Assembly (NCBI GenBank): GCA_964512265.1 | Contig: CAZEHR010000014.1 | Span: forward strand, 23,765 to 87,764 | DNA from: an uncultured Sphingobium sp. | Lineage (GTDB): Bacteria > Pseudomonadota > Alphaproteobacteria > Sphingomonadales > Sphingomonadaceae | DNA: 64,000 nucleotides | Direction of reading: 5' to 3' | Shown here: one piece after another, positions 1-64,000 of the stretch | Numbering within the stretch: position 1 is the first letter of the stretch | Layout of the letters: each line of letters opens with the position of its first letter | Made by a program: the position numbers and the translations under genes | The notes under the pieces: generated by a model | What the model saw: only the letters and a program-made list of their open reading frames with translations | Databases searched by the model: none | Told to the model about the DNA's origin: nothing

Positions 1-169
1 GTCCGCGCGCGATCGTGTGACCGTTGACCATCACCTGGCTGGGGTCATCCTGCGTGCAATCGAGCGGTATCATCGCGCCACGGCTCATGGAGAGGATTTC
101 GCGCACCGGCAAACGCGTCGAGCCCAGCACGATTGAAAGCTCCACCTCGACATCGTTGAACGCGGACAT
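1..169 (-). CDS. fliN: Flagellar motor switch protein FliN/FliM C-terminal (SpoA) domain, truncated by the window edge
   Basis: Manual translation MSAFNDVEVELSIVLGSTRLPVREILSMSRGAMIPLDCTQDDPSQVMVNGHTIARG matches the SpoA/FliN pattern; AGGAGG SD upstream; not in the ORF track. Confidence 0.75.
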   Translation of the reverse strand, partial: MSAFNDVEVELSIVLGSTRLPVREILSMSRGAMIPLDCTQDDPSQVMVNGHTIARG

Positions 170-195
170 GCGGCGATCCCTCCTGTGTTCATGAT

Positions 196-240
196 AGGAA
201 AAAACTGCCGCGCTCCGGACGCTGCCAGGAAATTTTTGCC
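196..240. promoter_or_regulatory. Pair of 14-bp direct repeats (AGGAAAnnnYTGCC) in the divergent fliN/flgC spacer; possible FlbD (ftr-like) sites
   Basis: AGGAAAAAACTGCC at 196-209 and AGGAAATTTTTGCC at 227-240, 31 bp apart. Confidence 0.35.
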
Positions 241-266
241 TATTATGGGCGAAGGAGGGCCGGCTT

Positions 267-674
267 ATGGATCTCGAAACGTCTGTTCAGGTGTCTGCGA
301 GCGGCCTGAGGGCGCAATCGCTGCGCATGCGGGTGATCGCGGAAAATCTCGCCAATGCGGATTCGGTGGCGAGCAGCCCTGGCGGCCAACCCTATCGCCG
401 CCGTATCCCCACCTTCCGTGCGGAAATGGACAAGGCGAGCGGCGCGCGTGAGGTGTCCGTCACCGCCATCAAGGGCGATGCCCGGGCTTTCCCGCGCGTC
501 TATCAGCCCGGCAACCCTGCGGCGGACGCCAAGGGCTATGTGCTGATGCCCAACGTAAACGCGCTCACCGAGGCCGCAGACATGAAGGCGGCGCAGCGCG
601 GCTATGAGGCGAACCTCAATGCCATAGAGGCCGCGCGCACGCTGACGATGCGCACGATCGACCTGCTGAAATAG
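267..674 (+). CDS. flgC: Flagellar basal-body rod protein FlgC
   Basis: SASGLRAQSLRMRVIAENLANADS and YQPGNPAADAKGYVLMPNVN motifs. Confidence 0.95.
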   Translation: MDLETSVQVSASGLRAQSLRMRVIAENLANADSVASSPGGQPYRRRIPTFRAEMDKASGAREVSVTAIKGDARAFPRVYQPGNPAADAKGYVLMPNVNALTEAADMKAAQRGYEANLNAIEAARTLTMRTIDLLK

Positions 675-677
675 GGG

Positions 678-1016
678 GTGGCGATGGTGAACTCGATTGG
701 AACCCTGGACGCGCTTTCCGCCTATGGCCGCGCGCGCGGTGTGGTGGAGGGAGTCAGTGGCAAAGGCGCTCCAGCGCCGATCAGCGACACCCCGGGCTGG
801 TCAGGCTTCGGGGATCTGGTTGCGAATGCCGTGGGTCAGGTCGGGGATTCGCTGGGCAAGGCGGAAAGCGCCAGCATGCGTCAGGTTGCGGGCAGGGGCG
901 ACCTGATCGACGTCGCCACCGCCATCGGCGCCGCCGAAACTGCGCTCGACACCATGGTCGCGGTCCGCGATCGCGTGGTAAATGCCTATAACGAAATCAT
1001 GCGCCTCCAAATCTAG
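678..1016 (+). CDS. fliE: Flagellar hook-basal body protein FliE
   Basis: C-terminal AETALDTMVAVRDRVVNAYNEIMRLQI; follows flgC. Confidence 0.9.
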   Translation: MAMVNSIGTLDALSAYGRARGVVEGVSGKGAPAPISDTPGWSGFGDLVANAVGQVGDSLGKAESASMRQVAGRGDLIDVATAIGAAETALDTMVAVRDRVVNAYNEIMRLQI

Positions 1017-1020
1017 CGCT

Positions 1021-1284
1021 ATGGACCCCGCCGACATACTCGCGCTCGCTCGCGCCGCGCTGCTGCTGCTGCTCACCATAGCGGGGCCGATGCTGGTCGC
1101 CTCGCTCGTCATCGGCGTATTGATCGGGCTGGTGCAGGCGCTCACCCAGATTCAGGAAATGACGCTCACCTTCGTGCCCAAGCTGATCGGCCTCGGCGTG
1201 GTGCTGTTGCTCAGCCTGCCGATGATCGGTGCTGCGCTCTCGGCCTTCATGGCGGAGCTGTCAGCGCGTATTATTGGACCTTGA
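1021..1284 (+). CDS. fliQ: Flagellar export protein FliQ
   Basis: QALTQIQEMTLTFVPKL motif; ATG at 1021. Confidence 0.95.
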   Translation: MDPADILALARAALLLLLTIAGPMLVASLVIGVLIGLVQALTQIQEMTLTFVPKLIGLGVVLLLSLPMIGAALSAFMAELSARIIGP

Positions 1285-1288
1285 GCGC

Positions 1289-2074
1289 GTGGACGCGCTC
1301 AGCCAACTGGCGCCCGATCTGCCGCGCATCCTCACCCTGCACGCGCTGATCTTCGCTCGCGTGGGGGCGATGATGATGATGCTCCCCGGCTTTTCCGACG
1401 ATGCGGTGCCGGGGCGGATTCGCCTGCTGGTGGCGCTCGCCCTGGCTGCGGGGATGCAAGGTCTGCTTGCTGCGCATATGGGCGCTGCGACCGGGGTGGC
1501 GCTCGCGGGCAATGCCGCGCTGGCGCATCTGCTGCTGGTTGAGTTGCTTACCGGGCTGATGCTGGGCGGCATCGTGCGGTTGATGTTCCTCGCCGTCACG
1601 ATTGCGGGCGCGATCATCAGCCTTCAGGTCGGCCTGACGACCGGGCTGGTGCAGGATCCCTCAGCTGGGGGGCAGGTGCCACAGCTGGCCCGCTTCATCA
1701 GCATCGCCGCGCTGCTCCTTTGCATGAGCCTCAGCGTGCATCATCTGTGGATCGGCGCGCTGGTGCAGAGCTATGGCGTGTTCCCGCCCGGAGCGATGCC
1801 GCCCGCCGCAGACTTTGCGCAACTCGCGCTGAAGGCCGCGAGCGGCGCAATGGGGCTGGGGCTGGGTCTCGCCGCACCACTGGTGATCTATGGCATCGTG
1901 TTCAACGCTGCGCTGGGCCTCGCCGCCCGCATCGCTCCGCAACTGCAGCTCTTCTTCATCGCGCAACCGCTGGCGATCGCGCTGGGCCTTGCGCTGTTGG
2001 CGGTGACGCTCGGCGCTGCGCTCTCGGGCTTTGCGCAGGCGATGGCGCAATGGGCACAGGCACTGGCGAGCTGA
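1289..2074 (+). CDS. fliR: Flagellar export protein FliR
   Basis: FARVGAMMMMLPGF and RIAPQLQLFFIAQPL motifs; highly hydrophobic; GTG start inferred. Confidence 0.9.
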   Translation: MDALSQLAPDLPRILTLHALIFARVGAMMMMLPGFSDDAVPGRIRLLVALALAAGMQGLLAAHMGAATGVALAGNAALAHLLLVELLTGLMLGGIVRLMFLAVTIAGAIISLQVGLTTGLVQDPSAGGQVPQLARFISIAALLLCMSLSVHHLWIGALVQSYGVFPPGAMPPAADFAQLALKAASGAMGLGLGLAAPLVIYGIVFNAALGLAARIAPQLQLFFIAQPLAIALGLALLAVTLGAALSGFAQAMAQWAQALAS

Positions 2075-2077
2075 ACC

Positions 2078-3145
2078 ATGGCCGAGGAAGAGCAGAAAAC
2101 CCTAGACCCTACGCCCAAGAAGCTGGAGGACGCGCGCAAACGCGGCGATGTGCCCAGCGCGCCGGAGATGCGCCATGCGGCGATGTTTGCCGCGATGCTG
2201 CTGATCTTCGGCGCGCTCGGTGCCTCGGCGATCATGCGCATGGCGGCGCAGGCGAAGGCCCTGTGGGGGCAGGCGGGTGACATGGCGCTAACCGGCGGCA
2301 GCGCCCAACGCCTCGCTGCCGCCTTGTTGGGTGGGACTTTGATCGCGGTCGGCCCGCTGCTGGCTGTGACGCTGGGGGCCGCTCTGCTGGGGGCGCTGTT
2401 GCAAGGGCGCGGCCTCTTCGTTGCGGGCCAGCTCAAGCTCAAATGGGATCGGTTGTCTCCCATGGCCGGGGCAAAGCGCTTGTTCGGCAAACAGGCATGG
2501 GTCGAGTTCGGCAAGACGCTGGCGAAATTCGCCTTCGTGGCGATTGTGGCGAGCGCGATCATATGGCCCGCGCTCAAAGGTCTGGACAGATTGGCCGGCG
2601 CGGACGCAAGCACCCTCGGCCGCTATGCGGCAGGCGTGACCTGCGACATGTTGCGCGCGGTGGCGCTGCTGGTGGCGGTGCTCGCGGCGGGAGATTTCCT
2701 CTATCAGCGCCGCGCGTGGCTGACGCGGATGCGCATGAGTCATCAGGAAGTGCGCGATGAGCACAAGCAGAACGAGGGCGATCCGCAGATCAAGGCGCGC
2801 ATCCGAGCCATCGGCCTGGCGCGCTCCCGCAGACGCATGATGTCGGCCGTACCCAGCGCCAGCGTCGTCATCACCAACCCCACGCACTATGCCGTTGCGT
2901 TGCGCTATGATCATGGCGCGATGCAGGCGCCGGTGGTTGTGGCGAAGGGGCGCGACAGGATCGCGCTGCGCATCCGCGAGCTGGCTGGCGAGCACAAGGT
3001 GCCGGTGGTGGAAAGCCCGCCGCTCGCCCGCGCGCTCTATGCCAGCGTTGAGATCGATCAGCCGATTAAGCTGGAACACTACGCCGCCGTCGCTGAGATC
3101 ATCAGCTATGTGCTGCGGCTGACGCGGGAGAAGAAATCCGGCTAA
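2078..3145 (+). CDS. flhB: Flagellar export switch protein FlhB
   Basis: [28 protein letters not shown] and the NPTH autocleavage motif. Confidence 0.95.
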
Positions 3146-3612
3146 ACCTCGATATTGAACTTGGCCAGCTCAACCCGGACCCGTAGCTCGATGTCGTCTA
3201 TCAGGCCCGCGAAGCGCGGGTCATCGGGCAGTTGGTCATCGCTATCCCCGACCCTGCCCCCGCACAACCAATCTCTCAGTGCCTCCAGCGTCTGCCACCC
3301 GGCGTTACCGTCCAGCAATTCCCGGTGCAGTCGCTCCAGCCCGTCCAGCCCGCGCCGGGCATGGGCGATCTGCTCCCGCCGTCGCACCTCCTGCGGGTTA
3401 AGCGCCGAAAGCGCCACCAGCATCTGCACGGAACCAAACATCTGCGGCTTAAGATGAACGGATGCCGGAACGACTCCATCCGCCACCCCGCCTTGCGCAG
3501 ACGCCCCCTGTCCTTCGCCCAGCAGCTTCTGCGCCGCCTGCGCGATCGGCATCGCCTCGCGCATCAGCGCCAGCGCCTGCTGAGTCGCGGTCATGATGGG
3601 ATTGATGGCCAT
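3142..3612 (-). CDS. fliX: FliX-like class II flagellar assembly regulator
   Basis: C-terminal [12 protein letters not shown]...[15 protein letters not shown] resembles FliX; divergent from flgI as in Caulobacter; start MAINP inferred. Confidence 0.7.
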
Positions 3613-3652
3613 GGCCGCCGTTCCGGCCCTCCTCCCTTCTATAATAGGAGGG

Positions 3653-4765
3653 ATGACACTGGCCCGGAATTTCCGCTGCGTAGCCTTCGTGCTGCTGTGG
3701 GTCGGTGCGGCGGCGGCAAACCCACACGCTGTCGCCGCACCGCGCATCAAGGATATCGTCAACGTTGAGAATGTCCGCCCCAACCAGCTCATCGGCTATG
3801 GCTTGGTAGTAGGGCTTGCGGGCACCGGTGACAAAACGCGCAACACGCCCTTCACCGAGGAATCGATGCAGGCGATGCTCGAGCGCATGGGCGTCAACGT
3901 CCGCTCCACCCAGATGAAGACGCAGAATGTCGCCGCCGTTTCGGTCACCGCCGCGATGCCACCGTTCGCGCGGGCAGGCAGCCAGATCGACGTGACGGTG
4001 AGCGCACTGGGAGATGCCACCAGCCTGCAGGGCGGCACGCTGCTGGTCACGGCACTAAAGGGAATGGACGGGCAAATCTATGCCGTGGCGCAGGGGCCGG
4101 TCGCGGTGTCGGGGTTCAAGGCGCAGGGCGCGGGTGCGAACATCAGCCGTGGCGTTTCAACCTCGGCTCGCATCGCCTCGGGCGCCATCATCGAGCGCGA
4201 GGTGCCTTATGCGCTCAAATCGGCTACCGCGCTAAAGCTCGCGCTGCGCAACCCCGATTTTACCACGGCACAGCGTATCGCCAAGGCGATCAACGCCGCT
4301 TTTCCGGGCGCGGCGGAGATGCTGGACCCCGCAACTGTGCGCCTTTCCGCCGTCGACGGCGCTGCGCTGATCGAGCGCATTGCCCAAGTCGAAAATCTGG
4401 GCGTGGAGGTAGACAGTCCGGCCCGTGTCATCGTCAACGAGGCGGCGGGCACGGTCGTTATGACCGCCGACGTGCGCGTCTCCCCCGTCGCCATCGCACA
4501 GGGCGGCTTGACCATTTCGGTGGCGGAAAATCCGGTAGCGTCACAACCCGGTCCCCTGTCTGGTGGGCAGACGCAGGTTCTGCCGCGCACGCAGGTTTCG
4601 GTTGATGACGGCGGCGGCGCGTCGCTGGCGATGGTCGAGGGCGAGAGCCTCAAGACTTTGGTTGGCGGGCTGAACCGCCTCGGCGTCTCCCCGCGCGATC
4701 TCATCACAATCCTGCAGGCGCTGCGCAGCGCAGGCGCACTTCAGGCAGAGATAGAGGTGCAGTGA
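3653..4765 (+). CDS. flgI: Flagellar P-ring protein FlgI
   Basis: RIKDI...[41 protein letters not shown]; signal peptide. Confidence 0.97.
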
Positions 4766-5058
4766 TGACCGATCCCGTTCGATCAGTTTCGCTTCCTCAC
4801 CCTGCGACCCCGGACCAGAACGCACGCGCGGCGGCGCGAGACTTCGAAGCCGTATTCATCGGTCAGATGACCAAGCTGATAATGGAAAGCGCCGAGCTTG
4901 AAGGAGACTTCTCCGGCGGGCATGGCGAGGCGCTGTTCCGTGGGGTGCTCGCCGAACAGCTCGGCAGAGCGATCGCGCGCGGGGGCGGCATCGGCATGGC
5001 CGACAGCGTCCTGGCCGAGATCGTGAAGCTGCAACAGGCGGGAGGAGGTGCGCCATGA
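4765..5058 (+). CDS. flgJ: Short FlgJ (rod-binding domain only, no muramidase domain)
   Basis: AARDFEAVFIGQM...GGIGMADSV rod-binding motif directly after flgI. Confidence 0.85.
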   Translation: MTDPVRSVSLPHPATPDQNARAAARDFEAVFIGQMTKLIMESAELEGDFSGGHGEALFRGVLAEQLGRAIARGGGIGMADSVLAEIVKLQQAGGGAP

Positions 5059-5492
5059 GCACGAGTGATGCCCTCGCCGCCCTGCTCGATACGATGATCG
5101 ACCTCATCCGCCTGATGGAGGAGGAGAGCGAGCTGCTCGCCCTCTCAGGGCCGCGCGGCAATATCGAGGCGATAGCGCAGGCGAAGATCCGCCTCGCCAA
5201 CAGGATGGAGGCGCAATCCGCTGCGCTGAGCCGGGTCGATGCGCGCTGGATCGAGGGTCTGCAGGGCGACGACCGCCGCGCCTTCGCGGAGACAAGCGAA
5301 GACCTGCACCGCGCTGCCGCTGTCAACAGCGCGGTGCTGGAGCGGCAACTGGAGCTATCGGCCGAAATGCTGAGCGCGGTCGGCAAGGAGCTGGAGCGCG
5401 TGACCGGTCGCGGCGGCGCAACCTATTCGCGCCGGGGCGATGTCCGCCGCCGCCGGTCCAGCCCGCCGCTGTCTGTCAACGGGAAGTTTTAG
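5055..5492 (+). CDS. FlgN/FlbY-like flagellar chaperone
   Basis: Helical 145 aa protein after flgI-flgJ; N..VL and C-terminal TYSRRG resemble FlgN-family ends. Confidence 0.55.
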   Translation: MSTSDALAALLDTMIDLIRLMEEESELLALSGPRGNIEAIAQAKIRLANRMEAQSAALSRVDARWIEGLQGDDRRAFAETSEDLHRAAAVNSAVLERQLELSAEMLSAVGKELERVTGRGGATYSRRGDVRRRRSSPPLSVNGKF

Positions 5493-6364
5493 AGAACCAG
5501 CTTCCGCGCGAAATCGCGGATATGATCGCCGATCTCCGGGCTTTCGAGCGCCAACGAAAGGTTGGCCTCAATATAGCCCGCCTTCGACCCGCAGTCGAAC
5601 CGCTGGCCATCGAAGGTAACGCCATGGAAAGGCTGGTTGCCGATCATCGCGGCCATTGCGTCCGTCAGCTGGATCTCGCCGCCCGCGCCTTTTTCGTGCC
5701 GCGCGAGGTGTGCCATCACTTCGGGTTGCAGGATATAGCGCCCGGCGATGATGAGGTTGGAGGGCGCGGTGCCGGTGGCTGGTTTTTCGACCAGCCCCTT
5801 CACCTCCGTCAGCGCGCCGTTCCGTGAGCCGGGGTCGAGCACGCCATAGCTCGACGTCTGCTCCATCGGCACTTCCAGCGCGCAGATGAGGTTGCCGCCA
5901 GTCTGTTCATAGGCGTCGACCATCTGGCGGAGGCAGCCCTTGCCCGGCTTGCCGTGCATGAACTCATCGGGCAGCAGGATCGCGAACGGCTCGTCGCCCA
6001 CAATGTCGCGCGCGCACCAGATCGCATGGCCCAGGCCCAGCGGCTCCTGTTGCCGCACAAAAATGGCGTTGCCGGGCGTCAGGCGGGTGCCCTTGAGGGC
6101 CTCTACGCTCTTGCCCCGCGCCGCCTGCGTCGTCTCCAGCTCGAACGCCATATCGAAATGATCCTCGATCGCGCCCTTGCCGCGCCCGTTGACGAAGATC
6201 ATTGTCTCGATCCCCGCCTCGATAGCCTCGTCGACCGCATACTGGATCAGCGGGCGGTCCACCACGGGCAGCAATTCCTTCGGCACCGCCTTGGTCGCGG
6301 GCAGGAAGCGGGTGCCCATGCCCGCCACGGGGAATACGGCCTTGCGGATTTTCTTCGCGCTCAT
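5489..6364 (-). CDS. galU: UTP-glucose-1-phosphate uridylyltransferase
   Basis: KAVFPVAGMGTRFLPATKAVPKELLPVVDRP, QEPLGLGHA, GEIQLTDA. Confidence 0.97.
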   Translation of the reverse strand: MSAKKIRKAVFPVAGMGTRFLPATKAVPKELLPVVDRPLIQYAVDEAIEAGIETMIFVNGRGKGAIEDHFDMAFELETTQAARGKSVEALKGTRLTPGNAIFVRQQEPLGLGHAIWCARDIVGDEPFAILLPDEFMHGKPGKGCLRQMVDAYEQTGGNLICALEVPMEQTSSYGVLDPGSRNGALTEVKGLVEKPATGTAPSNLIIAGRYILQPEVMAHLARHEKGAGGEIQLTDAMAAMIGNQPFHGVTFDGQRFDCGSKAGYIEANLSLALESPEIGDHIRDFARKLVL

Positions 6365-6445
6365 GAGTGCCTTTCGCTGCGAATGTGATTCGTTTTCTGC
6401 GCCGTTCATAGGTGTAAAAGGTTGAGAGTTTTTTGCCGCCTAGCC

Positions 6446-6607
6446 TCAGAAATCGATGGCGATGCCCTTTTTTTCCCAGTCGCCATAGCGGGTTGGGCTA
6501 AGCTCCTCGGTCACTTCGGGTTTGGCATCCAGCGGATCCGGCTTGGGCACCGGGGGATTTTTGGAGAGATAGGCGGGGGGCCGCACATGGTCGGGGCGCT
6601 TGCCCAT
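6446..6607 (-). CDS. DUF1674 family small protein (SDHAF4-like)
   Basis: C-terminal PTRYGDWEKKGIAIDF signature. Confidence 0.85.
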   Translation of the reverse strand: MGKRPDHVRPPAYLSKNPPVPKPDPLDAKPEVTEELSPTRYGDWEKKGIAIDF

Positions 6608-6715
6608 GGCTTCGCGTACTCCATCGAAGGTTGCTGCGTTGCGACATATGCGCTTGCCGGGCAAGAGACAAGGTTTGGAGGGTTTACCGCAGGCTGAAAG
6701 ACGCTAAGGCGGGCC

Positions 6716-8035
6716 ATGGCCAAGCCCACTTCCCCGCATAAGCGCCGTCGCCCGTCCAAGGAAGCCGAAGTCCCCGGCCTCGGCGCGCGTAGGGCGGCGC
6801 TGCGTCTGCTTGATGCGGTGCTGCGCCGGGGCGAGGCGCTGGAGACGGCGCTGCACGCCGCGACGCAGGGGCTGAACCGAGGCTCTGACAAAGGGCTGGC
6901 GCATGCCATTGCGGCAGATGTGCTGCGCTGGCTGCCCGATCTCGACGCGCTGATCGACAGTGTAACCGAGCAGCCGATCCCGCCCGACGTCAAATCGCGT
7001 ATGGTGCTGCGCATGGCGCTGGTGCAAATCTTGCTGCTCGAGACCCCGCCGCATGCCGTCATTTCCACCGCACTGCCTTTGACCGAGGGCGGGCCACGCC
7101 GGCTGGTGCATGGCGTGCTTGGAAGCTTGATCCGTAGCGAGGCGAAATTGCCTGAGGTGCCGACCTTGCCCGCGGATGTTGCGGAGCGCTGGGAGGCGCA
7201 ATGGGGCGGAGACATGGTAGGCGCCGCCGCCCGCGCTCTGGCGCACCGCGCGCCGATAGACCTGAGCTTTGCCGATCCCGCAGAGGCGGAGCGCATTGCT
7301 GATATGATGGGCGGCACCTCGCTGATGCCCGGGCACGTCAGGCTCGATCATGATGTCTCGGTGCCCGAGCTACCCGGCTATGTGGAAGGGCACTGGTGGG
7401 TGCAGGACATCGCGGCGAGCATCCCCGCCCGGCTTGCGGGGCCGGGAGACGGGCGCACGGCGCTCGATCTTTGCGCCGCGCCCGGCGGCAAGACGATGCA
7501 GCTTAGCGCTGCTGGCTGGCGCGTCACCGCTCTGGACAAGAGCGCAAAAAGGCTGGAGCGGCTGTCCGCAAACCTCGCGCGCAGCGGCCTTGGCGAGCGC
7601 GTGGACGTGGCGCAGGGGGACGCCTTGGCCTGGGAGCCGTCGGCGCCCGCAGATCTGATCTTGCTCGATGCGCCATGCTCGGCCACCGGCATCTTCCGCC
7701 GTCATCCGGATGTGCTCTATCGCGCTGGCCCGCGCCAGATCGCGGAAATGGCTGAACTTCAGGCTGCGCTTCTCGATCGCGCTTCACACTGGCTCAAACC
7801 CGGCGGCACGCTGATCTACGCCACCTGCTCGTTGGAGCGCGCCGAGGGCGAGGATCAAATCGCTGCGTTTCTGGCGCGCCACCCCGGATTTGCGATCCTG
7901 CCGGCATCGGCAGACGAACTACCCGCCCGAATAGGGTCTACTTTCGAGGGTTTTATCCGCACCCTGCCGGGCGTGCTGGAGGAGGAAGGCGGCGCAGACG
8001 GATTTTTTGTCGCGCGACTCGTTCTCAGTGCTTGA
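6716..8035 (+). CDS. rsmB: RsmB/NOP family RNA m5C methyltransferase with NusB-like N-terminal domain
   Basis: LDLCAAPGGKT, LLDAPCSATG, YATCSL motifs. Confidence 0.9.
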   Translation: MAKPTSPHKRRRPSKEAEVPGLGARRAALRLLDAVLRRGEALETALHAATQGLNRGSDKGLAHAIAADVLRWLPDLDALIDSVTEQPIPPDVKSRMVLRMALVQILLLETPPHAVISTALPLTEGGPRRLVHGVLGSLIRSEAKLPEVPTLPADVAERWEAQWGGDMVGAAARALAHRAPIDLSFADPAEAERIADMMGGTSLMPGHVRLDHDVSVPELPGYVEGHWWVQDIAASIPARLAGPGDGRTALDLCAAPGGKTMQLSAAGWRVTALDKSAKRLERLSANLARSGLGERVDVAQGDALAWEPSAPADLILLDAPCSATGIFRRHPDVLYRAGPRQIAEMAELQAALLDRASHWLKPGGTLIYATCSLERAEGEDQIAAFLARHPGFAILPASADELPARIGSTFEGFIRTLPGVLEEEGGADGFFVARLVLSA

Positions 8036-9080
8036 CCTGAAAGCCGCCGTCCGTGCTGGCGCCGCTCCCTAGCTTGCTCTCGATGCAGCCATACCAGCCT
8101 AGTCCCTTATAGGTCTCATAGCCGGGGGTGAGCGCATAGCAGATCATGCGCTGCCCTTCCTGGTAAAAGCCTTGCTTGGCGTCTGACTTGATTGGGTAAA
8201 CCTCGCTCAGCGAGCAGGATTTGTCCGATGCCGCGATCACCTGATGCTTGGAATTGAGCAGCATCACCCGCGTCTCCGCCCGCTCCGCCTCGGTCAGGGC
8301 TACGCCCTGCACGATGTCGCGCGCTTGCGGTTCCCAGTCGAAGAAGATGCCGAGGACGCCCAGCACCTCGCCATCCGTCGCGCCGCCCTTGCGGATCGCG
8401 GTGGAATAGGTTGCGACCTGGGCATTGCCGAGCACGCCGTTGCGCGTGATGTCGCACACGGCGAAGTCATCGCCGCTGCGGGTGGCAAGGCCGCTTTTAA
8501 ACCACTCGGCTTCGGAGACATTCTGGTTGATTGCGTTGGGAAAGCGCTCGCCGCGCCCGGTCGCCACCACGCGGCCAGATCGATCAGCCACCCAGAGGTC
8601 GAGATAGACGGTATAGGAGCGCAGGATCGTTGCCAGCCGCTCGCAGGCATAGGCGCGGGCTTCTTCTGTGCCCTGTTGCAGCACGCCGACGACCGCGCTG
8701 TCCGTTGCCCACCAGCGCACGTCGCATGAGCGCTCGTAAAGATTGCGGTCGATGATCTCCACAACGTTGCGGGCGAGATCGGCGAACCGCTGGCCCTTGA
8801 ATTCCTGCATCATGTGGCGCCCGGCGCTCTCTATCCGCGCGGTGTTGGCCGCAATCTCGCTCTGCAGCTGGGCGGAAAGCGCGTTCACCTCTTCCGCCAC
8901 CACGCCCATCTCGCGCGCGACGACGCCAAAGCCCAGCCCGGCGTCGCCCGCGCGGGTCGATTCCAGCCGTGCATTCATGGAGAGCATCCGGGTCCGCATC
9001 ATGATGCGGTCGATCACCGCGATCTTCTCGCCGGTGATGCGGGAGACCTCGAATGCCAGTTTCAAAATGTCGTCTTGCAT
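8025..9080 (-). CDS. Soluble chemotaxis-related protein: N-terminal MCP signalling-tip fragment plus C-terminal Cache-like domain
   Basis: TRMLSMNARLESTRAGDAGLGFGVVAREM is a variant of the MCP hairpin tip; IDRNLYERSCDVRWWATD segment; no transmembrane stretch. Confidence 0.7.
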   Translation of the reverse strand: MQDDILKLAFEVSRITGEKIAVIDRIMMRTRMLSMNARLESTRAGDAGLGFGVVAREMGVVAEEVNALSAQLQSEIAANTARIESAGRHMMQEFKGQRFADLARNVVEIIDRNLYERSCDVRWWATDSAVVGVLQQGTEEARAYACERLATILRSYTVYLDLWVADRSGRVVATGRGERFPNAINQNVSEAEWFKSGLATRSGDDFAVCDITRNGVLGNAQVATYSTAIRKGGATDGEVLGVLGIFFDWEPQARDIVQGVALTEAERAETRVMLLNSKHQVIAASDKSCSLSEVYPIKSDAKQGFYQEGQRMICYALTPGYETYKGLGWYGCIESKLGSGASTDGGFQVKH

Positions 9081-9165
9081 GATCAGATTCACCTCGGCAC
9101 GCGTGAATCCTCTCCCCACTTTTAGGATGATTTATGCTCTGGCGGCGATTTTTTACAAGTCTGTC

Positions 9166-9181
9166 CTAATTAACGGTTAAC
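9166..9181. promoter_or_regulatory. CtrA-like box (CTAA-N7-TTAAC) upstream of the MCP-like gene
   Basis: CTAATTAACGGTTAAC, one mismatch to TTAA-N7-TTAAC, in an AT-rich spacer. Confidence 0.55.
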
Positions 9182-9337
9182 TATCAAGAGAAATTCCAGC
9201 TGTTTCGCAAAATTCTGTGGTTATGTTCCAGACTAAGCACACTGCTCCCTCCCCCGCTCCACCGTGCCGAAATTTCGCCACACCGAGGGGCAAGCCCTGT
9301 TGCGCCGCAGCGCGCGCACGGGTAAGGCGAACCCTTC

Positions 9338-10000
9338 ATGGACCGGCCCGTTCTCATCTCCCCCTCAATTCTCTCGGCGGATTTTGCCCGTCTGGGTGAA
9401 GAAGTGCGCGCAATCGACGCCGCCGGGGCGGACTGGGTGCATGTCGATGTGATGGACGGGCATTTCGTGCCGAACATCACGATCGGTCCGATGGTAGTGA
9501 AGGCGCTGCGCCCCCACACACAAAAATTGATGGACGTGCATCTGATGATCACGCCGGTCGATCCAATGCTTGATGCCTTTGCCGAGGCGGGAAGCGACCT
9601 GATCACCGTGCATCAGGAAGCCGGGCCGCACCTCCACCGCACCATCCAGCGGGTCAAGGCGCTGGGCAAGAAGGCCGGCGTGTCGCTCAATCCTTCCACC
9701 CCGGCAAAGATGCTCGATTATGTGCTGGAAGAGGTTGATCTGGTGCTGGTGATGAGCGTCAACCCGGGTTTTGGCGGGCAAAGCTTCATCGACAGCCAGC
9801 TGCGCAAGATCGAGGCGATCCGCAAGAGCATCGATAAACTGGGCAAGCCCATTCACCTTCAGGTGGATGGCGGGGTCGACCAGAAAACAGCGCCGCGCGT
9901 GATAGCGGCCGGGGCGGATGTGCTGGTGGCCGGCACAGCGACATTCCGTGGCGGGCCGGATGCCTATGCGGCCAATATCAAGGGGCTGCGCGGCGCATGA
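9338..10000 (+). CDS. rpe: Ribulose-phosphate 3-epimerase
   Basis: [39 protein letters not shown]. Confidence 0.97.
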
Positions 10001-11745
10001 ACGACCTGTCCAACCCCTTCTTTCAGAATGACAAGCAGGAAGCGGACGGCATCGAGACCGGCAAGCGCCTCATCCGCCTGTCGAACGACAAGGGCAGTTC
10101 GCTGGCCGAACGGGTCGCCAACCAGTTCTACCGCCTCACTTGGCGTACGCCGCTGCACAATATGCGGCTCAAGGGCAAGTATCCGCTCAAGCTGCTCGCC
10201 GCGCCGCAGGACAAGGTGGCGGGTGATGCGCGTTCTGGCAAGGCGATCCGCGCCGGGCATTTCCTGTTTCGCGGCGCGAAAATGCCGCTGGGCGAAGTCG
10301 ATTTCGCTGCGCCGATGGCCGCGCCATTGGCGGAATATCTGCATGGCTTTCGCTGGCTGCGCGATCTCGCCACCACTGCCACGCGCGAACAGGGTGCGGC
10401 GATTGCCGAGGCGATCACGCGGCGGTGGCTGGCTGCTCATGCCGAAAAGCCGAGCGAGCCTGCCTGGGCGCCGGAAAACGCGGGCTGGCGGCTAATCTTC
10501 TGGGCGTCTTATGCCCCCTATATCCTTTCCAGCAACGATCTTATCTATCGTTCGCTGGTACTGACCTCGTTTGCACGCACCGCCCGTCATCTCGATCGCA
10601 GTGCGGACAAGGCGGCCGTCGGCCTGCCGCGCCTTGTCGGCTGGGGCGGCATCGTCGCTGCGGGGCTGTTGCTGCCCGGCGGCGGCCCGCGCCGCGCTTT
10701 CGCCGAGGCGGGCCTGAAGCGGGCGCTGGAAAGCGCGCTTTACAGCGACGGCGGCATTGTCAGCCGTTCGCCCACCGATCTACTGCGTACGGTCGAGCTG
10801 CTCGGTATGCTCAACACCGCCTATGACGCGGTGCGCGAGGAGGTGCCGAGCTGGCTTACCGAGACGCTGGCGCGCACGGTGGCCGCGTTGCTTGGCATCG
10901 CCCATGGTGACGGCGGGCTAGCGAGCTGGCAAGGAGCTGGTGCGACAGAGGCCACCTATGTCGAGCGCGTGGTGCAGGCGAGTGGGGTGCGCACCCGGCC
11001 GCTACGCCAGGCGCGCGACTGGGGTTATCAGCGTATCGCCGCAGGCGCGACCGTCCTGCTCGTAGATGCCGCTCCGCCTCCCGCCACGCGCATCGCGGGT
11101 GCGGGGTGCGCCTCCACGGGTGCGTTTGAATTGAGCGACGGGCCGGACCGGCTGATCGTGAGCTGTGGCGGTGCAGACCTTTCAGGCGCGCTGATCCCGG
11201 AAGACCTGGCTCAAGGCCTGCGCACCACCGCCGCGCACAGCACGCTGATCCTCGACGAACGCAATTCCACCGCCATCCTTCCGGATGGCACTCTGGGGCG
11301 CGGCGTCACCGAGGTGGAGCTGCACCGGCAGGAGCTGGAAAACGGCAGCCGCATCGAAATCAGTCATGACGGCTATGTGCGCCGCCTGGGCTATATGCAC
11401 CGCCGCCTGTTGCTGCTGAGCAACGACGGCAAGGACGTGCGTGGCGAAGACATGCTGCTGCCTGCGCAGCGGCGCAGGAAGCCGTCGGCAGTGCCCTATG
11501 TACTGCGGTTCCACCTCGCGCCGCATGTCGACGCCTCATTGACGGCAGACGAGCAGGGCGCGCTGCTGCGCATCGACATGGCGGCGCTCTGGCAGTTCCG
11601 CTGTGGCGCGGGCAAGCTTGCTATTGAGGACAGTCTGTGGGTGGATGGCGAGGGCCGCCCGCATGCCAGCAAACAGCTGGTCGTCAACGCAGTGGCTGAG
11701 CCAGGCGGAAGCTCGCTGGGCTGGCTGCTGAAGCGGGTGGGTTAA
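9997..11745 (+). CDS. Heparinase II/III family protein
   Basis: [16 protein letters not shown] motifs; typical alphaproteobacterial rpe-hep-purH order. Confidence 0.75.
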
Positions 11746-11760
11746 CGGGGAAAATCTGAC

Positions 11761-13350
11761 ATGACTAATGTGAAGATCGGGCGGGCGCTGTTATCGGTGT
11801 CCGACAAGACGGGGCTTGTGGATCTGGGCAAGGCATTGGCCGCGCATGGAGTGGCGCTTGTGTCCACCGGCGGTACCGCAAAGGCGCTGCGGGAGGCGGG
11901 GCTGGACGTGGCGGACATTTCCGACCTCACCGGCTTTCCGGAGATGATGGACGGGCGCGTGAAGACGCTTCACCCCAAGGTGCATGGCGGGCTGCTCGCG
12001 GTGCGCGGCAATGCCGAGCATGTCGCCTCGATGACCGAGCATGCGATCAAGCCGATCGACCTTGTGGTGGTGAACCTCTATCCCTTCGCACAGACGGTGG
12101 CGAAGGGCGCAAGCCGTGACGAAATCATCGAAAATATCGATATCGGCGGCCCGTCGATGGTCCGCTCCGCCGCGAAGAATCATGAGAGCGTGACGATCGT
12201 CACCGACCCGGCCGACTATGCGCGCCTGATCGAGGAAATGGCCGCTCATGACGGCGCCACCACCTACGACTTCCGTCGGCTGTGCGCAGCCAAAGCCTAT
12301 GCCGCCACCGCCGCCTATGACGGGATGATCTCCCACTGGTTCATGACCGCCGATCAAGGCGAAAAATTCCCGCCCAGCGTGACGATGACGCGCAAGCTCG
12401 TGATGCCGCTTCGCTATGGCGAAAACCCGCATCAGCAGGCCGCGCTCTATGTTTCCAGCATGCCCCATGTTTCCGGTATCGGCCAGGCGACCCAGGTGCA
12501 GGGCAAGGAGCTGAGCTACAACAACCTCAACGACGCGAATGCCGCGCTGGAGCTTCTCGCCGAATTTCGCGATGGCCCGCCCACGGTAGTGATCGTCAAG
12601 CACGCCAACCCCTGCGGCGTCGCCACCGGCGCGACGCTGGCCGAGGCCTACAAAAATGCGTTCGAGTGTGACAGCGTTTCGGCATACGGCGGCATCATCG
12701 CCGTCAATCGCCCGCTCGATGGGCCGACTGCGGAAGCGATCAGCGGTATCTTCACAGAGGTTGTCGTCGCGCCCGGTGCCGATGACGCCGCGAAGGCAGT
12801 CTTCGCCAAGAAAAAGAACCTGCGCCTGCTGTTGACCGATGGCCTGCCCGATCCCACGCGCGGTGGCCAAAGCGTTACCGTGATTGCAGGCGGTATCCTG
12901 GTGCAGGATCGGGACAATGGCTGTGTGACGCGCGATATGCTGAAGACTGTGACCAAGCGCGCCCCGACCGAGCAGGAAATCTCCGACTGCCTGTTCGCCT
13001 GGACCGTGGCCAAGCATGTGAAATCGAACGCCATCGTCTATGCCAAGGACGGCATAACGGCTGGCATCGGCGCGGGCCAGATGAACCGCCGAGACAGCTC
13101 GCGCATTGCCGCCGCAAAGGCGAAGGAAGCGGCTGAAACCTTCGGATGGACATCCCCGCGCACTATGGGCAGCGCGGTGGCGTCAGACGCGTTCTTCCCG
13201 TTTGCGGACGGGCTGCTGGCTGCGGTCGAGGCCGGCGCCACGGCGGTGATCCAGCCGGGCGGCTCCATGCGCGACGACGAGGTGATAGCGGCGGCAGACG
13301 AGGCGGGCCTTGCGATGGTGTTCACAGGCATGCGCCACTTCCGGCATTGA
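11761..13350 (+). CDS. purH: Bifunctional AICAR formyltransferase/IMP cyclohydrolase
   Basis: [44 protein letters not shown]. Confidence 0.98.
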
Positions 13351-13469
13351 AATTCCGCTCATGCGGGCCTGCGAAACATAATTTTCTGTGCTTCAGTGCT
13401 CACGTACCTTTAAGTACGCTGCGCTCCGATGCTCGAAAATTCCGTCTCTCGGCTCCGCCTGAACGAAAT
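13351..13469. repeat. About 120-bp palindromic intergenic element, RPE1-like core
   Basis: Nested inverted repeats ATTCCGCTCATGCGG/CCGCCTGAACGAAAT, AATTTTC/GAAAATT, CGTAC/GTACG; core CTCACGTAC-N-GTACGCTGC. Confidence 0.7.
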
Positions 13470-13491
13470 GTTCCGGTCTGCTTCGTTTAAT

Positions 13492-14790
13492 CTATTTGCA
13501 GGACCAGTCTTTCACCTTGAAGTATGAGGGCGGATAGCTTTCCGCGCCGTTGAGCCAGGCCGCTTCCTTGTCGTCATAGCGATTGACATATTGCCAGACC
13601 ATCCGCCCTGCGCGGTCCACCTGGAACGCGCGGCCCGCATTGGCTTCGGTAATCAGCATGCTCCCGTCGCTGAGCATCTGGTGCAGGCCACGCTGGTTGG
13701 TGAAGAAATGCTGGTCCTTGCGCCCGCCGAAGATGGTCTGCGTTTCGCCGGTTGCAGGGTCGATGGCGATGATGCGGCTGCCCCCGAAACGAGTGCCGTC
13801 CGCCGTGCCGTCCGGGTGATTGTCGAACACCGTAATGCGCCCATCGGTGCCCCAGTCCGGGTCATGCTGGCGGATCCACGGGCCGACGCGGTGCCACTTG
13901 ATCCGTTCCATCTTCGCGTCGGTTACGAGGATCATGTTGAGGTTGCGGATCGAGACGAGCAGATCGCCCGGCGTGAACATCGGGAAGGCATGCGCCAGCG
14001 AGGCAGGCAGCTCCTCGATCTCGTTCAGGTGAAACTCGCCATTGGTCTTGGGGTTGTCGTCCGAGTGCGAGGTCAACGCCGAGAGCATGCCGCTGCGCGC
14101 AAACAGATCGGTGATCGCGCGCTGCCTGATGAGCTTGCCACTGGCGTCATAGACGCGGATTGCATCTTCCCAATAAGGTTCGGTGAATGGCCACTGTTTG
14201 GGCCTTTCGACATAGTCGCTTCCGCCGATGACGATGTGCCCATCCGCCAGTAGATTGGGTGAATGGTGGGTGTTCTCGCGCGTCGCCCAGATCTTTTTGC
14301 CGCAACGGTCGAGCTTGACCATCCCGCAGGATTCGAAAGCGAACAGCACCGATCCGTCCTGGTCGATCAGCACATTATGTGCGGCGCTGTTCCAGTTGGT
14401 CTGCGGCACGTTGCGGCACTGCCCGGCGCTGGGCAGCTGCTCCAGCGGTAACAGGTTCCAGCGCGCCAGCACGGTCCCGTCGCGCCGCATCAGCTGGGCG
14501 TGTTGATCATCGCCGATAAAGCCGGACAGCAGAATGAGATCGTCGCCCGGCGCCTTGTTCACCGTCACGCCCTTGCCCGGATAGCGCGCTGGGACGAGGA
14601 AATGGCTCGGCCGCTTGTGGGTAAGATTGGGCAGTTCCTCGATGAGGATCTTCGCGTCATCATACACGCCGAAGGCCGCCTGCGCGACCGCGTTGTCACT
14701 CCTTGCCGAAAACAGCCCCGCACCGAAAATCACGGCGACCGCCCCCGTCACTGCGCTGGCGTAAAACGCCGCGCGGGAAATATCGACCAT
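13492..14790 (-). CDS. Arylsulfotransferase (ASST)-family periplasmic protein
   Basis: N-terminal TM/signal; HHS, FHLNEIE, LLVSIRNLNMI, WIRQHDP, ITVFDN, MLITEANAGRAF motifs; start MVDISR inferred. Confidence 0.75.
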   Translation of the reverse strand: MVDISRAAFYASAVTGAVAVIFGAGLFSARSDNAVAQAAFGVYDDAKILIEELPNLTHKRPSHFLVPARYPGKGVTVNKAPGDDLILLSGFIGDDQHAQLMRRDGTVLARWNLLPLEQLPSAGQCRNVPQTNWNSAAHNVLIDQDGSVLFAFESCGMVKLDRCGKKIWATRENTHHSPNLLADGHIVIGGSDYVERPKQWPFTEPYWEDAIRVYDASGKLIRQRAITDLFARSGMLSALTSHSDDNPKTNGEFHLNEIEELPASLAHAFPMFTPGDLLVSIRNLNMILVTDAKMERIKWHRVGPWIRQHDPDWGTDGRITVFDNHPDGTADGTRFGGSRIIAIDPATGETQTIFGGRKDQHFFTNQRGLHQMLSDGSMLITEANAGRAFQVDRAGRMVWQYVNRYDDKEAAWLNGAESYPPSYFKVKDWSCK

Positions 14791-14931
14791 AAATACAGCC
14801 CCCATGCATGCCGGTCTTGTGCCCGCCTTCTGGCCGTCCCCGCCGACAGGGGATGATCGGAGATAGGGCTGATCCTGTTCATAGGTGTAAAGCGGCTCAA
14901 TGGTTGGGGCAAGTGTGCTAACCATCTCCTG

Positions 14932-14940
14932 TGGATAAGT
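14932..14940 (-). promoter_or_regulatory. Perfect DnaA box upstream of dnaE
   Basis: TGTGGATAA on + strand = TTATCCACA, 48 bp before the inferred dnaE ATG. Confidence 0.65.
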
Positions 14941-14988
14941 GCCGTAGCAGCCTTGCCCGATCGGGGAGCGTCCACTAGCTTCGCACCT

Positions 14989-17900
14989 ATGCCCGCTGCG
15001 CCTGCCCACGCCCCGTTCGTCCCGCTGCGCATCTTTTCCAGCTATACGATGCTCGATGGCGCGATCGAACCTAAGATCATCGCCAAGCAGGCGAAGAAAC
15101 TTGGCTTTCCTGCCGCAGCCCTGACCGATCGCAACGGGCTTTACGCAGCGATGGCCTTTTCCGACGCCTGCAAGGGTGACGGGGTGCAGCCGATCATCGG
15201 CACGATGCTGTGCGTGGCGCGGCCGGGCCGCCCGCCGGGAGCCGCGCCAGTGTACGACTGGCTGGCGCTCTATGCGCAGGGTACGAAAGGCTATGACAAT
15301 CTTTGCGCTCTCGTCTCGATGGCGCATCTCGACCGGCCGATCGAGGAACAGGCGCATGTCGGCCTCGAGGCGCTGGCGGGATTGACCGACGATCTTCTGT
15401 GCCTCACCGCCGGCGGGGAGGGGGCGCTGGCGCGGCTCTACGCAGAGGATCAGGCGCAGGCCGCCGAGGAATATTGCACGGCGCTCGAAGGACTGTTTCC
15501 CGGCAAGCTTTACATCGAAATCTGCCGCCGGTCAGACGCGGTGGAGGACCGGGCCGAGGCGCAGCTTATCGACCTTGCCTATGCGCGCAATCTGCCACTC
15601 GTCGCCACCAACCCCACCTGCTACGCCGAGCCGGATTTCCACGAGGCGCATGATGTGATGCTCTGCATCGCGGAGGGCGCCTATGTGGAAAGCGCGGACC
15701 GGCGCAGGTCATCCGCCGACGCATGGATGAAGCCCGCGCAGGAGATGCAGCGCCTGTTCGAGGATCTGCCCGAGGCGCTCGCCAATACACTGGTAGTCGC
15801 CCAGCGCTGCGCCGTGATGGCACCCAAGCGCAAGCCGATCCTCCCCAGCCTCGCGGGCGATATCGAGGGCGAGGCGCAGATGCTGCGCGAGATGGCGACG
15901 GCGGGGCTGGAGGCGCGACTGGAGAAGATTGCGGCTCAGTCCCCCTCCCGTTTACGGGAGGGGTTAGGGGTGGGCGAATCCGAACTACCCTCGACACCCA
16001 CCCCTCAGCCCCCTCCCGCAGGCGGTAGGGGGGGCGACTGGCGCCAGCCTTATCTCGAAAGACTCGAGTTCGAACTTTCCATCATCATCCAGATGGGCTT
16101 TCCCGGCTATTTCCTGATCGTCGCGGACTTCATCCAGTGGGCAAAGGCGAACAACATACCCGTGGGGCCGGGGCGCGGCTCGGGCGCGGGCAGCGTCGTT
16201 GCATGGGCGCTTACCATTACCGATCTCGATCCGCTGGAGCTCGGCCTGCTGTTCGAACGCTTCCTCAACCCCGAGCGCGTGTCGATGCCGGACTTTGATA
16301 TCGACTTCTGCGAAACGCGGCGCGGCGAAGTGATCCGCTATGTCCAGCAGAAATATGGCGCGGACCATGTGGCGCAGATCATCACCTTCGGAAAGCTCAA
16401 AGCCCGCGCCGTGCTGAAGGACACCGGCCGCGTGCTGCAAATGAGCTATGGCCAGGTGGATCGTCTCGCCAAGCTGGTGCCCAATCACCCGACCGATCCA
16501 TGGACGCTCGAGCGCACGATGAACGGCAGCCAGGAGTTCGTGGCCGAGGTGAAGGCGGACCGGCAGGTCAAACGCCTCGTCGACCTCGCGATGCAGCTGG
16601 AAGGCCTGCCGCGCCACAGCTCCACGCACGCGGCGGGCGTGGTGATCGGCGACCGGCCGCTGAGCCAGCTCGTGCCGCTTTATCGCGATCCGCGCTCTGA
16701 TATGCCGGTGACGCAGTTCGACATGAAATATGTCGAGGCGGCGGGGCTGGTAAAGTTCGACTTTCTGGGCTTGAAGACGCTTTCGGTGCTTCAGCGCGCG
16801 GTGGAGCTGCTGGCCAGGCGCGGGGTGGTGGTCGCTCTCGCCGCCCTGCCCTGGGATGACGAGGCGGTCTATGACCTGCTCCAGCGCGGCGATACGGTGG
16901 GTGTGTTCCAGCTCGAATCGGAGGGCATGAGGAAGACGCTCGCCGCCGTGAAACCCACCAATTTTGGTGACATCATCGCGCTCGTCTCGCTCTATCGCCC
17001 CGGCCCGATGGACAATATCCCCATGTTCGGCCGACGCAAAAACGGCGCGGAGACGATCGAATATCCGCATGCGCTGCTGGAGCCGATCCTCAAGGAAACA
17101 TACGGCATCTTCGTCTATCAGGAGCAGGTGATGCAGGCCGCGCAGATCCTCGCCGGCTATTCGCTGGGCGACGCGGACCTGCTGCGTCGCGCGATGGGCA
17201 AGAAGATCAAGGCGGAGATGGACGCGCAGCGCGACCGCTTCGTCAAGGGTTGTGCCGAGGCGTCGCAGATCCCCAAGGCCAAGGCGAACGAGCTGTTCGA
17301 CTTGATCGACAAGTTCGCGGGCTACGGCTTCAACAAGAGTCACGCGGCGGCCTATGCGCTGCTCGCCTATCATACCGCCTGGCTCAAGGCGCATCACCCG
17401 GCGGAATTCTACGCCGCATCGATGGCTTACGATATCCACCTTACCGACAAGCTGACGGTGTTCGTGGATGACATGCGGCGCACCGGCCTGGCGTGCCTGC
17501 CGCCGGACATTAACCGGGCGGAGGCGGACTTCACGGTCGAACCGGTGGAGGCGCAAGGCGACGACCCGCGCCTGGCCCATGGCGTGCGCTACGCGCTGGG
17601 CGGCCTCAAGGGCGTAGGCGAAAAGGCGATGGAGCAGCTGGTAGAGGAGCGGGAGCGCAACGGCCCGTTCCTCAGCCTCGATGATTTCGCGGACCGGATC
17701 GAGCCGCGCCTGCTCAACCGCCGCCAGCTTGAAAGTCTGGCCGCTGCCGGAGCGTTCGATGGCATTCATGCCGACCGCGCCGGGGTTCATGCCGCCGCAG
17801 AAACCATCCTTTCGGTCGCTGCCAGCGCGCAGGAGGCGCGGGTCAGCGGGCAGGGCGGCCTGTTCGGCGGCGAGGACACGCCGCACGCGGAGGTGCGCGT

Positions 17901-18594
17901 GCCGCCGCACGAACCTTGGCCCACCGCCACGCGCATGGCGCAGGAGAAGGAGGCGTTCGGCTTTTATTTCTCCGCGCATCCGGTCGATCGCTACGCACAT
18001 ATCGCGCAGGCGCGCGGCGCGCGCAGCTTCGGCGCGATCTGCGCTCAGCCCCCCGCCGCCAACAGCGAAGGCCGCGCCACGTCGATGATGGCCGCTCTGG
18101 TCGAGGATGTGCGCTGGCGCGAGACCAAGCGCGGCGCCCGCTATGTCTCCGCCACGTTTTCGGACAGCAGCGGTCAGTTTCAGGCCAGCTGCTTCGATGA
18201 GGCGAGCTGCAAGAAGATCGCCGATCTCGCGGAAGCGGGGGAGTGCGCGCTGCTGAATGTCGAGCTGGAGCGCATGCCGGGCGAAGAGGTACCGCGCGTC
18301 ACCGTGCGCGGCGCGCAGTCGCTGGCGTCAGCAGCAAGTGGGATGCGCCTCGAACTGTGGATCGATGTTGAAGAGCCGACCCCCGTCGCGCAGATCGCGC
18401 AGATCCTTTCCGGCTGCCGGGGCGGTCGCGGGGAGGTGCGCATCCGGGCGCGCGATGCCCAAGGCAGGATTGCGAGCCTGCGATTGGGCCGGGATTTCCA
18501 GATCGATGCCGAAACCATCGAGCGGCTGCGCGCGCTGCCCGGCGTGGCCGGAGCCCAGATGCCCGCGCGCGAGCCGTTGCGGCTGGTGGGCTAG
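14989..18594 (+). CDS. dnaE: DNA polymerase III alpha subunit, carrying an in-frame repeat-derived insertion
   Basis: PHP domain, GPGRGSGAGS, ERVSMPDFDIDF, KFDFLGLKTL, YGFNKSHAAAY. Confidence 0.98.
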   Translation: MPAAPAHAPFVPLRIFSSYTMLDGAIEPKIIAKQAKKLGFPAAALTDRNGLYAAMAFSDACKGDGVQPIIGTMLCVARPGRPPGAAPVYDWLALYAQGTKGYDNLCALVSMAHLDRPIEEQAHVGLEALAGLTDDLLCLTAGGEGALARLYAEDQAQAAEEYCTALEGLFPGKLYIEICRRSDAVEDRAEAQLIDLAYARNLPLVATNPTCYAEPDFHEAHDVMLCIAEGAYVESADRRRSSADAWMKPAQEMQRLFEDLPEALANTLVVAQRCAVMAPKRKPILPSLAGDIEGEAQMLREMATAGLEARLEKIAAQSPSRLREGLGVGESELPSTPTPQPPPAGGRGGDWRQPYLERLEFELSIIIQMGFPGYFLIVADFIQWAKANNIPVGPGRGSGAGSVVAWALTITDLDPLELGLLFERFLNPERVSMPDFDIDFCETRRGEVIRYVQQKYGADHVAQIITFGKLKARAVLKDTGRVLQMSYGQVDRLAKLVPNHPTDPWTLERTMNGSQEFVAEVKADRQVKRLVDLAMQLEGLPRHSSTHAAGVVIGDRPLSQLVPLYRDPRSDMPVTQFDMKYVEAAGLVKFDFLGLKTLSVLQRAVELLARRGVVVALAALPWDDEAVYDLLQRGDTVGVFQLESEGMRKTLAAVKPTNFGDIIALVSLYRPGPMDNIPMFGRRKNGAETIEYPHALLEPILKETYGIFVYQEQVMQAAQILAGYSLGDADLLRRAMGKKIKAEMDAQRDRFVKGCAEASQIPKAKANELFDLIDKFAGYGFNKSHAAAYALLAYHTAWLKAHHPAEFYAASMAYDIHLTDKLTVFVDDMRRTGLACLPPDINRAEADFTVEPVEAQGDDPRLAHGVRYALGGLKGVGEKAMEQLVEERERNGPFLSLDDFADRIEPRLLNRRQLESLAAAGAFDGIHADRAGVHAAAETILSVAASAQEARVSGQGGLFGGEDTPHAEVRVPPHEPWPTATRMAQEKEAFGFYFSAHPVDRYAHIAQARGARSFGAICAQPPAANSEGRATSMMAALVEDVRWRETKRGARYVSATFSDSSGQFQASCFDEASCKKIADLAEAGECALLNVELERMPGEEVPRVTVRGAQSLASAASGMRLELWIDVEEPTPVAQIAQILSGCRGGRGEVRIRARDAQGRIASLRLGRDFQIDAETIERLRALPGVAGAQMPAREPLRLVG
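15940..16035. repeat. CIR/RPE-like palindromic element inside dnaE
   Basis: Two GC-rich hairpins (CCCCTCCCGT-TT-ACGGGAGGGG and CCCCTCCCGC-AG-GCGGTAGGGG) forming a large inverted repeat around a spacer containing GAATC. Confidence 0.8.
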
Positions 18595-18595
18595 G

Positions 18596-19282
18596 CTACT
18601 TCTTAAAGCCGAACAGCTTCGCCTTCTCTTCCTCGGTCTGCGGCTCGCCAGCGGGATAGAGCGCGTCTTTCTCGGCATAAACCTTCGCCACCGCCGGGCG
18701 CGCCTGAATGGCGGTGAACCAGCGCTTCACATTCGGGAAGTCATCAAGATTTTGCTTCTGGTTCTCGTGCGGCACGATCCACGGGTAAATCGCCATGTCG
18801 GCAATCGAATAAACCCCCGCGACATAGTCCTGATCCGCCAATTGCCGGTCGAGCACGCCATAGAGCCGCGCGGTCTCGTTGACATAGCGGTTGATGGCGT
18901 ATTCGATCTTCTCGGGCGCATACATGTTGAAATGATGGTTCTGCCCCGCCATCGGCCCCAGCCCGCCCATTTGCCAGAACAACCATTGCAGCACGTCCAT
19001 CGTGGCGCGCGGGTCTGCGGGTAGGAACTTCTCATATTTGCGCGCGAGGTAGAACAGGATCGCCCCGCTCTCGAATACGGTGATCGGCTCGCCCCCGCCC
19101 GGCGGATCGAGATCGCGGATCGCCGGGATGCGGTTGTTGGGGGAAAAGGAGAGGAAATGAGGATCGAACTGCTGCCCCTTGCCTATGTTGACGGGGAAGA
19201 CCTTGTGCTCAACGCCAGCCTCCTCGAGAAAGATGGAGACCTTGAGGCCGTTGGGCGTGGGCCAGCTATGCAGTTCGATCAT
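18596..19282 (-). CDS. Glutathione S-transferase / disulfide oxidoreductase (YfcG-like)
   Basis: WPTPNGLKV, SPNNRIPAI, FESGAIL, WQMGGLGPMAGQ. Confidence 0.9.
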   Translation of the reverse strand: MIELHSWPTPNGLKVSIFLEEAGVEHKVFPVNIGKGQQFDPHFLSFSPNNRIPAIRDLDPPGGGEPITVFESGAILFYLARKYEKFLPADPRATMDVLQWLFWQMGGLGPMAGQNHHFNMYAPEKIEYAINRYVNETARLYGVLDRQLADQDYVAGVYSIADMAIYPWIVPHENQKQNLDDFPNVKRWFTAIQARPAVAKVYAEKDALYPAGEPQTEEEKAKLFGFKK

Positions 19283-19320
19283 GGGGTTATCCTTTCGGTG
19301 TGAGATATGGGGGCCGCCGG

Positions 19321-20178
19321 TCATCCGCGGAAGACGACTGTGCGGTTGCCATTGAGGAACACGCGATCGTCCAAATGGAGCCGCACGGCTTCAGAAAGCA
19401 CGCGCCGCTCGATATCCCGGCCCTTGCGTACCAGCTCCTCCGGCGTGTCGGCATGGCTGATCGCTTCAACATCCTGGTGGATGATCGGCCCCTCATCGAG
19501 ATCCGCCGTCACATAATGCGCGGTCGCGCCGATCATCTTCACGCCCCGCGCGTGGGCCTGATGATAGGGCTTGGCTCCCTTGAAGCCGGGCAGGAAGCTG
19601 TGATGAATGTTGATGCACCGGCCCGAGAGGAAGGCGGCCATCTCATCCGACAATATCTGCATATAGCGCGCCAGCACGACGAGGTCCGCACCCGTGTGCT
19701 CAACGAGGTTGCGGATCTGCTCTTCTTGCTGCGGCTTGCTGTCCTGCGTCACGGGCAGGTGGTGAAACGGCAGGCCGTCGGTCATGCTGGCCATCAGCGC
19801 GCTGCGCGGGTGGTTGGAGGCGAGGCCAACGATATCCATCTTCAGTTCGCCAATCCGGTGGCGGTAGACCAGGTCACTGAGGCAGTGGTCAAACTTCGAG
19901 ACGAGGATCAGCACTTTGGGCGCGTCCTCCGCAGCGCGTAAACGCCAATCCAGTCCCAGCTCGGTTGCGACGTTCCGAAATTCGTGCCTCAGCGGTCTAA
20001 GGCTGCCCTTGGGCGCGCTGAACTCCACCCGCATGAAGAAGCGGGTGTTGAGGGCATCGTCGAACTGCTGCGCTTCAAGGATGTTGCATCCGTTATCGGC
20101 CAGAAACCCAGCGACCCGCGCCACTAGGCCGGGTCGGTCAGCACAGGAGAGACTGAGGATAAGCTGGTCGTCAGGCAT
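19321..20178 (-). CDS. purU: Formyltetrahydrofolate deformylase
   Basis: ACT domain [10 protein letters not shown]; [29 protein letters not shown]. Confidence 0.97.
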
Positions 20179-20264
20179 GCGAACTCCGGCAAGGCGGGCT
20201 GGGTTGGCGCCCGCCTTAGCCGGTTTTCTCAGCCATCGCATCCGCCATTAGGATCTGGCAGAGC

Positions 20265-20900
20265 TTATTTCTTCTCCGGGGCCAGCGTGATCCTCACCGT
20301 CTCGCCCGATTTGCCGGGGAAGTTGACGAACATGGCATCAATGAGGTTCGGCACCAGATAGGTGAGCTTGTTGCTGAGCGACTGCGCCTCGGCCTTGCCC
20401 TCGAACAGACGCTGGCCGCCATTGGCGCGGTCTATGCGCAGGTCCAGCGTCCCTGTGTAGACGGTGTAGCTTTCAACCTCGGCATAGCCAGATCCAAACA
20501 TGAACGGATCGTAGAAACCCCAGTGATAGGGGTGGCCCCAATAGCCATAGCGCCCAAAGCCGCGATAAAAGGGATCGGGCGCAAAGCCGGTAGAGCGCAC
20601 GCGCTCCCGCCCATTGTCGACACCATAGCGCATCCGCACAACAAGGTCCGCGCGCGCGGCATCTTCGGCCGGGACATAGCCCACGCCGCCCAGCTTGTGC
20701 GCCAGCATCGAGGCATATTGGCCGAATTCCAGCCCTCCTGCGAGGCGGGGATCATCGGCGACGATGGTGAAGGTTTGTCCCTGCGGTGCAGGCAACTGCT
20801 GGAAGCGGGCGACATCCGCCTTGAAGCGTTCGGCGCAACCGGCGGTCAGCAGCAGGGCCGCGCTCGCAAGCGCTATGCCGAGGGCTTTGTTCTTTTTCAT
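20265..20900 (-). CDS. DUF4136-family lipoprotein
   Basis: Lipobox LLTAGC; aromatic/Gly-rich central region; LRIDR...LFEG...FPG C-terminus. Confidence 0.75.
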   Translation of the reverse strand: MKKNKALGIALASAALLLTAGCAERFKADVARFQQLPAPQGQTFTIVADDPRLAGGLEFGQYASMLAHKLGGVGYVPAEDAARADLVVRMRYGVDNGRERVRSTGFAPDPFYRGFGRYGYWGHPYHWGFYDPFMFGSGYAEVESYTVYTGTLDLRIDRANGGQRLFEGKAEAQSLSNKLTYLVPNLIDAMFVNFPGKSGETVRITLAPEKK

Positions 20901-21019
20901 GGTCTCTCTCCTCGCCGCCGCTCCGGGGCGGCGCGGCGTGCAAATTCAGGATGCGATAGTGATATAACGCAACTGAACCGCATTTGAACGAACTCGTTTC
21001 GCCCGAGGTTCCAACCGGC

Positions 21020-22024
21020 TCAGCGCATGAGGCCCATTGCGTCGTAAGCCGCCCGCAAGGTGGGTTCCGCCGCCACGGAGGCTTTCGCAGCGCCCTTTTC
21101 GAGGATGGCGTCCAGCGCGGCATGGTCATCCTTCAGCGCCACATAGCGATCGCGAATCGGGGCGAGCGCGCTCACCAGCAAATCCGCCAGTGCGGGCTTG
21201 AACGCGCCGAAGCCCTGCCCCGCGAATTGCGCACACACCGCGTCGGCGCTTGTGCCCGCCATTGCGGCGTAGATGCCGACGAGGTTCTGCGCCTCGGGCC
21301 GCCCCTCCAGCGCTTTTGCCTCGCTGGGAAGAGGTTCGGGATCAGTCTTCGCCTTGCGCACCTTCTGGGCGATCGCATCGTTGTCGTCGGTCAGGTTGAT
21401 GCGGCTCTGGTCCGACGGGTCCGACTTCGACATCTTGGCTGATCCATCGCGCAGGCTCATGATCCGCGCCGTCTCCTTGGGGATGATCGGATCGGGCAGG
21501 GTGAAGACCTCGCGCTCGAAATCGGTGTTGAACTTGATCGCGATGTCGCGCGTCAACTCCAGATGCTGCTTCTGGTCCTCGCCCACCGGAACATGCGTCG
21601 CCTGATAGAGCAGCACGTCAGCCGCCTGGAGCACAGGATAGGCGAACAAACCCACAGACGCGCTTTCGCGGTTCTTGCCCGCCTTGTCCTTGAATTGCGT
21701 CATGCGGTTGAGCCAGCCGATCCGCGCGGTGCCGTTCAGCAGCCAACACAGCTCGGCATGGGCGGGAACGCGTGCCTGATTGAACAGCACGGACCGATCC
21801 GGGTCGATCCCGCAAGCGACCAGCGCCGCCGCCATCTCGCGCACATTGGCGAGGCGTTGCTCGCGCCCCTCGTGCACCGTGATCGAGTGCATATCCGCAA
21901 GGAAAAAGAAGGACTGGGATGTTGAGTCCATCTCATTCTGCATTTTCACCCAGTTGCGGATCGCGCCGAGATAATTGCCAAGGTGCAGATTGCCGGTGGG
22001 CTGGATGCCGGAAAGGACGCGCAT
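21020..22024 (-). CDS. trpS: Tryptophanyl-tRNA synthetase
   Basis: [13 protein letters not shown] (HIGH), [15 protein letters not shown]; real start at 22024, not 22948. Confidence 0.98.
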
Positions 22025-22041
22025 GTGTCTGGTCTTTCGTT

Positions 22042-23619
22042 CTATCTGCGGCGCGTGATTAGCGCCTTCAATTCGGACAGGCGATAGGCGCCCGACGCGA
22101 AAATCGCGCCCGCATAGACCATCGCGCCCCCGCCGCACAACAGGGAGAGCGCGAGGAGGCGGCCGAAAAAGCCGCCGGTCATATGCTGGTCGGCAAAGGG
22201 CGCGGTGAACCAGAGCGCGACGCCCATGATCGCGCTTGCCGCGATGATGCGCATGCCCCGGCTGAGCAGCCGCGCATCCGCCTGCAGATGGTCGTCGCGA
22301 TGCAGCAGGTAATACAGGATTATGACGTTGACCCAGGCCGAGAAGGCAGTGGCGGCCGCCACGCCAACATGGCCCAGCGGCCAGATCAGGATCAGGTTGC
22401 CGACAAGGTTGAACAGCATCGAAAACAGCGCGACGCGCACCGGCGTTTTCGTGTCCTGCCGGGCATAAAATCCGGGCGTCAGCACCTTGATCAGCACATA
22501 GGCGGGCACGCCCAGCGCAAACACCGCCAGCGCCGAAGCCGCGCCAACCGTATCCTGCGCCGTGAAAACGCCGTGCTGGAGCAAGCCACGGATCAGCGGC
22601 GTCGCCGCCACACACAGCGCCACCGCAGCGGGCAGCGCGAGGAACAGCGCCAGCTCGATCGCGCGGTTTTGCGTTTCCTTGGCCGCGCTCTCGTTGCCCG
22701 AGCCGATCTGGCGGGACAGCGCGGGCAGGATCGCGGTGCCCACGCCGATGCCGATCAGGCCGAGCGGCAGCTGGTTCAGCCGGTCCGCATAATAGAGATA
22801 GCTCACCGCGCCTTCCTTCAGGAACCGCGCGGCCAGCGAGGTCGATATCAGCAGGTTGAACTGGATCGCCCCCTGCCCCAACGCGGCGGGCAGGATCAGC
22901 AGCAGCATCTGCTTCACGCGCGGAGTGATGCGCGGCATGCGCGGCCAAAGCACTACGCCCTCACGCGCGCAGGCCCACATCAGCCACAAAAGCTGCATTG
23001 CGCCGGATACCGTTACGGCTACCGCTTGCGTATAGCTCGTCTCCACCGGCGTCTCGCCCCGGAAGAACAGCACAGCCGCGATCATGCAGACATTCAGCAA
23101 TATCGGCGCGGCGGCATTGACCCAGAAGCGATCGAGCGAGTTCAGGATTCCGCCCAGCAGCGAGACGATGGAGATGAGCGCGAGATAGGGGAAGGTGATG
23201 CGCGTCAGGTCCACCGCCAGCGCGAACTTTTCCGGCCCGCCATCAGGAAAGCCGCCGGTCATCGCCCAGACGATCTGCGAAGCGAAGGCCATCATGACAA
23301 GCGTGAAGACTATCAGGAACGGGAACAGTACGGAGAGCACCTGCCCGGCAAACAGCACCGCTGCCGCCTTGCCAGCGCCAGGCTTCTCAGCGTCGGCGTC
23401 GGCCATCGTCCGGTTGAACATCGGCACGAACGCGGCGGAAAAGGCGCCTTCCGCGAACAACGCGCGAAAAAGGTTGGGTAGCCGCCAGGCGATCAGGAAC
23501 GCGTCCGACGCCAGCCCCGCGCCCAGATACCGCGCGACCAGCATGTCGCGCACCATGCCGAGCACCCGGCTGACCAGCGTGAGCGCGCCGATGGTGCCCG
23601 AAGCGCGGAGCAGGCCCAT
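22042..23619 (-). CDS. murJ: Lipid II flippase MurJ (MviN)
   Basis: [43 protein letters not shown]. Confidence 0.96.
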
Positions 23620-23642
23620 GGCGTCAGCGCGCCCTGTTGGCG

Positions 23643-24152
23643 TCAGGCGTTACCGACAACCGGCTCGCCGTCCTGCCCCTGAGCGGCCTGCTGCGCCTGA
23701 AGCTGTTGCAGGTAGAGGCCATTGAAGTCGATCGGGTCGAGGATCAGCGGCTGGAATCCGCCATCGCGAATCGCATCCGCCAGCACGCGGCGGGCGAAGG
23801 GAAACAGCAGGCGCGGCGCCTCGGCAAAGAGGAACGGGTGGATCTGATCCTCCGGCACATTGCGGATGCCGAACAGACCGGCATAGGTGAGCTCGGTCGC
23901 GAAGGCCGTGCCCTGCGCCATCTTCGCCTTGACCTCGACCTTGAGCGCGACTTCATAGACGTCGTCGCCTGGGCGCTCGGACGCGATGTTGAACTGCACG
24001 TCGATGTCCGGCTGTTCCTGCCACTGGTAGACAGCTGGGGCGTTGGGGTTCTCGAACGACAGATCCTTCACATATTGCGTGAGCAGCCCGATGGCAGGCG
24101 AGGTGTCTGCGCCATTGGCAAGCGGTTCGGCGGAGGTGGCGTCTTCGGCCAT
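23643..24152 (-). CDS. secB: Protein-export chaperone SecB
   Basis: QYVKDLSFENP, APRLLFPFAR, LDPIDFNGLY. Confidence 0.96.
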   Translation of the reverse strand: MAEDATSAEPLANGADTSPAIGLLTQYVKDLSFENPNAPAVYQWQEQPDIDVQFNIASERPGDDVYEVALKVEVKAKMAQGTAFATELTYAGLFGIRNVPEDQIHPFLFAEAPRLLFPFARRVLADAIRDGGFQPLILDPIDFNGLYLQQLQAQQAAQGQDGEPVVGNA

Positions 24153-24355
24153 GGTGATCGTCTTTCCTCAATGAAATGCTGGGGGGCACCGGCATGCCGC
24201 CACCCGTCTGCCCGCGCGCTTAGCAGTAGCGGCGAGAGAGGGCAATGCAGACGATACCGGCCTTCTCGCGCTTTTTCGCCGCGCGGGTTTGAAAATCGGG
24301 ATCAGTTTGCCTATGTTGCCTGTTCATCCCCCATCAACCGGGACAGGCCATAACC

Positions 24356-25012
24356 GTGTACATGATCGTCATACTGGCTCTCGCCGCCGCTTTTCTCGCG
24401 CTGCGGCTCTATTCGGTGCTCGGGCGCCGGACGGGGCATGAGCAGCAGCCCGCGCCGCTTCAGCCGGACGACCGTGTTGCGCACAAGCCGCTTCAGCCCG
24501 AGATGCAGGCGAGCGTTGCCGCAGACACCACCCGTTTTGCCAACAGCCTGATCGCGCCCGAGGCAGAGAATGGCGTCCGCGCCATCATCGCGGCGGATCG
24601 TCATTTCGATGTTCCGCAGTTCGTTGAAGGCGCGCGTTCAGCTTATGGAATGATCCTGGAAGCCTTCTGGAAGGGCAAGCGTGACGAGCTGCGCTGGCTA
24701 TGCGATTCGGATGTCGCGCAGTCCTTCGAGGATGCGATCGCGGCGCGTGAGGAAGCGGGCGAGGTGATGGACAATCGCCTGGTGCGGATCGAGAAAGCGC
24801 AGATCGTTGACGCTGCCGTTCATGGGCGCACCGCCCATGTCACCGTGCGCTTCGATGCGGACATCGCGGCCGTAACCCGCAACCAGGAGGGTGCGGTCAT
24901 CGCCGGTTCGATGAGCGATGCCGTCGCCACGCACGATCTCTGGACCTTCTCGCGCGAGATCGGCCATGCCGACCCCAACTGGAAATTGAGCGAAACCGAC
25001 GAGGCCGCGTAA
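24356..25012 (+). CDS. Tim44/TimA family protein
   Basis: LYSVLGRRTGHE, FVEGARSAYGMI, DLWTFSR...PNWKL. Confidence 0.88.
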   Translation: MYMIVILALAAAFLALRLYSVLGRRTGHEQQPAPLQPDDRVAHKPLQPEMQASVAADTTRFANSLIAPEAENGVRAIIAADRHFDVPQFVEGARSAYGMILEAFWKGKRDELRWLCDSDVAQSFEDAIAAREEAGEVMDNRLVRIEKAQIVDAAVHGRTAHVTVRFDADIAAVTRNQEGAVIAGSMSDAVATHDLWTFSREIGHADPNWKLSETDEAA

Positions 25013-25014
25013 GC

Positions 25015-26292
25015 GTGGCGAAGGTTCGGCGCAGCATGGTCGGCCGCGCTGTGGCCGTGGTAGGGGGCGCTTTGCTGCTCTCTGCGTGCGCAGGCGGCAT
25101 CATCCCGCCCTCGCGTGGCCCTGCGCCCGCTCCCGCCCCAAAAGCTCCCCGCACGCCCCCGCCGAAGCCGGTGCCGGTCCCCCCGCGCCCGGCGACGCCA
25201 TCCGGCCCCGTCGCGCCGACCGCCTCCACCGACACGGCGCTCACCGCCGGTCTCGTATCGGGTCCGGCGCTGGGCGAACTGGTGCGCCAGAACGAGCGCA
25301 CGGTCGCCGCGCTCGCCGCGTTCCGTATCTCCTGCCCCTCGCTGATGCGCCGCACGGATCAGTCCGGCCTTACGCAGGGGCAGGACTGGGCGCCAGCGTG
25401 CGCCGCCGCCGCGAGCTGGCCCACCGAGACTGCCGCCGATTTCTTTCTTCGGTATTTCGAGGCGGCCCAGGTTGGCAATGGCGCTGCCTTCGCCACCGGC
25501 TATTACGAGCCAGAGATTGCGGGATCGAGAGTCCCCGGCGCAGCCTATCAGGTGCCGATCTATCGCCGCCCGCCCGATCTGATCGACGTCGATTTGGGCC
25601 AGTTCAGCGATAGCCTCAAGGGCAAGACCATCCGCGGCAGGGTGGAAGGGCAGAAGTTCATCCCCTATTTCGCGCGGGCAGACATTGTGGACGGAAGCGC
25701 GCTATCCACCAGAGGGCTGGAGCTGGCCTGGGCGGCGGATCCGGTCGAGTTCTTCTTTCTCCAGGTTCAGGGCAGCGGGCGGTTGCGCCTGCCGGATGGC
25801 GGCGTCATGCGCATCGGCTATGACGGGCAGAACGGCCGCGACTATACCGGCATCGGCAAGCTGATGAAGGATCGCGGGCTGATCCAGGCCGGTTCGATGC
25901 AGGATATCATGGCCTATCTGCGCGCCAACCCCGAGGAGGGCCGCAGGATCATGAACGAGAACAAGAGCTTCGTGTTTTTCAAGGAAATCACGGGCGCCGG
26001 GCCGCTGGGCGCGCTTGGCCTGCCGGTGACAGCCGAAGCCACGGTCGCGGCCGACCCGCGCTATGTGTCGCTCGGCGCGCCGGTGCTGCTCTCTGTGGAC
26101 CCCAGCGAAGCCAATGGTGTCTGGATCGCGCAGGATACCGGCGGCGCGATCAAGGGTGCGAACCGCTTCGACACCTTCTGGGGCGCGGGTGAGCGCGCAC
26201 GCACGATCGCCGGTGGCATGTCGGCGCGCGGCACGTCATGGGTGCTGTTGCCCATCGGCACTGTGGCGCGGATCAACGCTTCGGCGCGATAA
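25015..26292 (+). CDS. mltA: Membrane-bound lytic murein transglycosylase A
   Basis: Lipobox LSAC; TGYYEP, FFLQVQGSG, AQDTGGAIKG, RFDTFWG. Confidence 0.93.
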   Translation: MAKVRRSMVGRAVAVVGGALLLSACAGGIIPPSRGPAPAPAPKAPRTPPPKPVPVPPRPATPSGPVAPTASTDTALTAGLVSGPALGELVRQNERTVAALAAFRISCPSLMRRTDQSGLTQGQDWAPACAAAASWPTETAADFFLRYFEAAQVGNGAAFATGYYEPEIAGSRVPGAAYQVPIYRRPPDLIDVDLGQFSDSLKGKTIRGRVEGQKFIPYFARADIVDGSALSTRGLELAWAADPVEFFFLQVQGSGRLRLPDGGVMRIGYDGQNGRDYTGIGKLMKDRGLIQAGSMQDIMAYLRANPEEGRRIMNENKSFVFFKEITGAGPLGALGLPVTAEATVAADPRYVSLGAPVLLSVDPSEANGVWIAQDTGGAIKGANRFDTFWGAGERARTIAGGMSARGTSWVLLPIGTVARINASAR

Positions 26293-26840
26293 TGCCGCCA
26301 CGGCGCCTCAGCCCTGAGGAACGGGAGATCTGGGCGCGGCTGGCGCGCAGCGTGACGCCGCTGCCGGGGCGGGCAGTTGATCCGACTATGTCAGAGCCTG
26401 TTCCCCAGAGTCACCGCGTGGCTGCCCCGGTTTCAGCGCCCTCTCTTCCGCCACCTGCAGAACGGCAGCCGCCGCCGCGCCGTGCGCCGACGCCAGTGCT
26501 CGACACGAGCTGGGAACGCCGCATCACCAACGGCACGCTCGCGCCCGATGTCACGATAGACCTGCATGGTCACACGCTCGATGCCGCGCATCAGCGACTC
26601 AATCACGCGCTCAGTCATTCCGTCGCGCGCGGGCACAGGGTGCTGCTGGTGGTGACGGGCAATCCGCGCCCGGCGCATGTCGGCCCGCTGGGGCACAAGG
26701 CACGCGGCGCGATCCGCGCGGAAATCGGGGATTGGCTGGCACTCTCCGGGCATGCCGATGCCATCGCCAGCGTGCGCGCCGCCCACCCGCGCCACGGTGG
26801 CAAGGGCGCGCTCTATATCATCCTGCGGCGGAAGGGCTGA
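26292..26840 (+). CDS. Smr/MutS2 domain protein
   Basis: IDLHGHT, LVVTG, HGGKGALYIILRR. Confidence 0.9.
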   Translation: MPPRRLSPEEREIWARLARSVTPLPGRAVDPTMSEPVPQSHRVAAPVSAPSLPPPAERQPPPRRAPTPVLDTSWERRITNGTLAPDVTIDLHGHTLDAAHQRLNHALSHSVARGHRVLLVVTGNPRPAHVGPLGHKARGAIRAEIGDWLALSGHADAIASVRAAHPRHGGKGALYIILRRKG

Positions 26841-28622
26841 TCAAACCATGGCTTTGAACTTGCGGCTCGTGGCCAGCAGCTCGTCGTAGGTCCCCTGTTC
26901 GGCCAGCCCGCCCTTGTCCAGCATGAAGATCTGGTCGCATGGGCGCACGGTCGTCAGCCGGTGGGCGATCATGATAATCGTCTTCTGATGGCTCAAGGCC
27001 TGCACCGATTCCATCACGGCCTTTTCGGTCAGCGTGTCGAGCGCGCTGGTCGCTTCATCGAGCACCAGCACGGAAGGATCGCGATAGAGCGCGCGCGCGA
27101 TGCCGATGCGCTGGCGCTGGCCGCCCGACAGGCGCACGCCGCGCTCGCCCACGCGGGTCTCATAGCCCTTGTCCATGTCGTTGACGATGAAATCATGAAT
27201 TTGCGCCATGCGCGCGCATTCCTCGACCTTCGCCATATCGATCGCAGCGGCAGGAACGCCAAGTGCAATGTTTTCCGCCACGGTGGTATCGGCGAGAAAG
27301 ATCGTCTGGGGAACATAGCCCAGCGCCTGCTGCCAGCTCGGCAGATTATGTTCGTCTATAGCCACGCCGTCCACGAGGATGCGGCCCTCTGACGGGCGCA
27401 ACAGGCCAAGGATGATGTCCACGAGAGTCGTTTTGCCCGCGCCCGTGCCGCCGACAAGACCCACCGAGGTGCCGACGCCAATGCGCAGCGTGATGCCTTC
27501 GATCGCCGTCTTGCGCATATTAGGGTAGGAAAAGCCGATATTGTCCAGCACGATCTCCTGCTGCGGGAGCATCGCCGGGGCGGATGCGGGGCGCGGCTGG
27601 GGTGGCTCGGTCTGCTCGAAGTCATCACGTATGGCGTTGAGCACCGAATCGCCGACCTGCAGGTTGCTGAGGCCGCTGAACACGCGCTGGGCCGAGGGGA
27701 TGAGCTTATAGCCCGCAAGCGCGTAGACGCTGAGGCCCGGCAGCACAAGCGCCGCGCCGCGCCCCGTTGCAAGCAACAGCAGCGCCAGCGTCAGCGCGCC
27801 ACCGATCGCTACTGCCTCGATCAGGTAGCGCGGCGCTTCCGCCAGCGCCTGGCTGATCGCCTGGTGGCGCGCGGCGCGCAGCGATGCGGGGCGGAACTGG
27901 TTAAGATAAACATCTTCCCGGCCCATCAGCTTGATGTCCTTGATACCGCCGATCGCCACCTCGATCGAGGAGAAGCGCTGGTTATTCGCAACCTCCAGAT
28001 CCTGCCCGATGTGCGAGAGCATCTTTTTCGATGCGCGGAAGATCAGCACGTACATCCCGCCGATCACCCCCCCCACGGCCAGCGCGATAAAGGGGTCAAG
28101 CGCCAGCATCACGGCGGTCATCGCGATAACAACCAGCGTATAGGCGATCACATACATGCCCGGCTGGACCACGTAGGAAACGAGCATCTGCGAGTCGGCG
28201 GTAATCTTCTTGGTCAGCTCGCTGCTATGGCGCTGGAGGAAGAAAACATAGGGCTGGCGCAAATAGGTTTCCAGCAGGCGCTCAGCCATCCTGTGCCCGC
28301 TTTTCTGCGCAAACAGGTTCATCAGGAACGTGGTGGCGATGCGGATGATCGCGGCCAGCACCACTATCGCGAAGGCGACAAGACCAAAGGCGAGCAGGAA
28401 GCTGTGATGGTCGGTAAAGCCCAGCCCGTGATAAATAGCGGAGATGGCGGGCTGAATCTCGATCATCTGCGGCCGGCTCAGCACCATGAAGAATGGCAGC
28501 AGCATCGCGATGCCGAAGGTCTCGCTCATCGCCATCAGCACGACCAATATGAGCAGGCGCGCGCCACGCCTTCTGTCCTTGGGCGCGAGCAGCGCCACGG
28601 TGCGGACCATCGTCTTCCACAT
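26841..28622 (-). CDS. ABC exporter (permease + ATPase), PglK/WlaB-like glycan or glycolipid flippase
   Basis: N-terminal TM domain; GGTGAGKTT, LSGGQRQRIGIARALY, DEATSALD, IAHRL. Confidence 0.85.
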   Translation of the reverse strand: MWKTMVRTVALLAPKDRRRGARLLILVVLMAMSETFGIAMLLPFFMVLSRPQMIEIQPAISAIYHGLGFTDHHSFLLAFGLVAFAIVVLAAIIRIATTFLMNLFAQKSGHRMAERLLETYLRQPYVFFLQRHSSELTKKITADSQMLVSYVVQPGMYVIAYTLVVIAMTAVMLALDPFIALAVGGVIGGMYVLIFRASKKMLSHIGQDLEVANNQRFSSIEVAIGGIKDIKLMGREDVYLNQFRPASLRAARHQAISQALAEAPRYLIEAVAIGGALTLALLLLATGRGAALVLPGLSVYALAGYKLIPSAQRVFSGLSNLQVGDSVLNAIRDDFEQTEPPQPRPASAPAMLPQQEIVLDNIGFSYPNMRKTAIEGITLRIGVGTSVGLVGGTGAGKTTLVDIILGLLRPSEGRILVDGVAIDEHNLPSWQQALGYVPQTIFLADTTVAENIALGVPAAAIDMAKVEECARMAQIHDFIVNDMDKGYETRVGERGVRLSGGQRQRIGIARALYRDPSVLVLDEATSALDTLTEKAVMESVQALSHQKTIIMIAHRLTTVRPCDQIFMLDKGGLAEQGTYDELLATSRKFKAMV

Positions 28623-28796
28623 TGCAGACAGTCACTCCATGGGGGCGTTGCTGACCCGTTGGCTTAATATGCTCCCCACAGCACTCAAAGCGCCATTTGG
28701 TGCATATCTGTCAAGACTGTATGCACGATCTCCTGTTGGCAAGTGCGCGTCAACCCGGCATGGAGCGGTAAGGTGCAAGCCGGAGAATGCTGCCGC

Positions 28797-29924
28797 ATGC
28801 GAATAGTGTTTCTCTTCATCGGTGAGGCGCATCAGGCGCTGCACGCGCTGCCCCTCGCGGCGGAGATGCAGGCGCTGGCCCCCGATGTCGAGCTGGAGGT
28901 CGCGGTGGCGAGCGACGCGCACGGCTGGGTGCTGGATCTGGTGCGCAGCGCCTATTCCGGCTTCGCGCCCAAGGTGAAGAAGCTCGCAATCCCGGCCCTT
29001 TCAGCAATTCAGAAGCGGCTCAATGGGGCGGACGACCCGCCGAGGCTGCTCACGTTGCTGCGGCATATCCGCTATTTGCGCGGGTTCGACGCGATCGTGG
29101 TGCCGGAGCGCACGACGACGATCATCCGTCATGTTCTTTCCGATCGCACCCGCCTGATTTTCACGCCGCACGGCGCAGGTGACAAGGCGATCATGCTCGA
29201 TCCGCGCGACCGCTTCTTCGACTTCGTGCTGGTGGCCGGTGAAAAGAGCGAAAAAAGGCTGTTGGAGGCGGGCACGATCACGCCCGGGCGTTATGCCGTC
29301 AACGGCTATGTGAAGCTGGATTTCATGCAGAAGGTGGCGGGGCATCGCCCGCCGCTGTTCGATAACGACCGCCCCACCGTGCTCTATGCGCCGCATTTCC
29401 GGCCGGATCAGTCCTCGTGGGAGACGATGGGCAGGGATATCATCGCGGCGTTCGCGGCGCAGGACCGCTTCAACCTCGTCGTCGCGCCGCATATCCGCCT
29501 GTTTCATCGCGCAAGCAAGGCGACGAAGGCGAAGGTTGAGGCGATGGCAGTGCCGGGCAAGATCATCGTCGATACCGGCTCCAACCGGCTGGTGGACATG
29601 ACCTATACCGGCGGGGCGAACATCTATCTGGGGGACGTCAGCAGCCAGGTGTACGAGTTTCTCGCCACCCCGCGCCCATGCGTGTTCCTCAACGCACACG
29701 GCGCGCACTGGCAGGGCGATCCCAATTTCCTGTTCTGGACGCTGGGGGAAGTGGCGGGAACGGTGCCGACAGCGATGGCCGCGATCGAGCGCGCGGGCTC
29801 CGAGCATCCCCGCTACAGCGCCTTGCAGGCCCAGGCATTGGCATTGTCTGTCGGCGGAGACCCCGCCGGCGCGGCGCGGCGCGGCGCTGAGGCGATCCTG
29901 CACTATCTGCGGCCTTCTGCTTGA
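28797..29924 (+). CDS. CDP-glycerol glycerophosphotransferase (TagB/TagF)-like GT-B protein
   Basis: HGAGDK, VLYAPHFR, GDVSSQVYEFLATPRPCVF resemble TagF LYAPTFR and DYSS..FDF...RP motifs. Confidence 0.6.
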   Translation: MRIVFLFIGEAHQALHALPLAAEMQALAPDVELEVAVASDAHGWVLDLVRSAYSGFAPKVKKLAIPALSAIQKRLNGADDPPRLLTLLRHIRYLRGFDAIVVPERTTTIIRHVLSDRTRLIFTPHGAGDKAIMLDPRDRFFDFVLVAGEKSEKRLLEAGTITPGRYAVNGYVKLDFMQKVAGHRPPLFDNDRPTVLYAPHFRPDQSSWETMGRDIIAAFAAQDRFNLVVAPHIRLFHRASKATKAKVEAMAVPGKIIVDTGSNRLVDMTYTGGANIYLGDVSSQVYEFLATPRPCVFLNAHGAHWQGDPNFLFWTLGEVAGTVPTAMAAIERAGSEHPRYSALQAQALALSVGGDPAGAARRGAEAILHYLRPSA

Positions 29925-29969
29925 GGAAGGCTCTTCTCAAGCGTTGCGGGATGCTTTAGCCGCGAGAGC

Positions 29970-31049
29970 ATGACCAATGATCTCGACATCGGACCGGTGG
30001 CTTTCTCGGGCGAGGGGACTGAGCACGTCTGGGGCATGACTGCGGCCGAACGGGTACGCCGGATGCTGGTGCGCGATGTGCCCGCCGGGGTGGTCATCGC
30101 GCCGGGGCACAGGCTGCACATCAATCAGGATTATGCGTTCGACCCGCTGCTGCTGCGCCTTGCCCTGCGGAAGCCCGGTGTTGCCTTTCACGATGGCGAT
30201 GCGCTGGTGATCGGGCAATTGCCGGAGGATGGCGCACCCGCCGAGCGGGTCGACCTGCGCACATCGCCCGGCTTTTACAACGAGAAGCTGCGCAAGACCG
30301 AGCGACCGTTTGCCATCCGGGTCTCGCCGCAAACGCGCGCGCAGATCGAGAGGGCGAGCTATTTCGGCGCTTATAAGGGCGTGACGGACCTGCTCACCAA
30401 ATATCTCTGGCCCGAACTCGCCTTCCATCTTACCCGCCTCGCCGCCGCATTGAGGATGACGCCCAATATGGTCACCGGCATAGGGGCCATCCTGTGCGTG
30501 CTGGCGACGATCCTGTTCTATCGCGGCGAATATTGGCAGGGGATGGCGGCGGGTTTCGTGTTCATGGTGCTCGATACGGTCGACGGCAAGCTCGCCCGCT
30601 GCACCATCACGTCGAGCAAATGGGGCAATGTGTTCGACCATGGCATCGACCTCGTCCACCCGCCCTTCTGGTGGGCGGCGTGGGGGCTGGGGCTGGCCCA
30701 TGTCGGCCTTGCCCTGCCGGTCGCCACCTTTGCGGCGCTGATGGTGGCGATTGTCGCGGGCTATGTGCTGCAAAGGCTGTGCGAGGGCGTCTTCCTCAAA
30801 TATGCGGGGATGGACATGCATGTCTGGCGGCGGTTCGACAGCTGGTTCCGCCTCATCACCGCGCGCCGCAACCCCAATATGGTGATCCTGCTCGTCAGCC
30901 TGATCGCGGGCAGGCCCGATGTCGGCCTGATCGCGGTGGCATGGTGGACTATCCTTTCGCTGCTAGTGCACATGGGGCAGGTCGTGCAGCTGGTCCAGGC
31001 GCGCAAGGCAGGAAGGCCGATCACCAGCTGGCTGGAGCAACCGCGATGA
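29970..31049 (+). CDS. CDP-alcohol phosphotransferase with soluble N-terminal extension
   Basis: Exact DxxDGxxAR-x8-G-xxx-D-xxx-D motif (DTVDGKLARCTITSSKWGNVFDHGID); TPNMVT. Confidence 0.9.
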   Translation: MTNDLDIGPVAFSGEGTEHVWGMTAAERVRRMLVRDVPAGVVIAPGHRLHINQDYAFDPLLLRLALRKPGVAFHDGDALVIGQLPEDGAPAERVDLRTSPGFYNEKLRKTERPFAIRVSPQTRAQIERASYFGAYKGVTDLLTKYLWPELAFHLTRLAAALRMTPNMVTGIGAILCVLATILFYRGEYWQGMAAGFVFMVLDTVDGKLARCTITSSKWGNVFDHGIDLVHPPFWWAAWGLGLAHVGLALPVATFAALMVAIVAGYVLQRLCEGVFLKYAGMDMHVWRRFDSWFRLITARRNPNMVILLVSLIAGRPDVGLIAVAWWTILSLLVHMGQVVQLVQARKAGRPITSWLEQPR

Positions 31050-31483
31050 ACGAAACGATCCGCAAGTTCGGCTATCCCGCAACCTTGATCGGCGAGACGG
31101 CGCATTGGATCGTGCTGCTCCGCCCGGCGCAGGTGACATTGGGGTCGCTGGTGGTTGCCGCGAAATCGGATGCAACGGCATTCGGCGCCCTGCCGGGGGA
31201 ATGTCACGCCGAGCTGGGCGGGGTATCGCGCCGAGTGGAGGCGATGCTGCAAGCGGCGATATCGTATGAGCGCATCAACTGGCTGATGCTGATGATGGTG
31301 GACCCATATGTCCATTTCCATGTGCTGCCCCGCTATGACGGGGAGCGTCGCCATGGGGCGTTGACTGTGGCGGATGCGGGCTGGCCAGGCCCGCCGGATC
31401 TCAAGTCCGCTGTGGCACTATCGGAGGCGCAGCAGGCCGAGCTGGCGCGGTGGCTGGGCGGGCTTTGGAGCGAGGCGGCGTAA
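31046..31483 (+). CDS. HIT-family hydrolase
   Basis: DPYVHFHVLPRY histidine-triad-like motif; ATGA overlap with the upstream gene. Confidence 0.85.
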   Translation: MNETIRKFGYPATLIGETAHWIVLLRPAQVTLGSLVVAAKSDATAFGALPGECHAELGGVSRRVEAMLQAAISYERINWLMLMMVDPYVHFHVLPRYDGERRHGALTVADAGWPGPPDLKSAVALSEAQQAELARWLGGLWSEAA

Positions 31484-31490
31484 TCGGTAT

Positions 31491-31594
31491 TAGAGCATCG
31501 CGCCAAAAAGTGGGAACCGGTTTTTGGCAAAAGCGATGCGACAACAAAAAGATAGAGCGCGCGTCTTGCGTCAGATTTAACGCAGCGCGCTCTA
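31491..31594. repeat. About 104-bp two-hairpin element, RIME/Bru-RS-like
   Basis: Terminal TAGAGC...GCTCTA; hairpin GCATCGC-GCCAAAAA...TTTTTGGC-GCGATGC; spacer GACAACAAAAAGA; hairpin TAGAGCGCGC...GCGCGCTCTA. Confidence 0.75.
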
Positions 31595-32347
31595 GCGCCA
31601 GCCAGCGGTCAGCTTCTCGGCCACATCGACATCGTTGAGGAAGTCGACCTCGCCCCATTCCATGCCTTCGATGGACAGCGTGCCGACTTTTCCGGTGGAC
31701 GCGAGCTGGTCGATCACCTTGAGATACCAGTTCTGGACCCCGGCGGGCGTACGCATCGCCGCCTCCACCGCATCGCGGAACAGGGCGCCGCCCTCGCCAC
31801 GAAAGGCGAGGAAGCCTATCGATTCGGCATTGCTCTGGGCGGCGGTCAGCGTCTTGCCGATATGGACGAGGCGGTCGCCATCGCGCTCCACCTTCATGTC
31901 GTCGCTGTCGTAATTCGGCTTCACGTCGACCGTTACACAGATGGGCCAGTCCGCACCCTGTTGGACCCGCTCCACAAGGGGTCGGGATACGAGCGTGTCT
32001 CCATTTAATATCAAGTAGTTACCCGTCATCGCTTCCCGCGCGATCCAGCAACTCCCAAGGTTATCCGCTACCTTGAAAAAGGGATTGAAATGTTCCTTCA
32101 AAACCAGCCCCGGCCGCGCCAGCCGCTCCAGCTCCGCCTCCACCGCCTCGGTATGGAAGCCGGTAACGACATGGATTTCGTTGACCCCATTGGCGTGCAG
32201 CGCATCCACCTGCCACGCCAGCAAAGTCTTGCCGGAAAGGCCGATCAGGCATTTAGGCAGATCGGCGGTAAGGGGAAGGAGGCGGGAGCCTTGCCCCGCG
32301 CTCAGGATGATGGCGCGGCGGATCGGGGTGGATGCGGTGCTGGTCAT
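31592..32347 (-). CDS. Phosphocholine-cytidylyltransferase (LicC)-like nucleotidyltransferase
   Basis: AIILSAGQGSRLLPLTADLPKCL, NGDTL, DDMKV, WGEVD. Confidence 0.85.
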   Translation of the reverse strand: MTSTASTPIRRAIILSAGQGSRLLPLTADLPKCLIGLSGKTLLAWQVDALHANGVNEIHVVTGFHTEAVEAELERLARPGLVLKEHFNPFFKVADNLGSCWIAREAMTGNYLILNGDTLVSRPLVERVQQGADWPICVTVDVKPNYDSDDMKVERDGDRLVHIGKTLTAAQSNAESIGFLAFRGEGGALFRDAVEAAMRTPAGVQNWYLKVIDQLASTGKVGTLSIEGMEWGEVDFLNDVDVAEKLTAGWR

Positions 32348-32387
32348 GCGCCCAGATAGAAAAGGAAAGCGCCGCGCGCAAATATTC

Positions 32388-32753
32388 TCAGCAGGCGCGC
32401 GCGTTCATCAGGTGCGCGCCTGCCACTAGCGACACGCCAAGGATGGTGAGCAGCGCCTCGCTGAAGCCATGCGGCACAAACAGCGCCGCTGCCATCAACG
32501 CCAGGCCCGGAACGCCCGCGAGGATCGGCAAAGTGCGCCGGTGCCGTACAAGGCCGCTTCCCAGCGCCACTGCACCGAGCAATGTGGCACACGCCAGGCC
32601 GAATTCATGGATGCGAGGATCAGCAAACAGATGCCCAAGCGAAGTCAGCGTGCCGATCAATATGATGGTCGCCACACAGTGCACGACGCAGAAGCCGGAC
32701 AAAACGATCGCGGCTCGGTCAAGCCAGTAAAAATGGGGAACCCTCGGCTGCAT
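32388..32753 (-). CDS. MerC-domain membrane protein
   Basis: LDRAAIVLSGFCVVHC (CxxHC), four hydrophobic segments, C-terminal AHLMN. Confidence 0.85.
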   Translation of the reverse strand: MQPRVPHFYWLDRAAIVLSGFCVVHCVATIILIGTLTSLGHLFADPRIHEFGLACATLLGAVALGSGLVRHRRTLPILAGVPGLALMAAALFVPHGFSEALLTILGVSLVAGAHLMNARAC

Positions 32754-32789
32754 GCTACTCCTCGCCGGGCCTTATAGCCGCAAAATCTG

Positions 32790-32809
32790 AAGATACAATA
32801 TAACATTGC
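32790..32809. promoter_or_regulatory. Zur-like operator upstream of the merC-like gene
   Basis: Minus strand AATGTTATATTGTATCTT against the Zur consensus AATGTTATAnTATAACATT. Confidence 0.55.
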
Positions 32810-32864
32810 GCTGCCGAGAGGGTTCCCTCTTGAAAAGAGCAGGTTGTCGGCGCATCAGCCCGCT

Positions 32865-33917
32865 ATGACTGCGACGGACCAGACTGCCCCTGCCGCTTCC
32901 CTGACCGCCCGGCCGCGCGCTCTTGCTCGCTGGCTGTTCGTCATTGCTGCGCTGATTGTGCTGATGGTGGTGGTCGGCGGCATCACCCGCCTCACCGAAT
33001 CGGGATTGTCCATCACTGAGTGGAAGCCCGTGACCGGCGCGATCCCACCCCTCAACGAGGCGCAGTGGGCCGAGGAATTCGCGCGCTACCGGGACAGTTC
33101 GCAATATGTGCTGATGAACCAGGGCATGACCCTCTCTGCCTTCAAGCAGATCTATTTCTGGGAATATTTTCACCGGTTGATGGGGCGGGTGTTGGGGCTG
33201 GCCTTTGCGCTGCCGCTGATCTGGTTCGCCATCAAGCGAGCGATCCCCAATGGCTATGGTCTGCGCCTTGTCCTCCTGCTCGTGCTAGGCGGCGCGCAGG
33301 GCGCGATCGGCTGGCTGATGGTCAAGAGCGGACTGGTCGACAGGGTGAATGTGCAGCCCGCCATGCTCGCCGCGCATTTGCTGATGGCGCTCCTGCTACT
33401 GAGCGCGATTGTGTGGACCGCGCTTGATATGGTGGCGGAGGCTACGCGGCCGGGGCGGGGCAAAGCCCGGCTGCGCTGGGGGGCGGCTGTGGCGCTTGCC
33501 GCGCTGTTCGTGCAGATTTTCCTCGGCGCGATCACGGCGGGGCTGCGCGCGGGCTATGTTGCCAGTAGCTGGCCGCTTATGAACGACCATTTTGTGCCTG
33601 AAGGCATCGTGTGGTGGGGCAGCTTTTGGCGCACGATCACAAGCGACCCCTACCTCGTCCATTTCCTCCATCGCTGGTGGGCATGGGGCGCGGCTCTGTT
33701 GCTCATTCTGCTTGCGCGCCAGGTCAAGGCGGCGGGTGGGCGAGGCGCGTCAATAGCCCTCAACGCGACCGTCGGGACGCAGGTCGTGCTCGGTATCGCT
33801 ACGGTACTGAGCGGCATATCGCTGCCGCTGGCCGTGGCGCATCAGGCGGTGGGAGCACTGGTATTGGGCGCGGCAGTCTGGGCGGCGCATACCGTGGGAT
33901 CAGTGGGACGGTCATGA
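32865..33917 (+). CDS. ctaA: Heme A synthase (COX15/CtaA)
   Basis: VGGITRLTESGLSITEWKP, WEYFHRLMGR, QGAIGWLMVKSGL, HFLHR, HQ. Confidence 0.95.
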   Translation: MTATDQTAPAASLTARPRALARWLFVIAALIVLMVVVGGITRLTESGLSITEWKPVTGAIPPLNEAQWAEEFARYRDSSQYVLMNQGMTLSAFKQIYFWEYFHRLMGRVLGLAFALPLIWFAIKRAIPNGYGLRLVLLLVLGGAQGAIGWLMVKSGLVDRVNVQPAMLAAHLLMALLLLSAIVWTALDMVAEATRPGRGKARLRWGAAVALAALFVQIFLGAITAGLRAGYVASSWPLMNDHFVPEGIVWWGSFWRTITSDPYLVHFLHRWWAWGAALLLILLARQVKAAGGRGASIALNATVGTQVVLGIATVLSGISLPLAVAHQAVGALVLGAAVWAAHTVGSVGRS

Positions 33918-34234
33918 GCGGTCTCGCGCTCGTTTATGCCGTGTTCGCGGATGCCGATAGCGCGGCCGTGGTTGGGCGCGCTGTTGTCAAGGAGCGGCTG
34001 GCCGCCTGCGTCAATATTCTGGGAGGATGCCACTCGATTTACGAATGGGAGGGAGCGGTGCAGGACAGCGCAGAGGTTCCCGCGATGTTCAAAACCACGA
34101 CCGAGCTGGCACCCACCCTCATCGCGCGGATCGCTGAGCTGCACACTTATGCCGTCCCCGCGATCCTGAGCTGGCCTGTCGAGACAGCGCATGACCCTTT
34201 CGCACACTGGGTAAATGCACAGACCATTAGGTAG
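33914..34234 (+). CDS. cutA: Divalent-cation tolerance protein CutA
   Basis: ERLAACVNI, SIYEWEG, LHTYAVPAI. Confidence 0.92.
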   Translation: MSGLALVYAVFADADSAAVVGRAVVKERLAACVNILGGCHSIYEWEGAVQDSAEVPAMFKTTTELAPTLIARIAELHTYAVPAILSWPVETAHDPFAHWVNAQTIR

Positions 34235-34273
34235 GAGGTATTATTTTACCTCCGCCCAGAGGCCCACTTTTGC

Positions 34274-34302
34274 TTGACTCTTGGGGTTCCTAACGCCAAT
34301 AG
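34274..34302 (+). promoter_or_regulatory. Candidate sigma70 promoter of rplM-rpsI
   Basis: TTGACT-N17-CAATAG upstream of rplM. Confidence 0.45.
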
Positions 34303-34362
34303 GCCGCTTCCGCTCGCGGGGTTTCCTCGCGCGCCCTATCATCAATCAGGAGTTTTCGGGCC

Positions 34363-34842
34363 ATGAAGGCGCTGATGAAAACGACCAAGCCGGCCACCCC
34401 GGCAACGGTGGAAAAGAAATGGGTGCTGATCGACGCCGAGGGCCTCGTCGTCGGCCGCGCCGCCTCGATCATCGCGAACATCCTGCGCGGCAAGCACAAG
34501 CCGAGCTTCACCCCGCATGTCGATTGCGGTGACAATGTCATCATCATCAATGCGGGCAAGGTGAAGTTCACCGGCAAGAAGCTGACCGACAAGGTGTATT
34601 ACAAGCACACCGGCTATGCAGGCGGCATCAAGGAAACTACGCCGCAGAAGGTGCTGGAAGGCCGTTTCCCGGAGCGCGTTCTGGAGAAGGCGATCGAGCG
34701 CATGATCCCGCGCGGCCCGCTGGGCCGTCAGCAGATGCGCAATCTGCGTATTTTCGCTGGGTCAGAGCATCCGCACGAAGCCCAGAACCCGGAAGTGCTC
34801 GATCTCGCTTCCCGCAACCGCAAGAACAAGGTGGGTGCATAA
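34363..34842 (+). CDS. rplM: 50S ribosomal protein L13
   Basis: [36 protein letters not shown]. Confidence 0.99.
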
Positions 34843-35348
34843 TGTCCGATACCGTCAATTCGCTCTCTGATCTTCAGGGCCTGACCACCGGTGCGGACAC
34901 TGCCGTCTCCGCGCCCGTCGTATCCGAAACCGCGCCGCTGCGCATTCAGGAGCTCGACAAGCAAGGCCGCGCCTACGCCACCGGCCGCCGCAAGGATGCC
35001 GTTGCCCGCGTCTGGGTGAAGCCCGGCACCGGGAAGATCACGGTCAACGGCCGCGATCAGGAAAGCTATTTCGCGCGCCCCACGCTGCGCCTCGTCATCA
35101 ACCAGCCGTTCTCGGTCACGGACCGCGAGGGCCAGTATGATGTCGTCTGCACGGTGAAGGGCGGCGGTCTTTCCGGCCAGGCGGGTGCGGTTAAGCACGG
35201 CATTGCCCAGGCGCTGACCAAATATGAGCCGGCTCTGCGCAGCGCGGTGAAGGCCGAGGGTTTCCTCACCCGCGACAGCCGCACGGTGGAGCGCAAGAAG
35301 TACGGTCGGGCCAAGGCTCGACGCAGCTTCCAGTTCTCGAAGCGCTAA
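34842..35348 (+). CDS. rpsI: 30S ribosomal protein S9
   Basis: [32 protein letters not shown]. Confidence 0.99.
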
Positions 35349-35371
35349 TCGGGCGAAATCGCATTTCGAAA

Positions 35372-35397
35372 GGGCCGGTTTTCCCGGCCCTTTTTTT
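35372..35397 (+). terminator. Intrinsic terminator of rplM-rpsI
   Basis: GGGCCGG-TTTTC-CCGGCCC followed by T7. Confidence 0.9.
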
Positions 35398-35442
35398 GTG
35401 CCCGCTGTCCGGTCGTCTATAATGTTTCAGGCGGAGGCACGG

Positions 35443-35892
35443 ATGCACGATATCGAACGGCTCATTCAAGAGCATAGGGCAATGGACGAGCTTGCCCAGG
35501 ATCTGCTGGAATTGATGGAGTCTCCTGAGCCGCGCGCGGAGGAGGCGTTCTCGCTTGTAAGGCGCTTATCCGCCTGCCTCGATGAACATCTCGCCGCCGA
35601 ACAGGGTTTTCTCTACGCTGATCATTTTGCCGCCGTGCCCGGTCGGCTCGATGGAGAAGTCGCTGCTTTTGAACGCGCGTTTGCCGATCTCAAGGAGGAA
35701 TGGGCGCTCTACCTGCTGGAGTGGATGCCCGAGAATATCGGTGTCGACTGGCGCAACTTCTCTCACGCGACGGGTTGGATCATCGGCCGTTTGCGCGAAC
35801 GCATCGCGCAAGAGGATGACATCCTCTACCCGCTTGCGCTGCAACAGGGCCGGATCAGGCTGCGCCCGGCAGGATCGCCTAGCTCAGGATGA
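35443..35892 (+). CDS. Hemerythrin-like (HHE) domain protein
   Basis: QEHRAM, EHLAAEQGFLY, RIAQEDDILYPLA four-helix HHE pattern. Confidence 0.75.
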   Translation: MHDIERLIQEHRAMDELAQDLLELMESPEPRAEEAFSLVRRLSACLDEHLAAEQGFLYADHFAAVPGRLDGEVAAFERAFADLKEEWALYLLEWMPENIGVDWRNFSHATGWIIGRLRERIAQEDDILYPLALQQGRIRLRPAGSPSSG

Positions 35893-36568
35893 AGTCCAGC
35901 GCCGCCTGCGCGTGAATGGTAGTCGAGTCATATATCGGCAGTACGTTGGCGCGCACGTCGACGATCAGCTCCAGCTCGGTACAGGCCAATACCACTGCCT
36001 GAACCTGCTGCTTGGCGATGTCGGTCAGCTCGGACTTCATAAACCGCTCCGACTCGCGTGAGACCTTGCCCAGCACCAGCTCGTCATAAACAATTTTGTC
36101 GACCCGCTCGGCCAGCTCCATGTCCGGTGGCAACAGCGAGATGCCGCAAGAGACTAGCCTCTGACGATAGAATTTCTCGGTCATCACATTGCGCGTGCCG
36201 ACGATGGCGGCGGACTTGATCCCATCCGCCTGCATCTTGGCGCCAATCGTCTCGGCAATGTGCAGCACCGGCACGGAGACGGCCTCCGCAACGCGTTCGT
36301 AAATGACGTGCATGGAGTTCGCACAAATCACGAGGCCTTCAGCCCCCGCCGCCTCAAGGCGCTTCGCCGCAGCGATCAGCGGTCCGCTCGCGCAGTCCCA
36401 ATCCTCTGTCGTCGTACACCGCGCCACTTCGGCGAAATCGAGGCTCTCGATCACCAGCGGGGCGCTGTGGAAACCGCCGAGGCGCCGGGCCACGCCCTTG
36501 TTGATAATCTCGTAATAGCGCGCCGTAGAGCTCCAGCTCAGTCCGCCGATCAGTCCGAATTTCTTCAT
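35879..36568 (-). CDS. Aspartate/glutamate racemase family protein (YgeA-like)
   Basis: GLIGGLSWSST, ICANSMH, VVLACTEL. Confidence 0.9.
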   Translation of the reverse strand: MKKFGLIGGLSWSSTARYYEIINKGVARRLGGFHSAPLVIESLDFAEVARCTTTEDWDCASGPLIAAAKRLEAAGAEGLVICANSMHVIYERVAEAVSVPVLHIAETIGAKMQADGIKSAAIVGTRNVMTEKFYRQRLVSCGISLLPPDMELAERVDKIVYDELVLGKVSRESERFMKSELTDIAKQQVQAVVLACTELELIVDVRANVLPIYDSTTIHAQAALDFILS

Positions 36569-36660
36569 GGCTTCCCCCAGACGGCGATGATTGACGGCGC
36601 GGCACTGCACTCTGGCTCACGGCATATACGGCATGGTGAAGCAGGCGCAAGAGGCGCGGG

Positions 36661-38616
36661 CTATGCTCCCGCTGGCGCTGCGCCGCCGAGCCCGCCCTTG
36701 CCGCGTCGCCCGGACCGGGGGATCGAGGTGCCCGCAAGCGGAATCGGGCTCGGCTTGATCCTGGTGCCGTCGTCACGGGTTATCTCGCCCTTGTCGAGCA
36801 GCGTCTTGATCTCGTCGCCGGACAGCGTCTCATATTCAAGCAGAGCGTTGGCAAGGAGATGCAGCTGCGCCTCGAAATCAGACAGCACCCTTTTGGCGCG
36901 ATCATAGCCAGCCTCTACGATCCGGCGGATTTCCTGGTCGATCGCCTTGGCCGTCTCGTTCGACATGTGCACGCGCTGGCTCTGGGAATAGCCGAGGAAG
37001 GTCTCGCCCTGCTGCTCCTCATATTGCAGCGGGCCGAGCTCATCGGACATGCCCCACTGCGTCACCATGTCGCGCGCGAGGCGGGTGGCGTACTGAATGT
37101 CGCCAGACGCGCCTGAGCTGACCTTGTCATAGCCGAAGATGATCTCCTCGGCCACGCGCCCGCCCATGGAGACGGCGAGGTTCGCGTACATCTTGTCGCG
37201 GTGATAGGAATAATTGTCGCGCTCAGGCAGGCGCATAACCATGCCCAGCGCGCGGCCGCGCGGGATGATCGTCGCCTTGTGAATCGGGTCTGAGGCAGGC
37301 TCGTGTACTGCGACGATGGCGTGGCCTGCCTCGTGATAGGCAGTCATCTTCTTTTCGTCCTCGGTCATGACCATGGACTTGCGCTCCGCGCCCATCATCA
37401 CCTTGTCCTTGGCGGCCTCGAACTCCGCGCTGGCGACAAGGCGCTTACCCCGACGCGCGGCCATCAACGCGGCCTCGTTGACGAGATTGGCGAGGTCCGC
37501 GCCGGAGAAGCCGGGTGTGCCACGCGCGATTGTGCGCGCGTCGACATCAGGCGCGAGCGGCACCTTCTTCATATGCACTTCAAGAATCTTCACGCGGCCC
37601 TCGATATCCGGGCGCGGCACCACCACCTGGCGGTCGAAACGGCCGGGGCGCAGCAGCGCTGGGTCGAGCACGTCTGGGCGGTTGGTCGCCGCGACGATGA
37701 TGATACCCTCGTTCGATTCGAAGCCGTCCATTTCGACCAGCAACTGGTTCAGCGTCTGCTCGCGCTCGTCATTGCCGTTACCAAGCCCCGCGCCACGGTG
37801 GCGGCCGACAGCGTCAATCTCGTCGATGAAGACAATGCAGGGCGCGTTCTTTTTCGCCTGCTCGAACATGTCGCGCACACGTGACGCGCCAACGCCGACG
37901 AACATCTCGACAAAGTCCGAGCCCGAAATGGTGAAGAACGGCACGCCTGCCTCGCCCGCGATCGCGCGGGCCAGCAGCGTCTTGCCGGTGCCGGGCGATC
38001 CGACGAGCAGCGCACCCTTGGGGATTTTGCCGCCAAGACGGGCGAACTTGCCCGGATCCTTAAGGAACTCGACGATTTCCTGCAGCTCTTCGCGCGCTTC
38101 ATCGATGCCAGCAACATCGTCAAAGGTCACGCGGCCCGATTTCTCGGTCAGCAGCTTGGCCTTGGATTTGCCAAAGCCCATCGCGCCACCCGCGCCGCCA
38201 CCCTTCTGCATCTGGCGCAGCACGAAGAACGCAACGCCCAGAATCAGCAGGAACGGCAATGACTGATAGAGCAATACCATCCAGAAGCTCGGCTGCTCCT
38301 CCGCCTTGCCGCTATATTTGACGTTATAGTCGTCCAAAAGGCCGATAAGGCCGGGGTCGTTGACCGGGACGGTGGAAAATTTTTGGCCGTTGTTGAGGGT
38401 GCCGTAAATATGGTCGGGACCGACCGAGACTTCCTTGATCTGGCCGTCCGCGATCTTGGTACGGAAATCGGAGTAGGCGATGGCGGTGCCACCTGTCGCG
38501 CCATCCCGGTTTTCGACGACCGACACCACCAGCAACAGGGCGAATACGACCCCGGCCCATATCATCGCGCTTCTGATCCAGGGGTTGCCCTGCTGCGGTT
38601 CCTTGTCGTCGTTCAT
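36661..38616 (-). CDS. ftsH: ATP-dependent zinc metalloprotease FtsH
   Basis: [30 protein letters not shown]. Confidence 0.99.
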
Positions 38617-38670
38617 TTTACCCTCATGTCGTCCCGCCAAGATAAGGCGGACAGCGCAAAGTACAATGGC

Positions 38671-39633
38671 TCATCCACCGGATCGTCGCGGCGCCGCGAC
38701 GAGACGCCACAGCGCGCCTCCGCTTATAAGCCACCGGCCGATGCTGGCCTGCTTACCATGCAATAGCTGAACAAGTGCTTGATCGATCGTGTCTCCGCGC
38801 ATCGCGAGCATGTCAGGCTCTGCGGCGTGCACCATCCGCATGATCAGCCGCCGCTGCACTTCGCGCGGGAAGTCGTGCCGGTCCAGCACCCAGCCGCCTT
38901 CCCCATCCGGGCGGATATGCCGCGCGGCAAGATCGTCCACCAGCCAGGCCAGCGCATCTTCTGCATCGGCACAGGCTGCGGCGGTGCGAGCTGCCGCAAG
39001 CGGATCGAGCCAGTCCACATCGGCAAGATGTTGCCGCATCTCGACCCGATTGAACCGCGCGTCGTCATTGCTCGGGTCATGCACATGCGGCAGCTCGTGT
39101 GCGCGCACCACCTCCATCAACTCCGATCGCCGCCAGTCTAGCAGTGGACGCAGCACCGCGCCGTTGCGCGCGCGGACGCCCGCCATCCCGCCCACGCCCG
39201 AAGAACGGTTGAGGCGCATCAGCAGCGTTTCGAGCTGATCGTCGGCATGATGGGCGGTGAGCAGCCAGTCGGCGCGTTCTTCCACGCGCCAGGCGTGCAA
39301 TAGCGCATAGCGCGCCGCGCGCGCGGACGCCTGGATGCTGCCGCTGATGGGGGTTGGCGGAGCGAGAATTGCGTGAGGGATATCATGCTCCGCGCACCAG
39401 CGCGCCACCATCTCCGCCTCGGCGCGGGCATCTGTGCGCAGGCCATGGTCGACAGTGGCGGCGCATATACGGCCGGGGAAGGCCTGCGCGGCCAGCCAGA
39501 GCAGGGCCATGCTGTCCGGCCCACCCGACACTGCAACGCCAAGGCGCAACTGCCCGGCGGCGTTGGCCCCGATCAGTGTGGTGCAGTCTCTTCGGAAACG
39601 CTCAACCCACGGCTCAGGCGCCGCACTTGGCAC
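38671..39633 (-). CDS. tilS: tRNA(Ile)-lysidine synthetase
   Basis: VAVSGGPDSMAL, VDHGLR, TAHHADDQLET, RPLL. Confidence 0.95.
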   Translation of the reverse strand: MPSAAPEPWVERFRRDCTTLIGANAAGQLRLGVAVSGGPDSMALLWLAAQAFPGRICAATVDHGLRTDARAEAEMVARWCAEHDIPHAILAPPTPISGSIQASARAARYALLHAWRVEERADWLLTAHHADDQLETLLMRLNRSSGVGGMAGVRARNGAVLRPLLDWRRSELMEVVRAHELPHVHDPSNDDARFNRVEMRQHLADVDWLDPLAAARTAAACADAEDALAWLVDDLAARHIRPDGEGGWVLDRHDFPREVQRRLIMRMVHAAEPDMLAMRGDTIDQALVQLLHGKQASIGRWLISGGALWRLVAAPRRSGG

Positions 39634-40555
39634 GGACGCGGCCCTTCTCCATCATCGTGCGCAGGTCGGACGCCAGGCTGGAGCCATAGCTTTTGGTCAG
39701 TTCATCATAGACCTTGCAGGCGTCGGCAGGCTTCTTCAGCTGGATCAGCGCCTCGCCCAGATAGGCAAGGCTTTGTGCCGTGCGGTCGCCATTGGGCCGC
39801 GTGCGGTAATTCTCATAGAATGCGACCGAGGCAAGCGCAGGCTTGCCGTCGTCGAGATAGGCGCGGCCCAGCAGATTTTGCGCGCGACTGCCGACGGACG
39901 TATTGCCAAATTTCTCGACCGTAGTCTTCAGCTGCACTTGCGCTTCGGGGTAGAATTTGGCGCTCCACAAGCGGAAACCATATGTATAGGCATCGTTCGC
40001 AGCGTCACCAGTATCCGGGCGCTCGATCGCGGCGACGGCTGCCTTGCGCGCTTCGTCCGCGACGGAGGGCTTGGCGGGCGTCGCCTTGGGTGGCGCGGCG
40101 GGCTTGGCCGGAGCGGCGGTTGGGGCTGAACTGCGCACGGCTGCCGGAGTGGCTGCTGCCAATGCCGGCGCGGCGTCGACCGCTGGCGGCATCAGCTGCG
40201 CCTTCATCTCCTCGAATTTCTGTTCGAGCAGCTTGAGCTTGTAGCTGTTCTGCTCGGTCTGCCCGGTCAGCGTGGCGAGCTGGCTTTCCAGCGCCGTGAC
40301 CCGCGCGATAAGGTCGCTAACGGGCGTGGAAGCGGGGGCGGCGGGAGCGGCCTCGGGCGCGGCCGCCGTGATGTCCGGCTCGACCGGGGCGCCGTTGGGG
40401 AAGACTTTGCGCTGCACCGCGCGCACTTCCTTCTCCAGCCGGTCGACCCGCTTGTCGATCGGCACGACAGGCTCGGCCGCCGCCGCGCTGCTTGCCAGCG
40501 CCAGAGTGCTGGCCGCCAGGCAAAAGGCCGAAAACCCAGTGGTGATAAAATGCAT
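39614..40555 (-). CDS. CpoB/YbgF-like periplasmic coiled-coil + TPR protein
   Basis: Signal peptide, RVDRLEKEVRAVQRKVFP, LTGQTEQN, TPR region LGEALIQLKKPADAC; position before tilS-ftsH. Confidence 0.8.
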   Translation of the reverse strand: MHFITTGFSAFCLAASTLALASSAAAAEPVVPIDKRVDRLEKEVRAVQRKVFPNGAPVEPDITAAAPEAAPAAPASTPVSDLIARVTALESQLATLTGQTEQNSYKLKLLEQKFEEMKAQLMPPAVDAAPALAAATPAAVRSSAPTAAPAKPAAPPKATPAKPSVADEARKAAVAAIERPDTGDAANDAYTYGFRLWSAKFYPEAQVQLKTTVEKFGNTSVGSRAQNLLGRAYLDDGKPALASVAFYENYRTRPNGDRTAQSLAYLGEALIQLKKPADACKVYDELTKSYGSSLASDLRTMMEKGRVRAKCGA

Positions 40556-40646
40556 GACAGAACCAACCCCGGAGAAATGACGTGCGGGCACCATAAACAG
40601 GCCCGCGGGAAAAGGGAAGGAAGGCGCGGCTCGCCCCGGCGAGATT

Positions 40647-41633
40647 TTACTGGGCGGCGGGCTGCGCCCCGGCGGGTGCGTTGGAAGACGCCGCGTCATC
40701 CAGCACGCGCTGCGTCGCAGGACTGAGCGAAACGGGCGCTCTCGCCGCAGGGCGCGCTGGGGCGGCGCTCGTCGTTGACGCAGGCGGGGCAGTGGGCGCG
40801 GTTGCGTTGGGTATTGGGGTTGCCGGCGCGCCAGAGGCCGGTGCGGCAGGCCGGGCCAGCAGCGCGGCGGCGCTGATCGGCACGTCCGCGATCGTCTTTT
40901 CCGGCGGGCCGAGCGGCGCAACGGGTTTACCGCCCACGGTCACCGCCAGCGCGTCGGGCCGCCCGGTGAGTATCATCGGGTTGTTGGCCAGCGCGGGGAC
41001 GGTATAGCTTTCACCCTGTTTCATCTGCTTTTCAAGCAGGCGCAATCCCGCCGCATCATAGACGCGTAGCCAAACGTCCTGCCTGGCAGTCAGCACCACC
41101 GGGCCGCTCGCCGGCTGGGGTAACGCGGGCGTGACCTGCTCCTGGCGCTGCACCGAGCCGGCCTGTTCGCTCGCGCGGTTGGCAAGGTCAGACACTTCCT
41201 GATCGGTGGAGGCGGAGAAGAACTGTGTGCGCCAAACAGCATAAATGGTGCCGAGGATCAGCGCCAGAAGGGCGGAGGCCCATGCCAGCTTGCGGGGCGG
41301 AATCCGCGCCGGATCGACCGGCTCGAACATCTCGTAGCGGTCGGTCGGGTCCGCGGCGCCCAGTTCTTCACGCACGCCCCGCGCGATGTCCACCTCGTCG
41401 GCGCCCACGGCGCGCGCATAGGCGCGGGCAAAGCCAACAGCATAGGGTGTGCCGGGGAGTGAAGCGAAGTCGCTGCGGTCTATGGCTTCCAGTTGGCGCT
41501 GGGCAATGCGGGTGACTTCCGCCACCTGCGCGATCGTCATGCCCCGCTCTTCGCGGGCGGCGCGCAGTACGTCGCCTGGCCGATCCGGCATCATTTCGGC
41601 TGCGCGCTCAAAATCCAGAACAATGTCATTCAC
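40647..41633 (-). CDS. RodZ-like protein (HTH, TM, DUF4115)
   Basis: GDVLRAAREERGMTIAQVAEVTRI...YAVGFARAYA, one TM helix, periplasmic DVWLRVYD...LTGRP. Confidence 0.8.
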   Translation of the reverse strand: MNDIVLDFERAAEMMPDRPGDVLRAAREERGMTIAQVAEVTRIAQRQLEAIDRSDFASLPGTPYAVGFARAYARAVGADEVDIARGVREELGAADPTDRYEMFEPVDPARIPPRKLAWASALLALILGTIYAVWRTQFFSASTDQEVSDLANRASEQAGSVQRQEQVTPALPQPASGPVVLTARQDVWLRVYDAAGLRLLEKQMKQGESYTVPALANNPMILTGRPDALAVTVGGKPVAPLGPPEKTIADVPISAAALLARPAAPASGAPATPIPNATAPTAPPASTTSAAPARPAARAPVSLSPATQRVLDDAASSNAPAGAQPAAQ

Positions 41634-41870
41634 ATCCTCGCCCCTACACAGGGGCCGCTGTAGCGACCTCTTATTGTGTCCCTTGCCCTTTGCCCCACAC
41701 CCATGCGCACCCCGGCGCCCGGCGGACCGCACGAAAATTCACATGCGCGGGCGGAACTGTCAACGAGAGCACAAGCGCCTCATCGCCAGAGTCGCGCCGT
41801 TAATCGCGCGGGCAGGTATAAAATGTGCGTTTTTTTGCTGTCAAACCCGTTAACTTCTTGGGGAAAGGCC

Positions 41871-44144
41871 CTAGTTGAGGTCCACGGGCGCCTGCGCCGC
41901 ATAGTCGAGCAGCGCCAGCCGCATGTCAGCCGGTGCCTTCACGATCATCTGCTGGACCGCCTCGGCCAGGGGAGCCAGTTCCAGCGAGCGTATCATCGCC
42001 TTCACCGGGCCGACTGATGCGGGGGTGATCGACAGGCGGCGGATGCCCAGGCCGACAAGCGCCATGGCCTCGAGTGTGCGCCCACCCATCTCGCCACATA
42101 CGCCGACGGGAATGTTCGCCGCCTCACACGCGCGTACGATGCGGTTCAGGAAGCGCAATATCGCCGGACTCAGCCAGTCATAGCGCTCGGCCAGCTTGGG
42201 GTGTGCGCGGTCTGCCGCGAATAGGAACTGGGTCAGGTCGTTGGTGCCTATCGAGAGGAAATCGAGCTTGGGCAACAAGATGTCCAGCACCTCGGCTAGC
42301 GCAGGTACCTCCAGCATTGCGCCATATTTGATGTTGGCAGGCAGCATTTTGCGCCGTTCGATCAGCCACTGCCGCTGATGTTCGAAAAGCGCGCGCGCGG
42401 CTTCGAACTCCCATGGTTCGGAGATCATCGGGAACATCACATACAGCGTACGCCCCGCCGCCGCTTCCAGCAGTGCGCGGGCCTGCGCCTTCATCAGGCC
42501 GTCGCGTTCCAGGCTTAGGCGCATCGCGCGCCAGCCCATGGCGGGGTTTTCCTCCACCATGTCTTCGTCATGATGGAGATAGGGGAGCGCCTTGTCGCCA
42601 CCGATATCGAGCGTGCGGAAGATAACCGGCCTCTCTCCTGCGGCGTCCATCACGTCCCGGTAGAGTCGCTGCTGCCGCTCGCGCTGTGGCATGGTTGCGG
42701 AAACGAGGAACTGGAACTCGGTGCGGAACAGGCCGATGCCGTCAGCGCCTGTGACATCCAGCGCCCCCACATCGTCACGGAGGCCGGCATTCACCATCAG
42801 CTCGATCTTGACGCCGTCCTTGGTGACGGCGGGCAGGTCGCGCATTTCGGCGAACTTGGCACGACGCTTTTGCCCGAGCTGCAGCTTGCTCTCGAACGCC
42901 TCGTCCATGTCGGGTGAGGGGCGGATGAAAAGCCGGTTCTCGGTCACGTCCATAAGGATGAGGTCGCCCTCGTTAATGAGGTGCCGGACATCGCGCACCC
43001 GGCCGAGCACAGGCACGCCCATCGCGCGAGCAACAATGATGACGTGGGCGGTAAGCGAGCCTTCCTCCAGGATCACACCCTTGAGCCGCCGCCGGTCATA
43101 TTCCAGCAGCTCTGCGGGCCCCAGGTTTCGCGCGACCAGAATTGCGTCTTGCCGCAGGCCCAGTTGGGCTGCTGTACCGAGTTGGCCGGAGACGATACGC
43201 AACAAGCGGTTGGAGAGATCCTCCAGATCGTGCATCCGGTCTTGCAAAAGCGGGTCGTCGATCTGGCGCATGCGCATGCGGGTGCGCTGCTGCACGCGCT
43301 CGATTGCTGCCTCTGCCGTGAGGCCGCTGTCGATCGCCTCGTTGATACGCCTTGACCAGCCCTCGTCATAGGCAAACATCTTGTAGGTGGCGATCACCTC
43401 CTGATGCTCGCCATCCACGCCGAACTCTGATGTGCTGCCGAGAGTGTCAATCTGTTCGCGCATCTTGGTGAAAGCGGAATAGACGCGCGCGCGCTCCGCC
43501 TCCACGTCCTCGGCCACCGTATGCTCGATGGTGACGCGCGGCTGGTGGAACACCGCCTGCCCGCGCGCCATGCCCATCACGAGCTGCAAGCCGGAGGCGA
43601 TCTGTGTGCCGGTCCCGCCGATGCGCACGTCGCTCGGCCCCTCGTCAGCCAAGCCGGCATTGGCGATCAGCTCCGAGAGCACCATCGCTACGGTCTGCAG
43701 CGCTTCGATCTCAATCTCTTCGTAGCGGCGCGGGTCGACATGCTGGACGCAGAGCACGCCGACCGCCTTCTCCCTCCGTACGATCGGCACACCGGCGAAA
43801 CTGTGGAACAGATCTTCGCCTGTCTCCGGGCGATAAGCGAAATCGGGGTGCGCGGCGGCTTCATCGAGGTTCAGCGTCTCGACGTTCTTGGCGATGGTGC
43901 CGACCAGACCTTCGCCGGGGGCAAGGCGAGTGACGTGGACTGCCTCCTGCTTCAACCCGCGGGTCGCGAACAGCTCCATCACTCCTTCGCGCAGCAGATA
44001 GACGGAGCAGACCTCGCTGGAGAGTGCCTCGCCGATGATCTCCACCACCTTGTTCAGCTTGACCTGAGCGTTGGTGCGCGCGGCCATCACCTCATGCAGG
44101 CGGATCAAGATCTGGCGTGCGGCGGCGGCGGGCGTATCAGGCAT
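41871..44144 (-). CDS. ptsP: PTS enzyme I-Ntr (GAF + PEP-utilising domains)
   Basis: GAF domain CSVYL...LFATRGL; SLTAHVII phospho-His; GIGLFRTEF, SIGTNDLTQF. Confidence 0.97.
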   Translation of the reverse strand: MPDTPAAAARQILIRLHEVMAARTNAQVKLNKVVEIIGEALSSEVCSVYLLREGVMELFATRGLKQEAVHVTRLAPGEGLVGTIAKNVETLNLDEAAAHPDFAYRPETGEDLFHSFAGVPIVRREKAVGVLCVQHVDPRRYEEIEIEALQTVAMVLSELIANAGLADEGPSDVRIGGTGTQIASGLQLVMGMARGQAVFHQPRVTIEHTVAEDVEAERARVYSAFTKMREQIDTLGSTSEFGVDGEHQEVIATYKMFAYDEGWSRRINEAIDSGLTAEAAIERVQQRTRMRMRQIDDPLLQDRMHDLEDLSNRLLRIVSGQLGTAAQLGLRQDAILVARNLGPAELLEYDRRRLKGVILEEGSLTAHVIIVARAMGVPVLGRVRDVRHLINEGDLILMDVTENRLFIRPSPDMDEAFESKLQLGQKRRAKFAEMRDLPAVTKDGVKIELMVNAGLRDDVGALDVTGADGIGLFRTEFQFLVSATMPQRERQQRLYRDVMDAAGERPVIFRTLDIGGDKALPYLHHDEDMVEENPAMGWRAMRLSLERDGLMKAQARALLEAAAGRTLYVMFPMISEPWEFEAARALFEHQRQWLIERRKMLPANIKYGAMLEVPALAEVLDILLPKLDFLSIGTNDLTQFLFAADRAHPKLAERYDWLSPAILRFLNRIVRACEAANIPVGVCGEMGGRTLEAMALVGLGIRRLSITPASVGPVKAMIRSLELAPLAEAVQQMIVKAPADMRLALLDYAAQAPVDLN

Positions 44145-44240
44145 AGGGCATGGCTATCAGAAAGCGCCCTGCGATGCCAAGGGGTTGCTGACCCGATGCC
44201 GGACCAGTTTGGACTTAAGGCAGGCTGAGCGGCGCCTTCC

Positions 44241-44612
44241 CTAAAGCAGTTCGCCCTTCCATTTGGCGAGCGCCCGCACCAGCTTGTCAGAGCGTTCGGC
44301 GAATTCGCCGGTGAACAGCTGCTCTGCCTCGCCCTTGCGCGCGCTGATTGCATGGCGCAGCACATTGGCGGCGCTCTTGTGGAACTCCGCGTGGAGGCGG
44401 CGTACCACCTGATAGGGCTTGCCTTGTTTGGTTACGGCGTCGATGGTCTCGCCATGAATCCAGCGGCCGAAGGGGCATTTGTCGTCGCGGCATGCTCTGT
44501 CCGGGTCGATCTCGCTGGTCCCGCTGGACATCGCCACGCGCAGCTTGAGCTTCCACGCACCATGGGCGCCGATGGCGTTATTGATCTGTTCCACCATTTC
44601 GACGTTGGACAC
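44241..44612 (-). CDS. Stand-alone CZB (chemoreceptor zinc-binding) domain protein
   Basis: AHGAWK...DKCPFGRWI...LHAEFH gives the H-C-H-H ligand set. Confidence 0.85.
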   Translation of the reverse strand: MSNVEMVEQINNAIGAHGAWKLKLRVAMSSGTSEIDPDRACRDDKCPFGRWIHGETIDAVTKQGKPYQVVRRLHAEFHKSAANVLRHAISARKGEAEQLFTGEFAERSDKLVRALAKWKGELL

Positions 44613-44687
44613 GCCTCTTCCTTCCTCACCAGAAATCGGTGGGAAGGCGCTTAGCCAAGAATGCTTTAAATCTTCTGAAGACGCCTC

Positions 44688-45668
44688 TCAGCTTACGCCA
44701 AGCGCGGCTTCGGCCTGTTCGATCAATTCGGCGAGGATGGCGGCGACCGGTTCCTCCCGGCTCACCATGCCGACCGATTGCCCCGCCATCAGCGAGCCGT
44801 TCTCGACGTCGCCGTCTATCACCGCGCGGCGCAGCGCACCCGCCCAGTAATGTTCTATCTCGAGCTGCGCGGCCATCATGTCGACCTTGCCGTCGTCCAG
44901 CATCTGCGCCACTTCGCGCTGCTTCGCGGTGAACGCCTCGGTTCCCGCGTTCTTGAGTGCGCGCACGGGGATGACCGGCAGGCGCGGGTCTATCTGTACG
45001 CTGGCAACCGCGTCGCGGGCGTTGGCGCGAATGAACGCCTTCTTGAAATCGGCGTGGGCGATGCTCTCGGTCGCACAGACAAAGCGGGTACCGAGCTGGA
45101 CGCCTGTCGCGCCCATCTTGAGGTAGGAGGCAATCACCTCGCCCCGCCCGATGCCGCCCGCAACGAAGATCGGCAGCTCGGCGGCGAGTTCCGGCAAAAT
45201 CTCCTGCGCCAGCACGGATGTGGCCACCGGGCCAATGTGCCCGCCGGCCTCCATGCCCTCGATGATCAGCGCATCGACGCCGGATCGGACCAGCTTTTTC
45301 GCGAGCGCCAAAGCCGGTGCGAAGCAGATCACTTTCGCTCCACTCGCCTTGATCGCCTCGATGCTGCCCTTGGGCGGCAAACCACCCGCCAGCACGATAT
45401 GCGTCACGCCATGTTTCGCGCACACGGCGATAAGGTCCATCAGCTGCGGGTGCATGGTGATGAGGTTGACGCCGAAGGGCTTGGCGGTGAGGGCCTTGGT
45501 CGCTGCGATCTCGGTGTCGAGCAGTTCGGGCGTCATTGCCCCACAGGCGATGAGGCCGAAGCCGCCCGCATTGCTGACGGCGGCAACGAGATTGCGCTCG
45601 CTCACCCAGCTCATCGCGCCGCAGATGATCGCGACTTCGCTGCCCAGCAGCGCGGTGCCGCGCGCCAT
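44688..45668 (-). CDS. Nitronate monooxygenase / FabK-like flavin oxidoreductase
   Basis: GAMSWVS, KPFGVN, EGMEAGGHIG, AGGIG, GVQLGTRF. Confidence 0.88.
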   Translation of the reverse strand: MARGTALLGSEVAIICGAMSWVSERNLVAAVSNAGGFGLIACGAMTPELLDTEIAATKALTAKPFGVNLITMHPQLMDLIAVCAKHGVTHIVLAGGLPPKGSIEAIKASGAKVICFAPALALAKKLVRSGVDALIIEGMEAGGHIGPVATSVLAQEILPELAAELPIFVAGGIGRGEVIASYLKMGATGVQLGTRFVCATESIAHADFKKAFIRANARDAVASVQIDPRLPVIPVRALKNAGTEAFTAKQREVAQMLDDGKVDMMAAQLEIEHYWAGALRRAVIDGDVENGSLMAGQSVGMVSREEPVAAILAELIEQAEAALGVS

Positions 45669-45688
45669 CAGCGCGCCGAGCGCAGGGC

Positions 45689-46945
45689 TCAAGCGGCCTG
45701 CTCCGCGTCCAGCTCGTATGCAGTGTGAAGCACGCGCACGGCCAGCTCTGTCTCGTCCTCGTCGATCAGCACAGAGACCTTGATCTCGCTGGTCGAGATC
45801 GCCTCGATGTTGATGCCGCGCTCAGCCAGCGTCTTGAACATGATGGCCGCGACGCCCGCATGGCTGCGCATGCCGACGCCGACAACGCTCACCTTCGCGA
45901 TCTCCGTGTCGGTGATCAGGCGGTTGAACCCGATTTCAGCCTTGCGGCTCTCCAATATGTCGACGCTGCGGGCGAGGTCCGCGCGCGGCACGGTGAAGGT
46001 CACGTCCGTTTCGGCGGTGTCCTTGCTGTCATTCTGGATAATCATGTCGACATTGATGCTGGCGTCGGCGAGCGGGCCAAAGATGCTCGCAACCGCGCCC
46101 GGCTTGTCCGGCACACGCGTTACGATGACTTTCGCCTCATTCTTGTCGACCGCGATACCGGTGATGAGCTGACGTTCCATGTCGCTTCCTTCTATTTCCT
46201 CTTCGCCGACGATCAGCGTGCCGGGCAATTCATCCTGAGCGGGGTCCGCAAACGAGCTGAGCACTTGCACCCGCACATTCTCTTTCATGGCGAGGGCGAC
46301 CGAGCGGGTCTGAAGCACCTTAGAGCCGACGGAGGCCAGCTCCAGCATCTCTTCATAGGTGACCATCTTGAGCTTGCGCGCGCGGCTGACGATGCGCGGG
46401 TCGGTGGTGTAGACGCCGTCGACGTCGGTATAGATGTCGCAGCGGTCCGCCTTCACCGCCGCGGCCACGGCCACGGCCGAAGTGTCCGACCCGCCACGAC
46501 CCAGCGTGGATACCCGGCCGTCCTCCATCATGCCTTGAAAGCCGGGGATGACGGCGACCTGACCCCTGCCCATCGCGGCGAGGAGGCCATCGGTCTCGAT
46601 CGTCTCGATCCGTGCCTTGGCGTGGGCCTCGCCAGAGCGGATGGGCAGCTGCCAGCCGAGCCAGCTGCGCGCATCGACGCCCATGGCTTTGAGCGTCATT
46701 GCCAGCAGCCCGCTCGTCACCTGCTCGCCTGCGGCCACGACCACGTCATATTCGGCGGGGTCATATAGCGGGCTGGCCTCCTTGCAGAAACCAACCAGCC
46801 GGTCCGTCTCCCCCGCCATAGCGGAAACGACGACCGCAACCTCGTTGCCCTGCTCGGCCACATATTTGACGCGCGCGGCCACATTGCGAATTCGCTCCAT
46901 CCCCGCCATCGAGGTGCCGCCGAATTTCATCACTATGCGCGCCAT
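45689..46945 (-). CDS. lysC: Aspartate kinase
   Basis: VMKFGGTS, TLGRGGSDTSAV, IYTDVDGVYTTDPR, STSEIKVS. Confidence 0.98.
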   Translation of the reverse strand: MARIVMKFGGTSMAGMERIRNVAARVKYVAEQGNEVAVVVSAMAGETDRLVGFCKEASPLYDPAEYDVVVAAGEQVTSGLLAMTLKAMGVDARSWLGWQLPIRSGEAHAKARIETIETDGLLAAMGRGQVAVIPGFQGMMEDGRVSTLGRGGSDTSAVAVAAAVKADRCDIYTDVDGVYTTDPRIVSRARKLKMVTYEEMLELASVGSKVLQTRSVALAMKENVRVQVLSSFADPAQDELPGTLIVGEEEIEGSDMERQLITGIAVDKNEAKVIVTRVPDKPGAVASIFGPLADASINVDMIIQNDSKDTAETDVTFTVPRADLARSVDILESRKAEIGFNRLITDTEIAKVSVVGVGMRSHAGVAAIMFKTLAERGINIEAISTSEIKVSVLIDEDETELAVRVLHTAYELDAEQAA

Positions 46946-47037
46946 ATTTGCTGCCAGACCCATTTGCCGTTAGGAGGCGGAGAGGCGAGCGCCCTCCGCT
47001 GTGAAAAACCGCGCCGCTATAGTCAGCAAGGATCGAT

Positions 47038-47781
47038 ATGGCAAGCAGCCCGGAGACGACGATCAACCCTTCGGAAGCGCGGCATTTCGGCGCGCTGGCG
47101 GAGGATTGGTGGAACCCCAGGGGCAGCAGCGCGATGCTGCACAAGCTCAATCCTGTGCGCCTGCGCTATATCCGCGCGGCGGTGGATTCGCACTGGGGCG
47201 GGGACGGGCGAGATTTGCGGCCGCTGGAAGGCAGGCGCGCGCTCGATGTCGGCTGTGGCGCGGGGCTGTTGTGCGAGCCGCTGGCACGGCTCGGCGCTCA
47301 GGTGACCGGAATCGATGCGGCAGCGGAAAATATCGCGGCGGCCCGCGCCCATGCCGGGCAACAGGGGCTGACGATCGACTATCGCGCTACCGGGATCGAG
47401 TCGCTCGGCATGGAAGGCGCGTTCGATCTCGTCACCAGTATGGAGGTGATCGAGCATGTGAGCGAGCCTGCGCTGTTCATTCGCGGGTTGACGCAGGCGC
47501 TGGCGCCCGGCGGGCTGATGATCCTGTCAACGCCCAACCGCACCGCGCTCTCGCGCCTCGCCATGATCACGGTCGGTGAGGGGCTGGGCTTCATCCCCAA
47601 AGGCACGCACAACTGGAATCAGTTCCTGCCGCCTGCCGCGCTGGAGGCATTGCTCGCCGATGAGGGGCTGGAGAGCTTCGACATGCGCGGCATAGCCTTC
47701 GATCCGCGCACCGGATTTGCACTCAGCGATAATCTCCAGCTCAACTATATCCTCTGTGCGCGGAAGATCGGCGCGGTTTAG
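47038..47781 (+). CDS. ubiG: Ubiquinone biosynthesis O-methyltransferase
   Basis: LHKLNPVRL, LDVGCGAGLL, MEVIEHV, GTHNWNQF. Confidence 0.96.
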   Translation: MASSPETTINPSEARHFGALAEDWWNPRGSSAMLHKLNPVRLRYIRAAVDSHWGGDGRDLRPLEGRRALDVGCGAGLLCEPLARLGAQVTGIDAAAENIAAARAHAGQQGLTIDYRATGIESLGMEGAFDLVTSMEVIEHVSEPALFIRGLTQALAPGGLMILSTPNRTALSRLAMITVGEGLGFIPKGTHNWNQFLPPAALEALLADEGLESFDMRGIAFDPRTGFALSDNLQLNYILCARKIGAV

Positions 47782-48197
47782 CCCGCGGCAGTATCCTGCT
47801 GCTGGTTGACCATCGCGCGGGCCATCTGCGCCAGCCGGATTTGCATCGCCTCGCCCAGATCGGGGTCGATGGTGCGCTGTTCCGCAATAGCGCGCGCCAT
47901 CGCGTCGGCCCATTGGTCTCCAATCTCGGCCGAAATCGGAAAGGCGCGGTGCAGCGACATTACGCACTTGCCATGCGCGAACCAATCCTTCGGGCCGCCG
48001 GTCCAGGCGTTGAGGAACTGGGTCAATCCCGCCTGCACCGGCCCCAGATCCTCCGCGTGGATCGCGCGTAGCTCCGCATAGGCAGGGTCGTTGCCCATCA
48101 GGTCGTAAAAGCGCGCCACGATGCGCTCGATCATGTCGCTGCCGCCCAGTACTTCATAGGGCGTTGCCGACTTTGTAGTGGGTTGGTCCAAGGTCAT
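47778..48197 (-). CDS. Group II truncated haemoglobin
   Basis: YEVLGG, RFYDLM, FLNAWTGGP, LHRAFPI, W...M. Confidence 0.88.
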   Translation of the reverse strand: MTLDQPTTKSATPYEVLGGSDMIERIVARFYDLMGNDPAYAELRAIHAEDLGPVQAGLTQFLNAWTGGPKDWFAHGKCVMSLHRAFPISAEIGDQWADAMARAIAEQRTIDPDLGEAMQIRLAQMARAMVNQQQDTAAG

Positions 48198-48242
48198 CCT
48201 CCTGCGAGCATGCCCTGATGCACCGGCCGGGAAAAGCCATCC

Positions 48243-48256
48243 TTGACCTCGGTCAA
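48243..48256. promoter_or_regulatory. FNR/FixK-type palindrome upstream of the truncated haemoglobin
   Basis: TTGAC-CTCG-GTCAA, centred about 52 bp upstream of the ATG and overlapping the polA stop codon. Confidence 0.6.
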
Positions 48257-51078
48257 TGGGCCGCACCCCAATTCTTGCCGGTGCCTACCTCCACCACCAG
48301 CGGCACGGAAATATCGACAAGCGGCGCGGCGGCATTCTCCATCACATCGCGGATGATCGGCGCTGCGCGCTCCGCATCCGCTTCGGGCAGCTCGAACACC
48401 AGCTCGTCATGCACCTGCAGCAGCATTTTCACGTCATGCAGCCCGGCTTGCGCTAGTGCAGGCCCCATGCGCACCATCGCGCGCTTGATAATATCAGCCG
48501 AAGTGCCCTGGATCGGCGCGTTGATCGCCGCGCGCTCCGCTCCCTGGCGTTCGTGCATCACGCTTGCCTTGATGCGCGGGAACCATGTCTTGCGCCCGAA
48601 CAATGTGCAGGTGAAGCCGGTATTGCGCGCCTTCTCCAGCGTCTCGTTGATATAGGCGGCGATGCCGGGGAAGCGGTCATAATAGCGGGCAATCATGTCC
48701 TGCGCCTCGTCGGGCGAGATTTCCAGCCGCGCGGCCAGCCCCCAGCGGGATATGCCATAGAGGATCGAAAAGTTGATCGTCTTCGCCCGTCCGCGCGTGT
48801 CGCGGTTGACCTCGCCGAACAGCTCCTGCGCGGTGGCGGCGTGAATATCCTCTCCGCGCGCGAAGGCTTCCTTGAGGGCTGGCACATTGGCCATATGCGC
48901 CGCAAGCCGCAGCTCGATCTGGCTATAGTCTGCGGAGAGCAGCAGCTTGCCTTCCTCCGCAACGAACGCCTCGCGGATTTGCCGCCCCGCCTCGGTGCGG
49001 ATCGGAATATTCTGGAGGTTGGGGTCGGTGGAGGAAAGCCGCCCTGTCTGCGCGCCGGTGAGCGAATAGCTGGTGTGCACACGCCCGGTGCGCGGGTTGA
49101 TCTGCGCCTGAAGCGCGTCGGTATAGGTGGACTTAAGCTTCGCCAGCTGTCGCCAGTCCAGCACCTTGCGCGCGATGTCCGCCCCTTCCGCCGCCAGCTT
49201 TTCGAGCACCGTGACGTCGGTGGAATAGGCGCCGGTCTTGCCCTTCTTGCCGCCTTTATACCCCATCTTGTCAAACAGGATCGCGCCCAGCTGCTGCGTG
49301 CTGCCGATGGCGAAGGGCTGTCCGGCAATGCTGTGAATCTGCCCCTCCAGCGCCGCCAGCCCTTCGGCGAACTCGCCAGACAGGCGCGAAAGATAGTCGC
49401 GGCTGACCTTGATCCCTTCGCGCTCCATCTGGGCGACCACGGGCACCAGCGGCCGGTCGACCAGCTCATACACGCGGGTGACATGCTCCTGCTGGAGGCG
49501 GGGTTTCAGCACCTGCCACAGCCGGTATGTCACTTCGGCATCCTCGGCGGCATATTCGGTCGCGCGGTCGAGCGGCACCTCGGCGAAACTGATCGCCTTC
49601 TTGCCGGTGCCGGTCACGTCCTTGTAGCCGATGCACGCATGGTCGAGATGCTGGCGTGCCAGCTCGTCCATCCCCTGGCCGCCCAGACCCTTGCCGGCTT
49701 CAAGGTCGAAGGCGAGGAGGATCGTGTCGTCGAACGGGCGCAGCTCAAGCAGGCCCAGCCCGGCGGCTTCCGTCGCCCGCACCAGCACGTTGATGTCATA
49801 TTTGAGGTTGTGGCCGATCTTGAGGACGCCCTCGTCCTTAAGCAGCGGCTTCAACGCGGCGAGCGCAGCCTTGGCTTCCAGCTGATTGGGTCGCTCTGCA
49901 AACATGTCCGTGCCGCCGTGCGCCAGCGGGATATAGCAGGCCTTGCCTGGCCCTGTAGACAGGCTGATGCCCACCAGATTGGCGGCGACCGAATCGAGCG
50001 CGTCCGTCTCGGTGTCGATGGCGACCACGCCCTCGATCCTCGCGCGCGCAATCCAGGCGTCGAGCGCGGAAAGGTCCGTCACCGTCTCATAAAGGCTCCG
50101 GTCTATGGGCGGCAGGGTCGGTCGTGCGGGGGTGGGCGTGGCAGGCCGGGCGGCAGGCGCGACAATCGCCGCTTTCGTCATATTGGGCGCGCGGCCCGCG
50201 GGAGCCACCCCATTGTTGAGGCGGACAAGCAGCGAGTTGAACCCCTGATCCTCCAGAAAGGCCCGCAGCGGCTCGGGCGGAATCTCGCCCAGTTTGAGGT
50301 CATCGAGCGGATCAGGCAGCGGCACCTGCGCATGCAGTTCCACCAGCTGGCGCGACAGCCGCGCCATCCCCTCATGCTCGATCAGATTGTCCCGCATCTT
50401 GGAGGGCTTCATCGTCGGTAATGCCGCGAACACGCCGTCCAGCGTGCCATATTCATTGATAAGCTTGGATGCGGTCTTGGGACCGATGCCGGGTACACCG
50501 GGCACGTTGTCGACCGCATCCCCCATTAGCGCGAGCACATCGCCGAGCTTGTCCGGGCCTACGCCGAACTTCTCCATCACATAATTGTCGGCCCGACGCT
50601 CATTCTTCATCGTGTCGAGCATGTCGACGCCCGGCTGGATGAGCTGGGCAAGGTCTTTGTCGGACGACACGATCGTCACATGCCAGCCGCGCGCCAGCGC
50701 CTCTCTGGTATAGCTCGCGATGATGTCGTCCGCTTCAAAGCCCTGCTCCTCGATGCACGGCAGCGAAAAGGCGCGCGTCGCCTCGCGGATCAGGGGAAAT
50801 TGCGGCACGAGGTCTTCGGGCGGGGGCGGGCGGTTCGCCTTGTAGTGCTCGTAGAGTTCGTTGCGGAACGTGGTGCCGGATTTATCGAGTATCACCGCCA
50901 TATGCGTCGGGCCATCGGCCTCGTGCAAATCCTTCGCCAGCCGCCACAACATCGTCGTATAGCCATAGACCGCGCCTGCCGGCACGCCGTGGCGGTTGGT
51001 GAGCGGCGGAAGCTGGTGATAGGCACGGAAGATATATCCGCTGCCATCGACGAGGTAGAGATGATTCTGCTCAGGCAT
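48253..51078 (-). CDS. polA: DNA polymerase I
   Basis: LVDGSGYIFRAY, AIDTETD, LSSTDPNLQNIP, ADYSQIELR, LQVHDEL. Confidence 0.99.
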   Translation of the reverse strand: MPEQNHLYLVDGSGYIFRAYHQLPPLTNRHGVPAGAVYGYTTMLWRLAKDLHEADGPTHMAVILDKSGTTFRNELYEHYKANRPPPPEDLVPQFPLIREATRAFSLPCIEEQGFEADDIIASYTREALARGWHVTIVSSDKDLAQLIQPGVDMLDTMKNERRADNYVMEKFGVGPDKLGDVLALMGDAVDNVPGVPGIGPKTASKLINEYGTLDGVFAALPTMKPSKMRDNLIEHEGMARLSRQLVELHAQVPLPDPLDDLKLGEIPPEPLRAFLEDQGFNSLLVRLNNGVAPAGRAPNMTKAAIVAPAARPATPTPARPTLPPIDRSLYETVTDLSALDAWIARARIEGVVAIDTETDALDSVAANLVGISLSTGPGKACYIPLAHGGTDMFAERPNQLEAKAALAALKPLLKDEGVLKIGHNLKYDINVLVRATEAAGLGLLELRPFDDTILLAFDLEAGKGLGGQGMDELARQHLDHACIGYKDVTGTGKKAISFAEVPLDRATEYAAEDAEVTYRLWQVLKPRLQQEHVTRVYELVDRPLVPVVAQMEREGIKVSRDYLSRLSGEFAEGLAALEGQIHSIAGQPFAIGSTQQLGAILFDKMGYKGGKKGKTGAYSTDVTVLEKLAAEGADIARKVLDWRQLAKLKSTYTDALQAQINPRTGRVHTSYSLTGAQTGRLSSTDPNLQNIPIRTEAGRQIREAFVAEEGKLLLSADYSQIELRLAAHMANVPALKEAFARGEDIHAATAQELFGEVNRDTRGRAKTINFSILYGISRWGLAARLEISPDEAQDMIARYYDRFPGIAAYINETLEKARNTGFTCTLFGRKTWFPRIKASVMHERQGAERAAINAPIQGTSADIIKRAMVRMGPALAQAGLHDVKMLLQVHDELVFELPEADAERAAPIIRDVMENAAAPLVDISVPLVVEVGTGKNWGAAH

Positions 51079-51122
51079 GAGCGCGGGGATAGCCCAGCGC
51101 GCTGGCCCTGCCAAATCAAAGC

Positions 51123-52295
51123 TTATTTCGTGGCGTAGCTGAACCTTTGATCCATCACTGGGCCATCATGATAGGCCGCCACCGCGCGCGCCACGCCCTG
51201 CATCACCGCCCAGCGTTCCGGGATCGAGACGGTCGTGCTGGCGATCATCACCGCCACGGCATAGCTGGTGCCATCCGGAGCGGTCATGATGCCGACATCG
51301 TTGAAGCCGGTGGCGCGCGGGTAAAGCTCCTGCCCCGTGCCGGTCTTGTGCGCATAGCTCCAGCTCGCCGGCACGCCGCCCTTGATGCGCTGCGGCCCGG
51401 TTTTGGCCTCGTGCATCACCTCAAGCAGATAGGCGGTGGAAGCGGGAGAGAGCATTTCTCCGCGTTTCAGCCGCGCGAGCGCCAGCGTGATGCTGCTCGC
51501 GGCCGCGCCGTCCATCGGGTTGGCGAGATAGTCGTTCAGCGCCTTCTCGCGCACCGCGCGGGGAAGCGCGGAACGGGCGGCGTTGAAGCCGCCGCCGAAT
51601 GCCATGCGCTGGTTCCATTCAAGGCCTGCCGTCGCGCTCTGCAACAGTCGCTCGCCAGGGCCGAAGCGGATGTTGGGAATGAAGCGCCGGGCGAGATAGC
51701 CGCGGATTGCCTCCGGCCCGCCGACCTGGCGCAGCACTGCATCGTTGGCGGTGTTGTCGCTCTGGGTCATCGCGCGCGTCATCAGGTCCGCGACGTCAGT
51801 GGTATAGCCGGTGTTGCGCACCATCGCGGCAAGCGGCTGGTGGAACAGGGTCAGGTCGTCGGGCCTCAGCGTCACAGGGTCCAGCAAGGTCAGCTTGCCA
51901 CGATCCACTGCATCCAGCACCGCCATCGCAACCCACAGCTTGGAAACGCTCTGCTGCGGCATCAAACTGTCAGCGTTATAGGCGGCCTCCCATTCGGCAT
52001 CGATCGGGCGCACGGATATCGCCACGGTGCCGTTGAACCCACTGCCCAACGCCTCAATCTGGGCGCGCAGGGCTGCGGGCGCTCGGGCCCGGCTTTCCTG
52101 TGGCGATATCTCGCTATAGCGGACTGGTGATGAAAATGACGCGGGGGGCACCGCCTGGCTGGTGGAGAACGTGCTCGCCGCCATCATGCCACCGGCGAGC
52201 GCCATGGCCGCCAATGCCTTCGACCAGTGGCTAGCGCTTTTGCGCTGCCTGCCGCCACACCGATAATTGGCCTTCCCGCCTCGCTTTACTTTCAT
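51123..52295 (-). CDS. Class A beta-lactamase-like serine hydrolase
   Basis: SxxK (QSVSK), SDN, HKTGTG motifs; N-terminal signal/TM segment. Confidence 0.8.
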   Translation of the reverse strand: MKVKRGGKANYRCGGRQRKSASHWSKALAAMALAGGMMAASTFSTSQAVPPASFSSPVRYSEISPQESRARAPAALRAQIEALGSGFNGTVAISVRPIDAEWEAAYNADSLMPQQSVSKLWVAMAVLDAVDRGKLTLLDPVTLRPDDLTLFHQPLAAMVRNTGYTTDVADLMTRAMTQSDNTANDAVLRQVGGPEAIRGYLARRFIPNIRFGPGERLLQSATAGLEWNQRMAFGGGFNAARSALPRAVREKALNDYLANPMDGAAASSITLALARLKRGEMLSPASTAYLLEVMHEAKTGPQRIKGGVPASWSYAHKTGTGQELYPRATGFNDVGIMTAPDGTSYAVAVMIASTTVSIPERWAVMQGVARAVAAYHDGPVMDQRFSYATK

Positions 52296-52493
52296 TCCAC
52301 CCGCACACCCGATTTTCCGCCCTCGACGACCCGGCGGTTGCCATCAACATAACACGGCCGTCGTCGCCCCGCGAGCATGTTAGGGCTTTTTTGCTTGCCC
52401 GATGCAGGGATTATGCGACGAACGATTCCAATATTCCGTTAACTCGAGCAGCGGGCCGTTCAAACTGAGACGAAATACGTCAAATGCGATCTG

Positions 52494-53378
52494 ATGGTTG
52501 ATAAGACAGGCGATTCTGGGTGGATAAGGCGCGATGTGATTCGCGGGTGCGGAGGGTTGATGGCCCTCGGTATGCTGCCGCCTCTGATGGGGGTGGCAAT
52601 GTCCGCAGAGCCCTTTGTCTCGGATCGGCTCATGGTGTTGACGCGCGGCGAACGCGGGCCGGGCGGGCGCGACATCGTCCTGATCCCCGGCCTCGCAAGC
52701 AACCCCGGCATATGGTCATCGCTGGTCGCGCGGCTCAACGGACATCGCTTTCACCTTGTGCATGTCAACGGCTTCGCCAGGCGCCCCGCCGCCGCCAATG
52801 CCGCTGGCCCGCTGCTCAACCCGCTCGTGGCCGAAATAGGGCGCTATATCGTGGCGCAGGGGCTGCGCGCGCCGGTCATCATCGGGCACAGCATGGGCGG
52901 CACGATCGCGCTGATGATGGCGCTCCGTCCTGATATCCGCCTGGCACAGCTCATGGTGGTTGACATGTTGCCTGACGGTTCAGCGATGCTGGGCGGCACG
53001 GCGCGGGGCTATGGCTATCTTGCGGGGCAGTTGAACGGCTATCTTACCGGCACGAAGGCAGGGCGGCAGATGCTCGCCGATATGGTGCGCCAGACGCCAA
53101 GCGGGCGGGATAGCGACCCGCGGGTCATCGCGCAGGCGCTGACCGAACTGGCGCAGACGGATCTGACCGCGCGGCTGCGCTCGCTCGCCTGCCCGCTCAC
53201 GGTTGTCCCCGCGCTGCCTGGCCGGGCAGACCTCGATGCAGCGCAGATGCGGCGTTATGGCACGGCCTATGCGGGGGTTAAAGGTCTGACGCTGGCAGGC
53301 ATCGGGCCCAGCGGGCACCAGATCATGCTCGATCAACCGGAAAAATTCGCGGTGGCGGTCCGGAAATTTCTCTCCTGA
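52494..53378 (+). CDS. Alpha/beta hydrolase, possibly Tat-exported
   Basis: LIPGLAS, GHSMGG, GHQIMLDQP; RRDVI followed by a hydrophobic stretch. Confidence 0.85.
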   Translation: MVDKTGDSGWIRRDVIRGCGGLMALGMLPPLMGVAMSAEPFVSDRLMVLTRGERGPGGRDIVLIPGLASNPGIWSSLVARLNGHRFHLVHVNGFARRPAAANAAGPLLNPLVAEIGRYIVAQGLRAPVIIGHSMGGTIALMMALRPDIRLAQLMVVDMLPDGSAMLGGTARGYGYLAGQLNGYLTGTKAGRQMLADMVRQTPSGRDSDPRVIAQALTELAQTDLTARLRSLACPLTVVPALPGRADLDAAQMRRYGTAYAGVKGLTLAGIGPSGHQIMLDQPEKFAVAVRKFLS

Positions 53379-53387
53379 GCGTTATTG

Positions 53388-53401
53388 TTGACGCAGGTCA
53401 A
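53388..53401. promoter_or_regulatory. FNR/FixK-type palindrome
   Basis: TTGAC-GCAG-GTCAA (extended GTTGAC...GTCAAC). Confidence 0.55.
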
Positions 53402-53415
53402 CGAAGAGCGTCGTC

Positions 53416-53546
53416 AAGGGGAGTAGCCCGATAGTCGACCGAGAGACGAGACGCGGTCTCCTCTCCCGGTCAGGGGCGTCTTCCCGCGCCTCCTCCTCGG
53501 CACTTCATGGGGGTGCGCGCTTTCGGGCCGCACCCCTTTTTTTGTT
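53416..53546 (+). ncRNA. Candidate structured small RNA or long 3' UTR
   Basis: Successive hairpins, three CU-rich tracts, intrinsic terminator, no ORF; convergent intergenic gap; 5' end uncertain (53416-53437). Confidence 0.45.
53510..53546 (+). terminator. Intrinsic terminator
   Basis: GGGGTGCG...CGCACCCC followed by T8. Confidence 0.85.
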
Positions 53547-53549
53547 GGA

Positions 53550-54998
53550 TCAGTGTGCGAGTGCCTTGACGATATCCTCAACCATCTTCTTGGCGTCGGC
53601 CAGCAACATCATGGTGTTGTCCATGTAGAAAACGTCGTTGTCGACACCGGCATATCCGACACCGCCCATCGAGCGCTTGACGAACAGCACCGACTTGGCG
53701 TTGGCGACCTCAAGGATCGGCATGCCGTAGATCGGCGAAGTCTTGTCGGTCTTCGCCGCCGGGTTGGTGACATCGTTCGCGCCGATGACGAAGGCAACAT
53801 CCGCCTGGCTGAACTCGCTGTTGATATCCTCCAGCTCGAACACTTCGTCATAAGGCACGTTCGCTTCGGCAAGCAGCACGTTCATGTGGCCGGGCATGCG
53901 GCCCGCGACCGGGTGGATCGCATATTTGACGCTGACGCCTTCCTTCTTGAGCAGGTCGCCCATCTCGCGCAGCGCATGCTGCGCCTGGGAGACGGCCATG
54001 CCATAGCCGGGAACGATGATGACGCTCTCTGCCTGTTGCATCAGGAACGCGGCGTCGTCGGCAGAGCCGCGCTTCCATGGGCGCTGCTCCTTCGTTTCGC
54101 CGCCCGAAGCCGCAGCCTCGGCGCCAAAGCCGCCCGCGATCACCGAGAGGAACCCGCGGTTCATCGCCTTGCACATGATGTAGCTCAAGATCGCGCCCGA
54201 GCTGCCCACCAGCGCGCCGGTGATAATCATTGCCGTGTTGTGCAGCGTAAAGCCCATCGCCGCTGCCGCCCAGCCCGAATAGCTGTTCAGCATCGAGACG
54301 ACCACCGGCATGTCCGCACCGCCGATCGGGATGATGAGCAGGAAGCCGATGAGGAAGCTCAGCGCCGTCACGGTCCAGAACACCCAGGGCGCCTGATCCT
54401 GCGTGAAATAGGCGACAAGGCCGAGGATCGCGGCGAGCGTGCCCAGGTTGATGACATGACGGCCCGGCAGCAAGATCGGCTTGCCGGACATGTTGCCATT
54501 GAGTTTCAGGAACGCGATGACCGAGCCCGAGAAGGTGATCGCACCGATAGCGACCCCAAGGCCCATCTCGATGCGGCTGGCGGTGAAGATCTCGCCGGTT
54601 GCCGGGTCGGCGATGCCGAACGCCGCCGGGCTGAGATAAGCCGCCGCGCCGACGACAACCGCCGCCATGCCGACCAGCGAGTGAAACGCCGCCACAAGCT
54701 GCGGCATGTCCGTCATCGCGATCCTGCGAGCGGTGATAAAACCGATCACGCCGCCGATGGCGATCGCGCCAAGTATCTCGGGAATCGCGACGACATCATG
54801 CGTGTAGAGCGTGGTCGCGACCGCAATCGCCATGCCCGCCATGCCATAGCGGTTGCCTGCGCGGCTGGTCGCCGGGCTGGAAAGCCCGCGCAGCGCCAGA
54901 ATGAACAGCACTCCGGAGACCAGATAGGCAAAGGCGATCCAGGGCGAAACGCTGTGCGCGGTGTCGCTTGCTGCTTCCATCAACATGCCGAGCTGCAT
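53550..54998 (-). CDS. pntB: NAD(P) transhydrogenase subunit beta
   Basis: MPQLVAAFHSLVG, NSYSGWA, PGYGMAVSQAQH, HPVAGRMPGHMN. Confidence 0.98.
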   Translation of the reverse strand: MQLGMLMEAASDTAHSVSPWIAFAYLVSGVLFILALRGLSSPATSRAGNRYGMAGMAIAVATTLYTHDVVAIPEILGAIAIGGVIGFITARRIAMTDMPQLVAAFHSLVGMAAVVVGAAAYLSPAAFGIADPATGEIFTASRIEMGLGVAIGAITFSGSVIAFLKLNGNMSGKPILLPGRHVINLGTLAAILGLVAYFTQDQAPWVFWTVTALSFLIGFLLIIPIGGADMPVVVSMLNSYSGWAAAAMGFTLHNTAMIITGALVGSSGAILSYIMCKAMNRGFLSVIAGGFGAEAAASGGETKEQRPWKRGSADDAAFLMQQAESVIIVPGYGMAVSQAQHALREMGDLLKKEGVSVKYAIHPVAGRMPGHMNVLLAEANVPYDEVFELEDINSEFSQADVAFVIGANDVTNPAAKTDKTSPIYGMPILEVANAKSVLFVKRSMGGVGYAGVDNDVFYMDNTMMLLADAKKMVEDIVKALAH

Positions 54999-55282
54999 CA
55001 CTTGCGCTCCTTCTTCTTGTACATGGCGAGCATGCGTTCCGTCACGGCGAAGCCGCCGAAAATGTTGACGCTGGCAAACACCACGCCCGCAAGGCCCAGC
55101 CACTTGGCGAGGCCGTCACCGCCCTCCGCGCTGGCGATCAGCGCGCCAACGATGATCACGGATGAAATCGCATTTGTCACCGCCATCAGGGGCGTGTGCA
55201 GCGCCGGCGTGACCGACCAGACGACATAATAGCCCACGAAACAGGCCATCACGAAAATTGAAAGTATGGAGATGAAATCCAT
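54998..55282 (-). CDS. pntA: NAD(P) transhydrogenase subunit alpha, part 2 (membrane)
   Basis: VTPALHTPLMAVTNAISS, NIFGGFAVTERML. Confidence 0.96.
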   Translation of the reverse strand: MDFISILSIFVMACFVGYYVVWSVTPALHTPLMAVTNAISSVIIVGALIASAEGGDGLAKWLGLAGVVFASVNIFGGFAVTERMLAMYKKKERK

Positions 55283-55329
55283 TGTGTATCCCCCATTGAT
55301 CGGCCCGCTTGACGGGGCCGGGGCTTCTA

Positions 55330-56454
55330 TCAGTTAGCGAGCAGCCTCTCGTTCACCACCTTGCCGTCCTTGGTCAGGCGGATGGCGTTGCCAATCTCTT
55401 CGTCGAGCACGGGCGCGTTCTTCTCCTTGTCCCAGAAGGCGGAGAGGAAATTGAAGAGGTTGCGCGCAAACAGCGCCGAGGCATCGGTCGCGAGGCGCGA
55501 GGGCACATTCTTGTGGCCGACGATCTTGACGCCATGCACCGTGACGACCTCGCCGGCGACCGCACCTTCGACATTCCCGCCCTGTTCGACAGCGAGATCG
55601 ACGATCACGCTTCCGGGCTTCATGCTCGCAATCTGCGCATCGCTGATAAGGCGCGGGGCCGGGCGTCCGGGGATCAGCGCGGTGGTGATGACGATATCCT
55701 GCTTGGCGATGTGACTGGAGACCAGAGCTGCCTGCGCCGCCTTGTACTCGTCGCTCATCTCGGTAGCGTATCCGCCTGAGCCTTCGCCCTCGATGCCCTT
55801 GACGTCTTCGACGAAGATCGCCTTGGCGCCGAGCGATTCGATCTGCTCCTTGGTGGCCGAGCGCACGTCCGTAGCGGACACCTGCGCGCCCAGACGCCGC
55901 GCGGTCGCGATCGCCTGGAGGCCCGCAACTCCAACGCCCATGACGAAGGCCTTGGCCGCGGAAACGGTGCCCGCCGCCGTCATCATCATCGGGAACGCCT
56001 TGCCATATTCGGCGGCGGCATCGAGCACCGCCTTGTAACCGGACAGGTTCGACTGCGACGAGAGAATGTCCATCGACTGTGCGCGCGTGATGCGCGGCAT
56101 GAACTCCATCGCCAGCGCCTCGATCCCGGCGCTTGCATAGGCGTCGACACGGGCGCGCTCGCCAAACGGGTTCAAGCCCGCCGCCAGCAGTGCCCCGGGC
56201 TTTTGTCCGCCCAGCGTCTCGACCGCCGGACCCTGAACGCCGAGAATAATGTCGGCGTCCTTCAGGGTAGCCGCACGGTCGCCCACGCTCGCGCCTGCAG
56301 CGGCATAGTCCGCATCGGCAATCGACGCCGCAAGGCCAGCTCCCGCTTCAACCGCCACGCTCGCTCCAAGGCCGATGAACTTCTTCACCGTCTCAGGCGT
56401 AGCGGCAACACGCCGCTCGCCAGAGGCAAGCTCTTTCAAAACCGCAATTTTCAC
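55330..56454 (-). CDS. pntA: NAD(P) transhydrogenase subunit alpha, part 1 (soluble dI)
   Basis: ERRVAATPETV, RITRAQSMDILSSQ, GVGVAGLQAIATA, ITTALIPG. Confidence 0.97.
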   Translation of the reverse strand: MKIAVLKELASGERRVAATPETVKKFIGLGASVAVEAGAGLAASIADADYAAAGASVGDRAATLKDADIILGVQGPAVETLGGQKPGALLAAGLNPFGERARVDAYASAGIEALAMEFMPRITRAQSMDILSSQSNLSGYKAVLDAAAEYGKAFPMMMTAAGTVSAAKAFVMGVGVAGLQAIATARRLGAQVSATDVRSATKEQIESLGAKAIFVEDVKGIEGEGSGGYATEMSDEYKAAQAALVSSHIAKQDIVITTALIPGRPAPRLISDAQIASMKPGSVIVDLAVEQGGNVEGAVAGEVVTVHGVKIVGHKNVPSRLATDASALFARNLFNFLSAFWDKEKNAPVLDEEIGNAIRLTKDGKVVNERLLAN

Positions 56455-56476
56455 GCTTGGTCCCCCGTGCTGGCGC

Positions 56477-56599
56477 TCAGGCTATGAGCAGGACAACGAT
56501 CACCGCAACGATGGCCGAAAGAATCGTGCCCCATTTCACCAAGCCGAGGAAACCCGAATAGGTTTCTTCTGCCATTTTCATATCGTTGCCAGATGCCAT
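56477..56599 (-). CDS. 40-aa membrane microprotein, aa3-type cytochrome c oxidase subunit IV-like
   Basis: Manual translation MASGNDMKMAEETYSGFLGLVKWGTILSAIVAVIVVLLIA; GGGAG SD; TYxGF and TM helix; not in the ORF track. Confidence 0.7.
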   Translation of the reverse strand: MASGNDMKMAEETYSGFLGLVKWGTILSAIVAVIVVLLIA

Positions 56600-56697
56600 G
56601 ATAACTCCCCGTGTTGACGTGTCCGTCTGGTCTCAGTTGCCCACTTAGGACCATCGTGAGGCGGCGACAAGGGCAGAATCCAACAATCTCGAGTTGA

Positions 56698-56712
56698 TTA
56701 ACACGGTTTTTA
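56698..56712. promoter_or_regulatory. CtrA-like box upstream of the sigma54 activator
   Basis: TTAA-CACGGTT-TTTA; GANTC site at 56676-56680 nearby. Confidence 0.45.
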
Positions 56713-56755
56713 CCTGGCCCGTTTATGCCGGTGCATTGCGAAATTAGGACAATCG

Positions 56756-58195
56756 ATGGCGCTCAACGGTATGCCGCTACTGCTGCTGATTGACGACGAA
56801 CCGGCGCAAAAGCGGCTGGTTTCGGCGTTGGCGGCGCGTGCGGGCTGGCGCACGATCTATGCCAGCGATCAGGACGCCGCACTGGCCACGCTGGGTACGC
56901 GCGACGGGATGCAGCTCGATGCTGTGTTGATAGATCACTGGAATCCTTCGATAAAACCGGTCGATACGATTCGCCAGATCCGCGAGCGGCGCCCCTCGCT
57001 GCCGATCCTTGTCCTAACTTCGCAGAATGACGTGCTCGACGCGGTGGAGGCGATGCGTGCGGGCGCGAGCGATTATCTCGCCAAGCCTATCGCACCGGAT
57101 CGGCTGCTCGCTGCGCTCAATGCCACTCTGGACCGCGCTGACGAGCGATCGGGCGAGCTGCGCCCGCTGACCGAAAAGCTTTCCGCCCCGCTCGCTTTCA
57201 ACGAGATAGTCGGCGGCGCGCCGCATTTCCTCGCCGCGCTCGCCATCGCCGCCAAGGCAGCGCGCGCCCGCGTGCCCGTGTTGATCGAGGGTGAAAGCGG
57301 CGTCGGCAAGGAAGTGATCGCGCAGGCGATCCACGCCGCCTCGCCGCGCCACCGCAACCGGATGGTTACGGTCAACTGCGGCGCGATTCCTGCCAACCTC
57401 GTGGAGTCGGAGCTGTTCGGGCACGAGCGCGGCGCGTTCACGGGCGCGTTCGAGCGGCAGATCGGCAAGTTCGCCGATGCCGACATGGGCACGATCTTCC
57501 TCGACGAAGTGAGCGAAATGCCCCTGGATGCGCAGGTTAAGCTGCTGCGTGTGCTTCAGGACGGCGAGGTCCAGCCGTTGGGTGCGCGCATGCCGAGCCA
57601 CATCGACGTGCGCGTCATTGCCGCCACCAACAAGGTGCTGGAGCAGGAAGTTGCGGCCGGCCGCTTCCGCGAGGATCTTTTCTACCGCCTCAATGTCATG
57701 CACGTCACCGTGCCCCCCCTGCGGGAGCGCAGCAGCGATATCCCGGCACTGGCGCGGCATCTTCTCGCTCGCCTGGCCAGCCAGCATGGCCTCAAGAATC
57801 TCAGCATTACCAATGAGGCGCTGGGCCTGCTGATGCAGCATGACTGGCCGGGTAATGTCCGCCAGCTGCAGAACGTGCTTTTCCGCGCGGCGGTGCTGTG
57901 CGAAGGCGAATATCTGACGCCGCAGGACTTCCCGCAGATCGCCGCGCAGGCGCGCACGCAACGGATAGGCCAGCCATCGTCATCGGACACGGCCGATCAT
58001 AATGACGGTGGCGCAATTACACTCTATGAGCAGACCGGCCACATCCGCCAGCTCGCAGACATCGAGGCGGACGTTATCCGCCTCGCCATCGGCCATTATC
58101 GCGGGCGGATGACGGAAGTCGCTCGGCGCCTCGGCATCGGCCGCTCAACGCTCTATCGCAAGCTGACCGAGCTGGGTATCGACAACGTCGCGTAG
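56756..58195 (+). CDS. Sigma54-dependent response regulator (TacA-like NtrC family)
   Basis: Receiver domain, GESGVGKE, ESELFGHERGAFTGA, WPGNVRQLQN, ARRLGIGRSTLYRKL. Confidence 0.9.
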   Translation: MALNGMPLLLLIDDEPAQKRLVSALAARAGWRTIYASDQDAALATLGTRDGMQLDAVLIDHWNPSIKPVDTIRQIRERRPSLPILVLTSQNDVLDAVEAMRAGASDYLAKPIAPDRLLAALNATLDRADERSGELRPLTEKLSAPLAFNEIVGGAPHFLAALAIAAKAARARVPVLIEGESGVGKEVIAQAIHAASPRHRNRMVTVNCGAIPANLVESELFGHERGAFTGAFERQIGKFADADMGTIFLDEVSEMPLDAQVKLLRVLQDGEVQPLGARMPSHIDVRVIAATNKVLEQEVAAGRFREDLFYRLNVMHVTVPPLRERSSDIPALARHLLARLASQHGLKNLSITNEALGLLMQHDWPGNVRQLQNVLFRAAVLCEGEYLTPQDFPQIAAQARTQRIGQPSSSDTADHNDGGAITLYEQTGHIRQLADIEADVIRLAIGHYRGRMTEVARRLGIGRSTLYRKLTELGIDNVA

Positions 58196-58213
58196 CCCCG
58201 CTCGTCTCACCGC

Positions 58214-60028
58214 TTAATAGACACGCGCCTTGGGCTTGATATAGTCCACGTCGTCAGTGAGCGTATAGTCGTGCACCGGGCGGTAATCGAGCGTCACCTT
58301 CCCGCCGTTTCCGCCCCAGCCCTCGAACCAGCTGACTGTGTGCTTCATCCAGTTGGCGTCGTCGCGGTTGGGGAAGTCCTCGTGCGCGTGGGCGCCGCGC
58401 GATTCCTTGCGGGCTTCAGCGCCGACCATGGTGCAGACCGCTTGCGCCATCAGATTGTCCAGCTCCATCGTCTCGACGAGGTCCGTGTTCCAGATCAGGC
58501 TGCGATCAGACACGCGCACATCAGCCAGGCGCTTGTTGACCTGCTCCATGCGCTGCACACCCTCGGTGAGCAGTGCACTGTCGCGGAACACGGCGGCATG
58601 CTTTTGCATCGTGCGCTGCATGTCGAGGCGCACCTCGGCGGTCGAAGAACCACCCGCAGCGTTGCGGAAATGATCGAGCCTGCCAAGCGCGAGGTCTGCG
58701 CTGTCTTTGGGCAGCGGCTTCTGCGCGGCGTTGGGCTTCAGCGTTTCCTTGAGGTGCAGGCCGGTAGCGCGACCGAACACGACGAGGTCGATCAGCGAGT
58801 TGGAGCCGAGCCTGTTCGCGCCATGCACCGAGACGCAGGCCGCCTCGCCAACCGCGTAGAGGCCGGGCACGACGACTTCCGGATCGTCGCCAATCTTGGT
58901 GACGACCTGGCCGTGATAATTGCAGGGAATGCCACCCATATTATAGTGCACGGTGGGGCACACAGGCAGCGGCTGGCGTGTCAGGTCCACACCCGCGAAG
59001 ATTTTGCCGCTTTCGGTAATGCCGGGCAGGCGCTCTGCCAGCACCTTGGGATCGATATGGTCGAGGTGCAGGTAGATATGGTCCTTGTTCGGCCCGACGC
59101 CGCGCCCTTCGCGCATTTCCATCGCCATCGAGCGCGACACGACGTCACGCGAGGCGAGATCCTTGGCTGAGGGTGCATAGCGCTCCATGAAGCGCTCGCC
59201 TTCGGAGTTGGTGAGATAACCGCCTTCGCCACGCGCGCCTTCGGTAATGAGCACGCCCGCGCCATAAATGCCGGTGGGGTGGAACTGCACGAACTCGAGA
59301 TCCTGCAGCGGCAAGCCCGCGCGTAGCACCATCGCGCCGCCGTCACCCGTGCAGGTGTGCGCCGATGTGGCCGAGAAATAAGCGCGTCCATAGCCGCCGG
59401 TCGCCAGCACGACGGCCTGGCTGCGGAAGCGATGGATGCTGCCATCCTCCATGCACAGCGCGATAACGCCGCGGCATTCCTTGCCGTTCGGGCCGTCTTC
59501 CATAATGAGGTCGATGGCGAAATATTCGATGTAGAAATCCGCCGCATATTTGAGGCTCTGCTGATAGAGCGCGTGCAGCATGGCGTGGCCAGTGCGGTCG
59601 GCGGCGGCACAGGTGCGCTGCACGGGCGGGCCCTCGCCCATATTCTGCATATGGCCACCGAACGGGCGCTGATAGATGGTGCCGTCGGAGTTGCGGCTGA
59701 ACGGCACGCCAGCGTGCTCCAACTCATAGACCGCAGCCGGCGCCTCGCGCACCATATATTCGATCGCGTCCTGATCGCCCAGCCAGTCAGACCCCTTCAC
59801 CGTGTCGTACATGTGCCAGGTCCAGTGGTCCGGCGTGTTGTTGCACAGCGATGCCGCGATGCCGCCCTGCGCTGCGACCGTGTGGCTACGCGTAGGGAAA
59901 ACCTTGGTAATGCATGCCGTCTTGAGGCCCGCCTCGGCACTGCCCATCGTGGCGCGCAGGCCGGATCCGCCCGCGCCGACGACCACGGTGTCGTATATGT
60001 GGTCAATTATCTTATAGGCTTCGGTCAT
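58214..60028 (-). CDS. sdhA: Succinate dehydrogenase flavoprotein
   Basis: [33 protein letters not shown]. Confidence 0.99.
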
Positions 60029-60417
60029 GCCGCAGCGCCCCCCGTAAATGCGATTTTGGCGATGGCGAAAATGCCCAGTGCTGCCCCGCCGATTGCGTAG
60101 AAATTGAGCAGCATGATGGCGAAGAACTTCAGCCCGTCCTCATGGACGTAATCTTCGATCAGCACCTGCAGGCCAAGTTTCAGATGCCAGAACACGCTGA
60201 CCAGCATCAGTGCCATCGGCACCGCGACCAGCGGTTGCGCCAGCCAGCCGACAACGCTCTCGTAATCTAGGCCGGGCATCTGAAGGATCGAGAAGATCAG
60301 CCACAGGACGAGTAGCAGGTTACCCACGGCAGTGAAACGCTGGAGTATCCAGTGATGCGCTCCCGATTTTGCGGAGCCGAGGCCGCGCACGCGGCCGATG
60401 GAGGTGCCGTTACCCAT
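60025..60417 (-). CDS. sdhD: Succinate dehydrogenase membrane anchor
   Basis: [26 protein letters not shown]. Confidence 0.95.
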
Positions 60418-60421
60418 GGTT

Positions 60422-60829
60422 TTAGATGCTCCCCGCAAATATCATCAGCCACACGGCCGCCGTGATGACGATGGCGAGCAGCGGCAACAGCACCGACCAA
60501 GTTCTGTTGGTCTGGAGCTCGTAGCCGGCGCCCACATCCAGCACGAAGTGGCGCAGGCCCGACAGCATGTGCTGGAAGAAGGCCCAGGTAAGGCCGATCA
60601 TCACGATATAGCCGATGGGGCTGGTGGCGACGCTCATGAAGGTGGCGTAGGCTTCCGGTCCGCTGGCGGCGGCGACCAGCCACCACACCACGCCCATTGC
60701 GCCGACGATCGCCATGCCGTCTCCCGTGATGCGGTGCAGGATCGAGATCGCCATGTGTGGACCCCAGCGCCAAATTCCCAGATGCGGCGATAAGGGCCGA
60801 TTTTTCGCGCCGTTTTGTGCCTGAGCCAT
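60422..60829 (-). CDS. sdhC: Succinate dehydrogenase cytochrome b556 subunit
   Basis: NRPLSPHL, SILHRITG, HMLSGLRHFVLD. Confidence 0.96.
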   Translation of the reverse strand: MAQAQNGAKNRPLSPHLGIWRWGPHMAISILHRITGDGMAIVGAMGVVWWLVAAASGPEAYATFMSVATSPIGYIVMIGLTWAFFQHMLSGLRHFVLDVGAGYELQTNRTWSVLLPLLAIVITAAVWLMIFAGSI

Positions 60830-60931
60830 GCCGGTCTCATTCCCCTGTAACAACCAGAATCAGGCTCCTTTAGCGCGCACTTCCCGCAGGTGCAAACCCT
60901 CATGCGTGCTGCGACGAGCTGTCGGTTATGG

Positions 60932-60947
60932 ATAATCAAAGATTAAC
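60932..60947. promoter_or_regulatory. CtrA-like box upstream of the MCP gene
   Basis: ATAA-TCAAAGA-TTAAC. Confidence 0.55.
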
Positions 60948-61015
60948 CTGTAACCGCTATGGTCCCTGAAAATCGCGTAGATATTTCGGAAACACATTGG
61001 GCGGATAGGACCAAC

Positions 61016-62353
61016 ATGCCGGTGAACGAGGCGCATTCGGCCAGTATCGACATGCGGGACAGGCTAGCGGAGTTTGATCCGCAGGGGCGGCTGGCTGCGG
61101 ATGCTCGTCACATCTGGGCCGTTATCGAGCAGGATACCGCCCCCGCGCGGGCGTTCTTTTCCCATTATGTCGGTCATTCCGGTCTGGACGCGCTTCTCTC
61201 GGGCGATGCGCTGGACGCGCTTAAAGCCGAAACCGAGCGCTATATGCATGTCAAATTTGTGGCGTTCGAGGAGACTGCCTGGGCGGAATCAGTGCAGAAA
61301 TGCGTGCTTCACGCTCGCAAGCACAAGATTTCGTTCCGCTCCATCCTCGCGGCGCTGTGCGCGGCGCAGGAGACGGTGGCGGACAGGCTGCGGGAGCGCC
61401 TGCCGGACGAGCATGCCGAATTCCATCGCTTGTTCCAGAGCCTGATGCGCATGGGCCTCATCGAGGCAGAGATGATGTGCGCCTATATCGCGGAGGAGCA
61501 GGGGCGCGAGGATATCGAAGATCGCAAGCGCTATGGCGAGCTTTTCGAACAGCGAATCGCCGGTGAAGTGGGCGATGCGTCGCGCTTCGGGGATGGGCTG
61601 CGCGAACAGGCGAAGCACGCTTCCGAGGCGACGCGCGGCATGCTGGACAAGGTTTCCGAAGTCGCGGCGGCGGCTGAGCAATCCGCGCTCGCCATGCGTG
61701 AGGCTGCGCACATCTCCGCTGGCCTCATCCGCGCCATCGATGAAACGCGCGCGCAGGTCGAAAACTCGGCCGACGTTGCCCAGCGCGCCAGCATACAGGC
61801 GGGCGAAGCGGTGTCTATGTCGGCCACCTTGTCGGAACATGCCAAGGCGATTGAATCAATCCTTGGCCTCATCCGCGACATTGCCGGGCAGACCAACCTG
61901 TTGGCCCTCAACGCCACGATCGAGGCAGCCCGCGCGGGTGATGCCGGGCGCGGCTTTGCAGTGGTGGCGCAAGAGGTGAAGTCGCTCGCCAGCCAGACCG
62001 CGCGTGCGACCGACGACATCGCAGGCAAGATCGCCGCGATCCAGAATTCCACACGCCAGTCCGTCGACACCAACCAGCGCATCCGCGAGACGGTGAGCGA
62101 CGTGCAGGACAGCGCCGAGCGCATCCGCCTCTCGATGGAGCAGCAGGCCCAGACCGTCACAATGATCACCGCCGCCGTCGACGAAACGGCTTTGGCGGCC
62201 GACTCAATGTCCGGCACCATCGCCGCCATCCGCCGCGATACCGAGGTGGTTGCGTGCGAGATCGACGATCTGGAGCAGGGCTTCGGTACGGCCCAGACCA
62301 TGCTGGGCAAGCTGCGTGAAGCCTCGAGCGAGTTCAGCCGCAAGGTTGCATGA
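61016..62353 (+). CDS. Cytoplasmic methyl-accepting chemotaxis protein with globin-like (protoglobin-type) N-terminal sensor
   Basis: [37 protein letters not shown]; no TM helix; helical N-terminal region; AGGA SD before 61016. Confidence 0.85.
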
Positions 62354-62356
62354 TTT

Positions 62357-62506
62357 TTCAAAACTCCTCTTCGAGCGAGTTTTGAAGAGCCGCACCAGCC
62401 CTCTCCCCCACCCGACCTCCCGCACAGGGTATGATATGGGAGGCCGGGTGTGGGAGAGGGCTGGTGCCGTACATCCGAAACGTCAGCGCAGCGGCACGTT
62501 TCGGAT
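62357..62506. repeat. Composite three-hairpin intergenic element
   Basis: TTCAAAACTC/GAGTTTTGAA; GCACCAGCCCTCTCCC/GGGAGAGGGCTGGTGC; ATCCGAAACGT/ACGTTTCGGAT. Confidence 0.75.
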
Positions 62507-62512
62507 CAAACC

Positions 62513-63781
62513 CTAAGCCGCGTCCTCGGCCTGCTTGTCCTTCTCGGCAAACACCCGCACCGGCTCCTTGCGGCCGTCGACCACATCCTTGTCGACTACC
62601 ACTTCGGCGACGCCCTGCATCGAGGGCAGGTCGAACATAGTATCGAGCAACAGACCCTCGATGATCGAGCGCAGGCCGCGCGCACCGGTCTTGCGTTCAA
62701 TCGCCTTCTTCGCGATCGCGGTCAGCGCATCGTCGGTGAAGCTCAGCTCCACTTCCTCCATCTCGAACAGCTTGCGATATTGCTTCACCAGCGCGTTCTT
62801 CGGCTCGACCAGGATCTTCACCAGCGCCGAGACATCGAGGTCCTCCAGCGTGGCAATGACCGGCAGACGGCCAACGAATTCCGGGATCAGGCCGAATTTC
62901 AGCAGATCCTCCGGCTCGCTCTGACGCAGCAGTTCACCCGTGCGGCGTTCCTCCGGCGCGGCGACATGGGCGCCGAAGCCGATGGACTTTGCCTCCAGAC
63001 GGTCGCCGATGATCTTCTCCAGCCCCGCGAACGCGCCGCCGCAGATGAAGAGGATGTTGGTTGTGTCGACCTGCAGGAACTCCTGTTGCGGATGCTTGCG
63101 CCCGCCCTGCGGAGGGACGGAGGCCGTCGTGCCTTCCATCAGCTTGAGCAGCGCCTGCTGCACGCCTTCGCCAGACACGTCGCGGGTGATCGAGGGGTTC
63201 TCGGCCTTGCGGCTGATCTTGTCGATCTCGTCTATGTAGACGATGCCGCGCTGCGCTTTCTCGACATTATAGTCAGACGCCTGCAACAGCTTGAGGATGA
63301 TGTTCTCGACATCCTCTCCGACATAGCCCGCCTCGGTCAGCGTGGTGGCATCGGCCATGGTGAAGGGCACGTCGAACGTCTTGGCGAGCGTCTGCGCAAG
63401 CAGCGTCTTGCCGCAACCCGTCGGTCCGACAAGCAGGATGTTGGACTTCGCCAGTTCCACGTCCGCGCCCTTGGCGCCGTGGTTCAGCCGCTTGTAGTGA
63501 TTGTGCACCGCCACAGAGAGCACGCGCTTAGCCCGAGCCTGGCCGATGACGTAATCGTCCAGCACGTCGCAGATTTCCTGCGGTGTTGGCACGCCGCCAT
63601 CCTTCTTGCCGACGAGGCCGCTCTTGGTCTCCTCGCGAATGATGTCGTTGCACAGCTCCACGCACTCGTCGCAGATGAAGACGGTTGGTCCCGCGATCAG
63701 CTTGCGCACCTCATGCTGGGACTTGCCGCAGAAGCTGCAATAGAGGGTGCTTTTCGAATCGGAACCGGTCAGCTTGGTCAT
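62513..63781 (-). CDS. clpX: ATP-dependent Clp protease ATPase subunit ClpX
   Basis: CSFCGKSQ zinc finger, [11 protein letters not shown] loop, GARGLR. Confidence 0.99.
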
Positions 63782-63794
63782 TCCTGTCTTTCCT

Positions 63795-63835
63795 GACCCG
63801 GCCGGGGCACCACTGGGTTGCCCTTTCTGGCCGGG
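63795..63835 (-). other. Hairpin in the clpX 5' leader
   Basis: CCCGGCC-GGGGCACC...GTTGCCC-TTTCT-GGCCGGG. Confidence 0.4.
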
Positions 63836-63897
63836 CTAATGCGGCATCCTAGACCGCGATTTCCAAAAATCACAAGGGGTAGAATATCGCGCCGTGA

Positions 63898-63912
63898 TTA
63901 ACGCGCCCTTAT
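63898..63912. promoter_or_regulatory. Weak CtrA-like box between clpP and clpX
   Basis: TTAA-CGCGCCC-TTAT. Confidence 0.3.
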
Positions 63913-63920
63913 GATAGCCG

Positions 63921-64000
63921 TTATGCGCCGTCAGTCTCGGCGGGCACCGGGCGCTTCTCGAACACCTGGTCTACAATACCGAACGCCTTGGCTTCCTCTG
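63921..64000 (-). CDS. clpP: ClpP protease C-terminus (truncated by the window edge)
   Basis: Manual translation EEAKAFGIVDQVFEKRPVPAETDGA*, upstream of clpX. Confidence 0.9.
   Translation of the reverse strand, partial: EEAKAFGIVDQVFEKRPVPAETDGA

Follow-up and report, generated by a model that had tools for sequence, protein, structure and literature searches.

The dnaE gene and its insert

The element described here lies inside dnaE in the window, by which we mean the whole 64-kb stretch of DNA that was analysed. The gene and the parts of the element are as follows:

14986..18594, + strand: dnaE, replicative DNA polymerase III alpha subunit (DnaE1), 1202 aa with the insert (open reading frame, NCBIfam, and Pfam)
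15940..16035, + strand: inserted palindromic element, 96 nt or 32 codons, encoding SPSRLREGLGVGESELPSTPTPQPPPAGGRGG (comparison of filled and empty sites)
15942..15974, + strand: left terminal module, an exact match to the pattern of the repeat family described below
15975..15996, + strand: variable core of 22 nt, which differs in sequence and length among copies and here holds GAATC (15976-15980)
15997..16031, + strand: right terminal module, the left one inverted, with 1 substitution relative to the family pattern

The encoded protein scored 1309 bits against the NCBIfam equivalog model for replicative DnaE1 (NF004226, cut-off 1002) and 619 bits against the model for error-prone DnaE2 (NF004225), which is below the cut-off of 939. 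It contains the Pfam domains PHP, DNA_pol3_alpha, finger, and HHH_6, and it is 95% identical to the DnaE of Sphingobium sp. DEHP117. The DNA at 15940-16035, TCCCCCTCCCGTTTACGGGAGGGGTTAGGGGTGGGCGAATCCGAACTACCCTCGACACCCACCCCTCAGCCCCCTCCCGCAGGCGGTAGGGGGGGC, is an imperfect palindrome of 71% G+C, and two of the six frames of the insert are open. Its boundaries read IAAQ|insert|DW in the window versus IKAQ|EK at the empty site of S. fluviale, and comparison of the filled and empty sites revealed no target-site duplication. The initial annotation had described a G+C-rich double hairpin of 96 nt that carries GAATC and preserves the dnaE frame, and its coordinates and peptide were both right; the immediate context of the peptide is GLEARLEKIAAQ-insert-DWRQPYLERLEFEL, a few residues away from the motifs that had been named as its flanks.

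Each terminal module contains a hairpin of its own. The left module is made up of CCCCTCCCG-TTTA-CGGGAGGGG (15942-15963), a hairpin with a perfect 10-bp stem, followed by TTA and then GGGGTGGG (15967-15974). The right module runs in the opposite order, with CCCACCCC (15997-16004), then TCAGC, and then the hairpin CCCCTCCCG-CAGG-CGGTAGGGG (16010-16031), in which a T at 16026 is the single mismatch to the consensus. Complementarity is 91% in the hairpin at 16009-16032, 87% between the inner arms (15960-15974 and 15997-16011), and 83% between the outer arms (15941-15963 and 16010-16032). Measured from module end to module end the copy is 90 nt long, while 96 nt were inserted. The predicted RNA fold of the insert region reaches -72.5 kcal/mol (z-score -4.7), a value equalled by none of 200 dinucleotide shuffles, and the 22-mer hairpin had no match in 100 shuffles of the window. 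Rfam returned only generic miRNA hairpins, all sub-threshold, and the insert matches no curated RNA family; each of the RNA runs holds at most 8% of the words of the insert region.

At the protein level, the insertion site aligns with residues ~308-318 of E. coli DnaE, where the E. coli segment is short and different, and it falls within the Pfam palm/NTPase domain PF07733 at about profile position 16. The PHP domain comprises ~270 residues (PMC3666897). The insert had been assigned to the junction of PHP and palm, which is roughly right, but the site is ~40 residues past the PHP domain and inside the palm, not at the junction itself. An AlphaFold model of DnaE residues 1-640, built with 31 close homologues, shows residues 321-348 as coil with pLDDT <50, placed between helices 293-318 and 354-370. 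Because the overall quality of the model is low (mean pLDDT 56), we used it for the local picture only. The coil agrees with the disordered surface loop that had been anticipated, though a model of this quality lends that idea weak support, and we consider the added loop to be probably disordered and solvent exposed.

A repeat family of the Sphingomonadales

The terminal module, written as CCCCTCCCG-N4-CGGGAGGGG-N3-5-GGGGTGGG, was found as exact matches at no fewer than 120 loci in a genome scan, and 104 among the loci listed carry Sphingomonadales names. In a plasmid database the module occurred in 22 records, 21 of them from Sphingomonadales, at up to 10 places per replicon, and none of the plasmid copies among the matches listed lay under an annotated gene. 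We recovered 68 full elements of 81-148 nt that have an arm-core-inverted arm organization in common and whose ends read YY-CCCCTCCCG. The window element belongs to this family, as it has the module at both ends in inverted orientation and aligns with intergenic copies. Core subfamilies are common to several genera, a pattern in the sequences that points to replication of the element as a unit. Target-site duplications were absent in 62 of the 68 full copies, the longest found being 2 nt, and no cognate transposase was seen near the copies with a crude HxH...YxxNP regular expression applied to six-frame ORFs (128 loci, ~0.9 Mb). Literature searches yielded no relevant account of a MITE, REP, or REPIN from sphingomonads, and the family is apparently new and undescribed.

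The intergenic copies include those in the fnrL-ccoN spacer of Sphingobium chromids. At least 8 of 66 sampled full copies lie in frame within conserved genes, and the rest look intergenic. The genes with in-frame copies are carA, RNase R, bchB (BchB/ChlB), metH, mfd, glyS, ileS, and an ABC ATPase, and the SucB linker contains a half copy of the element. At each intragenic copy the coding signal keeps a single frame before and after the insert, which is either flanked on the two sides or spanned by Pfam domains. For annotation, this means that the family accounts for the recurrent PLPLAGGAGGG, PSRLREG, and PPASGRG peptides in sphingomonad proteins. The MetH loop has received several independent inserts.

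The insert had been proposed to be a member of a repeat family that entered in frame and supplied a new peptide segment in the manner of the Rickettsia RPEs, and the dispersed, mostly intergenic copies and the recurrence in housekeeping genes bear this out. The further copies expected under that proposal occur in many related genomes, with a single one in the window; a 22-mer search at 3 mismatches, blastn-short, and a scan for perfect hairpins gave no second copy within its 64 kb. The arm is also present on further contigs from the source metagenomes, though these may belong to different organisms.

The insertion site in other Sphingobium

Alignment of orthologues confirmed that the majority of Sphingobium DnaE proteins are without the insert. 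In most of them the site reads ARLEK-AGITGEEA-RQPY, which is an 8-residue turn. The element is present with identical junctions in the window, P0005, and P0006. In the insert-bearing lineage L006 the left arm is in another reading frame (SPLPLAGGAGGG versus SPSRLREGLGVG), a compensated frameshift relative to the window, and the loop-region lengths of 210, 201, 222, and 210 nt are all multiples of 3. Decay of the hairpin is evident in L004 and L005, two of the four dnaE lineages that bear the insert, with z-scores of -2.0 and -1.6 compared with -8 to -9.6 in intergenic copies. The closest orthologue, that of DEHP117, has a segment of the same length at the site, and this too is palindromic DNA, of a different family, which leaves the idea of an inserted palindrome standing. 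The DEHP117 element consists of a hairpin followed by TTA/NNN and GGGGTGAGGGG, and it can be aligned to repeats from E. coli, Variovorax, and Azospirillum. Because the frame differs in L006, the hairpins of L004 and L005 have decayed, and DEHP117 carries another family of palindrome, the insert-bearing relatives have conserved neither the peptide nor the hairpin. Unrelated insertions are found in the same DnaE loop of other Sphingobium (P0023-27, P0109, P0019, and P0118).

In a neighbour-joining tree the insert-bearing DnaEs fall into 3 separate clades, and the local recombination signal around the insert is weak (87.4% vs 81.6% identity, p = 0.03 uncorrected). The patchy spread over Sphingobium lineages may reflect homologous exchange of dnaE segments, for which this signal is only suggestive.

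Two functional suggestions made from the window alone were not supported in this comparison. A link of the central GAATC to CcrM and to the CIR repeats of Caulobacter fails because the site, which lies in the variable core, is not conserved: the orthologous inserts in the dnaE of L005 and L006 lack it, and any GANTC is present in only 8 of the 68 family copies. We therefore rejected identity with the CcrM/CIR system. A functional mRNA hairpin was likewise not supported, since the strong fold of this strain contrasts with a palindrome that has decayed in half of the insert-bearing dnaE lineages.

Interpretation of the insert

We believe that the insert is a non-autonomous palindromic mobile element that persists as a tolerated selfish passenger in a permissive DnaE loop, resembling the RPEs in its action and representing a new family; we assign this reading a probability of roughly 85%. 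Under it, an element built of two inverted ~33-nt terminal modules, each with its own G+C-rich hairpin, around a short variable core would have landed between two dnaE codons, at a short turn between two helices on the N-terminal edge of the palm domain in Pol III alpha. Because the 96 nt (3 x 32) are stop-free in the host frame, translation is predicted to continue through them and would give DnaE a 32-residue loop rich in Pro, Gly, Ser, and Arg. We infer that this loop is harmless, and selection would maintain the reading frame alone, leaving peptide, hairpin, and GANTC unconstrained. The element may have moved by a route that makes no target duplication, either through a single-strand HUH/Y1 transposase (RAYT- or IS200/IS605-like) or by recombination.

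The insert has been kept in several lineages and could have some use. It may have been co-opted, with the loop serving DnaE in partner binding or regulation, or with the mRNA hairpin or methylation of the GANTC tuning dnaE with the cell cycle. Its in-frame persistence in at least 4 dnaE lineages and the very stable hairpin of this strain are consistent with such a role, as is the scarcity of GANTC in the window (77 observed vs ~212 expected), where single sites could matter. However, the peptide has been altered by the compensated frameshift of L006 and is replaced by unrelated sequence in DEHP117, L004 and L005 have decayed hairpins, 60 of the 68 family copies lack GANTC as do L005 and L006, and close relatives including S. 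fluviale manage without the insert. We consider co-option improbable on this evidence. Local origin is more improbable still; here slippage or hairpin-templated synthesis would have produced the segment within a hypervariable loop, and its resemblance to the repeats would be convergent G+C-rich low complexity and not the result of mobility. The unrelated insertions noted above show that the loop varies elsewhere in Sphingobium, and the failure to find a target-site duplication or a transposase would suit such an origin, but a left 33-nt module exact to a pattern that is itself matched exactly at 120 or more unrelated loci, with one mismatch on the right, is hard to reconcile with it. Moreover, the window element shares its architecture with the other copies, core subfamilies are conserved across genera, and no occurrence of the 22-mer is expected by chance. 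Misassembly is a classic problem at palindromic repeats, and the source of this metagenome-derived sequence appears to be a bioreactor, but an assembly or chimera artefact can practically be discounted, since contigs of 3 independently assembled metagenome runs from 2 studies cover the insert and both junctions with 0 differences and 0 gaps (X1 and X3 span 15600-16290, X5 spans 15863-16283), other assemblies, an isolate genome among them, have orthologous inserts bounded by the same junctions, and the reading frame is unbroken. An intein or intron was also rejected, as 32 residues are too short for an intein, no splicing motifs were seen, and the orthologous inserts vary freely.

If the insert is a mobile passenger as we propose, it may be one case of a broader process. 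When palindromic repeats were first found in frame in housekeeping genes, they seemed peculiar to Rickettsia. As late as 2024, a review considered it no more than “conceivable” that proteins evolve by a similar route in other prokaryotes (PMC10969869), and in a survey of Pol III alpha across ~2000 genomes inteins were the only foreign inserts listed (PMC3919608). The findings described here place an RPE-like process in cultivable, genetically tractable, free-living, GC-rich bacteria, where the catalytic subunit of the replicase is among the proteins affected. We would give even odds to the wider proposition that “coding palindromes” occur throughout the Sphingomonadales, as a system undescribed to date, with one or more hairpin-ended families of mobile elements that repeatedly enter, in frame, the same permissive loops in essential proteins (DnaE, MetH, aminoacyl-tRNA synthetases, CarA, and RNase R), replace one another, and spread between lineages by recombination. 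If true, the Rickettsia RPEs would have a counterpart among free-living, GC-rich bacteria, and one large enough for studying how mobile DNA seeds new protein segments. The natural dnaE alleles among close Sphingobium relatives (with the insert, with none, or with a different insert) make both the cost of insertion and the movement of the element testable, and they allow one to ask whether certain protein loops are sinks for mobile DNA.

Comparison with known systems

Several known classes of repeat share features with this family. Like the MITEs (Correia/NEMIS, ERIC, Coxiella QMITE, and the Anabaena MITEs), the elements are short (81-148 nt), non-autonomous, and bounded by 33-nt inverted terminal modules, and some MITEs also occur as in-frame intragenic fusions. 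In contrast to MITEs, 62 of the 68 copies are free of target-site duplications, and we identified no parent IS whose ends match; classical MITE status was rejected on the absence of the duplication. The family is similar to REP doublets and REPINs (BIMEs) in its ~22-nt G+C-rich imperfect palindrome, of which an inverted pair around a spacer forms a larger hairpin, and in its mostly extragenic copies without target-site duplication. REP super-families are defined by a GTAG or CGTC head (PMC3733652). The present element has neither head, no RAYT gene of the kind that mobilises REPINs was found near its copies in the crude motif search of 128 loci, its cores are long and very variable, and a sizeable minority of copies are intragenic and in reading frame.

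The CIR of Caulobacter is likewise an alphaproteobacterial palindromic repeat, and the window copy has the central GANTC, but this is no feature of the family (8 of 68 copies) and the window copy is intragenic. The E. coli repeat that aligns with the DEHP117 element is one we tentatively take to be BoxC, on the strength of its copy number (a median of 16 places per genome). BoxC copies have been counted at 22-32 (PMC2267715). The DEHP117 element, at the same dnaE site, has a layout parallel to that of the window module, but it carries CCCCTCTCCCC / GGGTGAGGG where the window has CCCCTCCCG / GGGGTGGG.

The closest parallel in action is provided by the RPEs, dispersed short palindromes that lie in frame in housekeeping genes whose proteins apparently remain compatible with function (PMC10969869). 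RPE hosts are AT-rich obligate intracellular bacteria, whereas the present hosts are free-living with ~64% G+C; our element itself has a G+C content of 71%, with hairpins nested within each of its terminal modules, and ~12% of its sampled copies are intragenic compared with nearly half in some RPE families. Sequence homology to RPE-1 to RPE-10 is implausible because of the 71% G+C and the Sphingomonadales-restricted distribution. The likeness is instead that in both cases short dispersed palindromes have entered unrelated conserved genes of Alphaproteobacteria in frame and added peptide to their products.

An in-frame palindromic element in dnaE

The initial annotation had described a palindromic repeat inserted in frame in the replicative polymerase gene dnaE, and our analysis showed this main idea to be right. 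The features involved are as follows:

14953-18594, + strand: dnaE open reading frame, likely starting at ATG 14986 (1202 aa)
15940-16035, + strand: palindromic insert, 96 nt, 71% G+C, starting on a codon boundary and encoding SPSRLREGLGVGESELPSTPTPQPPPAGGRGG
15942-15963, + strand: left hairpin, a perfect 10 bp, CCCCTCCCGT-TT-ACGGGAGGGG
15960-15974 (GGGGTTAGGGGTGGG) and 15997-16011 (CCCACCCCTCAGCCC): inner arm pair, from an inverted-repeat search
15976-15980: GAATC, inside the insert
16009-16032, + strand: second hairpin, from the inverted-repeat search

As a single strand, the insert region is predicted to fold into a long imperfect stem (-72.5 kcal/mol; z about -4.6 to -4.7), and none of 200 shuffles was as stable. 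The insert and both its junctions showed no differences in contigs that had been assembled independently for three metagenome runs (two studies), and it is therefore not a misassembly. In a groundwater metagenome run (X7), words of the left arm had a depth of ~2000 compared with 35-100 on the flanks (window 15940-16032), and one contig links a right arm to a left arm via 13 nt. The organisms sampled there thus contain a great many copies of the arm, with some elements in tandem.

In an alignment of 120 DnaE sequences from the Sphingobium group, almost all read ARLEK-AGITGEEA-RQPYLERL at the site, while that of the window reads ARLEK-IAAQ, then 32 residues, then DW-RQPYLERL. We also fetched and aligned the DNA of five dnaE orthologues, and found the short turn in S. 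fluviale (L007) and a related MAG (L008). The empty site, ATC AAA GCG CAG / GAA AAG (IKAQ/EK), compared with ATT GCG GCT CAG / 96 nt / GAC TGG (IAAQ/DW) in the window, places the insertion point between two codons and yields exactly the coordinates first proposed, although IAAQ and DWRQP stand between the insert and the flanking motifs named at that time. No target-site duplication is visible between the filled and empty sites. The loop (aligned to window 15922-16044) is length-variable in general: eight DnaE proteins of other Sphingobium lineages (P0023, P0024, P0026, P0027, P0109, P0019, P0012, and P0118) have 12 to ~46 additional residues here that are unrelated to the insert and do not look palindrome-derived, IAALHDGDGASDLDDDALRARYAEYF being an example.

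The interrupted gene encodes the replicative DnaE1, which scores 1309 bits against the NCBIfam equivalog NF004226 (cut-off 1002) and below the cut-off of the model for the error-prone DnaE2, and has the Pfam domains PHP, DNA_pol3_alpha, finger, and HHH_6. A survey of ~2000 genomes found DnaE1 length to be tightly constrained, and the only inserts it mentions are inteins (PMC3919608). The PHP domain spans ~270 residues in the order PHP-palm-thumb-fingers (PMC3666897). When aligned with E. coli Pol III alpha (2HNH), the protein loses its match at E. coli ~308-316 and regains it at 318; the Pfam palm/NTPase domain PF07733 starts at residue 298 in an insert-free DnaE (P0002) and resumes at residue 350 in the window's protein, at about profile position 16-17. 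These positions and the PHP span put the site ~40 residues inside the palm, close to the PHP/palm junction where it had been placed, without coinciding with it. Residues 1-640 were modelled with AlphaFold from 31 close homologues; the model was poor overall (pLDDT 56) and had residues 321-348 as coil with pLDDT <50 between helices 293-318 and 354-370, which weakly suggests that the insert could plausibly form a disordered loop where two helices turn back on each other as a hairpin. A minus-strand open reading frame of 671 aa (15985-18000) also lies within dnaE, and is most likely a high-G+C artefact rather than a gene.

Only the reading frame of the insert is under selection

The orthologue alignment placed an insert at this site in four lineages. 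The window and two relatives (P0005/L005 and P0006/L006) share the same junctions (IAxxS ... DWRQPY) and recognisably related cores, so their inserts represent one event. L006 differs from the window by a compensated frameshift, having one extra base at the start, so that its left arm is read as SPLPLAGGAGGG instead of SPSRLREGLGVG before the common frame is regained in the core, while a large part of the left hairpin is missing from L005. The loop regions of the insert-bearing genes are 210, 201, 222, and 210 nt long, all multiples of three. Hairpin stability is another matter: two intergenic copies have z-scores of -9.6 and -8.0, L006 one of -5.2, and the window one of -4.6, while decay to -2.0 in L004 (dnaE of Sphingobium sp. 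DEHP117) and -1.6 in L005 argues against the functional mRNA hairpin proposed earlier. The suggested link of GAATC to CcrM methylation and Caulobacter CIR repeats likewise fails, as the site is missing from the L005 and L006 inserts and GANTC of any kind occurs in 8 of 68 family copies. The whole window contains 77 GANTC sites versus ~212 expected from base composition; such scarcity is expected in CcrM-bearing alphaproteobacteria, and it gives the site in the insert no special weight. Selection on the insert thus concerns its reading frame only, and not the peptide, RNA structure, or methylation site.

The best database match of the window's DnaE is that of DEHP117 (95% identity), and outside the loop the two genes share 92.8% DNA identity with a third-position divergence of 19.7%. 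The corresponding loop segment (L004:3950-4045) has the same length as 15940-16035 and is only about half identical. It carries another palindrome, with arms CCCCCTCTCCCC...GGGGTGAGGGG / CCCTCACCC...GGGAGAGGG (also given as CCCCTCTCCCC...GGGGTGAGGGG), whose motif corresponds to repeats found in Azospirillum (34 plasmid records), Variovorax, a Sphingomonas, and E. coli, and not to the window's family. The motif occurs at a median of 16 places per E. coli genome, where we take it to be, probably, BoxC. BoxC has been described at 22-32 copies (PMC2267715). Because the left junction, KLAHS versus IAAHS, still looks homologous, we infer that an older insert was replaced or converted in DEHP117, rather than a fresh insertion having occurred.

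When the loop is left out, a neighbour-joining tree of DnaE distributes the insert-bearing sequences over three distinct clades, each beside insert-free sisters. Repeated precise loss is unlikely because the insert-free state matches the ancestral turn, and the simplest account would be that a short dnaE segment was exchanged between lineages, but local identity between the window and L006 (87.4% versus 81.6%, p = 0.03, uncorrected) gives a weak signal.

A family of elements across Sphingomonadales

Using blastn against plasmids and chromids, we identified comparable sequences in Sphingobium, Novosphingobium, Qipengyuania, and Sphingopyxis, where they lie in spacers without annotation, one of them being fnrL-ccoN. 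Alignment showed that a terminal module, the hairpin CCCCTCCCG-N4-CGGGAGGGG followed by 3-5 nt and GGGGTGGG, stands inverted at both ends of a variable core. Scanning a single genome of each species for the exact pattern, we recovered the module at 120 loci or more; among the 120 listed, 104 belong to genera or MAGs named as Sphingomonadales, 14 carry generic proteobacterial labels only, and two are Chloroflexota-labelled MAG contigs. The latter (L013 and L115, labelled Dehalococcoidia and Chloroflexota) may reflect binning contamination or lateral transfer. In a plasmid collection, 22 records contained the module (21 are from Sphingomonadales), with as many as 10 places on one replicon, and none of the plasmid matches listed lay under an annotated gene.

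With mismatches allowed, the scanned loci contained 68 full elements (81-148 nt) and 76 single modules. As some of the cores form subfamilies common to several genera, the arm-core-arm unit propagates whole. One subfamily of 11 members (L011, L027, L042, L066, L078, L084, L089, L097, L100, L117, and L123; 112-127 nt) has a core, CTTGSCAGC...GCTAGTCGCAGCGGGGTGGGC, conserved across Aurantiacibacter, Sphingopyxis, Erythrobacter, Qipengyuania, and others, and includes an in-frame copy in GlyS. A conserved YY...RR lies just outside the module, and 62 of the 68 copies had no flanking direct repeat.

To identify in-frame copies, we required a stop-free frame through the element with at least 50 codons on each side and a third-position G+C signature, as in real genes, whose frame agreed between the two flanks, and checked candidates against Pfam. 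Apart from the dnaE insert, 8 of 66 full copies, sampled without regard to genes, lay within genes of conserved proteins and kept the reading frame; they are listed here together with a single module in SucB:

CarA: CPSase-GATase interdomain region
RNase R: within the RNB domain
BchB/ChlB: region separating the two domains
MetH: within the activation domain
Mfd, GlyS, IleS, and an ABC ATPase: in-frame copies
SucB: a single module, in a flexible linker

The peptides they encode correspond to the module read in three ways (PLPLAGGAGGG, PSRLREGxGVG, and PPASGRG), and most elements are open in three to five of the six frames. One beta-turn of MetH (DDVxIH-LxE-EERHVRLPF) holds many different inserts across Sphingomonadales, some of this family and some of others (L069:3968-4066, P0130-P0239), several with the palindromic-element signatures PLPLAGG, PSRxREG, or SPLQGEGLGEG. 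This loop looks like a hot spot, and certain loops therefore collect these elements.

Comparison with known palindromic repeats

The insert would be a selfish palindromic repeat that survives in genes if the loop it enters is permissive, its frame is open, and its length is 3n. CIR repeats were rejected, as GANTC is not conserved, and so were MITEs, given the lack of target-site duplication. Our best guess is that the element would move by a single-strand, HUH-type transposase, with recombination or repair-templated copying as alternatives; a simple motif search of 128 loci found no RAYT, the Y1/HUH transposase of REPs, near the copies. Rfam contains no family for the element and we found no paper describing it. 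The family appears to be new, while the phenomenon is of a kind already known. In structure, the REP doublet (REPIN) is nearest, being likewise a pair of inverted palindromic units without target duplication, but the REP super-families have a GTAG/CGTC head that the window's element lacks. Like the Rickettsia palindromic elements (PMC10969869), it is a selfish palindrome tolerated in coding loops, although its hosts are different and homology to RPE sequences is improbable. On this reading, an essential replicase carries translated selfish DNA, and the data suggest that the order as a whole has a tractable counterpart of the RPEs with hot-spot loops.

What the first reader, a model, noticed from the sequence alone, without database searches (positions are those of the whole stretch)
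26841..32347. Candidate CDP-alcohol / polyol-phosphate surface-modification system (teichoic-acid-like or anionic-sphingolipid module)
Seen: five contiguous genes between the conserved mltA-smr block and merC/ctaA. They are an ABC flippase-type exporter (divergent), a TagF-like GT-B protein (LYAPHFR, DVSSQVYEF), a CDP-alcohol phosphotransferase with an intact catalytic motif, a translationally coupled HIT hydrolase, and a convergent LicC-like cytidylyltransferase. Established: cytidylyltransferases make CDP-alcohols, TagB/F and CDP-alcohol phosphotransferases transfer the alcohol-phosphate to glycans or lipids, and PglK/WlaB-type ABCs flip lipid-linked glycans. Inference: a complete activate-transfer-export pathway, with HIT recycling or proofreading CDP intermediates. 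Sphingomonads use glycosphingolipids in place of LPS, so the acceptor could be ceramide or glycosphingolipid. From memory, the Caulobacter ceramide-phosphoglycerate (Cpg) pathway pairs a cytidylyltransferase with a CDP-alcohol phosphotransferase. Alternatively the product is a teichoic-acid-like polymer. The substrate cannot be read from the sequence.
Basis: partly seen in the sequence, partly recalled or inferred. Interest (0 to 1): 0.75.

Follow-up and report, generated by a model that had tools for sequence, protein, structure and literature searches.

The report
Anionic sphingolipid headgroup genes (cpgA/cpgD)
Four of these five Sphingobium genes match genes in Caulobacter's sphingolipid locus, two of which add a second phosphoglycerate to a ceramide lipid, so the cluster is a local variant of a published pathway with an unusual exporter next to it, not a new surface system.

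Summary
The five genes are real and lie at the stated coordinates. Four are full-length orthologs of genes in the Caulobacter sphingolipid locus. The nucleotidyltransferase matches CpgD/CC_1152, the characterised CTP:phosphoglycerate cytidylyltransferase, at 53% identity. All published ligand-contact side chains are kept except one Thr-to-Ser change. The CDP-alcohol phosphotransferase matches CpgA/CC_1159 (43-44%), the HIT protein CC_1157 (46-47%) and the TagF-like protein CC_1167 (38-41%).

The core cpgA-HIT pair (4-bp overlap) with a convergent cpgD is conserved in nine sphingomonad loci. In Sphingopyxis it sits beside a DAG-kinase-family gene (the CpgB family) and a CC_1153 ortholog. A 2024 paper already lists the Sphingomonas wittichii orthologs.

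The most likely function is making CDP-glycerate and transferring phosphoglycerate to ceramide phosphoglycerate, giving a CPG2-type anionic sphingolipid. This is only the last step, not a complete pathway.

The ABC exporter is not part of the conserved set. It occurs in three loci of one small lineage, and its nearest relatives lie in polysaccharide clusters. A Wzx-like flippase gene that flanks cpgD in relatives is missing here. The roles of the HIT protein, the TagF-like protein and the ABC exporter are inferred only.

Verdict: a new member of a known kind, of modest interest.

The parts
26841..28622 (-). Half-size ABC exporter (transmembrane domain plus ATPase domain) of the PglK/MsbA type. 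It is a lineage-specific neighbour and a candidate flippase or exporter, not part of the conserved cpg set.
   Evidence: PF00664 plus PF00005. Best NCBIfam matches are PglK at 328 bits (cut-off 1000) and MsbA at 300 bits. There is no counterpart in the Caulobacter locus. Next to the cluster it occurs only in the window, L048 (95%) and L045 (79%). The next relatives are Aquisediminimonas (68%, in an rml/DegT cluster) and halophilic Gammaproteobacteria (about 53%, next to wza-wzb-wzc).
28623..28796 (.). Divergent intergenic region between the ABC gene and the TagF-like gene. It has a GGAGA sequence 11 nt upstream of the ATG at 28797.
   Evidence: Sequence read. No sigma-70-like consensus was found in it.
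28797..29924 (+). TagF-like GT-B transferase, ortholog of Caulobacter CC_1167. Its enzymatic role is unknown.
   Evidence: 38-41% identity over about 340 aa to the CC_1167 position in Caulobacter loci, E about 1e-70. AF2 model with pLDDT 86.6 has a GT-B fold; TagF 3l7j scores E=1e-11 but ranks below the UDP-GlcNAc 2-epimerases. The family profile hits the TagF-like polymerase Cps3D (8qoy) at E=8.7e-4 across the YAPxxR and SSxxYEF motifs. Some homologs carry precomputed PF04464 hits. A 63-64% ortholog overlaps cpgA by 4 bp in Sphingopyxis alaskensis.
29970..31049 (+). cpgA ortholog: a CDP-alcohol phosphotransferase with an N-terminal cytosolic domain. It is inferred to transfer phosphoglycerate from CDP-glycerate to ceramide phosphoglycerate.
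   Evidence: 43-44% identity over the full length (residues 1-359) to Caulobacter CC_1159, E about 1e-87. That Caulobacter ORF is anchored by published primers and lies beside spt, DAGK_cat and AMP-binding genes. PF01066 motif intact. AF2 model with pLDDT 84.7 best matches full-length AF2299 (4o6n, TM 0.67/0.71).
31046..31483 (+). Divergent HIT-family protein, ortholog of Caulobacter CC_1157, translationally coupled to cpgA. Its role is unknown; I infer that it acts on a cytidine-nucleotide intermediate.
   Evidence: 46-47% identity to Caulobacter CC_1157. ATGA overlap with cpgA, and the same 4-bp overlap in L042-L048 and L051. The profile hits HIT protein 2oik at E=7.6e-6 and Fhit at about 1e-3. 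All 11 orthologs match PF01230 weakly. The motif is YVHFHVLPR: the second and third His are invariant, the first is variable. Three related clusters are fusions to a PF01467 cytidylyltransferase.
31592..32347 (-). cpgD ortholog: CTP:phosphoglycerate cytidylyltransferase, which makes CDP-glycerate.
   Evidence: 53% identity over 233 aa to CpgD of C. vibrioides DSM 9893, E=1e-84. Residues equivalent to CpgD G12, R16, K26, N90, N110, G111, D112, M147, K161, S170 and W201 are invariant in 11 orthologs. T93 becomes Ser, which keeps the hydroxyl; T88 becomes Ala, but that is a backbone contact (residue list from PMC13228409). PF00483 and PF12804 hits.
32348..32387 (.). 40-bp junction between cpgD and merC. 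Related sphingomonads carry a Wzx-like (Polysacc_synt) gene here.
   Evidence: A Polysacc_synt gene lies between cpgD and merC in L044, L045, L046 and L047, and next to cpgD in L042. It is absent here and in L048. tblastn of the L045 protein finds nothing in the whole window.

Best explanation
The block holds the sphingomonad version of the last step of the Caulobacter ceramide-diphosphoglycerate (CPG2) pathway.

The cpgD ortholog condenses CTP with 2-phosphoglycerate to give CDP-glycerate. This reaction is shown biochemically for the Caulobacter enzyme. It is inferred here from 53% identity and conserved ligand residues.

The cpgA ortholog is a membrane CDP-alcohol phosphotransferase of the AF2299 type. 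It would transfer phosphoglycerate from that soluble donor to the headgroup of ceramide phosphoglycerate, releasing CMP and giving a doubly anionic sphingolipid for the outer membrane. Genetic evidence supports this in Caulobacter; here it is inferred.

The HIT protein is coupled to cpgA, and the TagF-like transferase lies upstream in the operon. Both are conserved accessory members whose chemistry is unknown. My guess is that the HIT protein hydrolyses or transfers the CMP moiety of a CDP intermediate, and that the TagF-like enzyme adds a further phospho-unit.

The divergent ABC exporter is a recent, lineage-specific neighbour. It may flip the finished lipid across the inner membrane in place of the Wzx-like protein that is missing here. 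That link is the weakest part of the explanation.
For: - Orthology to the Caulobacter locus. The locus was fetched with published primers and its identity checked by primer matches and by spt, DAGK_cat, AMP-binding, epimerase and NTP_transf_3 hits.
- CpgD ligand residues are conserved (PMC13228409, PMC12275187).
- CpgA has an intact motif and the AF2299-like architecture.
- The cpgA-HIT pair plus convergent cpgD is conserved in Sphingobium, Sphingopyxis and marine or uncultured sphingomonads.
- In Sphingopyxis the triad lies beside an ortholog of CC_1153 and beside genes of the DAG-kinase family (the CpgB family) and the metallophosphoesterase family (CC_1158-like).
- Published tables list Swit_1307/1308/1309 as orthologs of CC_1159/1157/1152 (PMC11324152, S2B Table).
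- The TagF-like ortholog is translationally coupled to cpgA in S. alaskensis. Per the paper's gene numbering, it neighbours cpgD in Hyphomonas.
- HIT is fused to a cytidylyltransferase in three related clusters.
Against: - No lipid data exist for any sphingomonad; the product is inferred from Caulobacter.
- The acceptor-forming genes (cpgB, cpgC) and CC_1153, which is required for CPG2 in Caulobacter, are not in the window. Their presence in this genome could not be checked.
- The authors of PMC11324152 regard CC_1157 (HIT) and CC_1167 (TagF-like) as probably unrelated, and CC_1157 mutants show no strong cofitness.
- The slot upstream of cpgA alternates between the TagF-like gene and a GT4 glycosyltransferase, so the final headgroup may differ between lineages.
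- The ABC gene's closest relatives sit in polysaccharide clusters.
Confidence: 0.75

Rival explanations
1. The block is two modules. cpgA-HIT-cpgD modify sphingolipid. The ABC exporter, possibly with the TagF-like gene, belongs to an unrelated ABC-dependent glycopolymer or exopolysaccharide pathway and was brought next to the triad by rearrangement.
For: ABC orthologs outside this lineage lie in rml/DegT and wza-wzb-wzc clusters. The ABC gene is absent from most sphingomonad cpg loci. IS remnants flank it in L045 and L049. The window's upstream context (mltA-smr) differs from the usual sdhB context.
Against: ABC plus TagF-like plus the triad is kept collinear in three loci at 79-100% identity. 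The TagF-like gene itself is clearly tied to cpgA in S. alaskensis, in the P0114 contigs and in the Caulobacter locus. No other polysaccharide genes adjoin the ABC gene in the window.
Confidence: 0.3
2. The enzymes do make CDP-glycerate, but they put phosphoglycerate on a different acceptor in sphingomonads, for example a glycosphingolipid sugar or a glycan. The product would then not be CPG2.
For: The transferase slot upstream of cpgA is variable: GT4, or either of two TagF-like subfamilies. Sphingomonads are rich in glycosphingolipids (general knowledge; PMC9393093). HAD phosphatase and Wzx genes sit in the same operon in Sphingopyxis.
Against: DAG-kinase-family and CC_1153-like genes adjoin the triad in Sphingopyxis. 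PMC11324152 predicts CPG and CPG2 in S. wittichii from the ortholog set.
Confidence: 0.15
3. This is a CDP-inositol pathway (IPCT/DIPPS-like) that makes inositol-phosphate lipids.
For: Both enzymes give weak NCBIfam hits to the bifunctional IPCT/DIPPS model and to PIP synthase. PIPS and IPCT-DIPPS structures are among the fold matches.
Against: The scores are far below the cut-offs (27-52 bits against 170-580). Identity to CpgD is 53%, with the glycerate-contact residues N90, N110, M147, K161 and S170 conserved. No inositol-phosphate synthase gene is in the window.
Confidence: 0.03
4. This is a wall-teichoic-acid-like or phosphocholine (LicC/LicD-type) decoration of a glycan.
For: LicC is the best solved-structure sequence match of the nucleotidyltransferase (E=7e-11). 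The upstream protein has a TagF-like fold and motifs.
Against: The LicC match covers only residues 11-117. No TagD-type (PF01467) cytidylyltransferase, TagGH-type ABC-2 transporter, TagO/TagA or LicD was found in the window. Every gene except the ABC has an ortholog in the Caulobacter sphingolipid locus.
Confidence: 0.03

Closest known systems
Caulobacter crescentus CPG2 (ceramide diphosphoglycerate) synthesis genes cpgA (CC_1159/CCNA_01217) and cpgD (CC_1152/CCNA_01210), with locus genes CC_1157 (HIT) and CC_1167 (TagF-like)
   Same: Four of the five genes are full-length orthologs (38-53% identity). CpgD ligand residues are conserved. CpgA has the same N-terminal domain plus PF01066 architecture.
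   Different: In Caulobacter these genes are spread across a 17-gene locus with spt, bcerS, cpgB, cpgC, CC_1153 and lptF2/G2. Here they form a compact block away from those genes. The HIT gene is coupled to cpgA here but is not adjacent to it in Caulobacter. An ABC exporter is adjacent here, and no Wzx-like (CC_1166-type) gene is present locally.
Sphingomonas (Rhizorhabdus) wittichii Swit_1306-1309 and Hyphomonas neptunium HNE_1578-1583 ortholog sets (PMC11324152, S2 Table)
   Same: The same cpgA-HIT-cpgD contiguity. In Hyphomonas the TagF-like gene is next to cpgD.
   Different: Swit_1306 is listed as a CC_1153-like gene upstream of cpgA, whereas the window has the TagF-like gene there. I could not fetch these sequences, so the comparison rests on the published table.
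Archaeal AF2299 and IPCT-DIPPS (CDP-alcohol phosphotransferases that use a soluble CDP-alcohol donor)
   Same: Cytosolic N-terminal domain plus a six-helix PF01066 core. AF2299 is the best fold match (TM 0.67-0.71). The same logic applies of a COG1213-type cytidylyltransferase feeding a CDP-alcohol phosphotransferase.
   Different: About 15% sequence identity. The donor is inferred to be CDP-glycerate, not CDP-inositol, and the acceptor is a lipid. The two enzymes are separate, convergent genes rather than a fusion.
TagF/TagB teichoic-acid glycerophosphotransferases and TagF-like capsule polymerases (PF04464; 3l7i, 8qoy)
   Same: GT-B fold and the YAPxxR / SSxxYEF motif region.
   Different: The window protein does not reach the Pfam threshold. 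It is a single GT-B unit of 375 aa without the TagF membrane-targeting domain. No CDP-glycerol synthase is nearby. Its donor and acceptor are unknown.
PglK / MsbA lipid-linked oligosaccharide and lipid A flippases
   Same: Half-transporter with the type IV exporter domain order. PglK is the best NCBIfam match.
   Different: The score is far below the equivalog cut-offs (328 against 1000). The substrate is unknown. The distribution is patchy, with nearest relatives in gammaproteobacterial polysaccharide clusters.

Membership tests
CpgD (CTP:phosphoglycerate cytidylyltransferase, COG1213 type) | Full-length similarity to the characterised Caulobacter enzyme | tested here: met
   53% identity over 233 aa, E=1e-84, to C. 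vibrioides DSM 9893 CpgD. That sequence was identified by the published primer sequences at both ends.
CpgD (CTP:phosphoglycerate cytidylyltransferase, COG1213 type) | CTP- and glycerate-contact residues (G12, R16, K26, T88 backbone, N90, T93, N110, G111, D112, M147, K161, S170, W201; PMC13228409) | tested here: met
   All are conserved in the window protein and in 10 orthologs. T93 is Ser, which keeps the hydroxyl. T88 is Ala, but this is a backbone contact.
CpgD (CTP:phosphoglycerate cytidylyltransferase, COG1213 type) | Enzyme activity: CTP + 2-phosphoglycerate -> CDP-glycerate + PPi | not testable with these tools
   Requires a biochemical assay.
CpgA (CDP-alcohol phosphotransferase for the CPG -> CPG2 step) | PF01066 catalytic motif D-x2-DG-x2-AR-x8-G-x3-D-x3-D | tested here: met
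   DTVDGKLARCTITSSKWGNVFDHGID. PF01066 E=1.3e-8. PDB sequence matches to PIPS, CPT1 and AF2299.
CpgA (CDP-alcohol phosphotransferase for the CPG -> CPG2 step) | Orthology to CC_1159, including the N-terminal cytosolic domain | tested here: met
   43-44% identity over residues 1-359, E about 1e-87, in both directions between the window and the Caulobacter loci. Whole-genome reciprocity is not testable.
CPG2 pathway as a whole | The same genome carries ceramide synthesis genes (spt, bcerS, cerR), cpgB, cpgC and CC_1153 | tested here: inconclusive
   None is in the 64-kb window, and the rest of the genome is not available. In Sphingopyxis, DAGK_cat and CC_1153-like genes adjoin the triad. S. wittichii has all of them per PMC11324152.
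CPG2 pathway as a whole | Production of ceramide diphosphoglycerate | not testable with these tools
   Requires lipidomics. No sphingomonad data turned up in the one literature search aimed at this.
TagF/TagB glycerophosphotransferase family (PF04464) | Match to the family model at the curated threshold | tested here: not met
   No Pfam or NCBIfam hit for the window protein at E<=0.01. Some homologs carry precomputed or faint PF04464 hits.
TagF/TagB glycerophosphotransferase family (PF04464) | GT-B fold with the TagF-type motif region | tested here: inconclusive
   GT-B fold model (pLDDT 86.6). TagF 3l7j scores E=1e-11, but UDP-GlcNAc 2-epimerases rank higher. The profile hits the TagF-like Cps3D at E=8.7e-4. 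Correspondence of the catalytic His residues was not established.
HIT superfamily (PF01230) | H-x-H-x-H-x-x motif and match to the family model | tested here: inconclusive
   The window has Y-V-H-F-H-V-L: the first His is lost, while the second and third are invariant in the orthologs. PF01230 scores 12.6 bits against a cut-off of 21.5; all 11 orthologs match weakly, best E=7.3e-6. The profile hits 2oik at E=7.6e-6 and Fhit at about 1e-3.
PglK / MsbA ABC flippases | Equivalog-level match | tested here: not met
   PglK 328 bits (cut-off 1000) and MsbA 300 bits (cut-off 602). The domain architecture PF00664 plus PF00005 is met.
LicC CTP:phosphocholine cytidylyltransferase | Full-length similarity greater than to other COG1213 enzymes | tested here: not met
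   1jyk matches only residues 11-117, E=7e-11, against a full-length E=1e-84 to CpgD.
IPCT/DIPPS (CDP-inositol) system | Equivalog-level match, and an inositol-phosphate synthase nearby | tested here: not met
   27 and 50 bits against a cut-off of 580. No inositol-phosphate synthase gene was found in the window.
Wall teichoic acid pathway (TagD/TagF/TagGH) | TagD-type PF01467 cytidylyltransferase and a TagGH ABC-2 exporter | tested here: not met
   Neither is present. The cytidylyltransferase is PF00483/PF12804 type and the ABC is a fused type IV exporter.

The most novel reading that the evidence does not exclude
In this small Sphingobium lineage, the TagF-like enzyme would extend the phosphoglycerate headgroup into a short, teichoic-acid-like poly(phosphoglycerate) chain on a ceramide anchor. 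The acquired PglK-type ABC exporter, rather than the lost Wzx-like flippase, would move the product across the inner membrane. That would be an ABC-dependent route for an anionic sphingolipid polymer in a bacterium without LPS. A weaker version of this reading is that the ABC gene is simply a non-orthologous replacement for the still unidentified inner-membrane sphingolipid flippase.
Probability: 0.12. Interest if true: 0.7.

Novelty: new member of a known kind. Interest (0 to 1): 0.35.

Why it matters
Sphingomonads have no LPS and rely on sphingolipids for their outer membrane. In Caulobacter, CPG2 supports survival when lipid A is lost, is the inferred colistin target and contributes to virulence on insect larvae (PMC9393093, PMC11324152). 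Showing that the cpgA-HIT-cpgD module is a conserved operon core in Sphingomonadales extends that pathway to an LPS-free order.

It also raises three testable points that the Caulobacter work left open:
- The HIT protein and the TagF-like protein were dismissed there as probably unrelated. Here they are tightly coupled to cpgA.
- The transferase slot upstream of cpgA varies between a GT4 and a TagF-like gene, which predicts headgroup diversity.
- A lineage that keeps an ABC exporter but lacks the local Wzx-like gene offers a natural experiment on the unknown inner-membrane flipping step (bioRxiv 10.64898/2026.04.12.717747).

Tried and rejected
- The exact-primer scan of genome contigs for CC_1158 found nothing. 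The native start codon is TTG, not the ATG of the cloning primer. A wobble-degenerate pattern from the cpgD primer then worked.
- The genome loci are 8-kb blocks and did not reach cpgA. I therefore used the CC_1158 protein to pull 20-kb Caulobacter-type metagenome loci.
- The PDB copy does not hold the CpgD structures, so the comparison used residues listed in the preprint.
- The fold search could not separate TagF from other GT-B enzymes.
- LicC, IPCT/DIPPS and wall-teichoic-acid readings were considered and rejected (see the membership tests).
- Promoter and terminator consensus scans were uninformative.
- For expression evidence I found only DNA metagenomes and one wastewater metatranscriptome. 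The latter had low-depth contigs of relatives over parts of cpgA and cpgD, and the peak at 27001-27201 is cross-mapping to the conserved ABC ATPase motif. This is inconclusive.
- Caulobacter cpgB and cpgC queries did not hit the Sphingopyxis loci by tblastn at 1e-4. The published identities are only about 25-39%, so the presence of a cpgB-type gene there rests on Pfam DAGK_cat.
- The Caulobacter ORF I took for CC_1166 had no Pfam hit. I therefore did not directly test whether the sphingomonad Wzx-like genes are equivalent to CC_1166.

Full report
**Observation.**
- Pfam confirms an ABC exporter (PF00664 plus PF00005), a CDP-alcohol phosphotransferase (PF01066) and a nucleotidyltransferase (PF00483/PF12804). 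It also confirms the smr and merC flanks.
- The CDP-alcohol motif is intact: DTVDGKLARCTITSSKWGNVFDHGID.
- The phosphotransferase and the HIT-like ORF overlap by ATGA.
- The quoted motifs LYAPHFR and DVSSQVYEF are present.
- The TagF-like and HIT-like proteins themselves do not reach Pfam thresholds.
- GC content across the block is like that of the flanks.
- The closest genome is Sphingobium sp. DEHP117. It is about 95% identical at protein level and has exactly the same gene order from trpS to ftsH.

**Literature lead.** The weak NCBIfam hits of both enzymes to IPCT/DIPPS led me to the Caulobacter work. The published assignments are:
- CpgA (CC_1159/CCNA_01217) is a PF01066 protein needed to convert ceramide phosphoglycerate (CPG) to ceramide diphosphoglycerate (CPG2) (PMC9393093).
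- CpgD (CC_1152/CCNA_01210) is a COG1213 nucleotidyltransferase shown in vitro to make CDP-glycerate from CTP and phosphoglycerate (PMC12275187). Its ligand contacts are described in PMC13228409.
- CC_1157 is a HIT protein and CC_1167 a TagF-type protein in the same 17-gene locus. The authors regarded both as probably unrelated (PMC11324152, S1 Text).
- The same paper lists Swit_1307, Swit_1308 and Swit_1309 of S. wittichii as orthologs of CC_1159, CC_1157 and CC_1152. It lists HNE_1578-1583 of Hyphomonas as a similar group.

**Direct test of orthology.** No tool fetches a protein by accession, so I used the published cloning primers.
- A wobble-degenerate pattern from the cpgD primer retrieved 24 Caulobacter loci, including the type strain C. 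vibrioides DSM 9893. The ORF there begins MQPVKTLIL and ends QEAEAV, as the primers require.
- The neighbouring CC_1158 protein then retrieved five 20-kb Caulobacter-type metagenome loci. These hold the whole sphingolipid locus: AMP-binding (aasR), epimerase (cerR), aminotransferase (spt), DAGK_cat (cpgB) and NTP_transf_3 (CC_1153). Primer-anchored positions for CC_1159 and CC_1160 support this.

tblastn in both directions gave the following matches:

| Window protein | Caulobacter ortholog | Identity | Coverage | E-value |
|---|---|---|---|---|
| Nucleotidyltransferase | CpgD (CC_1152) | 52-53% | near full length (about 233-244 of 251 aa) | 1e-84 pairwise |
| CDP-alcohol phosphotransferase | CpgA (CC_1159) | 43-44% | residues 1-359 | about 1e-87 |
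| HIT | CC_1157 | 46-47% | full length | about 1e-39 |
| TagF-like | CC_1167 | 38-41% | about 340 aa | about 1e-70 |

The ABC exporter has no counterpart in the Caulobacter locus. Nothing else from that locus is in the window.

**Substrate.** It can be inferred for the cytidylyltransferase.
- The residues that contact CTP in CpgD are G12, R16, K26, the T88 backbone, T93, G111 and D112. W201 acts through water molecules that coordinate Mg2+.
- N90 contacts both the CTP ribose and the glycerate moiety. The other glycerate contacts are N110, M147, K161 and S170.
- These are invariant in the window protein and in ten orthologs, with two exceptions. T93 is Ser, which keeps the hydroxyl. T88 is Ala, but that is a backbone contact.
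- LicC, the best solved-structure sequence match, aligns only over the N-terminal nucleotide-binding half.

**CpgA architecture.** The AF2 model (pLDDT 84.7) has a beta-rich cytosolic domain of about 120 residues followed by the transmembrane core. It superposes best on full-length AF2299 (TM 0.67/0.71) and then on PIP synthases and IPCT-DIPPS. From general knowledge, IPCT-DIPPS takes a soluble CDP-alcohol donor, which would fit CDP-glycerate here.

**Synteny.** The cpgA-HIT pair has a 4-bp overlap and cpgD lies convergent. This arrangement is present in every sphingomonad locus I fetched: Sphingobium (L042), two Sphingopyxis (L043, L051), a marine scaffold (L044), three uncultured relatives (L045-L047) and DEHP117 (L048). 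Three features vary around this core.
- Upstream slot. In L043, L046 and L047 it holds a GT4 glycosyltransferase. In L042 it holds a TagF-like paralog (38% identical). In the window, L045, L048 and S. alaskensis L051 it holds the TagF-like ortholog. In L051 that gene overlaps cpgA by 4 bp inside a Wzx-HAD-TagF-like-cpgA-HIT operon.
- Neighbours in both Sphingopyxis loci. The triad is followed by a CC_1153 ortholog (35-36% identity), a DAGK_cat gene (the cpgB family) and a metallophosphoesterase (CC_1158-like). This ties the block to the phosphosphingolipid pathway.
- Downstream of cpgD. A Polysacc_synt (Wzx-like) gene follows cpgD in L042 and L044-L047. The window and DEHP117 have only 40 bp before merC, and no such gene exists anywhere in the window.

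**The ABC exporter.**
- It adjoins the cluster only in the window, DEHP117 and L045. L045 has both the ABC and the Wzx-like gene, plus IS remnants upstream.
- Its homolog list drops from 66-68% identity in a handful of proteins, the only named one from the sphingomonad Aquisediminimonas, to about 54% in halophilic Gammaproteobacteria.
- In Aquisediminimonas it sits in an rmlACBD/DegT cluster, with a TagF-like pseudogene fragment 5 kb away. In Halospina it sits beside wza-wzb-wzc.

The ABC gene is therefore a polysaccharide-cluster type of exporter that arrived in this lineage. Any role in exporting the sphingolipid is an inference from adjacency and from the loss of the local Wzx-like gene. 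The inner-membrane flippase for bacterial sphingolipids is still unknown (bioRxiv 10.64898/2026.04.12.717747).

**TagF-like protein.** The model (pLDDT 86.6) is a GT-B fold. TagF (3l7j) scores E=1e-11 but ranks behind the UDP-GlcNAc 2-epimerases. The family profile hits only the TagF-like capsule polymerase Cps3D among solved structures (E=8.7e-4), across the YAPxxR and SSxxYEF region. 'TagF-like' is therefore reasonable, but membership at Pfam threshold is not met, and the donor and acceptor are unknown.

**HIT protein.**
- The ortholog profile hits HIT protein 2oik (E=7.6e-6) and Fhit. All 11 orthologs match PF01230 weakly.
- The motif is x-V-H-F-H-V-L-P-R. The second and third histidines are invariant; from general knowledge of Fhit and Hint, these are the nucleophile and the general acid. 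The first histidine is variable and is Tyr in the window.
- The subfamily is small: 715 clusters at E<=1e-3 among 1.84 billion representatives.
- Three of the best 150 clusters are fusions to a PF01467 (TagD-type) cytidylyltransferase.

Together with the invariant coupling to cpgA, this argues that the HIT protein acts on a cytidine-nucleotide intermediate. Whether it hydrolyses or transfers is not known. Published Caulobacter cofitness does not link CC_1157 to the pathway.

**Conclusion.** The block is a compact sphingomonad copy of the CPG-to-CPG2 step of a published pathway, with two conserved accessory genes of unknown chemistry and a lineage-specific ABC neighbour. It is not a complete pathway and not a teichoic-acid system. 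The core is already described in the literature for S. wittichii. What is specific here is the ABC plus TagF-like arrangement without a local Wzx-like gene.

Shown by sequence: orthology, motif and ligand-residue conservation, and synteny. Inferred: the product, the roles of the HIT and TagF-like proteins, and any role of the ABC exporter.

Noticed in passing
window 32348-32387: Only 40 bp separate cpgD and merC. Five related sphingomonad loci carry a Wzx-like Polysacc_synt gene next to cpgD, in four of them between cpgD and merC. DEHP117 shares the loss, while L045 keeps both the Wzx-like gene and the ABC exporter.
   Followed up: yes
L051 4750-15068 (Sphingopyxis alaskensis): Nearly the whole phosphosphingolipid headgroup set lies in one place. 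A Wzx-HAD-TagF-like-cpgA-HIT operon has overlapping genes. It is followed by convergent cpgD, a CC_1153-like gene and an esterase, then DAGK_cat, a metallophosphoesterase and a 363-aa protein with no Pfam hit.
   Followed up: partly
P0403, P0501, P0407/P0512 (relatives of window 31046-31483): Members of this small HIT subfamily are fused to a TagD-type (PF01467) cytidylyltransferase domain. A 136-aa member of the P0407 cluster, from a Candidatus Peregrinibacteria MAG, is annotated as glycerol-3-phosphate cytidylyltransferase.
   Followed up: partly
L049 1583-2037 (Aquisediminimonas sediminicola): A TagF-like pseudogene fragment (53% identity to window residues 100-258) lies beside an IS remnant. 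It is 5 kb from the 68% ortholog of the window's ABC exporter, inside an rml/DegT sugar cluster.
   Followed up: no
L004 7037-7936 and 6541-7047 (Caulobacterales): The native start codon of CC_1158 is TTG, not the ATG of the published cloning primer. A 168-aa ORF with a hydrophobic, signal-peptide-like N-terminus lies on the opposite strand between CC_1158 and the HIT gene.
   Followed up: no
window 8025-9119 (-): This ORF has an MCP signalling-domain match (aa 31-104) before a dCache match (aa 112-298), which is the reverse of the usual chemoreceptor order. It may be a rearranged or miscalled gene.
   Followed up: no
window 15985-18000 (-) and 14953-18594 (+): A 671-aa ORF with no Pfam hit is overlapped by a 1213-aa ORF on the other strand. 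Which one is real, and what it encodes, is unknown.
   Followed up: no
window 9997-11745 (+) and 13492-15357 (-): Heparinase II/III-like and arylsulfotransferase-like genes flank purH. Both are glycan- or sulfate-related and are unrelated to the finding.
   Followed up: no
window 58214-60028 (-): sdhA lies 26 kb downstream of the cluster. In most sphingomonad loci the cpg triad directly follows sdhB, so this lineage has a rearranged context: mltA-smr lies upstream instead.
   Followed up: partly
window 28700-32400: Four bioreactor metagenome runs of one study hold this stretch completely (all sampled words). Only low-depth metatranscriptome contigs of relatives cover parts of cpgA and cpgD.
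   Followed up: partly

Follow-up and report, generated by a model that had tools for sequence, protein, structure and literature searches.

Is the short interval between an α/β-hydrolase gene and the convergent pntB gene of an uncultured Sphingobium an independent gene for a small RNA (sRNA) under an oxygen-responsive regulator, or is it only the trailing end of the hydrolase mRNA? A first-pass annotation of the window (the whole stretch of 64,000 nucleotides that was analysed) had pointed to a convergent gap without a forward-strand gene downstream and had proposed that it holds an independent sRNA gene of the FNR-dependent type. pntB does lie on the reverse strand, ending at 53550, and the proposal gains support from comparative sequence evidence, namely covariation, a fixed spacing between a regulator-binding box and the RNA, and co-occurrence of the RNA with an FnrL-type regulator. 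We consider it probable that the gap is an independent gene for a trans-acting sRNA of ~108 nt, which would be situated at the 3′ end of the hydrolase gene and have a terminator in common with it. Judged by these comparisons, it is a real, conserved sRNA family, undescribed before, absent from Rfam and confined to Sphingobium among the genomes sampled. Our literature search found no paper on a Sphingobium small RNA; in the literature searched, no oxygen-responsive small RNA was described in sphingomonads, and SuhB of Sphingopyxis was the only sphingomonad small RNA described as characterised in its strain.

The hydrolase–pntB gap

The features of the locus are collected in Table 1. Between the hydrolase stop codon and an FNR-type box there are only 9 nt, the pntB stop codon lies 6 nt past the U-run of the sRNA terminator, and the hydrolase gene is without a terminator of its own ahead of the sRNA. 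Within these bounds we predict an RNA of ~108 nt on the forward strand, its 5′ end being placed by the promoter spacing described below. The elements on which the first-pass annotation had built its case are present: the TTGAC-N4-GTCAA palindrome is perfect, the hairpin that it had put about 40 bp after the palindrome starts 36 nt past it, and all three CU-rich tracts are found in the gap sequence; the strong terminator is likewise there, with a run of seven T instead of the eight that had been claimed. A chance assembly of such elements is opposed by the small number of strict boxes in the 2.96-Mb genome (only 7 TTGAY-N4-RTCAA sites, against 25 of the TTGA-N6-TCAA form), by the fold of the 171-nt gap (z-score −3.27 versus shuffles), and by the conservation of every feature in relatives.

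The RNA has the attributes of a stand-alone non-coding unit, with covarying helices, a Rho-independent terminator with U7 and no conserved open reading frame. A small protein was ruled out as the product because the only ATG (53507) and a reverse-strand open reading frame (53414-53581) are absent from relatives, and a repeat or mobile element was ruled out because the gap sequence is single-copy in its own genome and in relatives. Simple scans for a sigma-70 promoter and for a terminator returned neither in the gap, the terminator having been missed by them. In the cmscan comparison that the first-pass annotation had recommended, run with all 4227 Rfam families at E-values up to 10 on positions 52000-55000, the gap (53379-53549) gave no match, and no known family is assigned to it. 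pntB, for its part, has no obvious terminator of its own (53537-53552): on the reverse strand A7 precedes the hairpin and no U-run comes after it, so that pntAB transcripts may run antisense into the sRNA gene.

Table 1. Coordinates of the predicted sRNA gene and its surroundings, with strict FNR-type boxes of the same genome (positions are those of the window unless a contig is given)
Feature	Position	Strand	Remarks
α/β-hydrolase gene, Tat-type signal	52494-53378	+	Abhydrolase_6 match; stop codon 53376-53378
Gap	53379-53549		171 nt, between the convergent hydrolase gene (+) and pntB (-)
FNR/FnrL-type strict box TTGAC-GCAG-GTCAA (TTGACGCAGGTCAA)	53388-53401		palindrome; centre 41.5 nt upstream of the predicted start; precedes the sRNA
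Predicted -10 element TAGCCC	53424-53429	+	TA at -12/-11
Predicted sRNA transcript	53436-53543	+	model R1: 111 bits here, 58-112 bits across 16 species
Stem-loop 1, GACCG...CGGTC	53437-53471	+	14 pairs; loop GCG; 3′ arm CU-rich
CU-rich tract TCTCCTCTCCC	53457-53467
Stem-loop 2, G(A/G)GGCGU - CUUCCC - RCGCCUC	53473-53492	+	nearly invariant
CU-rich tract TCTTCCC	53479-53485
CU-rich tract CCTCCTCCTC	53489-53498
Single-stranded linker CUCCUCGGCACUUCAU	53493-53508	+	candidate seed: anti-Shine-Dalgarno plus GGCACUU
Rho-independent terminator	53509-53543	+	stem 53509-53537, -21.7 kcal/mol; U7 53537-53543
pntB	53550-55103	-	Pfam PNTB, E 3.8e-193; bounds the sRNA element, not part of it
Strict box TTGACCTCGGTCAA	48243-48256 (genome C14:72007)		precedes group II truncated haemoglobin-like gene
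Strict box	C15:59502		precedes ccoN
Strict box	C1:244066		precedes 5-aminolevulinate synthase gene (hemA)
Strict box TTGATACATATCAA	C7:38193		~90 nt upstream of dihydropteroate synthase gene (folP)

Structure and distribution of the RNA in Sphingobium

BLAST of the gap against 60 relatives, a sample without the closest species, returned chance matches to GC-rich coding sequence only; the relatives of the locus were located by anchoring on the hydrolase orthologue. The four nearest species have one layout, in which a TTGA-N6-TCAA box just past the hydrolase stop is followed by a variable spacer, a variable 5′ hairpin, the nearly invariant block GAGGCGTCTTCCCRCGCCTCCTCCTCGGCACTTC and a terminator stem with compensatory differences; one of the four is without pntB downstream. 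With a covariance model built from five sequences (R1) we recovered 16 strong members among 163 Sphingobium species, hereinafter the long form. In the alignment of these 16 species, which was fitted to model R1 and hence favours the structure somewhat, 88.5% of the cells are paired, and in 17 of the 25 pairs both partners have changed. All 500 shuffles fall short of the observed values on each of five measures, and pairing falls to 38–57% when the pairing partners are slid along.

The support is spread over the helices. Stem-loop 1 differs in sequence between species around a conserved base (GAC...GUC), and both partners have changed in 7 of its 8 modelled pairs, as they have in 8 of the 10 modelled pairs of the terminator. 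Stem-loop 2 has 98–100% of its cells paired, with compensatory changes (C-G to U-A, G-C to A-U) in single species. Between stem-loop 2 and the terminator lies the invariant stretch CUCCUCGGCACUU, which is predicted to be unpaired; the sequence CTCCTC...CTCGGCACTT (as RNA, CUCCUC..CUCGGCACUU) shows no difference among the 16 long-form species, in contrast to the helices on either side, and such identity of the linker is the usual signature of a seed. Both the hairpins and the palindrome, whose lack of conservation in relatives had been set beforehand as one of two refuting results, are conserved.

A short form of 66–82 nt occupies the same locus in ~45 further Sphingobium species (model R2, E < 1e-8, 163 species). 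It is made up of one hairpin and a terminator together with an unpaired stretch (CCUCCUCCACCUCA or similar), and it is nearly always placed directly 3′ of the hydrolase orthologue; model R2 weakly cross-matches long-form copies. Taking both forms, the sRNA lies 3′ of the hydrolase orthologue in most carrier species; in other species the hydrolase gene is followed immediately by its neighbour, with no sequence between. The downstream neighbour is variable: pntB is missing from this position in two genomes (G073 and G159), and another convergent gene takes its place in short-form loci. Since this neighbour differs between species, pntB is not linked to the RNA, and the element travels with the hydrolase gene. 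In the short-form loci (L048, L053, L064 and others) the converging gene that replaces pntB is itself conserved and has a product ending in ...ESRGLHYTLDYP..., which looks like L-aspartate oxidase (NadB) on an identification made by eye only.

An exact-pattern scan with one genome per species yielded 15 records, 13 of which are labelled Sphingobium (S. jiangsuense, S. fluviale, strain DEHP117 and 10 MAGs), the other two being MAGs labelled only Sphingomonadaceae or Sphingomonadales. S. fluviale, S. jiangsuense and DEHP117 are carriers of the long form. Searches of ~400 genomes from 112 other Sphingomonadaceae genera with models R1 and R2 recovered no copy with a box; the matches outside Sphingobium were exclusively box-less terminators or other CU-rich candidates. 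The RNA, whose covariation the first-pass annotation had suggested looking for across Sphingomonadaceae, is found within Sphingobium and not elsewhere in the family, as far as the sampled genomes go.

The promoter and its candidate regulator

Across 50 unique orthologous loci the TTGA and TCAA of the box are invariant, and the 6 central nucleotides and the following 22-nt spacer vary. Past the box, conservation resumes at one spot, a TA at positions 23-24 after it. In 41 of 49 loci the distance from the start of the box to the conserved 5′ end of the RNA is 48 nt, so that the centre of the box falls at -41.5; in the window the conserved 5′ end falls at 53436, the very position near which the first-pass annotation had expected a start from class II spacing, and it is from this spacing alone that we infer the start. 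An A occupies -11 in 48 of the 49 loci and TA occupies -12/-11 in 37, and TA is found at the mirror position in none. With TA on one side of the palindrome only, the promoter points at the RNA, and a leftward promoter from the same palindrome was ruled out. The box and the TGA stop codon of the hydrolase gene overlap in short-form loci.

The TAGCCC of the window is a weak -10 element; weak -10 elements are expected of activator-dependent promoters and are no positive evidence in themselves. The promoters of ccoN and hemA in the same genome have a box-to-TA spacing equal to that of the sRNA promoter. Taken as sequence, this layout matches an activator-dependent class II promoter that would drive a stand-alone sRNA. 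In the sphingomonad S. granuli TFA, mapped Fnr-activated promoters, that of ccoN included, are centred at -41.5 (PMC7713065).

Directly upstream of ccoN (C15:58734-59470) there is a gene coding for a Crp/Fnr protein with an N-terminal CxxCx7C motif and a central Cys, and the strict box that precedes ccoN sits in the spacer between the two genes. This FnrL/FnrN-type protein is the likely regulator of the sRNA; at least three further Crp-family proteins are encoded in the genome. Of the 163 Sphingobium genomes, 106 encode an FnrL orthologue (at least 54% identity), and the RNA was detected in 61 of these as against 3 of the 57 genomes without the orthologue (Fisher p = 3.7e-12, not corrected for phylogeny). 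The three genomes that have the RNA and not the orthologue differ in state: in G032 both the box (TTGACACGGCCCAA) and the -10 element have decayed, in G139 the A at -11 and the CU motif have been lost, and in G033 the box is intact and only a 43%-identical FnrL paralogue is encoded. A further genome without the orthologue, G084, retains the remnant of a decayed box (GTGACATGGGTCGG) together with TAGGAA at the -10 position (locus L156, C3:2297000-2297400), the body of the RNA having been deleted. Conversely, in 45 genomes the regulator is present and the RNA was not detected, so that the regulon need not include the RNA. These genomic patterns make it very probable that the sRNA family belongs to the FnrL regulon.

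Two of the other strict boxes have features of their own. The box at 48243-48256 overlaps the polA stop codon, the truncated haemoglobin gene being located at ~47778-48197 on the reverse strand. The folP product has an N-terminal extension of ~100 aa, and the folP box is without TA at the expected -10 position; we note folP as a candidate unusual member of the FNR-type regulon.

Proposed action, known counterparts and competing explanations

We propose that, when oxygen is scarce, the FnrL/FnrN-type regulator would bind the TTGAC-N4-GTCAA box and, given the box centre at -41.5, would stimulate RNA polymerase in the class II manner, with transcription running from near 53436 to the U7 terminator. 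The invariant single-stranded CCUCCUCCUCGGCACUU would then pair with the Shine-Dalgarno regions (GGAGG) of target mRNAs, as the CUUCCC loop of stem-loop 2 probably would too, and translation of the targets would thereby be lowered, probably with Hfq. The sRNA would in this way act as the repressing arm of the FnrL regulon, as FnrS does in E. coli. Conserved unpaired sequence of the sRNA is complementary to GGAGG-type ribosome-binding sites, and the invariant GGCACUU suggests that the predicted pairing extends past the Shine-Dalgarno sequence. The genome has an hfq gene (C2:198669-199112) whose single reading frame contains two Sm-like domains in tandem; these are 55% and 52% identical to residues 3-68 of E. 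coli Hfq.

A genome-wide duplex scan with the seed gave no convincing target and was dominated by Ala-Glu-Glu coding sequence, its top match outside the locus lying inside a SnoaL-like coding sequence. Duplex scans of translation start regions, based on home-made gene calls, gave GC-rich noise and no interpretable ranking, and the neighbouring genes have no special complementarity to the sRNA. As a tentative and rather doubtful idea, we raise that the sRNA is gained, reshaped and lost along with its regulator in obligate-aerobe Sphingobium, and that it would serve under oxygen limitation to restrain translation broadly, across strongly translated mRNAs, instead of acting on a few specific targets. 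This idea would take in the two structural forms, the promoter built into the upstream stop codon and the resemblance of the seed to the anti-Shine-Dalgarno sequence of 16S rRNA.

The closest functional analogue is FnrS, the FNR-activated, Hfq-dependent sRNA of Enterobacteriaceae, to which the Rfam scan indicates no homology. FnrS is a stand-alone RNA of similar size (~120 nt) with a Rho-independent terminator and a class II FNR-type promoter centred at -41.5; the predicted Sphingobium RNA has a corresponding layout, its box being centred at -41.5 from the predicted start, and the role that we propose for the Sphingobium sRNA, the repressing arm of an oxygen-limitation regulon via pairing with ribosome-binding sites, would be alike. 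Unlike FnrS, the Sphingobium sRNA is found in an aerobic alphaproteobacterium with an FnrL/FnrN-type regulator, its candidate seed is a CU-rich anti-Shine-Dalgarno stretch, and its gene is located at the 3′ end of a coding gene.

Nearer in phylogeny, the first-pass annotation had drawn a comparison with AbcR and CcsR/cuckoo, of which the likeness in anti-Shine-Dalgarno sequence stands and family membership does not. With CcsR/cuckoo/alpha-r14 (NfeR1) the RNA shares a CU-rich, anti-Shine-Dalgarno-like CCUCCUC and stem-loops with variable stems; CcsR, which is under RpoHI/HII control, has a different promoter. In the Sphingobium RNA the CU motif lies in the linker and the helix arms, the only conserved loop is CUUCCC, and the RNA is single-copy instead of forming a tandem array. 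As the cuckoo family is defined by 2–4 adjacent hairpins, each with CCUCCUCCC in the loop (PMC4615179), assignment to cuckoo/CcsR/alpha-r14 was ruled out; membership in AbcR, cuckoo/CcsR or FnrS was also ruled out by the lack of an Rfam match at E-values up to 10.

For FnrL-dependent control of an alphaproteobacterial sRNA there is precedent in Rhodobacter sphaeroides, where the promoters of two sRNAs of uncharacterised function, RSs0019 and RSs2461, bind FnrL in ChIP-seq (PMC4263372). Rhodobacter belongs to a different order, and FnrL binding, which was measured there, is predicted for the Sphingobium sRNA; no homology to RSs0019 or RSs2461 was detected, models R1 and R2 having matched nothing with a box outside Sphingobium. 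In its arrangement the locus resembles 3′-end sRNAs with their own promoter, of the DapZ/MicL type: since the hydrolase gene is without its own terminator, its mRNA must end at the sRNA terminator, and an sRNA promoter at the end of the upstream gene is thus combined with a terminator common to mRNA and sRNA. DapZ and MicL are enterobacterial and have other regulators, and the Sphingobium arrangement is deduced from sequence only.

This use of a common terminator invites the explanation that the region is simply the 3′UTR and terminator of the hydrolase mRNA, that an sRNA would arise solely by processing, and that the palindrome is no promoter element. Hydrolase transcripts would in any case have to run to the sRNA terminator, the box comes 9 nt after the stop codon, and in most species the RNA does lie 3′ of the hydrolase orthologue. 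Such a 3′UTR, however, needs neither a box whose distance to the conserved 5′ helix is constant at 41.5 nt nor an invariant A at -11; moreover, the box decays where the FnrL orthologue is missing, and two loci (L087 and L088) carry RNA and box without an evident hydrolase end upstream. We judge it unlikely that processing is the only source. A 3′UTR-derived sRNA had been offered in the first-pass annotation as an alternative to an independent gene; it turns out to be compatible with one and no rival to it, inasmuch as the promoter adjoins the hydrolase stop codon or extends over it, and a single terminator serves both genes. Read-through from the hydrolase gene may thus be a second, processed source of the same RNA.

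If the RNA has a promoter of its own, as we prefer, the box might nevertheless be read by another Crp/Fnr regulator (FixK-like, NnrR/Dnr-like or other) that responds to NO or to a redox signal. TTGA-N6-TCAA is generally known to be common to several Crp/Fnr branches (PMC7713065), any of the three or more additional Crp-family proteins of the genome could recognise it, and G033 combines the RNA and an intact box with only the 43%-identical paralogue of FnrL. What makes this improbable in our estimation is that ccoN and hemA, classic FnrL/FnrN targets, have a box of equal type and spacing, that the gene for the cysteine-cluster regulator adjoins ccoN, and that presence of the RNA follows the FnrL orthologue. 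It has a much smaller chance still of being correct that the transcript acts in cis on the convergent pntB, by head-on transcription or antisense pairing, and not on distant mRNAs. The end of the U-run lies 6 nt from the pntB stop codon, and pntB transcripts, finding no U-run after the hairpin on their strand, may enter the RNA gene antisense; but the downstream neighbour is not conserved (neither in G073 and G159, which are without pntB, nor in the short-form loci), and the invariant single-stranded seed argues for targets elsewhere.

An independent, trans-acting sRNA, the reading that we favour, would bear on organisms that are widely used against pollutants and lignin-derived aromatics, as oxygen supply limits such degradation by sphingomonads. 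The sRNA is a concrete candidate for how aerobes tune translation at low oxygen, with its promoter, predicted start and seed defined, and species without the regulator provide natural knock-outs. It adds a predicted alphaproteobacterial counterpart to FnrS, and it offers a case of a promoter that is built into an upstream gene's stop codon and has been kept across dozens of species. In other genera of Sphingomonadaceae we observed candidate sRNAs (L160, L162, L121, L174 and L165) that are composed of a hairpin, a single-stranded CU-rich stretch (such as CCCUCUCCCCC or AUCCUCUCCCAAACUUCA) and a terminator, with no FNR-type box upstream; these may belong to a broader class of anti-Shine-Dalgarno RNAs with promoters of other kinds.
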